A stretch of 28,963 nucleotides of DNA from an uncultured Syntrophales bacterium (GCA_964617255.1 CAZTYA010000001.1:1-28963); one strand, 5' to 3'. Numbered from the stretch's first letter, positions 1-28,963 are shown. Program-made: numbers and translations. Notes: a model not told the origin generated them from the sequence alone.

Positions 1-533
1 TGATGTTTGTAGTAGTTGACCTCGTGGATATGATCCCGGTCATAGGGAATCGTGGCCCGGGAAAAATAGAGGGCAAAAGCATCCTTGTCAAATACCGTCT
101 TGACGGCATTGGGGTGGGTGATCTCCTCTTCCCGGATAATCCGGTAGATCAGCGTGGACATGGGGATAGACGGATCCGCCAGGAGCGGCTCCACCACCTC
201 GTCGACCTGAGTCGGTTCGAAAATGGGCTGATCGCCCTGAATGTTGACGACAATATCATTGGCTTCCAGGCCGAGAACCGTCGCCGCCTCGGCAATCCGG
301 TCCGTTCCGGAACGGTGCCGTTCGGCCGTCATGATGGCCCGGCCGCCGAATTTTTCCACCGCCTCGAAAATCCGCCGGTCGTCGGTGGCCACCGCCGCCT
401 CGGTCACCGTCTTTGCCCGGAGGACCCGCTCATAGACATGCTGGAGCATGGGCTTGCCGCAGAGGTCCGCCAGGGGTTTTCCGGGAAACCGGCTCGATTC
501 GTAGCGGGAGGGAATGACACAGACGATTCTCAT
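1..533 (-). CDS. kdsB: 3-deoxy-manno-octulosonate cytidylyltransferase (CMP-Kdo synthetase), partial; 3' end lies beyond the left window edge
   Basis: Not in the ORF track. Manual minus-strand translation from ATG at 533 gives MRIVCVIPSRYESSRFPGKPLADLCGKPMLQHVYER...VATDDRRI...HRSGTDRIAE...VVNIQGDQP..., carrying the KdsB IPxRYxSxRFPGKPL, SGTDR and QGD motifs. It overlaps the hldD stop as ATGA (530-533). Confidence 0.95.
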   Translation of the reverse strand, partial: MRIVCVIPSRYESSRFPGKPLADLCGKPMLQHVYERVLRAKTVTEAAVATDDRRIFEAVEKFGGRAIMTAERHRSGTDRIAEAATVLGLEANDIVVNIQGDQPIFEPTQVDEVVEPLLADPSIPMSTLIYRIIREEEITHPNAVKTVFDKDAFALYFSRATIPYDRDHIHEVNYYKH

Positions 534-1501
534 AGATGGGCCTCCTGGGCGCCGAGATAATTCGCCACGTAATCCCGGACGGTCTCTTCCAGAGGTTTGA
601 AGGAAACCGGACATCCCAGGTTCCGGAGCTTGTCCATCTTCGCTTCCGTGAAGTACTGGTACTGGGCCTGCAGGTTCTCCGGCATGGGGATGTAGTCGAT
701 TTGAGGTTCCATACCCATGGCCCCGAAAACGGCAGAAATGAGGTCGTTCCAGGTGCGGGATTGGCCCGTTCCGACGTTGAAAATGCCGTTTTTGTCCCGG
801 TTTTGCATAAGCCACCACATGACATCCACACAGTCCTTGACATAGACGAAATCACGCCGCTGCTCCCCGTCGCCGTAATCCGGCCGATGGGATTTGAACA
901 GCCGCACCCGTCCCGTCTCCCGGATCTGGTGGAAGGCCTTGTAGATGACGCTCGACATGTCGCCCTTGTGGAACTCATTAGGCCCGAAAACATTGAAGAA
1001 TTTGATTCCCGCGACCTGTTTCTGGATGCCATAACGCAGGCACCACTGGTCGAAAAGCTGTTTGGAGTAGCCGTACATGTTGATGGGGCGCAGGTCTTTT
1101 ATGCGGGCCTCATCGTCATCGAAACCCTGAAGCCCGTCGCCGTAAGTGGCGGCGGAACTGGCATAAATGAGACGGGGGCTGTGCTTTAACGCCCACTCGG
1201 TCACGCGGCAGGAGTAATGGAAGTTGTTCTCCATGAGGTAGTCCGCGTCCGTTTCCGTCGTGGAGGAACAGGCCCCCATGTGAACAAGGCTCTCGACGGG
1301 AAACGGCACCCGGTCCTCCAGGATCATCTGCAGAAAGACATCCTTGTGGAGAAAATCTGCATAGCGCAGATTGACAAGATTTTTCCACTTGCCGGAAGAG
1401 CCGAGACGATCGACGATAATTACTTTATCGATCCCTTCCCTGTTCAGTTTCCAGACAAAGGCGCTGCCGATAAACCCGGCCCCGCCGGTGACCACGATCA
1501 T
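530..1501 (-). CDS. hldD: ADP-L-glycero-D-manno-heptose 6-epimerase
   Basis: MIVVTGGAGFIGS NAD(P) motif, HMGACSSTTE, YASSAATYG, YGYSK (YxxxK), FFNVFGPNEFHKGDMSSV; AGGAG Shine-Dalgarno upstream. Confidence 0.95.
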   Translation of the reverse strand: MIVVTGGAGFIGSAFVWKLNREGIDKVIIVDRLGSSGKWKNLVNLRYADFLHKDVFLQMILEDRVPFPVESLVHMGACSSTTETDADYLMENNFHYSCRVTEWALKHSPRLIYASSAATYGDGLQGFDDDEARIKDLRPINMYGYSKQLFDQWCLRYGIQKQVAGIKFFNVFGPNEFHKGDMSSVIYKAFHQIRETGRVRLFKSHRPDYGDGEQRRDFVYVKDCVDVMWWLMQNRDKNGIFNVGTGQSRTWNDLISAVFGAMGMEPQIDYIPMPENLQAQYQYFTEAKMDKLRNLGCPVSFKPLEETVRDYVANYLGAQEAHL

Positions 1502-1552
1502 CTTTTAACTCCTATGAATTAAAAGTTAAGTTCCTGTTTCTCACCCTTTCAA

Positions 1553-1683
1553 GAGCCTGTATCGTCGTGTCATTCAGAGGCGCCAGCCGAAGAATCTCTT
1601 CGTTTCAACACACCGTTATTATTAGATTCTTCACTTCGTTCAGAATGACCCCGAATGTAAAATTGTCATTTTGACACAGCCTC
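1553..1683. repeat. Family A palindromic MITE/REP-like element, copy 1 (131 bp)
   Basis: Inner inverted repeats gtcattcaga/tcagaatgac (1569-1578/1640-1649) and gaagaatct/agattcttc. The right end gtcattttgacacagcctc, reverse-complemented, matches the left end of copy 3 at 16/19. The left end gagcctgtatcgtcgt is degenerate but keeps the same 16 nt offset. Confidence 0.8.
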
Positions 1684-1733
1684 CCCAAGGGGAGGGAATC
1701 GGTTCATTACATGCCACTCTATAGCAAAAACAC

Positions 1734-1862
1734 GGCGGCTTTGTAAAAAGCGCCGGAGGCAAGGCGCGCAAATCCTGAGGAATGAGGCGTACTTTCCAAC
1801 CGTATGCCGCAATGACGAAGGATGAAGCGCAACGCAGCATCGGGCCTTTTTACGAAGACGTC
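1734..1862. repeat. Family C 129 bp element with 17 bp terminal inverted repeats (ERIC/MITE-like)
   Basis: ggcggctttgtaaaaag (1734-1750) versus the reverse complement of ctttttacgaagacgtc (1846-1862) is 14/17. Nested inner pairs atcct/aggat (1772-1776/1819-1823) and ggcgtac/gtatgcc (1786-1792/1802-1808). Confidence 0.7.
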
Positions 1863-3065
1863 TTATAACTCCTGTGCAGCCTTTTCGATCGCTGCCTTGA
1901 TCTGGGCGATCCGCTCGTCGGACATCTTCACCGAAATGCCCATCACCAGCGTCCGGCCCAGGAGATCCTCCGCCTGGGGAATGCTTTTCCGTTCGTAGGC
2001 AACCTTACCCTTGTAGGAAGGATCGGTGAAGGGGTACTGTTTCGGGTTCGCCGTCGCAAAAGACAACATATGCTCCCAGTTGGGTGCGTAATGCCACTTG
2101 TTCGCCTTGAAACAAACCGCATCGGCGCCGCCGGCGGACATGCTCTTCTGAAACTTCACCGCCAGTTCTTCCGTCGGCAGGTTGAAGGCGAGGAACGTCG
2201 CCGTGTCGCCGGCCGGATCGGGAATTTCCCGGAAACCGACACCCTTGACCTGGCTCAGGAACCCCTTGATCTTCGCCTTGTTCTTGCGCTGCTCGCTGCA
2301 GACATAATCGAGCTTCCGCAGCTGGGCCAGCCCCAGGGCTCCCTGGAGTTCGTTCATCCGGTAGTTGAAACCCAGGATGTGCCGCCCTTCCATGGCTCGG
2401 GTCACCGCCGGGTTGTGGTCGTGGCCGTGATCATGGTACTCGTCGGCACGCCAGGCGAATTCCTTGTTGTCCGTGATGACCATACCGCCTTCACCGGTGG
2501 TGATCGTCTTGTAATAATCGAAACTGAAAATACCCATGTCGGCAAAGGTTCCCAGTTTCTTCCCTTTGAAGCTGCCGCCGCAGCCCTGGGCGTTGTCTTC
2601 CAGGACCAGGATGTTGTGCTTTTTCGCCACGGCCATGATCTGGTCGATATGGGCCATGGAGCCGCACATGTGGACGGGGATGACGGCCTTGGTCAGGGAG
2701 GTAATCTTCCGTTCGACATCCGCCGGGTCAAGATTCAGGGTGGCATCGATATCGCCCATGACGGGGATGGCGCCTACTTCGAGGACCGCCTCCCAGGTCG
2801 CCACGAAGGTAAAGGCGGGAACGATCACTTCGTCGCCGGGACCGACTCCCATGGCCGCCAGGGCCACCTTCAGGGCCGCCGATCCCGACGTGACGCCCAG
2901 AGCGTAAGTCGTGCCGCAGTACTCGGCAAATTCCTTCTCCAGTTGCTTGACCTTGAAAATGCCTTTTCTCTCGTTGTCAAATCCATAACGCATGAAAACG
3001 CCCGTCTCCAAGACGTCCATGACTTCTTTCATTTCTTCCTTACCGATCAGTTCCGCACCGGCCAT
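1863..3065 (-). CDS. kdnA: PLP-dependent DegT/DnrJ/EryC1/StrS aminotransferase, KdnA-like (8-amino-3,8-dideoxy-manno-octulosonate transaminase)
   Basis: Family motifs SGSAAL, GDEVIVPAFTFVAT, VHMCGSMA, EDNAQ and SFDYYKTITTGEGG (PLP Lys). KdnA-like features recalled from Shewanella KdnA: N-terminal MxGxELxGxEExxEVxDVxExG..RYxFD, DHGHDH, FREIPDPxGD, NxWHYxxNWxH. GGAGG SD; lies next to an Fe-ADH and kdsB. Confidence 0.8.
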   Translation of the reverse strand: MAGAELIGKEEMKEVMDVLETGVFMRYGFDNERKGIFKVKQLEKEFAEYCGTTYALGVTSGSAALKVALAAMGVGPGDEVIVPAFTFVATWEAVLEVGAIPVMGDIDATLNLDPADVERKITSLTKAVIPVHMCGSMAHIDQIMAVAKKHNILVLEDNAQGCGGSFKGKKLGTFADMGIFSFDYYKTITTGEGGMVITDNKEFAWRADEYHDHGHDHNPAVTRAMEGRHILGFNYRMNELQGALGLAQLRKLDYVCSEQRKNKAKIKGFLSQVKGVGFREIPDPAGDTATFLAFNLPTEELAVKFQKSMSAGGADAVCFKANKWHYAPNWEHMLSFATANPKQYPFTDPSYKGKVAYERKSIPQAEDLLGRTLVMGISVKMSDERIAQIKAAIEKAAQEL

Positions 3066-3114
3066 TTTATTGTTCCTCCGTTTGCTTTTTTGTCTTTTAT
3101 TATGAAGCGGTTAA

Positions 3115-3252
3115 GTCATTCTGAGGTGCCAGCCGAAGAATCTTCTTTCATAAGACACCATAAAATATGAATTCTTCGCGGAGTTTATCCTTGAGCGCAG
3201 CAAAGGATTCAGAATGACCACGAACGTAAATTAAACATTATAAGTCAGCCTC
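3115..3252. repeat. Family A palindromic element, copy 2 (left terminal repeat not recognisable)
   Basis: gtcattctgaggtgccagccgaagaatct (3115-3143) is 27/29 identical to copy 1; 3171-3225 is 50/55 identical to 12825-12879; right terminus ...cattataagtcagcctc. Confidence 0.8.
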
Positions 3253-3328
3253 TTGATCCGGGCCCCATCTGCAGAAAGCGACCTCCCGGTAATGGATTCC
3301 GGGTCTCGCTACGCTTGCCCGGAATGAC
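3253..3328. repeat. Family B REP-like element (partial left arm ttgatccgggcccca; right arm tggattccggg...cccggaatgac)
   Basis: Perfect 8 bp stem attccggg/cccggaat (3296-3303/3318-3325) ending in GAC; same architecture as 12947-12974. Confidence 0.65.
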
Positions 3329-3341
3329 ATTTTTTTTACTC

Positions 3342-4499
3342 TCAGTAACACTGTTTGTAAATCTCAACCATGTCCTCCAGTGTCATCTTGCAGGGGTTGT
3401 TCGCCAGGGGCCGCGCCACCGTCATGGCCACCTCGGCCAGCTCCGGGAAAACCGCCTCGGGAATTTCCAACGTCTCCAGCCGTGTGGTGATGCCGCAATC
3501 CTCGATCAGGGCCTCGACCGCTTCCACCGCCAGGTAGGCCGCCTCCCGCAGGGGCAGATTGTCCGTGATCTCGCCCATGACTTCAGCGATATCCATAAAT
3601 TTCTCCAGCGAACCCGGCAGGTTGTAAGCCATAACGGCCGGCAGAATCAACGTATTCGCCAGACCGTGGGGCACGCCGTAACGCCCGCCCAGGGGATAGG
3701 ACAGGGAATGGACCGCCGTCACACCGGCGTTGGCCAGACCGATCCCGGCATAGAGGCTTCCCAAGAGCATCTGCTCCCGCGCCTGGAGGTCGCTTCCGTT
3801 ATGGACGCAGGTTCGGAGGTTTTCTGAAATGAGGCGGATCGCCTCAAGGGAAAACATCTCGCTCATGGATGAGGCGTTAATGGACGTATAGGACTCGATG
3901 GCATGGCACAGGGCATCTATCCCGGTTTCCGCCGTGGGTTTCGGCGGCAGGGTCAGGGTCAGGGTCGGATCGCACAGGGCGATGTCCGGATACAGGTAAG
4001 GGCTGTTCATCCCTTCTTTTTTCTTCAGGTTCTTCCTAACGAAAACGGCGGTGAAGGTCACTTCGCTTCCCGTACCCGCCGTGGTCGGCACCTGGATCTG
4101 CGGCAAACCCGGACCGGGAACGTTGTTCAGGCCGAGATAGTCGACGGCCTTCCCCTTGTTGCCCGCCACGGCCGAAATGGCCTTGGCCGTATCCATCGCG
4201 CTTCCGCCGCCGATCCCGACGACGCAGTCGCATTTTCCCTTGATGGCCGCCTTGGCCCCTTCGTCCACCAGTTCGATGGGGGGTTCGGGAATCACCTTGT
4301 CGTAAATGACGTACTTCATGCCGCCCTTGCCCAGGAGGGCTTCGATCCGCTCCTGGAAACCGGCGCCCGCCAGATTCTGATCCAGGACGATGAGGGGACG
4401 TGAGCCTCTGAGTTCCTTGATATAATCCACCAGGGCGTCAAACGACCCGCTGCCAAAGACGATCTTCTTTGCGCCCGTAAAGGCAAAATTCATTTTCAT
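3342..4499 (-). CDS. Iron-containing (group III) alcohol dehydrogenase; candidate KdnB-equivalent Kdo 8-dehydrogenase
   Basis: GIGGGSAMDTAKA, VPTTAGTGSEVT, and metal ligands in GIDALCHAIES, AVHSLSY and PHGLAN. Start chosen at ATG 4499 (GGGGG SD); the ORF track starts at 4523. Confidence 0.85.
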   Translation of the reverse strand: MKMNFAFTGAKKIVFGSGSFDALVDYIKELRGSRPLIVLDQNLAGAGFQERIEALLGKGGMKYVIYDKVIPEPPIELVDEGAKAAIKGKCDCVVGIGGGSAMDTAKAISAVAGNKGKAVDYLGLNNVPGPGLPQIQVPTTAGTGSEVTFTAVFVRKNLKKKEGMNSPYLYPDIALCDPTLTLTLPPKPTAETGIDALCHAIESYTSINASSMSEMFSLEAIRLISENLRTCVHNGSDLQAREQMLLGSLYAGIGLANAGVTAVHSLSYPLGGRYGVPHGLANTLILPAVMAYNLPGSLEKFMDIAEVMGEITDNLPLREAAYLAVEAVEALIEDCGITTRLETLEIPEAVFPELAEVAMTVARPLANNPCKMTLEDMVEIYKQCY

Positions 4500-4581
4500 G
4501 TTAAAACCCCCTTGCTCTCGCAATTTTTTATGGAAACTTCTCCTGCAAACTTAGGTCTAATACGGATACGGCCGCGTAAAG

Positions 4582-5340
4582 TCAAGTCTTTTTGTCCCTG
4601 TTCTCCAGAAACCATGCCATCTGTCGACAGATGCCCCGGACGATCTTCACCTCCTTGGCCAAAAGCCCCGTCCGCGAAAAGAGACGCCGGATGTGCATCA
4701 TCCAGTACTCCGGATTCTGGGGATTCAAAAAACCGATATTCGTCAGAATATCGCGCACCTGGCCGTACATCCCTTCGAGTTCCCGGGACGTAGCCAGCTT
4801 GGGCGTAAAGCGCCCGTCGGTATCGGGGCGCCAGGCAAAGATTTCGTAACAGAGGATCATGACGGCATGGGAGAGGTTCAGTGACTTGAACGCCGCCGTG
4901 GGGATGTTGACGACCAGATGACAGAAGCGGAGTTCATCATTGGTCAGGCCGGCGTCCTCGGGTCCAAATAAAAGCGCCACCCGGTTTTTCTGAGACATAT
5001 CGCCGACTTTCTCCGCCATCTCCCGGGGCGTGACCACGGGTCCGCGGGCATTCCCGAGCCGGGCCGTCGTCCCGACGACATACTGGAAATCGGCCAGGGC
5101 GGTCTCCAGATCATCGACATAACGGATGCCGTCGATCACGGAGGCGGCGACATGAGTGGCCCGGCGGTACATCTCATCCTGGTCGAGATCACGATTCCCG
5201 ACCACAATGAGCCGTCCGATGCCCATGTTCTTCCCACACCGGGCAATGGCGCCGACGTTGCCGGCAAACTGGGGCCGGCACAGGACGATGGAAATGTTGT
5301 TTGTGTCCGATTTCATAGGCTTTTGGTTCCCGGTTCTCAT
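4582..5340 (-). CDS. trmJ: SpoU-family tRNA/rRNA 2'-O-methyltransferase, TrmJ-like
   Basis: IVLCRPQFAGNVGAIARCGKNMG, VGTTAR, ALLFGPEDAGLTNDEL, SLNLSHAV, and a C-terminal helical dimer region (RRLFSRTGL..KEVKIVRGI). Alternative start at 5316. Confidence 0.85.
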   Translation of the reverse strand: MRTGNQKPMKSDTNNISIVLCRPQFAGNVGAIARCGKNMGIGRLIVVGNRDLDQDEMYRRATHVAASVIDGIRYVDDLETALADFQYVVGTTARLGNARGPVVTPREMAEKVGDMSQKNRVALLFGPEDAGLTNDELRFCHLVVNIPTAAFKSLNLSHAVMILCYEIFAWRPDTDGRFTPKLATSRELEGMYGQVRDILTNIGFLNPQNPEYWMMHIRRLFSRTGLLAKEVKIVRGICRQMAWFLENRDKKT

Positions 5341-5684
5341 ATGACAAAATCATGACCTTGGCAAATGAAAAAACCGGCCACGATGATATTCCGTGTTGTT
5401 TAAGGATGATGTTTTTTAGAAAATGTCGCATGACCTGATCTCCAAATCGGAGAAATCCATTGACAGATCATCACGTTTATCATAAACAACCGGAAATATT
5501 ATAGCTTTTGTGTGGCTTTGCCATTCACCCACCCAATGGGGGCCGGTGTTAACGAACCAGGGTTTTTGCTCCTTTTGATAACCAACAGAAGGGTTATCGG
5601 ATGAACTTAACCACAACATGTAAGGTCTTTCATCAATATAGATCATTTCGGTCTATGCAAATCACTTCCATCCGGGGGGACGTG

Positions 5685-6209
5685 ATGTTTCCCGTTCCGC
5701 CAACACAAAAAGGGTTCACCCTGCTCGAAGTCATCGCCATCCTTTTGATTTTAGGCATCATTTCCGCGGTTGCCGTCTCCAGAATCGAAACGGACAGCAG
5801 CACCCTCTTTACGACCAGAGATTCCCTGATGGCGCATCTGCGTCTGGCACAGATGCGAGCCATGAACACCACGGCAGACGGCGACTCCGTGTGGGGTCTG
5901 CGCTTTGCCGGAAACAGTCAATACCACCTCTTTTATTGCCCGGCAGCCAGCAGTTGCGACCCGGCGAACCTTGCAAGAAAAGTGGTCGCGCCGGGCGCAG
6001 CCGCCGCAGACATTGATTTAACCGCGAATCAGGTGACATTATCCGGCATCCCGTTTCCCTTCGTTCTTGCCTTTAACCGATTCGGAACTCCTTTCGGCAG
6101 CGCGGCTCTGACCACACCTCTGGGATCCTCCGTCACGATCACCCTGCAGGCCTCCGGGACATCCAGCAGTATCACCATCACACCCCTGACCGGGAGGATT
6201 TCCTCGTGA
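5685..6209 (+). CDS. Type IV prepilin-like minor pilin (FimT/GspH/MshC-like)
   Basis: Class III signal QKG|FTLLE plus hydrophobic helix; RDSLMAHLRLAQMRAM segment; GGGGGA SD before ATG 5685 (the ORF track starts at 5601). Confidence 0.85.
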   Translation: MFPVPPTQKGFTLLEVIAILLILGIISAVAVSRIETDSSTLFTTRDSLMAHLRLAQMRAMNTTADGDSVWGLRFAGNSQYHLFYCPAASSCDPANLARKVVAPGAAAADIDLTANQVTLSGIPFPFVLAFNRFGTPFGSAALTTPLGSSVTITLQASGTSSSITITPLTGRISS

Positions 6210-6646
6210 GAACCCTGGCAAGATCCTCCCGACGGAATGGTTTTTCTCTGATTGAATTGATCGTGATCATTGTTCTTTTCGGCATAATGGGAACCTTTCT
6301 GATCACGCTTAAGGGGCCTCTGGTAAACAGCACCGCTTCTTACTCATGGTTCCAGGATCAAATGGCACTGCAACAGGAAATGGAGAACATCATCGGTCAG
6401 TATAAATATAACCGGTCTACACAAGGAACGCTTTTCGGGTTAACCGCCTTCAGGTCTTGGGTGCTTGGCAGACCTTATGTGGTATCGGCGGAAACGGGAT
6501 TCATCACATTCACACCCGCCCTCAGTGCCGGAACAACAACCTACAGCAGTTCATCCATACAAACGTCTCCTCCGGGTGGCGCCCCGGCGATTTTGATCGT
6601 CACGTTGCGCCTTAACGGCCAAACCCTTTCATGCCTGCTAAGCTGA
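6206..6646 (+). CDS. Type IV prepilin-like minor pilin (PilV/GspI/MshD-like)
   Basis: RNG|FSLIE plus hydrophobic helix; GTGA overlap with the previous stop. Confidence 0.8.
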   Translation: MRTLARSSRRNGFSLIELIVIIVLFGIMGTFLITLKGPLVNSTASYSWFQDQMALQQEMENIIGQYKYNRSTQGTLFGLTAFRSWVLGRPYVVSAETGFITFTPALSAGTTTYSSSSIQTSPPGGAPAILIVTLRLNGQTLSCLLS

Positions 6647-6655
6647 CGGAGGAAT

Positions 6656-7291
6656 GTGCCATTGAATCGAAATAACGGCGGTTTTACTATCATCGAGGTC
6701 ATTGCTTATCTGGTGATTCTGGGAATCATCGTAGCGATTACCGGTATGGGTCTTGTCGAAGGCATCCGGTCTTATTTGTTCACCCGCATGACCGCAGACA
6801 CAGTTCAACAGGCCCAGTTCGCGTTGACCCGCATGAGACTGGAGTTTGTAAACATGGAGACGCCTTCGGCCGGCAACATAGATTCCATAACGTTCCGCAG
6901 TGACAACACCCGACGGAGTGCTGTCGGCAGCGGGTATCTTAACCAGGGCTATGATACTCCCGGAACGACATACCAATTCAGCAGGACGGGGACCCAGATC
7001 AATCTGACCCGTCGCGCCTCCGGCGGCTCCGCCGAGACGCAACCGCTGATCACCGGCCTGGGTCCTTACGGAACAAACGCAGCAGCAGACGCCTTTCTCG
7101 GCTACACGGTGAACACGGCCACGTCACCGTCGGGAAGCCTGCCGGGTGACTTCCGCGACCTGAAACTCATCGCCGTCCGCCTGATTATGAACCGCACCGA
7201 TGAAAATGGAACCTTGACCTTTGTCACGGCGGTCAATCCCAGGAATAACGGCCTGGCCAACTGTCCTGAATCGATACCGGGAGGACAATAA
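6656..7291 (+). CDS. Type IV prepilin-like minor pilin (PilW/GspJ/MshO-like)
   Basis: NGG|FTIIE, hydrophobic helix, QQAQFALTRMRLEF typical of PilW/GspJ-type helices; GGAGG SD with GTG start. Confidence 0.85.
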   Translation: MPLNRNNGGFTIIEVIAYLVILGIIVAITGMGLVEGIRSYLFTRMTADTVQQAQFALTRMRLEFVNMETPSAGNIDSITFRSDNTRRSAVGSGYLNQGYDTPGTTYQFSRTGTQINLTRRASGGSAETQPLITGLGPYGTNAAADAFLGYTVNTATSPSGSLPGDFRDLKLIAVRLIMNRTDENGTLTFVTAVNPRNNGLANCPESIPGGQ

Positions 7292-7331
7292 ATCCCTTGC
7301 TGAAATGCTTCCGGAAGAAAGAAAATCGCCC

Positions 7332-9701
7332 ATGAAAAGGATCTCCCCCGAGCAAAAGGCCGAAATACGCATGGATTTACAGCGCGGTTTTGCCTTGCTT
7401 ACCATCATCTTCGGGCTGATTCTGTTTTCCGCTCTTGTTGCCGGAATGCTTTACCTGTCTTCGTCCAGCAGCCTGGAAACGGTTTCTTCCAACCAGAGTT
7501 TAAACGCCTGGAATCTGGCGGAATCCGGTTACCGCTACCTTGCCGCCAATTATTTGAATACCCAGGACCAAAATGACGATGGTGACTCCGATGAAGAAAA
7601 ATCCGCCTTTTTGGAACTCATCGACGGCAAGCGTTTCACGATCAGCAATCGAGGTTCCTTTTCACTGCGTGTGATGCCGTACTATTTTTCCAATCTTTCG
7701 GGCACAACGACTCCTGCGACCAATTTTACCGTCCAGTTGCCAGGAAGTACACCACCGAACTTCACCATGCCCGCAACCGGCAAAATCATGATCGGCGACG
7801 ATGATCCCTCCTCGGTCCCGCCCAGGGATTACGGCAATGGTTCCTTTAACGCCGCCACCGGCGATTTTTCCTTCAGACTCGCCTCTCCCCCCGTCGCCAT
7901 TAAGCGAGGCGCCAGCGTTTACCTGGTTCTCTATCCCAGCGCCGTGCAGAGCAACCTTTCCCCGGGCAACCATCTCAACCTGGCCCTCAATACCTATACC
8001 GGCAACAGTTTTCCACCGCGCAACGGAAACATTCAAATCGGTTCGGAGCAGCGGCTGTATCGTTATGACACCGCCATAGTCAGCGGTAATGTTTTGTCCC
8101 TGGCCAACCTCCGCCACAGTGACGGGTCTTCCTTCAACACGTCCGTCCTGACCACCACACCGGTCCTCTTCAAAAAATTTTTAGTCCTGAAATCCCTCGG
8201 CGAAGTAGGTCCGGAAAAACGGTCCCTCAGTTTCTACCAGGCGATCCACGACAGCACACGTCAACCGCCCCCGGATGTGATCAACCTGAACACAGCCGCC
8301 GCGCTGAGCGGGAATTTCGGACGAGACGGTTCCATTGCCAGTTCATCCGTAGAAACAAGGCGATTCGCCGGCGGCGGGAGCGGCGCCATTGCCAACGTCA
8401 ATACGCTCAGCGTCACAAACCGAAGCGGCGGCATAGGCCTGAACAACTATAAATGCGGTGCGTTCTGGTACAACAACACATCCAAAATTAACAGCAATTG
8501 GTCTATCACGAAAAACTTGAGCTATGATGTACAGGTTAAGGTCAGCTCAGGGTATCAACTGAGGGAACTGACCATGGGCTTGGCCTTCCGGGCGCAGAAT
8601 ACCGCCGGAACGGGAAATCCCAACACCTTCCTGGCGCTGACCTTCATGCTGTATAATCTGCCCACATTGTATATCAATCAGGTCACGTCCACGGGTAATC
8701 CCGCGATAAATGCCGGTGATACGGTAACGGGGGAATCCAGTGGTGCAACCGGCACGGTACAGGGGGCTCCCGAGATCACCGCAGGCGCTTGGACGGATGG
8801 CAATGCCGTCGCCAAGCTGCGCTTGGTTCAGGTGACGGGAACCTTCGTCAACAATGAATTCCTTCAGGTCAATGGCGTCCGCCGAGCAAGGGCCCTTGCC
8901 GGTAATGCATACATGCCCGCTGCGAACGACTTCATCCCCAATGAAATCAAACCCAAGTTTGACGATTTCAGCACGCCAAACCATAACATCGGCCCGCTGT
9001 TACTGGTACTCTGGGAGCGCAAAAGCGACAACACCTTCCGCTGGCTTGCTTATAAAGAGCTTTCCTACGATCTTTACACCCGGGGTCTCCAGGATTGGCC
9101 CAGCCCCTATGGAACCTGCACCATCAACTGCAACAAATACGACGGCCAGGTGGTTAATGATAACGCTTCGCTCCTGATCCGGGTTAAAGAGAAAAAGGAG
9201 GCTCTCCTGCCGGGTTTTGCGACCGTTAAGTTAAATGAGGTCAATGCATTCTACGGAGATGACTCGGCCCGCTATACGGGTGGAAGAATCGGAAACAGCT
9301 ATGCTTACGACATCATGGCCAATCGGCTCCGTTATCAAATCGGCAGCCCATCGTCCTTCCCCACCTGGCCGCCTAAATGGCTGACCAGCTGGGGTCCGGC
9401 CGTAGATTATTTTTCCCATATCGAAAACCCGGACACCCGACCTCAATTCCAGTGGGATGCCATCAATCCGAATGTGACTGATATCTCCGTGCTGCAAATC
9501 CTTCATGACGGAACCCTGCGCCTGGCCGAATTGGTTACGCCCGATTCCGGATCCTATACACAATCGGAAATCGGCATGATCGGCTGCGGCAACGTCACAT
9601 CAGCCAACAATGCCATAAGCTTTGGGGATTTTTCCCTGAAAATCGGTATCAACGGTCATGAATACGGTGGTTTTTCCGGAACCAGCATGGCCTGGGAATA
9701 A
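7332..9701 (+). CDS. PilX/GspK-like pilin (no Glu5) fused to a large C-terminal beta-rich putative adhesin region
   Basis: QRG|FALLT plus hydrophobic helix and AWNLAESG (PilX N-terminal motif), followed by ~650 aa of Thr/Asn/Gly/Ser-rich sequence. Start uncertain (7305, 7332 or 7371). Confidence 0.75.
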   Translation: MKRISPEQKAEIRMDLQRGFALLTIIFGLILFSALVAGMLYLSSSSSLETVSSNQSLNAWNLAESGYRYLAANYLNTQDQNDDGDSDEEKSAFLELIDGKRFTISNRGSFSLRVMPYYFSNLSGTTTPATNFTVQLPGSTPPNFTMPATGKIMIGDDDPSSVPPRDYGNGSFNAATGDFSFRLASPPVAIKRGASVYLVLYPSAVQSNLSPGNHLNLALNTYTGNSFPPRNGNIQIGSEQRLYRYDTAIVSGNVLSLANLRHSDGSSFNTSVLTTTPVLFKKFLVLKSLGEVGPEKRSLSFYQAIHDSTRQPPPDVINLNTAAALSGNFGRDGSIASSSVETRRFAGGGSGAIANVNTLSVTNRSGGIGLNNYKCGAFWYNNTSKINSNWSITKNLSYDVQVKVSSGYQLRELTMGLAFRAQNTAGTGNPNTFLALTFMLYNLPTLYINQVTSTGNPAINAGDTVTGESSGATGTVQGAPEITAGAWTDGNAVAKLRLVQVTGTFVNNEFLQVNGVRRARALAGNAYMPAANDFIPNEIKPKFDDFSTPNHNIGPLLLVLWERKSDNTFRWLAYKELSYDLYTRGLQDWPSPYGTCTINCNKYDGQVVNDNASLLIRVKEKKEALLPGFATVKLNEVNAFYGDDSARYTGGRIGNSYAYDIMANRLRYQIGSPSSFPTWPPKWLTSWGPAVDYFSHIENPDTRPQFQWDAINPNVTDISVLQILHDGTLRLAELVTPDSGSYTQSEIGMIGCGNVTSANNAISFGDFSLKIGINGHEYGGFSGTSMAWE

Positions 9702-9717
9702 CAACAAAGAAAGGTGA

Positions 9718-10185
9718 TTGGGTGTTTTGATGGATATAAAACCCGTGAAAAGAAAATGGACCTTGGTCATCACCGTCCTCGCCATACTGACGATGGCAAA
9801 CGCGGTCTTGAACGTTTCCCTGCACACGACGGAATGTGATTCCTTTTGTGCTTACGCCTCCGCCCCGATCACCCCAGATCAGGGTGAAATATCCTCACCG
9901 GCGCCCAAGCCTCCTGATGAAACAGATTTTCAGAGCTCAGTCGGCGTGATAAAAAACATTCAATGCAGCGAGGTCTGCTGCTATTACACCCTATCTTCGT
10001 TGAAAAACAGCCAAATCCTCGTTCTGCGAGGTGGTCCCGAGTTATCCTCCCCAAAGAATCTCAACAAAAAACTCTATAAAGGTACGGTCGTCAAGGTAAC
10101 GTGGCACAAAGAAAAAATTTATCACCCCGCCAACCAGATTTTTGAAACCGAACAAGTGATCGATTCTGTTGAGATATTGAGATAA
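9718..10185 (+). CDS. Hypothetical membrane-anchored or exported protein
   Basis: Basic N-terminus plus one hydrophobic helix (KRKWTLVITVLAILTMANAVL), Pro-rich linker, CxxxC and CxxxCC motifs. Fills the gap between the pilin cassette and gyrA. Alternative start ATG 9730. Confidence 0.6.
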   Translation: MGVLMDIKPVKRKWTLVITVLAILTMANAVLNVSLHTTECDSFCAYASAPITPDQGEISSPAPKPPDETDFQSSVGVIKNIQCSEVCCYYTLSSLKNSQILVLRGGPELSSPKNLNKKLYKGTVVKVTWHKEKIYHPANQIFETEQVIDSVEILR

Positions 10186-10200
10186 TCCTGTCGTACTGAA

Positions 10201-12714
10201 TTATTCCTCGATCTCTTCGCCTTCCCCCTCGTCTTCGGGAAGCTCTTCCTCGTCCCCTTCCAAGTCGTCGGTTGTCTCGGAGGAGGTATCACGTTCCACA
10301 CGGGCCATGCTGACGATGCGTTCTTCCTCACTTAAACCGATGAGCTTCACCCCCTGGGTGCTCCGGTGAATGAGGGAGATTTCATCGACGCGCAGGCGGA
10401 TGATCTTGCCGGTATCACTGATGAGAACCACGTCTTCTTCGCCTGTCACCTGGCAGATGCCGGCGACGAAGCCGACCTTGGCCACGGTCTTGAGATTGAT
10501 GGTTCCCTTGCCGCCGCGGCCCTGCAAAGGATATTCGACCACGAGGGTGCGCTTACCGTAACCGTTTTCTGAAACGGTCAGGATGGCGTTGCCTTCCGCC
10601 AGAATTTCCACCCCCACGACACGGTCGTCTTCGTCCATGCGGATGCCCGTGACGCCCCGAGCGGTCCGCCCCAAATCCCTTACGTCTTCGGCATGGAAGC
10701 GAATGGCTTTGCCCTTCCGGGTACCCAGGAAGATATCCTGCTGGTTGTTCGTAATCTGGACATCGATCAGGTCGTCTCCTTCATCGACAGACATGGCGAT
10801 GATCCCGGTGGAACGAGGATTCGCATAAGCAGACAGGACGGTCTTTTTGATAACGCCCTTCTTGGTCACCATGACAATGGACCGGTCGTCCGTGAACTCG
10901 CGTACCGGAAGGATGGCCGCCAGTTTTTCCCCCTGGGCCAGATTGATCAGGTTGACGATGGCCTTCCCGCGGGCGGCACGTCCCGCCTGGGGGATCTGGT
11001 AGACCTTGAGCCAGTACACGCGGCCTTCGGTCGTGAAGATCAGGATGTAATGATGGGTCGAGGCGATGAAGATGTTCTCCACGAAATCCTCTTCCTTGGT
11101 CTGCATGCCCATCTTGCCGCGACCGCCCCGGCGCTGGCTGCGGTAGAGGCTTACGGCGTTGCGCTTGATATAGCCCGAATGGGACACCGTAACGACCATG
11201 TCTTCCTCGACGATCATGTCCTCAATGCCGATATCCTCGACGCTGGTCACGATTTCCGTCCGCCGGTCGTCGCCGAAACGGTCCTTAATGTCATCCAACT
11301 CGCGGACGATCACGTCGAGAATTTTCCGGTTGTCCCCCAGGATGCTCAGGAGTTCCTGAATCAGCCTCATGAGTTCGGCGTATTCCGTGTCGATCTTTTC
11401 CCGTTCGAGACCTGTCAGGCGCTGGAGACGCATATCGAGGATGGCCTTCGCCTGGATTTCCGACAGGCCGAACCTCTCGCAGAGGCGGACCATCGCCTCC
11501 TGGGGATTGTCCGCCTTCTTGATGACGGCAATCACCTCGTCGATATGGTTTAAGGCAATGATGAGCCCTTCCAGGATATGGGCGCGCTCCTTGGCCCGGT
11601 CCAGTTCGAAGCGGGTGCGCCGGATGACGACTTCCCGGCGGAAATCGATGAAACTGCTTAAAACTTCCTTCAGATTAAACACCCGGGGCTGACCATGGTC
11701 GATGGCCAGCATGATGATCCCAAATGAAGTTTCCATCTGGGTATGCTTGTAAAGCTGGTTCAAAATAACCCCGGAGGGTTCGTCCCGCTTCAAGTCGATC
11801 ACGATGCGGATCCCTTCCCGATCGGATTCGTCACGCAGATCGGAAATCCCGCTGATCTTTTTCTCCTTGACCAATTCCGAAATGGCCTCAATCAGGTTGG
11901 CTTTGTTGACCTGGTAGGGAAGTTCCGTCACGATGATGCTTTCTTTTTCGCTTCTCGCGTTGCGCTCGATCAGCGCCCGGGCGCGCATCCGGACGATGCC
12001 CCGGCCCGTCCGGTAGGCGGACAGGATTCCTTCCCTGCCGTTGATGAACCCCGCCGTCGGAAAATCGGGCCCTTGGATGTAGCGCATCAGTTCCTCGATG
12101 GTAATGTCGGGGTTATTGATCAGGGCGATCGTCCCGTTGACGATTTCCCGGAGATTATGGGGTGGAATGTTCGTGGCCACGCCGACGGCGATTCCCGAGG
12201 ACCCGTTTAAAAGCAGGACCGGTAACCGGGCGGGGAGAACCGTCGGTTCCTCCATGGATTCGTCGTAGTTGGGAACGAAATCGACGGTGTCCTTGTCCAG
12301 GTCGGTCAGAAGTTCCTCCGCCAGGCGATCCATCCGGATTTCGGTATAACGCATGGCCGCCGGGGGGTCCCCGTCGATGGAGCCGAAATTGCCCTGGCCG
12401 TCGATCAGGGGATAGCGCATGGAGAAATCCTGAGCCATGCGGACGATCGTGTCGTAGGCCGCCTGGTCTCCGTGGGGATGGTACTTACCGATGATATCAC
12501 CGACGATACGGGCGGATTTTTTATAAGGCTTGTTCCAGCGGTTCCCCATCTCGTTCATCGCAAACAGGACGCGGCGATGCACGGGCTTGAGGCCGTCGCG
12601 GACATCGGGGATGGCCCGGCCGATGATGACGCTCATGGCGTAGCCCACGTAGGACTTCTTCATTTCCTCTTCGATATTTACAGGGATGTTTCTCTGATGT
12701 AACAACTGATCCAT
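10201..12714 (-). CDS. gyrA: DNA gyrase subunit A
   Basis: [29 protein letters not shown] catalytic Tyr, GyrA-box QRRGGRG, beta-pinwheel repeats, acidic tail. Confidence 0.98.
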
Positions 12715-12754
12715 GAAAACGTTCCTTCCTCTTGTGTTTCCTTTTCTCCTCTAT

Positions 12755-12974
12755 GTCGTCCCGTAACCTGAAGGCTGTGTCACAATGCCATTCTGAGGCG
12801 CCAGGTGAAGAATCTCTTCATTAGATTCTTCACGGAGTTGATCCTTGAGCCCCGCGAAGGATTCAGAATGACCACGAACAATCATACGGCATTATGGCAC
12901 GGTCTCATAATCCGGGTTCCGTTTCCAACGCGTCAACCCCAGCAAATGGATGCCGGATCGGAGTCCGGCATGAC
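12755..12974. repeat. Family B REP-like element interrupted by family A copy 3
   Basis: Right arm tggatgccggatcggagtccggcatgac (12947-12974; 8 bp stem atgccgga/tccggcat). Joining 12755-12770 to 12910-12921 rebuilds a left arm matching the reverse complement of the right arm at 19/28. Confidence 0.6.
12771..12906. repeat. Family A palindromic MITE/REP-like element, copy 3 (136 bp)
   Basis: Terminal inverted repeats aggctgtgtcacaatgcc / ggcattatggcacggtct (14/18); inner gccattctga...tcagaatgac and gaagaatct/agattcttc; 50/55 identity with copy 2. Confidence 0.8.
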
Positions 12975-13033
12975 ATGAAAGACTTTTTTATACTCCTTTA
13001 CCAGAGAAAAACTTTTCTCCTTTAACAACGATT

Positions 13034-15442
<2,409 letters not shown>

Positions 15443-15531
15443 TTAAAAACCTCTTTTTTACTTCTTTATAAACAGCCTTATTTTAATAAATAATAAACAG
15501 AAGTATTTTATTTAATTAAATATTTTATTCT

Positions 15532-15562
15532 TTACTTCCTATTTATCCTCTTTTTATCCACA
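15532..15562 (+). promoter_or_regulatory. Perfect DnaA box TTATCCACA (15554-15562) with two in-phase degenerate boxes, in a 20% GC spacer upstream of gyrB
   Basis: Exact consensus match; ttatcctct (15543-15551) and ttacttcct (15532-15540) at 11 bp period; spacer 15440-15564 has 25 G/C in 125 nt. Confidence 0.7.
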
Positions 15563-15564
15563 GC

Positions 15565-16686
15565 TTAAATCATCAAAGGCATGACGACACAGAGGTACTC
15601 GTCATGACTGGCGGAGCGAACAATACCCGGTTTTCTACCCACTCCCAATTCAAAAGCGATGGTCTCCTCGTCGATCACTTCGATGGCGTCAATCAGGTAG
15701 TCCGCATTATAACCGACTTCCAGCTTTTCCCCTTCATAGGAAACATCTATATCCTCCTTGGCTTCACCTACATCGGCATTTTGGGATTGCAGGATCATCC
15801 GGTTCTCGGCAATGGAAAGCAGAACGGTTCTAAATTCTTCCGCCGACACCACCACCCACATTCTGCGAAGGGCATGAAGAAAACCATCCTTTGGCAAAAA
15901 CAGCACCGTACCTTTTTCAGTGGGAATGACCCTTTTGTAATCCGGATACTCCGCATTGATTAAGCTGACTTTCAACAGGACATTACCCGTCTGAACGATA
16001 AACATCTGCCCCATTAATCCAATGGCTACATGGTCCGGATCGTCCTCCACAACTTTTCGGATTTCGCCGACCCCCTTTCTGGGAAGAATAATCCCTACGG
16101 GAATATCGAGAAATTCCGACACATCCAGTTTTTTGTGCGCCAAGGACAGACGATGTCCGTCTGTCGCCACCATTCTGATGGTCACACCCTCCGGCATTGT
16201 CTCGGTCTGTAAAAAAATACCGTTTAAGTTTCTTCTCAATTCATCGGTTGACATCGCAAAAAAGACCTTGCGCACCATTTCCTTGATGAGGGTGCCCGAG
16301 ATGGGAAACAGGGGAACATTTTCTTCGGCTACGACCGCCGGATATTCATCAGCAGAAATACCCATGATCCGGTAAACCGCCTTTTGACAGGTCAGCGTCA
16401 CAATGTTACGGGAATCGGTTTCGACGTGGATGGCCTCACCCTGAATTTCTCTAATCATTTCATAGAGTTTTTTAGCGGAAAGGGTTATTTTTCCTGCTTC
16501 GGTCACCTCAGCTTCATAACGGGCAATGAGACTGATCTCACGGTCGGTGGCCACGATACGCACCCGGTTTTCTTCCGCTTCCAGGAGAATGTTACTCAAG
16601 ATGGGGAGGGTTGTTTTCTTATCGACAATGCCCAGTGTTTTTTGCACGCCTTCCAAAAAAACATCTCTTTTAATCGTAAAATCCAT
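15565..16686 (-). CDS. dnaN: DNA polymerase III beta sliding clamp
   Basis: MDFTIKRD...TTLPILSNILL, ATDREISL, VATDGHRL, IILPRKG, YPDYKRVIP, VGYNADYLID, VVMP. Start set at ATG 16686 (AAAGGA upstream); the ORF track uses 16698. Confidence 0.96.
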   Translation of the reverse strand: MDFTIKRDVFLEGVQKTLGIVDKKTTLPILSNILLEAEENRVRIVATDREISLIARYEAEVTEAGKITLSAKKLYEMIREIQGEAIHVETDSRNIVTLTCQKAVYRIMGISADEYPAVVAEENVPLFPISGTLIKEMVRKVFFAMSTDELRRNLNGIFLQTETMPEGVTIRMVATDGHRLSLAHKKLDVSEFLDIPVGIILPRKGVGEIRKVVEDDPDHVAIGLMGQMFIVQTGNVLLKVSLINAEYPDYKRVIPTEKGTVLFLPKDGFLHALRRMWVVVSAEEFRTVLLSIAENRMILQSQNADVGEAKEDIDVSYEGEKLEVGYNADYLIDAIEVIDEETIAFELGVGRKPGIVRSASHDEYLCVVMPLMI

Positions 16687-16698
16687 CTTCGTCTGCAT

Positions 16699-16850
16699 CC
16701 TTTCGGTTTAAATTAGTTATTTAAGTTTTTCTAATATTTAAATTAGTTATAGTAAAAGAACCTGTGGATAAACAGTAATGATTGATATAAAGCCGGTCTT
16801 TTTCTCTTCTTCTGTCATTTTTTCCTTGTGGATAAAACCTGTATTTAAAG
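16699..16850. other. Predicted oriC unwinding region (dnaA-dnaN spacer)
   Basis: Two perfect DnaA boxes TGTGGATAA (16763-16771, 16827-16835); DnaA-trio-like run TAG TTA TAG TAA (16744-16755) next to the proximal box; 16707-16760 is 89% AT; perfect 14 bp direct repeat tttaaattagttat (16707-16720, 16737-16750). Confidence 0.8.
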
Positions 16851-18212
16851 TTAGCGACGCTGGAGAAGTCCGTCTTCGATTTCCTGAAGGGTCTTCTTTA
16901 ACTCCTGGTCCGTTTCGATCAGTTTCTTTATTTTGTTATCCGCATAAATAACTGTAGAATGATCTCGGCCACCCAGTTTTTCCCCGATGTCCGGAAAGGA
17001 GGCATTGGTCAATTTTCTCGATAAGTACATCACTATCTGACGCGCCGAGGCCAAATTCTTGTTTTTCTTGGGAGATTTCAGGTCGGACAGTTTTATGCCG
17101 TAGCGCTCGGAAATAGCCTTCATGACATCGTCAATAGTGACGCTGACCTTTTCATTTGTTTTAAGGATTCTCGCCAAGACCTGACGGACCAGATCAAGGT
17201 CTATTTTCCGTTTTGTCAGCGATGCATAGGCAACGGTCTGGGTCAAAAATCCCTCCAGTTCCCGGATATTGGATTCCGCGTGGGAAGCAATGTAGGAGGC
17301 TGCATCGTGAGGCAGATCGATATGATTTTCCTGAGCCTTTTTCTCCAAAATGGCGATTTTTGTTTCGATTTCAGGTGGTTGAATATCGGCGATCAAGCCC
17401 CACTCGAAACGTGACCGCAGACGCCCCTCCAGGTTGGGAATGTCCTTCGGGAAATTGTCGCTGGTCATGACGATCTGTTTTCCCGAGTCATGAAGGGTGT
17501 TGAAGGTATGGAAAAATTCCTCCTGGGTGCGGTCTTTGCCGGCGATAAACTGAATATCATCAATTAACAAACAATCGATATTACGAAACTTTTCCCGAAA
17601 TTTAGGCATCTTGTCATGACGGATGGAGCTGATCAGTTCGTTAATGAATTCCTCCGCCGATACGTACAGGACGTTCATCTCCGGATAGAGGGCATAGGTC
17701 AGAAGGCCGATGGCATTCAACAGATGGGTCTTTCCCAGACCAACGCCGCCGTAGATAAAAAAAGGATTATAGTTCTTCGCCGGATGCTCCGCCACGGCAA
17801 TCGACGCCGCATGGGCGAATTGATTGGAAGAACCGATGACAAAACGGTCAAAACTGTAATTGGTATTCAAGGTGTGGTGATACTGCATTTTGGATGTTTT
17901 AACCGGTGCGGAGGACACCGCCACGTGGTTCGCATGACCATTCCCGTTGACGGATGTCTCCTCCTTCGTTTCACCCTGGGAAATGATGAAAACGATGTTT
18001 GTATTGTAACCCATCGTATTCAAAAGACATTCCTGGATCGTGTGATGGTAATTTTCCACAAGCCAGTCTTTGAAAAAACGATTCGGGACGGCCAAACAAA
18101 CTTGATTATCCTCAACAGAGAGGATGCGAATCGGCTTGATCCAGGTTTCATAATTCTGCTTGGAGACTTTTTCCTGGATCAATTTTTGTGTATTTTCCCA
18201 TAAAATCTGCAA
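16851..18212 (-). CDS. dnaA: Chromosomal replication initiator DnaA (TTG start)
   Basis: YSFDRFVIGSSNQFA, Walker A GGVGLGKTHL, LLIDDIQF, RLRSRFEWGL, NIRELEG, GGRDHSTVIYA; GAGGA SD 9 nt upstream of the TTG. Confidence 0.98.
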   Translation of the reverse strand: MQILWENTQKLIQEKVSKQNYETWIKPIRILSVEDNQVCLAVPNRFFKDWLVENYHHTIQECLLNTMGYNTNIVFIISQGETKEETSVNGNGHANHVAVSSAPVKTSKMQYHHTLNTNYSFDRFVIGSSNQFAHAASIAVAEHPAKNYNPFFIYGGVGLGKTHLLNAIGLLTYALYPEMNVLYVSAEEFINELISSIRHDKMPKFREKFRNIDCLLIDDIQFIAGKDRTQEEFFHTFNTLHDSGKQIVMTSDNFPKDIPNLEGRLRSRFEWGLIADIQPPEIETKIAILEKKAQENHIDLPHDAASYIASHAESNIRELEGFLTQTVAYASLTKRKIDLDLVRQVLARILKTNEKVSVTIDDVMKAISERYGIKLSDLKSPKKNKNLASARQIVMYLSRKLTNASFPDIGEKLGGRDHSTVIYADNKIKKLIETDQELKKTLQEIEDGLLQRR

Positions 18213-18224
18213 GGTTATAAATCC

Positions 18225-18256
18225 TCATCCACATGATTATCCACAAGTGTGGATAG
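18225..18256. promoter_or_regulatory. DnaA box cluster in the dnaA upstream region
   Basis: tcatccaca (18225-18233, 8/9), ttatccaca (18237-18245, 9/9), tgtggatag (18248-18256, 8/9, opposite orientation). Confidence 0.8.
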
Positions 18257-18332
18257 CTCTGTTCTTTTTTCCTGGTTTTAACGATGTCGGCCTATGTAAC
18301 GTTAAATGACGTCTACAAAACCATCTGTGGCA

Positions 18333-19190
18333 TCAATCCGGATTCATCTTAAAGAAAAGTTCGACCAGCCGTCCCAGTTCTTCCGTGGAAGAAAAGTTGA
18401 TTTCGATGGAACCTTTTTTACTTTTCTTTTTGATCTGCACCCGTGTCATCAATAAAGCAGACAGTTTTTTCTCCAGATCTTCCAGATATTGTTCCCGCTT
18501 GAGCGTCTTTTTTTCCGCTTTGGGCGCCCTGAGCGTCTGAATGAGCTTTTCCGTTTCCCTGACGTTCAGATCTTTTTTGATAATCGTTTGAAATACGGCC
18601 GTTTGTTGTTCCGTCGCTTCGCAGGCAAGAATCGCCCGGGCGTGTCCAGCCGTGATCTTTTTTTCTACCAGGGCTTCCTGTATCTTTCCCGGCAGTTTCA
18701 ACAGACGGATCGTGTTGGCCACGGTGGAGCGATCCTTTCCTATTTTCGTGGCGATGCTCTCGTGGGTCTGACCGAAAGTCTCAACCAGGGTCCGGTAAGC
18801 GTCGGCCTCCTCCAGAGGGTTCAGGCCTTCACGCTGAAGGTTTTCGATCAGGGACAACTCGGCGGCTTCGACATCGCTGGCGGTGCGGATGACAATGGGA
18901 ACGCGATCCAGACCAGCCTCCTGGGCGGCCCGCCAGCGTCTTTCCCCGGCGATGATCTCGTAGCCGGTGTCGTCTTTTCGGACAACGATGGGCTGAATGA
19001 TGCCGCTTTTCCGGATGGAAGCGACGAGTTCCTTCTGTTCACGGTCGCGGAAATCCTTGCGCGGCTGGTAACGGTTCGGCCGGATCTCTTCGATGCCGCA
19101 GGTGATCAGGCGAGGCCGGTCTTCCATATCCGTCATGAGGTCGGGGAACATGGCTTCCAATCCCCGTCCTAAGGATTGTTTCGGTGGCAT
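18333..19190 (-). CDS. parB: Chromosome partitioning protein ParB/Spo0J
   Basis: N-terminal LGRGL peptide, IRPNRYQPRKDF, GIIQPIVVR, IIAGERRWRAA, IENLQREGLNPLEEA, HTH GKDRSTVANTIRLL; starts immediately after the parA stop. Confidence 0.96.
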   Translation of the reverse strand: MPPKQSLGRGLEAMFPDLMTDMEDRPRLITCGIEEIRPNRYQPRKDFRDREQKELVASIRKSGIIQPIVVRKDDTGYEIIAGERRWRAAQEAGLDRVPIVIRTASDVEAAELSLIENLQREGLNPLEEADAYRTLVETFGQTHESIATKIGKDRSTVANTIRLLKLPGKIQEALVEKKITAGHARAILACEATEQQTAVFQTIIKKDLNVRETEKLIQTLRAPKAEKKTLKREQYLEDLEKKLSALLMTRVQIKKKSKKGSIEINFSSTEELGRLVELFFKMNPD

Positions 19191-19961
19191 TTATATTCTC
19201 CCGCAGTTCATAAATTCCCGGGTCAGCTCCATATAGGACATGGCGCCCCGGGACCGGATATCATATAAAATGATGGGCAGACCATGGCTGGGGCTTTCGG
19301 ACAGCCGAACGTTCCGGGGAATCACCGTCTGGAAAACGCGGCTCCCGAAATGTTTGCGGATATCCTCACTGACACGGTGCGAGAGCGTGTTTCTCGCGTC
19401 GAACATGGTCAGGAGAATTCCCCCCAGGGTCAATGACGGATTCAACCGGTTCTGCACAATCTTCAGGGTGTTCATCAACTGGCCGAGACCTTCCATGGCG
19501 AAATATTCACACTGCAGCGGTACCATCAGGGCGTCCGAGGCCACCAGGGCGTTGATGGTCAGAAAACCCAACGACGGCGGACAGTCTAAAATGACGTAGT
19601 CATAGGAGACGTCCATCTGCCGCAGAAACGTGCGGAGCCGTTTTTCCCGCTCCGGCAGGTGGATAAACTCCACCTCGATTCCGATCAGGTCCTGATTCGA
19701 CGGAATCAGATCGAGGTGCGGAATCTGAGTGGGCGTCACCGCTTCCCGCAGAGGTATCTTGCCGATCAGGGCATGATAGAGATTTTTTTCGGCGATCTGT
19801 CGCTTGTCTATTCCCATCCCGCTCGTCGCGTTCCCCTGGGAATCGCAATCGATCAGGAGCGTCTTTTTTTCGGCAACAGCCAGGCAGGCGGCAAGGTTGA
19901 CCGCCGTGGTCGTTTTGCCGACGCCTCCCTTTTGATTCGCGATGCAGATGATTTTACGCAT
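19191..19961 (-). CDS. parA: Chromosome partitioning ATPase ParA/Soj
   Basis: IANQKGGVGKTTT (deviant Walker A), LLIDCDSQGNAT, YVILDCPPSLG, PLQCEYFAMEG, IPRNVRLSESPSHG. Confidence 0.96.
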   Translation of the reverse strand: MRKIICIANQKGGVGKTTTAVNLAACLAVAEKKTLLIDCDSQGNATSGMGIDKRQIAEKNLYHALIGKIPLREAVTPTQIPHLDLIPSNQDLIGIEVEFIHLPEREKRLRTFLRQMDVSYDYVILDCPPSLGFLTINALVASDALMVPLQCEYFAMEGLGQLMNTLKIVQNRLNPSLTLGGILLTMFDARNTLSHRVSEDIRKHFGSRVFQTVIPRNVRLSESPSHGLPIILYDIRSRGAMSYMELTREFMNCGRI

Positions 19962-20163
19962 GATGGGTTTGGGTTTTTATCTTCCGGTTCAGCGTTAGTG
20001 TGGGGAACCCATAACACAAATCAAGGCTTTTTTTAAGCCGAAAATACCCCCGGCTAAGACGCTGATAACAGGACGAAAAAATGTGTGCTCAAAGGTGATG
20101 GCAACGTACACCCGGGCGATTTCCACCCCGTCTTACCAAAGGGCCTGACGCAGGGCTTCCGGC

Positions 20164-20172
20164 TGTGGATAA
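20164..20172 (+). promoter_or_regulatory. Perfect DnaA box TGTGGATAA in the divergent parA / redox-cluster spacer
   Basis: Exact consensus, followed 11 bp later by degenerate tgtggctgc (20175-20183). Confidence 0.6.
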
Positions 20173-20337
20173 CTTGTGGCTGCGGTCCTTTTTCTATCCC
20201 GTTTTGTTCTTTTCGGGAATTACCTGACCCCTTCTGGTAACCTTTTGGAAGATACCCCGGGCCTGAAGAATCGGGGCCGGCACTGGGATAGAAAGGCTTG
20301 AACTTTTACACCAATGGGTAGGCCATCCCGCAAATGT

Positions 20338-20366
20338 TTGACAAGAGAGGCGATATTCGATATGGG
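20338..20366 (+). promoter_or_regulatory. Possible sigma70 promoter for the 20434 gene
   Basis: Perfect TTGACA (20338-20343), 17 bp spacer, weak -10 TATGGG (20361-20366). Confidence 0.3.
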
Positions 20367-20433
20367 CGAAGGGGAGAACCACGGTTCATCCTCTTAAATT
20401 CCACGGAAATTCTACGGGAGCGTCAGCGATGCC

Positions 20434-22869
20434 ATGAAAGATCTGCTCATAAAAATACCCCGCTACCTGGCCCTGTTTTTTGTGTCCGCCTATACCCTGG
20501 GCCTGGTGATATTGCTGGTCCGTTTTTTTGCCCTGGCCGCCTGGTCGGAATACGGAGTCGCCGTCACCGCCGTCGCCTTTTCCGGGGTTGCGATCAGCGG
20601 GGTGTGCCTGGCCCTTTTTCCCGATTTCTTCGCGCGCCGTCGTGCGGCGATTCTCTTCTGGCTTCCCTTCGTACTCCTTTTTGTTTCAGCCCTGGCGTTT
20701 CAGCTGATTGCCCTGAACCGGTTCAACCCGTTCCTGATGCAGGGGTGCCTCTGGCCGGGACAGGTGTTGAACCTGCTTTATTACGTTTTGGCTCTGCTTC
20801 CCGTCTTTTTCCTGGCGGGACTGTTCATCGGCCTCAGTTTTCTCGATCTGTCCGGTGAGATCGCGCAGGCCTCAGCCTGTCACCTCTTTGGGGCGGCCGC
20901 AGGGTGGCTCCTGGTTTTCGTTTGCCAGTCCTTCATCCATCCGTTCCAGCTTCTGGCGGTGCTCCTGCCGGTCCTGGCCCTGGCGGCGCTGGCCCGGCTT
21001 TTCGTCCTGCGTTACACCATGTTCCTGACGGGCCTGGCCCTTCTTTTTTTCATCACCGGTTTCGGGATGTGGCGGGTTCTGGACGGGAACCACGCACACA
21101 TTCCGGGCTACAAAGCGGTCTCGTCCGCGATGAGGGTGGAGGGTAACCGCGTTTTGAACGAAACGCCCACCCCCGGTGGTTATTACCACATCCTCGACAA
21201 TTTTACAGAGCGGCGGGCCATTAACCTGTCGCACCAATACGGGTTTCCCCGTGTCGCCCAGAAGCCGGTTGCCCGGGGTCTCTATCGTGACGGCGCCCGC
21301 ATCCTGGGCCTCTACAGGGAAGGAAACCGGGACCGGTCGTATTTTGACGCCTCCCTCGATGCCTTCCCGTACCGGCTGAAGCCGCTGGGAACATACCTGT
21401 TCATCGGCACGGACGGCGGGTTCAAGATTCATGAACTCTGGGGTGAAAAGCGGACCATCCGTGCCGTGGAACCGACTCGCACGGTTTACGAACTGGTCCG
21501 GCAGACCATTTCCGGTATGGGGGGGATCTCCCTGTCCTGCAGTGCCCCTCTGGGCGTTCTCGAACCGCGGGCATTCGACCTGATCGACATGGGCTCCACC
21601 TTCCTTGCGGAAGGAGAGGCCAACCGTTACGCCTTAACAATCGAGGCGGTTTCCCGCTATTTTTACGCCCTCAAAGACGACGGCCTTTTGTCGCTGCCGG
21701 TTGCGACGGCCGGTTTTTCCGCCTACGCCGAGAAGCTCTTGGACACGGTCGACCAGAGTCTGCGCCGGATTGGGGTGGACGATCCGGGAAAGCATATTCT
21801 GGTTTACCGTTCGGCATCAGGCGCCCGGATTCTGGTGTCACGGAAAGGGTTTACGGACCAGGCGATTGCTGCACTTCAGGCCTTCTGCCGGGAACGATCT
21901 TTTGATATATCCTGGTATCCTGGAATCGAACCTAATAAAAACAGTGTATTGCAAGGTCATCCGGCCGCAGGGACGATCGACCAAAACAACCGCCGGGCGG
22001 AACAAGCGGATGCTCTTCGGCATGCGGCGCTGAACCTGTTTCAGATCCCGCGCACCGCTTCGTCCACCTCCGTTTTAAACCTGGAACCGGCGACACTGGA
22101 TCGGCCTTTTTTCCATGACGTTTTCCCTGTCCGTGCGATACCGACGCTGCTGAAAGCCCGGCACGGCATTCCGCGGGTTGAGATCGGTCAGCTCATCAAT
22201 CCGGCGATGCTCTTTTTAGCAAGCATCATGGGTGTTTGCGTCATCTTACTTCCGCTGATCCGCAAAAAAGAGGTTGCCGGGCCCCATTCACGACTCCGGA
22301 TGGCCGTTTATTTCGCCTGCCTGGGTCTCGGTATGGTTTTCATCACCAGGGTGCTTTCCGAACGGTGTGCGTTTTTCCTCAACGACACGGCCACCGCAGT
22401 GACCGTCATCGTGTGCGCCATGCTCTTTTTTTCCGGTTGCGGGAGCTACCGCACCTCGAAGCTCGATCCTTTTTCCGACCGGGGTATCAAATGGTCTATC
22501 GTCCGGATCATTACCTGTCTGGTTTTGTATGTCTTTCTCCTGATTCCGGTTCTGTCGGTCCTGCTTCCCCTGGCCGGCCTGATCAAGGTGGTAACCATGC
22601 TGATCATTACGGCCCCCGTCGCGTTCATTGCCGGGATGCCTTTTCCCCTCGGCCTCGCCTGCCTGAATGATCGGGCCGGTTTTTTCCTGCCCTGGGCCCT
22701 GGGTGTTTATGTGATTTTCAGCGTTATCGCCATTCCGCTGGGTCAGCTCCTGGCCGTCGCCTGGGGTTTGCATGTCCTTTTGTTTATCTCTGTTTTCCTT
22801 TACTTCATCGCCCTGTGGGCCTATCCCGCGATGGCGCCTGGCACGGCGGGAAAAGAGTGCGCGTCCTAA
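20434..22869 (+). CDS. Multi-pass membrane protein with a central spermidine-synthase-like (class I SAM-binding) domain
   Basis: About 7 N-terminal and 6-7 C-terminal hydrophobic helices flank a soluble domain with LFIGTDGG (degenerate GxGxG), RAVE, FDLIDM and YALTIEAVSRYFYALKDDG. Confidence 0.75.
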   Translation: MKDLLIKIPRYLALFFVSAYTLGLVILLVRFFALAAWSEYGVAVTAVAFSGVAISGVCLALFPDFFARRRAAILFWLPFVLLFVSALAFQLIALNRFNPFLMQGCLWPGQVLNLLYYVLALLPVFFLAGLFIGLSFLDLSGEIAQASACHLFGAAAGWLLVFVCQSFIHPFQLLAVLLPVLALAALARLFVLRYTMFLTGLALLFFITGFGMWRVLDGNHAHIPGYKAVSSAMRVEGNRVLNETPTPGGYYHILDNFTERRAINLSHQYGFPRVAQKPVARGLYRDGARILGLYREGNRDRSYFDASLDAFPYRLKPLGTYLFIGTDGGFKIHELWGEKRTIRAVEPTRTVYELVRQTISGMGGISLSCSAPLGVLEPRAFDLIDMGSTFLAEGEANRYALTIEAVSRYFYALKDDGLLSLPVATAGFSAYAEKLLDTVDQSLRRIGVDDPGKHILVYRSASGARILVSRKGFTDQAIAALQAFCRERSFDISWYPGIEPNKNSVLQGHPAAGTIDQNNRRAEQADALRHAALNLFQIPRTASSTSVLNLEPATLDRPFFHDVFPVRAIPTLLKARHGIPRVEIGQLINPAMLFLASIMGVCVILLPLIRKKEVAGPHSRLRMAVYFACLGLGMVFITRVLSERCAFFLNDTATAVTVIVCAMLFFSGCGSYRTSKLDPFSDRGIKWSIVRIITCLVLYVFLLIPVLSVLLPLAGLIKVVTMLIITAPVAFIAGMPFPLGLACLNDRAGFFLPWALGVYVIFSVIAIPLGQLLAVAWGLHVLLFISVFLYFIALWAYPAMAPGTAGKECAS

Positions 22870-23002
22870 AAAATCCTTTGTTGCACAACATCCGATGTGT
22901 TAATTTGAGTTGGAGCAGGGGATACCGGTTTCCGTAAATCGGCAGCGCATCATCAGGAGCCGTTTTAAGGCAAAGCGGATCAGATACCACGGATATTCTA
23001 AC

Positions 23003-24577
23003 ATGGCCGGACACCATAAAAAAAAGCTGGATCAGCCGGAGGCGGAACAATCCGGTTTGAGTCGGCGCGCGTTGCTGAAAGGGGCGCTCAGCTCGGGTTT
23101 GTTGACGACGGCGGGAGCCCTGTTGATTTCTTCCGGGGCCGGGGCGGCCGTTTCGACCCGGGAAAAAGCTGCGCGCTGGGATGAAATATGGGATATCGTT
23201 GTTGTGGGGTCCGGCTTTGCGGGTCTTGCGGCGGCGGCGGAAGCGGCGGACCGGGGGGCCAAGGTCGTTGTCCTGGAAAAGATGTCCGGGTACGGGGGCA
23301 ATTCCGTGATCAGTCATGGCGAGTACGCCGCCTGGGATGACGTCTACCATCTGCGGGAAAAGCTCGGACTGGGCATGGACAGCGCAGCCCTCCATGAGGA
23401 GGACACCCTCCGGGGGGGAAATTTCTACGGCCATCCTGAGTTGATTCGTCTCCTTGTGAAGCAGGCCCCGTCGGCACTGAAATGGCTGATCGACAAGGGG
23501 GGGGCAAAGATCCGGGAAAAAGTCTTGCCGTCGCCGGGCCACTCCGCGCCCCGGATCCATACCGGAATCGGCGGTTCGGGGGAACTGTTCGCGGCGGCGT
23601 TGAAAAAGATGGCCGAGCAGAACGGCGCGACCGTTCGCACCAATGAGAAGGTTACACGCATCTGGCGCAGCAGCTTCTCCTCTCCGGTCACCGGGGTGGA
23701 GGTGCAGCGGGGGAAAAAGCGGGTCAATATCGCGGTTCGGCAGGCCCTCATTCTGGCCAGCGGCGGTTTTGGGCGCGATCTGGCGATGCGCCAGGCTTAC
23801 AATCCGGCTGTGGGGCCGGAATACCATTCCACGAATCATTCCGGCGCAACCGGAGAGATGATCCATTTGGCACGCACAATAGGCGCCGATGTAACGCAGA
23901 TGAACTTTATCCAGATCTATCCCTTTGCCGATCCGGTGACGGGAAAATTCGACGTCCCATCGGTATTTGCCCTCCGGGGGCCGGTCTCGGGGATGATCTA
24001 CGTCGATCCGGCGGGTCGGCGTTTTGTGAATGAGCTGGCCGACGGAAACACCTGTGCCCGCGCACAGATCGGCGTCGGGGGAGTTCAGAAGCTGACCTAC
24101 GCCCTGTTTAATCAGAAGATGATTTCCCGGCTGGGAACCCAGGACGAGGTGGATGCGGGCCTGAATGCCGGGCGGTTCGCCCGGGGAGAAACCCTGGCGG
24201 AACTGGCGCAGTTCCTTCAGATGACCCCGGAAGTATTAACGCGAACCGTTTCTGCACACAACCGGTTCATCCGTGAAGGCCGTGATCTGGAGTTTGGTAA
24301 GGAAAATCCGGCGCAGATGATGCCCATGGAAGCGGGTCCTTTTTACGCCCTGCCCCAGTGGCCGGCCGTGCATCATACCCTGGGCGGGCTGCGGATCAAT
24401 GCCCGTGCGCAAGTCATTGATATCTGGGGGAATTCAATTCCACATCTGTATGCTGCGGGGGAGGTCACGGGGGGTATTCACGGCGAAAAAAGACTGCCCG
24501 GGAACAGCATTCCCGAATGCCTGATCTTCGGCCGCATCGCCGGGACGAATGCGGCGGAAGAAAAGCTGCCGGCTTGA
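23003..24577 (+). CDS. Tat-exported flavoprotein of the flavocytochrome c / fumarate-reductase (FAD_binding_2) family, substrate unknown
   Basis: Tat motif SRRALLK plus AGA cleavage site; DIVVVGSGFAGLAAA; GGNSVISHG; ILASGGF; VHHTLGG; YAAGEVTGGIHGEKRLPGNS. Start at ATG 23003 (the ORF track uses 22910). Confidence 0.88.
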   Translation: MAGHHKKKLDQPEAEQSGLSRRALLKGALSSGLLTTAGALLISSGAGAAVSTREKAARWDEIWDIVVVGSGFAGLAAAAEAADRGAKVVVLEKMSGYGGNSVISHGEYAAWDDVYHLREKLGLGMDSAALHEEDTLRGGNFYGHPELIRLLVKQAPSALKWLIDKGGAKIREKVLPSPGHSAPRIHTGIGGSGELFAAALKKMAEQNGATVRTNEKVTRIWRSSFSSPVTGVEVQRGKKRVNIAVRQALILASGGFGRDLAMRQAYNPAVGPEYHSTNHSGATGEMIHLARTIGADVTQMNFIQIYPFADPVTGKFDVPSVFALRGPVSGMIYVDPAGRRFVNELADGNTCARAQIGVGGVQKLTYALFNQKMISRLGTQDEVDAGLNAGRFARGETLAELAQFLQMTPEVLTRTVSAHNRFIREGRDLEFGKENPAQMMPMEAGPFYALPQWPAVHHTLGGLRINARAQVIDIWGNSIPHLYAAGEVTGGIHGEKRLPGNSIPECLIFGRIAGTNAAEEKLPA

Positions 24578-24697
24578 CCGGGAGTCGCTTCGCTGAAGCT
24601 AAATATTTAACATGATTTGGGATTACCGTTTTGTTTTACCGTCCTGGTGGTCGTTGATTGATTGTCGGTTCGGATAAGCTGCCGCGGAGGTGAGGCG

Positions 24698-26683
24698 ATG
24701 ATCCGCAGACGATTTTCTTCCGTCCTGGTGGTTACGGTTGCTTGCCTTGTTCTGACCGGATTTGTCCCCACGGAGCTCCTGTCCCGGGAGCATCGGCCGG
24801 TCTGGCTCTTCAACGAACAGGGGGACCGGATCACCCCGAATCAAAACGCCGTCGATCCATACAGCCCGAAAAAAACCTGTGGGATCTGCCACGATTATAC
24901 AACGATTACAAAAGGTTACCACTTTCAGCAGGGGTTTGACAACTTGCGGGAGGGATACGATTCCCGGCGGCCCTGGATTCTCTCGCCCGGCATGTTCGGC
25001 AGTTATTTTCCCTTTGCCGGACCGGCCCGCCTCGCGGCGAAAAACAACAGCCACATCCGGCAGATTGACCTGACCGCCTATGATTGGATCGGCGGATATG
25101 GGAAAAAGGATGCGAACGGCCGTGATCTGTCCCGCGCCTGCGGCGCCTGCCATCCCGGCGGCGGTCCCCTGGAGTACGGCCGCAATGCACAGGGGCGTCC
25201 CGACTGGACATCAAATCTCATCACCGGCGAAAGGGTGACCCGGAAACCCCTGGACGGGGATTATGCTTCTTTGCTGACGCCGGACGGCAGGAGTCGTTTC
25301 CGGGAAAGCGGCGTGAGCGAAGCCGACTGCCTTATCTGCCACGACCCGGCCTACCGTTTCGATGCGCGGACCGAGCAGCTCAACCGCCGCAACTACCGCT
25401 GGGCGGCTACCGCCGGCGCCGGATTCGGGACGGTAACCGGAGCGATTTTCGCCTACCGCGATCCCGCCGCCGGTCCGGGAAGTCCCCGTTATCTCGAAGG
25501 AACCTGGAATTTCAGCAGACGTCCCATCGTCCATTATGCCTGGCGGGACAGCCGGGTATTCACACCGGAAGGACGGCTCCGCGGCGAGCGGATCAGTCGC
25601 AACGTTGCCTCTCGGAATTGCCTGCCCTGTCATGCCCCGGCCGAAGCGGTTAATAACGGCCATATTCACCAGGCGTCGTTCGACGCGCACATTGCCAAAG
25701 GGTTCCGTTGCACGGATTGCCATCCCCTGACGGGGAAAACGGCAGGCGAACGATTGCAACACCAGATCGCCAAGGGAAAGTCGGAGCATCTTCACGTCCG
25801 GGACGATCTGGATGGGATCGGGATGAAAAACTGTGTTGACTGCCATCTGGAAAACAAGTACCGGCCTGTCCGACGAGGCCTGCCCGGACAGGCGACCCAT
25901 CCGAGGGAAACGCATGCCAAGCGTTTTCCCCGGGGGTCGTCTCATTTTTACCTGATTTCCTGCACCGGCTGTCATGCCGCCGAACGTCCCGCCCGAGCCA
26001 TGGCGCTTCTCGATTTAAGCACCGGAACGGCGCAGGGTTATACGGCCGATGACCTGGCCCTGGCCTTCCTTCCGGCGATTTATGAGCAACCGGCAAAAAC
26101 ACCCTGGATTCCCTGGATAACACGAATGAAGCGGGACAAGAGGGGAACGGAATACTATACGGCCCATGTGCCGAAAGGCCTGCAATGGTTTGGGGAAGAA
26201 CAGAAAAACGGGGAGGTCCGCCCGATCCCGCTGCGTTATGTGCAAGAGGCGGCCAATGGTTTGCAGGGACTCACCACAAAAACGGTGAAGGGCGGCGACG
26301 GAACCAGCCGGAAGGTAGCCTCTGTGCTATCCGATCCGGATATTCGACGCATGATCGGCGCCTTGACCAGGCAGGGTTTTGTCGGCGTCGTTTACCTGTC
26401 CGATCGGGTTTATCGCCTGAAAGGGGACAGTCTGAGTGCCGGAGCCTTGCCTGCCGTCCGGGATACCTTTCTGATTCCCCACGGGGTGTCGCCCCTGAAA
26501 CGGCAATGGACCCTGGGAGCCAAAGGCTGCGATTCGTGCCATGAAGAAAGCGCGCCGTTTTTTAAGAAAAATGTGATTCGGAACATGCGGGGTTTTCTCC
26601 GGGATGACTATCCGGTATTACGGGCACCGAACAGTGTGCCCCAGATGACGGACTGGGGGTTGGAGGACATACCTTCCAATTGA
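24698..26683 (+). CDS. Octaheme c-type cytochrome, probably octaheme tetrathionate reductase (OTR)-like fold
   Basis: Eight CxxCH motifs (CGICH, CGACH, CLICH, CLPCH, CTDCH, CVDCH, CTGCH, CDSCH); N-terminal signal/anchor helix; GAGG SD before ATG 24698. Confidence 0.85.
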   Translation: MIRRRFSSVLVVTVACLVLTGFVPTELLSREHRPVWLFNEQGDRITPNQNAVDPYSPKKTCGICHDYTTITKGYHFQQGFDNLREGYDSRRPWILSPGMFGSYFPFAGPARLAAKNNSHIRQIDLTAYDWIGGYGKKDANGRDLSRACGACHPGGGPLEYGRNAQGRPDWTSNLITGERVTRKPLDGDYASLLTPDGRSRFRESGVSEADCLICHDPAYRFDARTEQLNRRNYRWAATAGAGFGTVTGAIFAYRDPAAGPGSPRYLEGTWNFSRRPIVHYAWRDSRVFTPEGRLRGERISRNVASRNCLPCHAPAEAVNNGHIHQASFDAHIAKGFRCTDCHPLTGKTAGERLQHQIAKGKSEHLHVRDDLDGIGMKNCVDCHLENKYRPVRRGLPGQATHPRETHAKRFPRGSSHFYLISCTGCHAAERPARAMALLDLSTGTAQGYTADDLALAFLPAIYEQPAKTPWIPWITRMKRDKRGTEYYTAHVPKGLQWFGEEQKNGEVRPIPLRYVQEAANGLQGLTTKTVKGGDGTSRKVASVLSDPDIRRMIGALTRQGFVGVVYLSDRVYRLKGDSLSAGALPAVRDTFLIPHGVSPLKRQWTLGAKGCDSCHEESAPFFKKNVIRNMRGFLRDDYPVLRAPNSVPQMTDWGLEDIPSN

Positions 26684-26709
26684 TGGACAGAAAAAGGAGG
26701 GACCGGATC

Positions 26710-27459
26710 ATGAATAAATCGCCGGCCATGATGGTTCTCTTATGTACCATGCTGATTTTCCTGGGTTGTTCCCGTGCAGACACGCCCGGATCCCAGACCC
26801 AAAGTCTTACCGTCCCTGAATTATCGAAACTGCTCCGGGGGGGAAAACCGCCCCGGATCATCTATGCGGGGAGCCTGCTTCAATGGCGAGATGCGCACAT
26901 TCCGGCTGCCCGTTACATCCCCTGTGATGCGAGCGAGGCGATTACGGCCTCTTTGCTGCAGGAGCCGCAAACGCTGCTTGTGCTTTACGGCAACCGGACC
27001 CTCCAGGAAGAAACCTGCCCCCTGGTTTCCCGTTTAGCCCGGGCAGGAAAAGCGCCCCTGCTTATTTTATCGGGAGGGCTGGCGGCGTGGAAGAAAAACG
27101 GTCTGGCCACGGCATCCATAGAGCGGATTCCCCGCCTGGCCATACCCGGTGTTCCCGTGGCTGAATGGAAAAATGATCACCCGGTCGGAAAGAAAACCCT
27201 GATGCTTGATATCCGGCCCATGACACCATCTGTCACCGGTCCGATCCCCGACGCGTTGAACATCCCCTTGTCTCAGCTGCACGAACGTTATGGGGAGATT
27301 CCCCTGGATCGACCGGTGGTGGTCGTCGATGCCGACGACGGCGAAACCCTTTTGGCGGCGAGTTTTCTGATCCGCAAGGGGGTATCGGTCATCGGGAGAC
27401 TTGAAGGCGGTGTCGCGTCTCTGAATGGAGACAGGGTGAAGGGAGGGAAGGGGCGATGA
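26710..27459 (+). CDS. Tandem rhodanese-homology-domain protein, probable lipoprotein, both catalytic Cys absent
   Basis: IFLGC lipobox-like signal; AHIPAARYIP...LSGGLAAW and GPIPDALNIP...LEGGV rhodanese signatures; active-site loops read YGN and VDA; AGGAGG SD before ATG 26710. Confidence 0.8.
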   Translation: MNKSPAMMVLLCTMLIFLGCSRADTPGSQTQSLTVPELSKLLRGGKPPRIIYAGSLLQWRDAHIPAARYIPCDASEAITASLLQEPQTLLVLYGNRTLQEETCPLVSRLARAGKAPLLILSGGLAAWKKNGLATASIERIPRLAIPGVPVAEWKNDHPVGKKTLMLDIRPMTPSVTGPIPDALNIPLSQLHERYGEIPLDRPVVVVDADDGETLLAASFLIRKGVSVIGRLEGGVASLNGDRVKGGKGR

Positions 27460-28963
27460 AAGGGATCCTGCCGAAAACACGGATGATTTCGTTCGGGGTC
27501 TTTTTCCTGATGATTTCGATTTCCAGTGCCGCCTCGGCTGCGATAGACTGCCAGAGCTGTCACCGGGATGAACCCTTCGGAAAAGCCTTTGCCCAATCCA
27601 TTCATGGCGTCAACGGATGCACCAGTTGCCATCAGGGTATTACATCCCTGGAGCGCCATATGGGGGGCGACGAAAAGCCCCGTCTGCTCGCCTGCGCGAG
27701 CTGTCACGGTGAAGTGGCCGCACGGTACGATAAAAGCTATCACCATGTTTATCAGAACATCGCCTGTCAGGACTGCCACCGGCCGATTCACGGCCTCAGA
27801 AAGGTGGAAGGGGACAAGCGGGTTCTGGCGGTTAAGACCTGCACGGGTTGTCACGCGGTGCGCCAATATGCCGACCTGGGCCATACGGGCAAATTACTCA
27901 AGGGCAGCCGGGATGCAGCTTCCTGCATCGACTGCCATGGTGTCCATGATATGCCGGCTTATGACACCGCCTCTCTTAAAGATAGAGCCGCACAGCGGAT
28001 CGAAGCGACAGAAAAATGCCAAGCCTGCCACAACGATCCCGCCCTGGCAAAGCGCAACAACCTTTCGCCAACCGTTGTTAAACATTACGGCGAAACCTAC
28101 CATGGAAAAGTCTATCAGGTCGGCTACCCGGACCTCGTGGCGGGTTGTGCCGATTGCCATACGGGGCACAACATCCTGCCGCCGAACGACACCCGATCCG
28201 CCTTGTTTCCGGATCAACTGGATGAACGTTGCGCCCGGTGCCATCAAGGGTTTCACCCCCGCTTTACCCGCTATGTGGCACACCCTGACTACACCGACGC
28301 CGGTCGTTATCCTCTGCTCTTCGGGGTCAATGTTTTCATGATCGGTTTGCTGGTCGGGACATTCCTGTTCTTCTGGACCCATTCGATCCTGTGGTGGCGC
28401 AAGGTTTACAGCCTGAAATGCCGAAAGCGTCAGGGATATTTGGAAACTCGGGGGATCATTCCCGAATGTGATGCCGGACGGCAGGTACAGCGCTTCACGG
28501 TTGCGGAGCGGCTCATGCATGTGGCCCTGATCCTTTCCTTTTTCACCCTGGTTCTGACCGGCTTCCCTCTGAAATATCCCCAGACGGCCTGGGCGAAGAT
28601 CTTGATGGATCTCTTCGGTGGGGCGGCCATGGCAGGGATTTTTCACCGGGTTGCCGCAACGGTACTGATCGGCCTGTTTCTGTACATCGCCTGGCTTTCC
28701 GTGAAGTTTCTCTTCCCGGGCTGGAAGGCGTCCGGTTGGCTGGGACGGCTGTTCGGGCCCGATTCGCTGTGCCCGAACCTGAAGGATCTGCGGGACATCA
28801 AGGGCATGTTCCTGTGGTTTTTCAACCGGGGAGAGATGCCGCAGTTCGACCGCTGGACTTATTGGGAAAAATTTGACTTCTTTGCCGTTTTCTGGGGGAT
28901 GACAGTGATCGGCGGCTCGGGACTCTCCCTGTGGTTTCCGGAACTCTTCTCCTATATTTTCCC
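27456..28963 (+). CDS. cbcL: Nonaheme cytochrome c fused to a cytochrome b membrane domain (CbcL-like quinol oxidoreductase), partial; 3' end beyond the window
   Basis: Not in the ORF track. Manual translation from ATG 27456 (ATGA overlap with the rhodanese stop) is open to the edge: signal peptide, nine CxxCH (CQSCH, CTSCH, CASCH, CQDCH, CTGCH, CIDCH, CQACH, CADCH, CARCH), TM helix, then QRFTVAERLMHVALILSF, IFHRVAA and WTYWEKFDFFAVFWG of FdnI-type cytochrome b. Confidence 0.85.
   Translation, partial: MKGILPKTRMISFGVFFLMISISSAASAAIDCQSCHRDEPFGKAFAQSIHGVNGCTSCHQGITSLERHMGGDEKPRLLACASCHGEVAARYDKSYHHVYQNIACQDCHRPIHGLRKVEGDKRVLAVKTCTGCHAVRQYADLGHTGKLLKGSRDAASCIDCHGVHDMPAYDTASLKDRAAQRIEATEKCQACHNDPALAKRNNLSPTVVKHYGETYHGKVYQVGYPDLVAGCADCHTGHNILPPNDTRSALFPDQLDERCARCHQGFHPRFTRYVAHPDYTDAGRYPLLFGVNVFMIGLLVGTFLFFWTHSILWWRKVYSLKCRKRQGYLETRGIIPECDAGRQVQRFTVAERLMHVALILSFFTLVLTGFPLKYPQTAWAKILMDLFGGAAMAGIFHRVAATVLIGLFLYIAWLSVKFLFPGWKASGWLGRLFGPDSLCPNLKDLRDIKGMFLWFFNRGEMPQFDRWTYWEKFDFFAVFWGMTVIGGSGLSLWFPELFSYIF

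Follow-up and report, generated by a model that had tools for sequence, protein, structure and literature searches.

The window analysed here, a stretch of 28,963 nucleotides from an uncultured Syntrophales bacterium, begins with four genes on one strand that encode a group III iron-containing alcohol dehydrogenase (Fe-ADH), a KdnA-like PLP-dependent aminotransferase, HldD and KdsB, in the gene order ADH>kdnA>hldD>kdsB (Table 1). All four had been named as a co-oriented run by an initial annotation of the same DNA. An ADH, an aminotransferase and a CMP-Kdo synthetase are encoded together, with hldD, whose product is a precursor of the LPS inner-core heptose, inserted among them. HldD and KdsB both score above curated NCBIfam equivalog cutoffs, the latter on the N-terminal 177 residues that are visible from its ATG at position 533 before the gene leaves the window at the left edge. 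This ATG overlaps the hldD stop codon (ATGA). A TrmJ-like gene lies at the boundary of the cluster and presumably has no part in the pathway; the TrmJ>ADH neighbourhood is found in Syntrophales loci and is absent from other orders. The host lineage comprises strict anaerobes living in digesters (Syntrophales, anaerobic sludge).

Table 1. Features at the left end of the window, numbered from its first nucleotide
Feature	Position	Strand	Remarks
TrmJ-like SpoU RNA methyltransferase	4582..5340	-	TIGR00050, 197 bits (cutoff 167)
Fe-ADH (group III)	3342..4499	-	385 aa; Pfam Fe-ADH and ADH_Fe_C
Nested-palindrome repeat element	3100..3305		between ADH and kdnA
KdnA-like PLP aminotransferase	1863..3065	-	400 aa; DegT_DnrJ_EryC1 (PF01041), 298 bits
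Terminator-like hairpin	1750-1767	-	near the repeat copy at 1554..1704
Nested-palindrome repeat, second copy	1554..1704		between kdnA and hldD
hldD, ADP-L-glycero-D-manno-heptose 6-epimerase	530..1501	-	TIGR02197, 407.7 bits (cutoff 274.6)
kdsB, CMP-Kdo synthetase	1..533	-	TIGR00466, 190.5 bits (cutoff 155.2); NF003952, 225 (cutoff 193)

The nested-palindrome repeat is present in three copies in the window, and the interruption of the cluster by two of them and by a terminator-like hairpin counts against the reading that we favour below. The gap of 276 nt between ADH and kdnA is due to the insertion of one such copy, which is no component of the pathway; in a related locus (L002), the two genes are just 35 nt apart. 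In RNA-derived contigs the repeat reaches a depth of 21-45x as opposed to roughly 3x for genes, and the element is therefore multicopy. Contigs of this kind from sludge metatranscriptomes cover all four genes and run through the ADH-kdnA spacer with its repeat element.

How close is the aminotransferase to KdnA? Its best PDB match (phmmer) is KdnA 5K8B, with 363 bits and an E-value of 1.7e-107 over residues 1-397; 5K8B and 5K8C are structures from the KdnA/KdnB system of Shewanella oneidensis. Identity to S. oneidensis KdnA is 46% over 398 aa, a level at which substrates may still differ. The Schiff-base lysine (K186 in 5K8B) is kept ('FSFDYYKTITTGEGG' aligned to 'YSFDSVKTITCGEGG'), and the KdnA-like segments to which the initial annotation had pointed are all present in alignment with the S. 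oneidensis protein (RYGFD at 26-30, DHGHDH at 212-217, FREIPDPAGD at 278-287 and NKWHYAPNWEH at 322-332). Seventy-five positions, including K186, RY.F, DHGHDH, FR...D..GD and N.WH....W, reach at least 95% conservation in both the Shewanella-type and the window-type KdnA clade, with the same residue in each; only 5 positions discriminate between the clades.

It is conceivable that this likeness is superficial and that the protein is an ordinary NDP-sugar aminotransferase of the DegT/PseC/perosamine type, acting in O-antigen or capsule synthesis. Its best NCBIfam matches are indeed the PseC, LegC and ArnB models (177-207 bits), and NCBI labels homologues 'DegT/DnrJ/EryC1/StrS family'. However, all of these model scores are far under the respective cutoffs. 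The next PDB match, perosamine synthase, reaches 192 bits over residues 39-256 (the N-terminal domain) only, and NDP-sugar enzymes cover no more than residues about 39-290; the KdnA alignment extends over the whole protein, with nearly double the score. Neighbour-joining (NJ) sets the KdnA-like proteins, that of the window included, apart from 38 generic DegT sequences in 40 of 50 bootstraps; when the full data are used, the tree places three borderline sequences (L275, L279 and L280) inside the KdnA-like set. Nor is an NDP-sugar dehydratase or nucleotidyltransferase encoded nearby in the window. We consider an NDP-sugar enzyme highly improbable: by its full-length best match, its identity and its place in the tree, the protein groups with KdnA, the outcome on which the initial annotation had staked its proposal. 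Judged by its sequence, the aminotransferase is a true KdnA relative, and we propose that it acts as an 8-oxo-Kdo:L-glutamate aminotransferase making 8-amino-3,8-dideoxy-D-manno-octulosonate (Kdo8N). The expectation that generic annotation would miss this is borne out for the ADH partner, which is named generically everywhere, but not for the aminotransferase, whose homologues already carry the KdnA name at JGI ('8-amino-3,8-dideoxy-alpha-D-manno-octulosonate transaminase').

Across a collection of species representatives, with one genome per species, 543 genome stretches match the KdnA-like protein. The order ADH>kdnA is found in 68 of 79 ADH-anchored Syntrophales loci, and the arrangement ADH>kdnA(>hldD)>kdsB recurs, hldD lying between kdnA and kdsB in Syntrophales loci only. 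Among roomy loci, ADH is directly upstream of kdnA in 12/15 from Syntrophales and 26/47 from other Desulfobacterota orders, and kdsB lies within the flanks of many roomy Desulfobacterota kdnA loci. Such recurrence is no chance neighbourhood. Other lineages carry kdnA-like genes 1 kb from lpxC/lpxK, or ahead of heptosyltransferase and lipid A acyltransferase genes; together with the linkage to kdsB, this ties kdnA to the LPS core. A midpoint-rooted KdnA tree splits KdnB-linked from ADH-linked KdnAs exactly, and canonical kdnA-kdnB-kdsB clusters occur outside Shewanella too. A third set, from Synergistota, has the order kdsB>Fe-ADH>kdnA, so that all three cluster types include kdsB alongside kdnA. 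In one Syntrophaceae genome (L264), a window-type ADH has a Synergistota-type KdnA as its neighbour in place of the native one, which implies that the parts are interchangeable.

For the Fe-ADH, the mechanical reading frame begins at TTG 4523 (an alternative start); the ATG at 4499 (M9) was chosen because homologues align only from about residue 7-13. Both Pfam domains are clearly matched (Fe-ADH, E 1e-48; ADH_Fe_C, E 1e-56), and no NCBIfam equivalog is reached (ErcA, NF041833, 318 against 550 bits; lactaldehyde reductase, TIGR02638, 312 against 523 bits). The GGGS motif, the Asp/His/His/His metal ligands and an Asp aligned with FucO Asp39 are conserved, with positions 105-107, D185, H272 and H286 invariant. 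The link to KdnB drawn by the initial annotation holds in so far as the enzyme belongs to group III, but not as orthology, which we rejected: it is 28% identical to S. oneidensis KdnB over 289 aa, and KdnB 5K8C ranks 37th of 41 PDB matches, at 90 bits versus 249 for the top match. No KdnB-type gene is present in loci L001-L080. The best overall PDB matches are methanol, lactaldehyde and propanediol dehydrogenases (249-230 bits, about 40% identity). Scores of related Fe-ADHs fall smoothly, leaving no gap, and monophyly of all kdnA-linked ADHs is weak (16 of 60 NJ bootstraps). Going by these similarities, the Fe-ADH was recruited separately, as a paralogue, from the FucO/DhaT-like branch of the family and not from the KdnB lineage.

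The window ADH nevertheless has one feature in common with KdnB and with the Synergistota ADHs, namely the motif K169-x-G171-x-N173. G171 and N173 are 100% conserved across all three kdnA-partner ADH lineages, whereas among the other closest Fe-ADH representatives G171 occurs in 39% and N173 in roughly 4% (5/137). The motif-bearing representatives (P0124, P0125, P0128, P0143 and P0260) are kdnA-linked or lie in ulosonic-acid clusters, and three motif-less ones of equal or higher similarity (P0126, P0129 and P0133) are neither. One exception (P0122) is kdnA-linked and has T, not N, at 173. Used prospectively, T158/G171/N173 predicted kdnA or ulosonic-acid contexts in both of two tests, on two distant ADHs.

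Could the Fe-ADH be an unrelated neighbour serving general alcohol or aldehyde metabolism, with KdnA making Kdo8N from 8-oxo-Kdo supplied by an oxidoreductase encoded elsewhere? The overall similarity to catabolic Fe-ADHs would fit, as would the weak bootstrap support for a dedicated clade, the occurrence of kdnA without an adjacent ADH in the genus Syntrophus and several Desulfobulbales, and five Smithella-type loci that keep TrmJ>ADH without kdnA. Yet ADH still directly precedes kdnA at about 50% protein identity, in loci that range from Syntrophales to Desulfobacterales, Desulfobulbales, Desulfarculia and unclassified MAGs, and no other oxidoreductase recurs beside kdnA in the neighbourhoods compared. 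As T158/G171/N173 is moreover common to this ADH and KdnB and has the predictive value just described, we regard an unrelated neighbour as rather improbable, and propose from sequence comparison that the Fe-ADH is an NAD+-dependent Kdo 8-dehydrogenase, a functional analogue of KdnB.

Alternatively, the ADH and the KdnA-like enzyme may aminate a related sugar acid other than Kdo, or another position, candidates being a nonulosonic acid made by NeuB, Ko and a heptose derivative. They would then yield an amino-ulosonic acid distinct from Kdo8N, conceivably for capsule or O-antigen instead of the inner core. At two loci (L330 and L331), motif-bearing ADHs adjoin NeuB-type synthases, a KdsC-like phosphatase, CMP-transferases and capsule export genes, and the enzyme pair can therefore serve ulosonic acids besides Kdo. 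The distance from the characterised KdnA and the position of hldD inside the window cluster could be taken in the same sense. Against this, neither the window nor its relatives contain a NeuB-type synthase, the linked cytidylyltransferase scores above the equivalog cutoff for CMP-Kdo synthetase, kdnA-like genes of other lineages lie next to lipid A and inner-core genes, and the active-site motifs are common to window and Shewanella KdnA, with so few clade-discriminating positions. A different substrate thus seems unlikely for the window cluster.

We envision instead that the cluster probably specifies an NAD-dependent variant of the Kdo8N branch of LPS core synthesis, which would lead from Kdo via 8-oxo-Kdo and Kdo8N to CMP-Kdo8N. 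The Fe-ADH would use exchangeable NAD+ to turn the hydroxymethyl group at C8 of free Kdo into an aldehyde, and the KdnA-like enzyme would transaminate 8-oxo-Kdo with L-glutamate to Kdo8N, a step that would draw the unfavourable oxidation forward. KdsB would then form CMP-Kdo8N, from which WaaA, encoded elsewhere, would transfer Kdo8N to lipid IVA, while HldD would be a source of the adjoining inner-core heptose. By analogy with Shewanella, we infer that the inner core would become less negative and the envelope more robust; loss of Kdo8N makes a Shewanella mutant more susceptible to polymyxin and bile salts (review PMC4402001).

The literature describes Kdo8N as exclusive to Shewanella. From an evolutionary perspective, it is possible, and we suggest tentatively, that C8 amination of Kdo, or terminal-carbon amination of ulosonic acids, is widespread in anaerobic diderms (Desulfobacterota, Synergistota, and some Bacteroidota and Gammaproteobacteria). 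A single KdnA family would have acquired partners from different Fe-ADH lineages on at least three occasions, these lineages having converged on, or retained, K-x-G-x-N, and the FucO-like version that exchanges NAD+ would let the pathway run without oxygen. Kdo is the most conserved LPS sugar. If the proposal is correct, many strictly anaerobic syntrophs, sulfate reducers and Synergistota have a less anionic inner core. This would matter for the stability of the outer membrane, for resistance to cationic peptides and metals, for phage receptors, for contact between cells in syntrophic aggregates, and for the way in which the immune system recognises LPS. A function would be gained for a large set of genes annotated as 'iron-containing alcohol dehydrogenase', T158/G171/N173 (window numbering) would provide a search motif for kdnA-partner ADHs, and the ADHs would represent a clean case of enzyme replacement within a superfamily by a paralogue, not an orthologue.

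How does the cluster compare with known systems? The S. oneidensis kdnA-kdnB-kdsB cluster is said to have been assigned to Kdo8N biosynthesis by Gattis and colleagues in 2013. Both clusters combine a group III ADH, a KdnA-family PLP aminotransferase with conserved motifs and a CMP-Kdo synthetase, and both ADHs carry K-x-G-x-N. The window ADH, however, belongs to the other, FucO/DhaT-like lineage and is about 30 residues longer, its gene precedes kdnA whereas kdnB follows it, and the window cluster belongs to a strict-anaerobe digester lineage, unlike its Shewanella counterpart. KdnB, the Kdo 8-oxidase (Fe-ADH subfamily cd08184), is counted among the oxidases that use O2 and binds NAD(H) and Zn tightly, whereas the window ADH has sequence features suggestive of an ordinary enzyme with exchangeable NAD+. 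Its fold, GGGS motif and metal ligands, and the Asp that specifies NAD, are those of FucO, DhaT and NAD-dependent methanol dehydrogenase, but its context is LPS synthesis, not catabolism; the residues aligned with FucO N151 and F254, presumably pocket positions, are T and L and are invariant in the kdnA-linked set. The Synergistota clusters, of which we found no description in the literature searched, unite the same trio of functions and their ADH carries G171/N173, but this ADH is of a third lineage (31-35% identical to KdnB), the gene order differs, and their KdnA is only about 40% identical to that of the window. A more distant parallel is the ArnA/ArnB pathway to L-Ara4N, in which a sugar hydroxyl is oxidised, a DegT-family enzyme transaminates the product and positive charge is added to the inner region of LPS, conferring resistance to cationic peptides. 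The logic of oxidation followed by transamination and the kind of phenotype are the same as in the Kdo8N pathway, but ArnA/ArnB act on nucleotide sugars derived from UDP-glucuronate, employ an SDR-type dehydrogenase, and place their product on lipid A phosphates instead of replacing Kdo.

The 400-aa aminotransferase of the cluster at 1-4499 finds S. oneidensis KdnA, the enzyme that aminates Kdo to 8-amino-3,8-dideoxy-D-manno-octulosonate (Kdo8N), as its top match among all PDB sequences (5K8B; 363 bits, E 1.7e-107, residues 1-397), followed by a perosamine synthase that reaches 192 bits over residues 39-256 only. BLASTP identity to S. oneidensis KdnA is 46% over 398 residues, and the four KdnA-like motifs singled out in the initial annotation all align with that enzyme, as does the Schiff-base lysine. 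When 29 Shewanella-type and 81 window-type sequences were aligned, the two groups shared an identical residue, conserved to at least 95% in each, at 75 positions, and only five positions separated them. As to whether the protein belongs with KdnA or with NDP-sugar aminotransferases, the KdnA-like sequences form a clade against generic DegT aminotransferases from unrelated phyla in 40 of 50 neighbour-joining bootstraps (Shewanella-type group 50/50, Synergistota-type 50/50, Desulfobacterota-type 33/50). On this sequence evidence, which we regard as decisive, the window aminotransferase is assigned to the KdnA family.

Gene calls and translations bear out four co-oriented minus-strand genes, with the kdsB ATG and the hldD stop codon overlapping; neither the Fe-dependent alcohol dehydrogenase (Fe-ADH) nor the aminotransferase reaches an NCBIfam equivalog cutoff. 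The Fe-ADH ORF also has a longer TTG start, but alignments to homologues begin only near residues 7-13 when counted from the TTG, and the ATG at 4499 is therefore preferred as the probable true start. The closest relatives of every gene belong to uncultured Syntrophales, Smithellaceae and Syntrophaceae MAGs, and metagenomes of biogas fermenters, anaerobic digesters, sludge and sediment contain almost the same DNA, which makes it reasonable to call the host an anaerobe.

Features of the window and their family assignments
Feature	Position	Strand	Remark
kdsB, first 177 codons	533 to window edge	-	above curated NCBIfam equivalog cutoff
hldD	530-1501	-	above curated NCBIfam equivalog cutoff
Nested-palindrome intergenic repeat (~150-200 nt), copy 1	1554-1704		within LPS cluster
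DegT-family aminotransferase, 400 aa	1863-3065	-	general Pfam assignment only
Nested-palindrome repeat, copy 2	3100-3305		within LPS cluster
Fe-dependent alcohol dehydrogenase	3342-4499	-	general Pfam assignment only
TrmJ-like methyltransferase	4582-5340		upstream of Fe-ADH
Three small pseudopilin-like genes	5601-6209, 6206-6646, 6656-7291		N-terminal methylation motifs
826-aa ORF	7221-9701		no Pfam or NCBIfam match
gyrA, gyrB, dnaN, dnaA, parB, parA	10201-19961	-	replication-origin block
Nested-palindrome repeat, copy 3	12772-12959		between gyrA and gyrB
811-aa polytopic membrane ORF	opens 20434-27459		no family match
FAD_binding_2 flavoprotein	22910-24577		
673-aa multihaem cytochrome	24662-26683		MtrC-like and c7-like matches
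Rhodanese-domain protein	26680-27459		

Is the second enzyme of the pair then KdnB, as had been proposed? Compared with an S. oneidensis-type KdnB (from locus L082), the window ADH shows just 28% identity across 289 residues, and the KdnB structure 5K8C ranks 37th of its 41 PDB matches at 90 bits, against 230-249 bits for NAD-dependent methanol dehydrogenase, FucO and DhaT. The identification with KdnB thus has to be given up. The catalytic set is nevertheless intact: the GGGS motif and the Asp/His/His/His metal ligands are present, and so is an Asp at the position of FucO Asp39, a residue favouring NAD+ as the cofactor. KdnB is termed an 'oxidase' in PDB and CDD, and is said in its structure paper to hold NAD(H) tightly. 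It is a possibility that a freely NAD+-exchanging, FucO-like ADH would suit an obligate anaerobe. As a strict rule this idea was rejected, because two Desulfobacterales MAGs (L152, L154) and Synergistota carry KdnB-like enzymes.

The expectation that generic annotation would miss the pathway was correct for the ADH, whose homologues are called only 'iron-containing alcohol dehydrogenase' or 'class IV', but not for the aminotransferase, many homologues of which are already named '8-amino-3,8-dideoxy-alpha-D-manno-octulosonate transaminase' by JGI ('DegT/DnrJ/EryC1/StrS family' at NCBI). A sharply bounded ADH subfamily was considered and rejected, since similarity scores against 1.84 billion representatives fall smoothly. 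In the neighbour-joining tree of all data the ADHs linked to kdnA form one clade, yet only 16 of 60 bootstraps recover it, and they fall into two to three purely linked sub-clades. Dedication of the ADH was consequently judged by gene context and residue signatures instead of a subfamily boundary.

A search with the ADH recovered 79 further loci, all from Syntrophales, of which 68 have a kdnA-like gene directly downstream, five lack it and six end too early. In the five kdnA-less loci, which are of Smithella type (L174, L192, L191, L219, L217), TrmJ and ADH are kept in order; a 92-aa ORF precedes kdsB in two, and a long-chain acyl-CoA synthetase comes next in two others. When kdnA served as the anchor instead, and loci were counted only if they had enough flank on either side, the immediate upstream neighbour was the ADH in 12 of 15 loci of Syntrophales and in 26 of 47 loci of other Desulfobacterota (Desulfobacterales, Desulfobulbales, Desulfarculia, Desulfovibrionales-labelled and unclassified MAGs); in three more of the latter it lies within 4 kb. 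Both proteins of the distant Desulfobacterota are only about 50-55% identical to those of the window, implying that the adjacency outlasted long divergence. Often kdsB sits just downstream, and the hldD insertion is found only in Syntrophales. A kdnA without the ADH still resides among LPS genes, as in a Desulforhopalus genome, where lpxC and lpxK are 1 kb away from it, and at locus L240 genes for a heptosyltransferase and a lipid A acyltransferase come after the ADH-kdnA pair. The region left of the window had been suggested as a place for waaA or kdsA; close relatives have neither there, kdsB being followed by a PlsC-type acyltransferase and a GlnA-like gene or by an amidohydrolase, and waaA is absent from the window and from the relatives' flanks.

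At ten ADH positions the linked set is conserved to at least 90%, while at most 15% of other close representatives share the residue. Within the motif K169-x-G171-x-N173 with T158 (residue numbers, including L263, count from the TTG start), G171 and N173 are invariant in three kdnA-partner lineages, namely the window type, gammaproteobacterial KdnB and the Synergistota ADH, whereas among other representatives 39% have G171 and just a few per cent have N173. The FucO counterparts of T158 and L263 are N151 and F254, which we take from FucO engineering work to be substrate-pocket residues. Representatives bearing the signature (P0124, P0125, P0128) are kdnA-linked; P0122 is linked too, although its residue 173 is T. 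Representatives that are just as similar and lack the signature show no such linkage, and neighbour an SDR (P0126), a YqeC/peptidase pair (P0129) or an AOR/TRAP/CoA-transferase set (P0133). The motif was then tested prospectively by looking up the context of two distant bearers. The P0143 ADH, 41% identical, shares its cluster with a NeuB-type synthase, a KdsC-like phosphatase and an aminotransferase of KdnA type (53% identity to the window KdnA); the P0260 ADH has a CMP-ulosonic-acid synthetase on one side and a NeuB-type synthase on the other, an aminotransferase comes next, and capsule export genes adjoin. Hence, the motif appears to mark Fe-ADHs that act on 3-deoxy-2-ulosonic acids and are paired with an aminotransferase. 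The placement of G171/N173 Fe-ADHs beside NeuB-type synthases, CMP-transferases and aminotransferases in capsule-like clusters (L330, 3501-8164; L331, 2658-6794) hints at terminal-carbon amination of nonulosonic acids, an activity of which we know no description.

How might the cluster act? We envision a pathway in which the NAD+-dependent ADH would oxidise free Kdo at C8, the KdnA-like enzyme would transaminate the resulting aldehyde with L-glutamate, KdsB would activate the Kdo8N and WaaA would place it on lipid IVA. Shewanella that has lost Kdo8N is more easily harmed by polymyxin and bile salts (review PMC4402001), and by analogy the amino group would lower the negative charge of the inner core and stiffen the envelope. 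Taken together, we consider it fairly probable that the window cluster makes Kdo8N for LPS.

Contigs from sludge metatranscriptomes match all four genes at low depth, and some span the ADH-kdnA spacer (at 2940-3128 and 3086-3378), although DNA carry-over is possible. The cluster has long spacers of 276 and 361 nt because two copies of a nested-palindrome repeat have inserted; in the relative L002 the ADH-kdnA gap is only 35 nt. The repeat has GTCATTCTGAGG...TTCAGAATGAC as its outer arms, with GAAGAATCT...AGATTCTTC as the inner pair. RNA-derived contigs reach 21-45x at the repeat versus about 3x at flanking genes and show many loose ends, so the element must be multicopy; it is probably a mobile REP/MITE-like element. 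Rfam has no match anywhere in the window, the repeat included, and the repeat has fold z-scores of no more than -1.2 to -2.0. Downstream of kdnA there is a terminator-like hairpin; such sites are not enriched over shuffled sequence, and a promoter and terminator scan gave counts no higher than the shuffled expectation.

The presence of parA, parB, dnaA, dnaN, gyrB and gyrA places the cluster near the chromosomal replication origin, within about 12 kb of dnaA, a proximity also seen in relatives; G+C falls to 0.44-0.48 at 15-19 kb. In a Syntrophales MAG (L020, 2701-4625), a 430-aa ORF, presumably DNA methyltransferase-like as judged by eye, and a 210-aa ORF lie between trmJ and the ADH, marking this junction as an insertion site. 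The gene set at 20434-27459 could constitute a redox module.

A third version of the module, found in Synergistota (L251-L276, L296), runs kdsB, Fe-ADH, kdnA-like gene; its Fe-ADH is 31-35% identical to KdnB and its KdnA about 40% identical to that of the window. Some Synergistota loci have kdsB downstream on the opposite strand. A Syntrophaceae MAG (L264, on the contig of L175; 2536-6272) has a window-type ADH (72% identical), then a KdnA of Synergistota type (identity 78% to L262 and 40% to the window), then hldD. Here, kdnA looks to have been replaced by horizontal transfer from another lineage, and such mixing argues that different KdnAs and ADHs share one job.

The open literature on Kdo8N concerns Shewanella only, and we found no paper on kdnA homologues in Desulfobacterota or Synergistota, nor on an alternative dehydrogenase. 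Given that databases already name the aminotransferase, the occurrence of kdnA beyond Shewanella could be read from them and is no discovery; the new points, as judged from sequence and gene order, are a putative second and third Fe-ADH lineage serving the proposed pathway, a shared motif predicted to identify kdnA-partner Fe-ADHs, and the apparent breadth of the module among anaerobic diderms. The canonical order kdnA, kdnB, kdsB was present in 78 of 80 loci retrieved with S. oneidensis KdnA (L081-L160), and its carriers outside Shewanella include Corallincola, Paraferrimonas, Aliikangiella, Piscirickettsiaceae, Thiomicrospira, Francisella-labelled MAGs, a Flavobacterium MAG and two Desulfobacterales MAGs (examples L137-L157), contradicting the literature statement that Kdo8N genes are Shewanella-specific. 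In a midpoint-rooted tree, KdnA sequences split exactly into those partnered with KdnB and those partnered with the window-type ADH.
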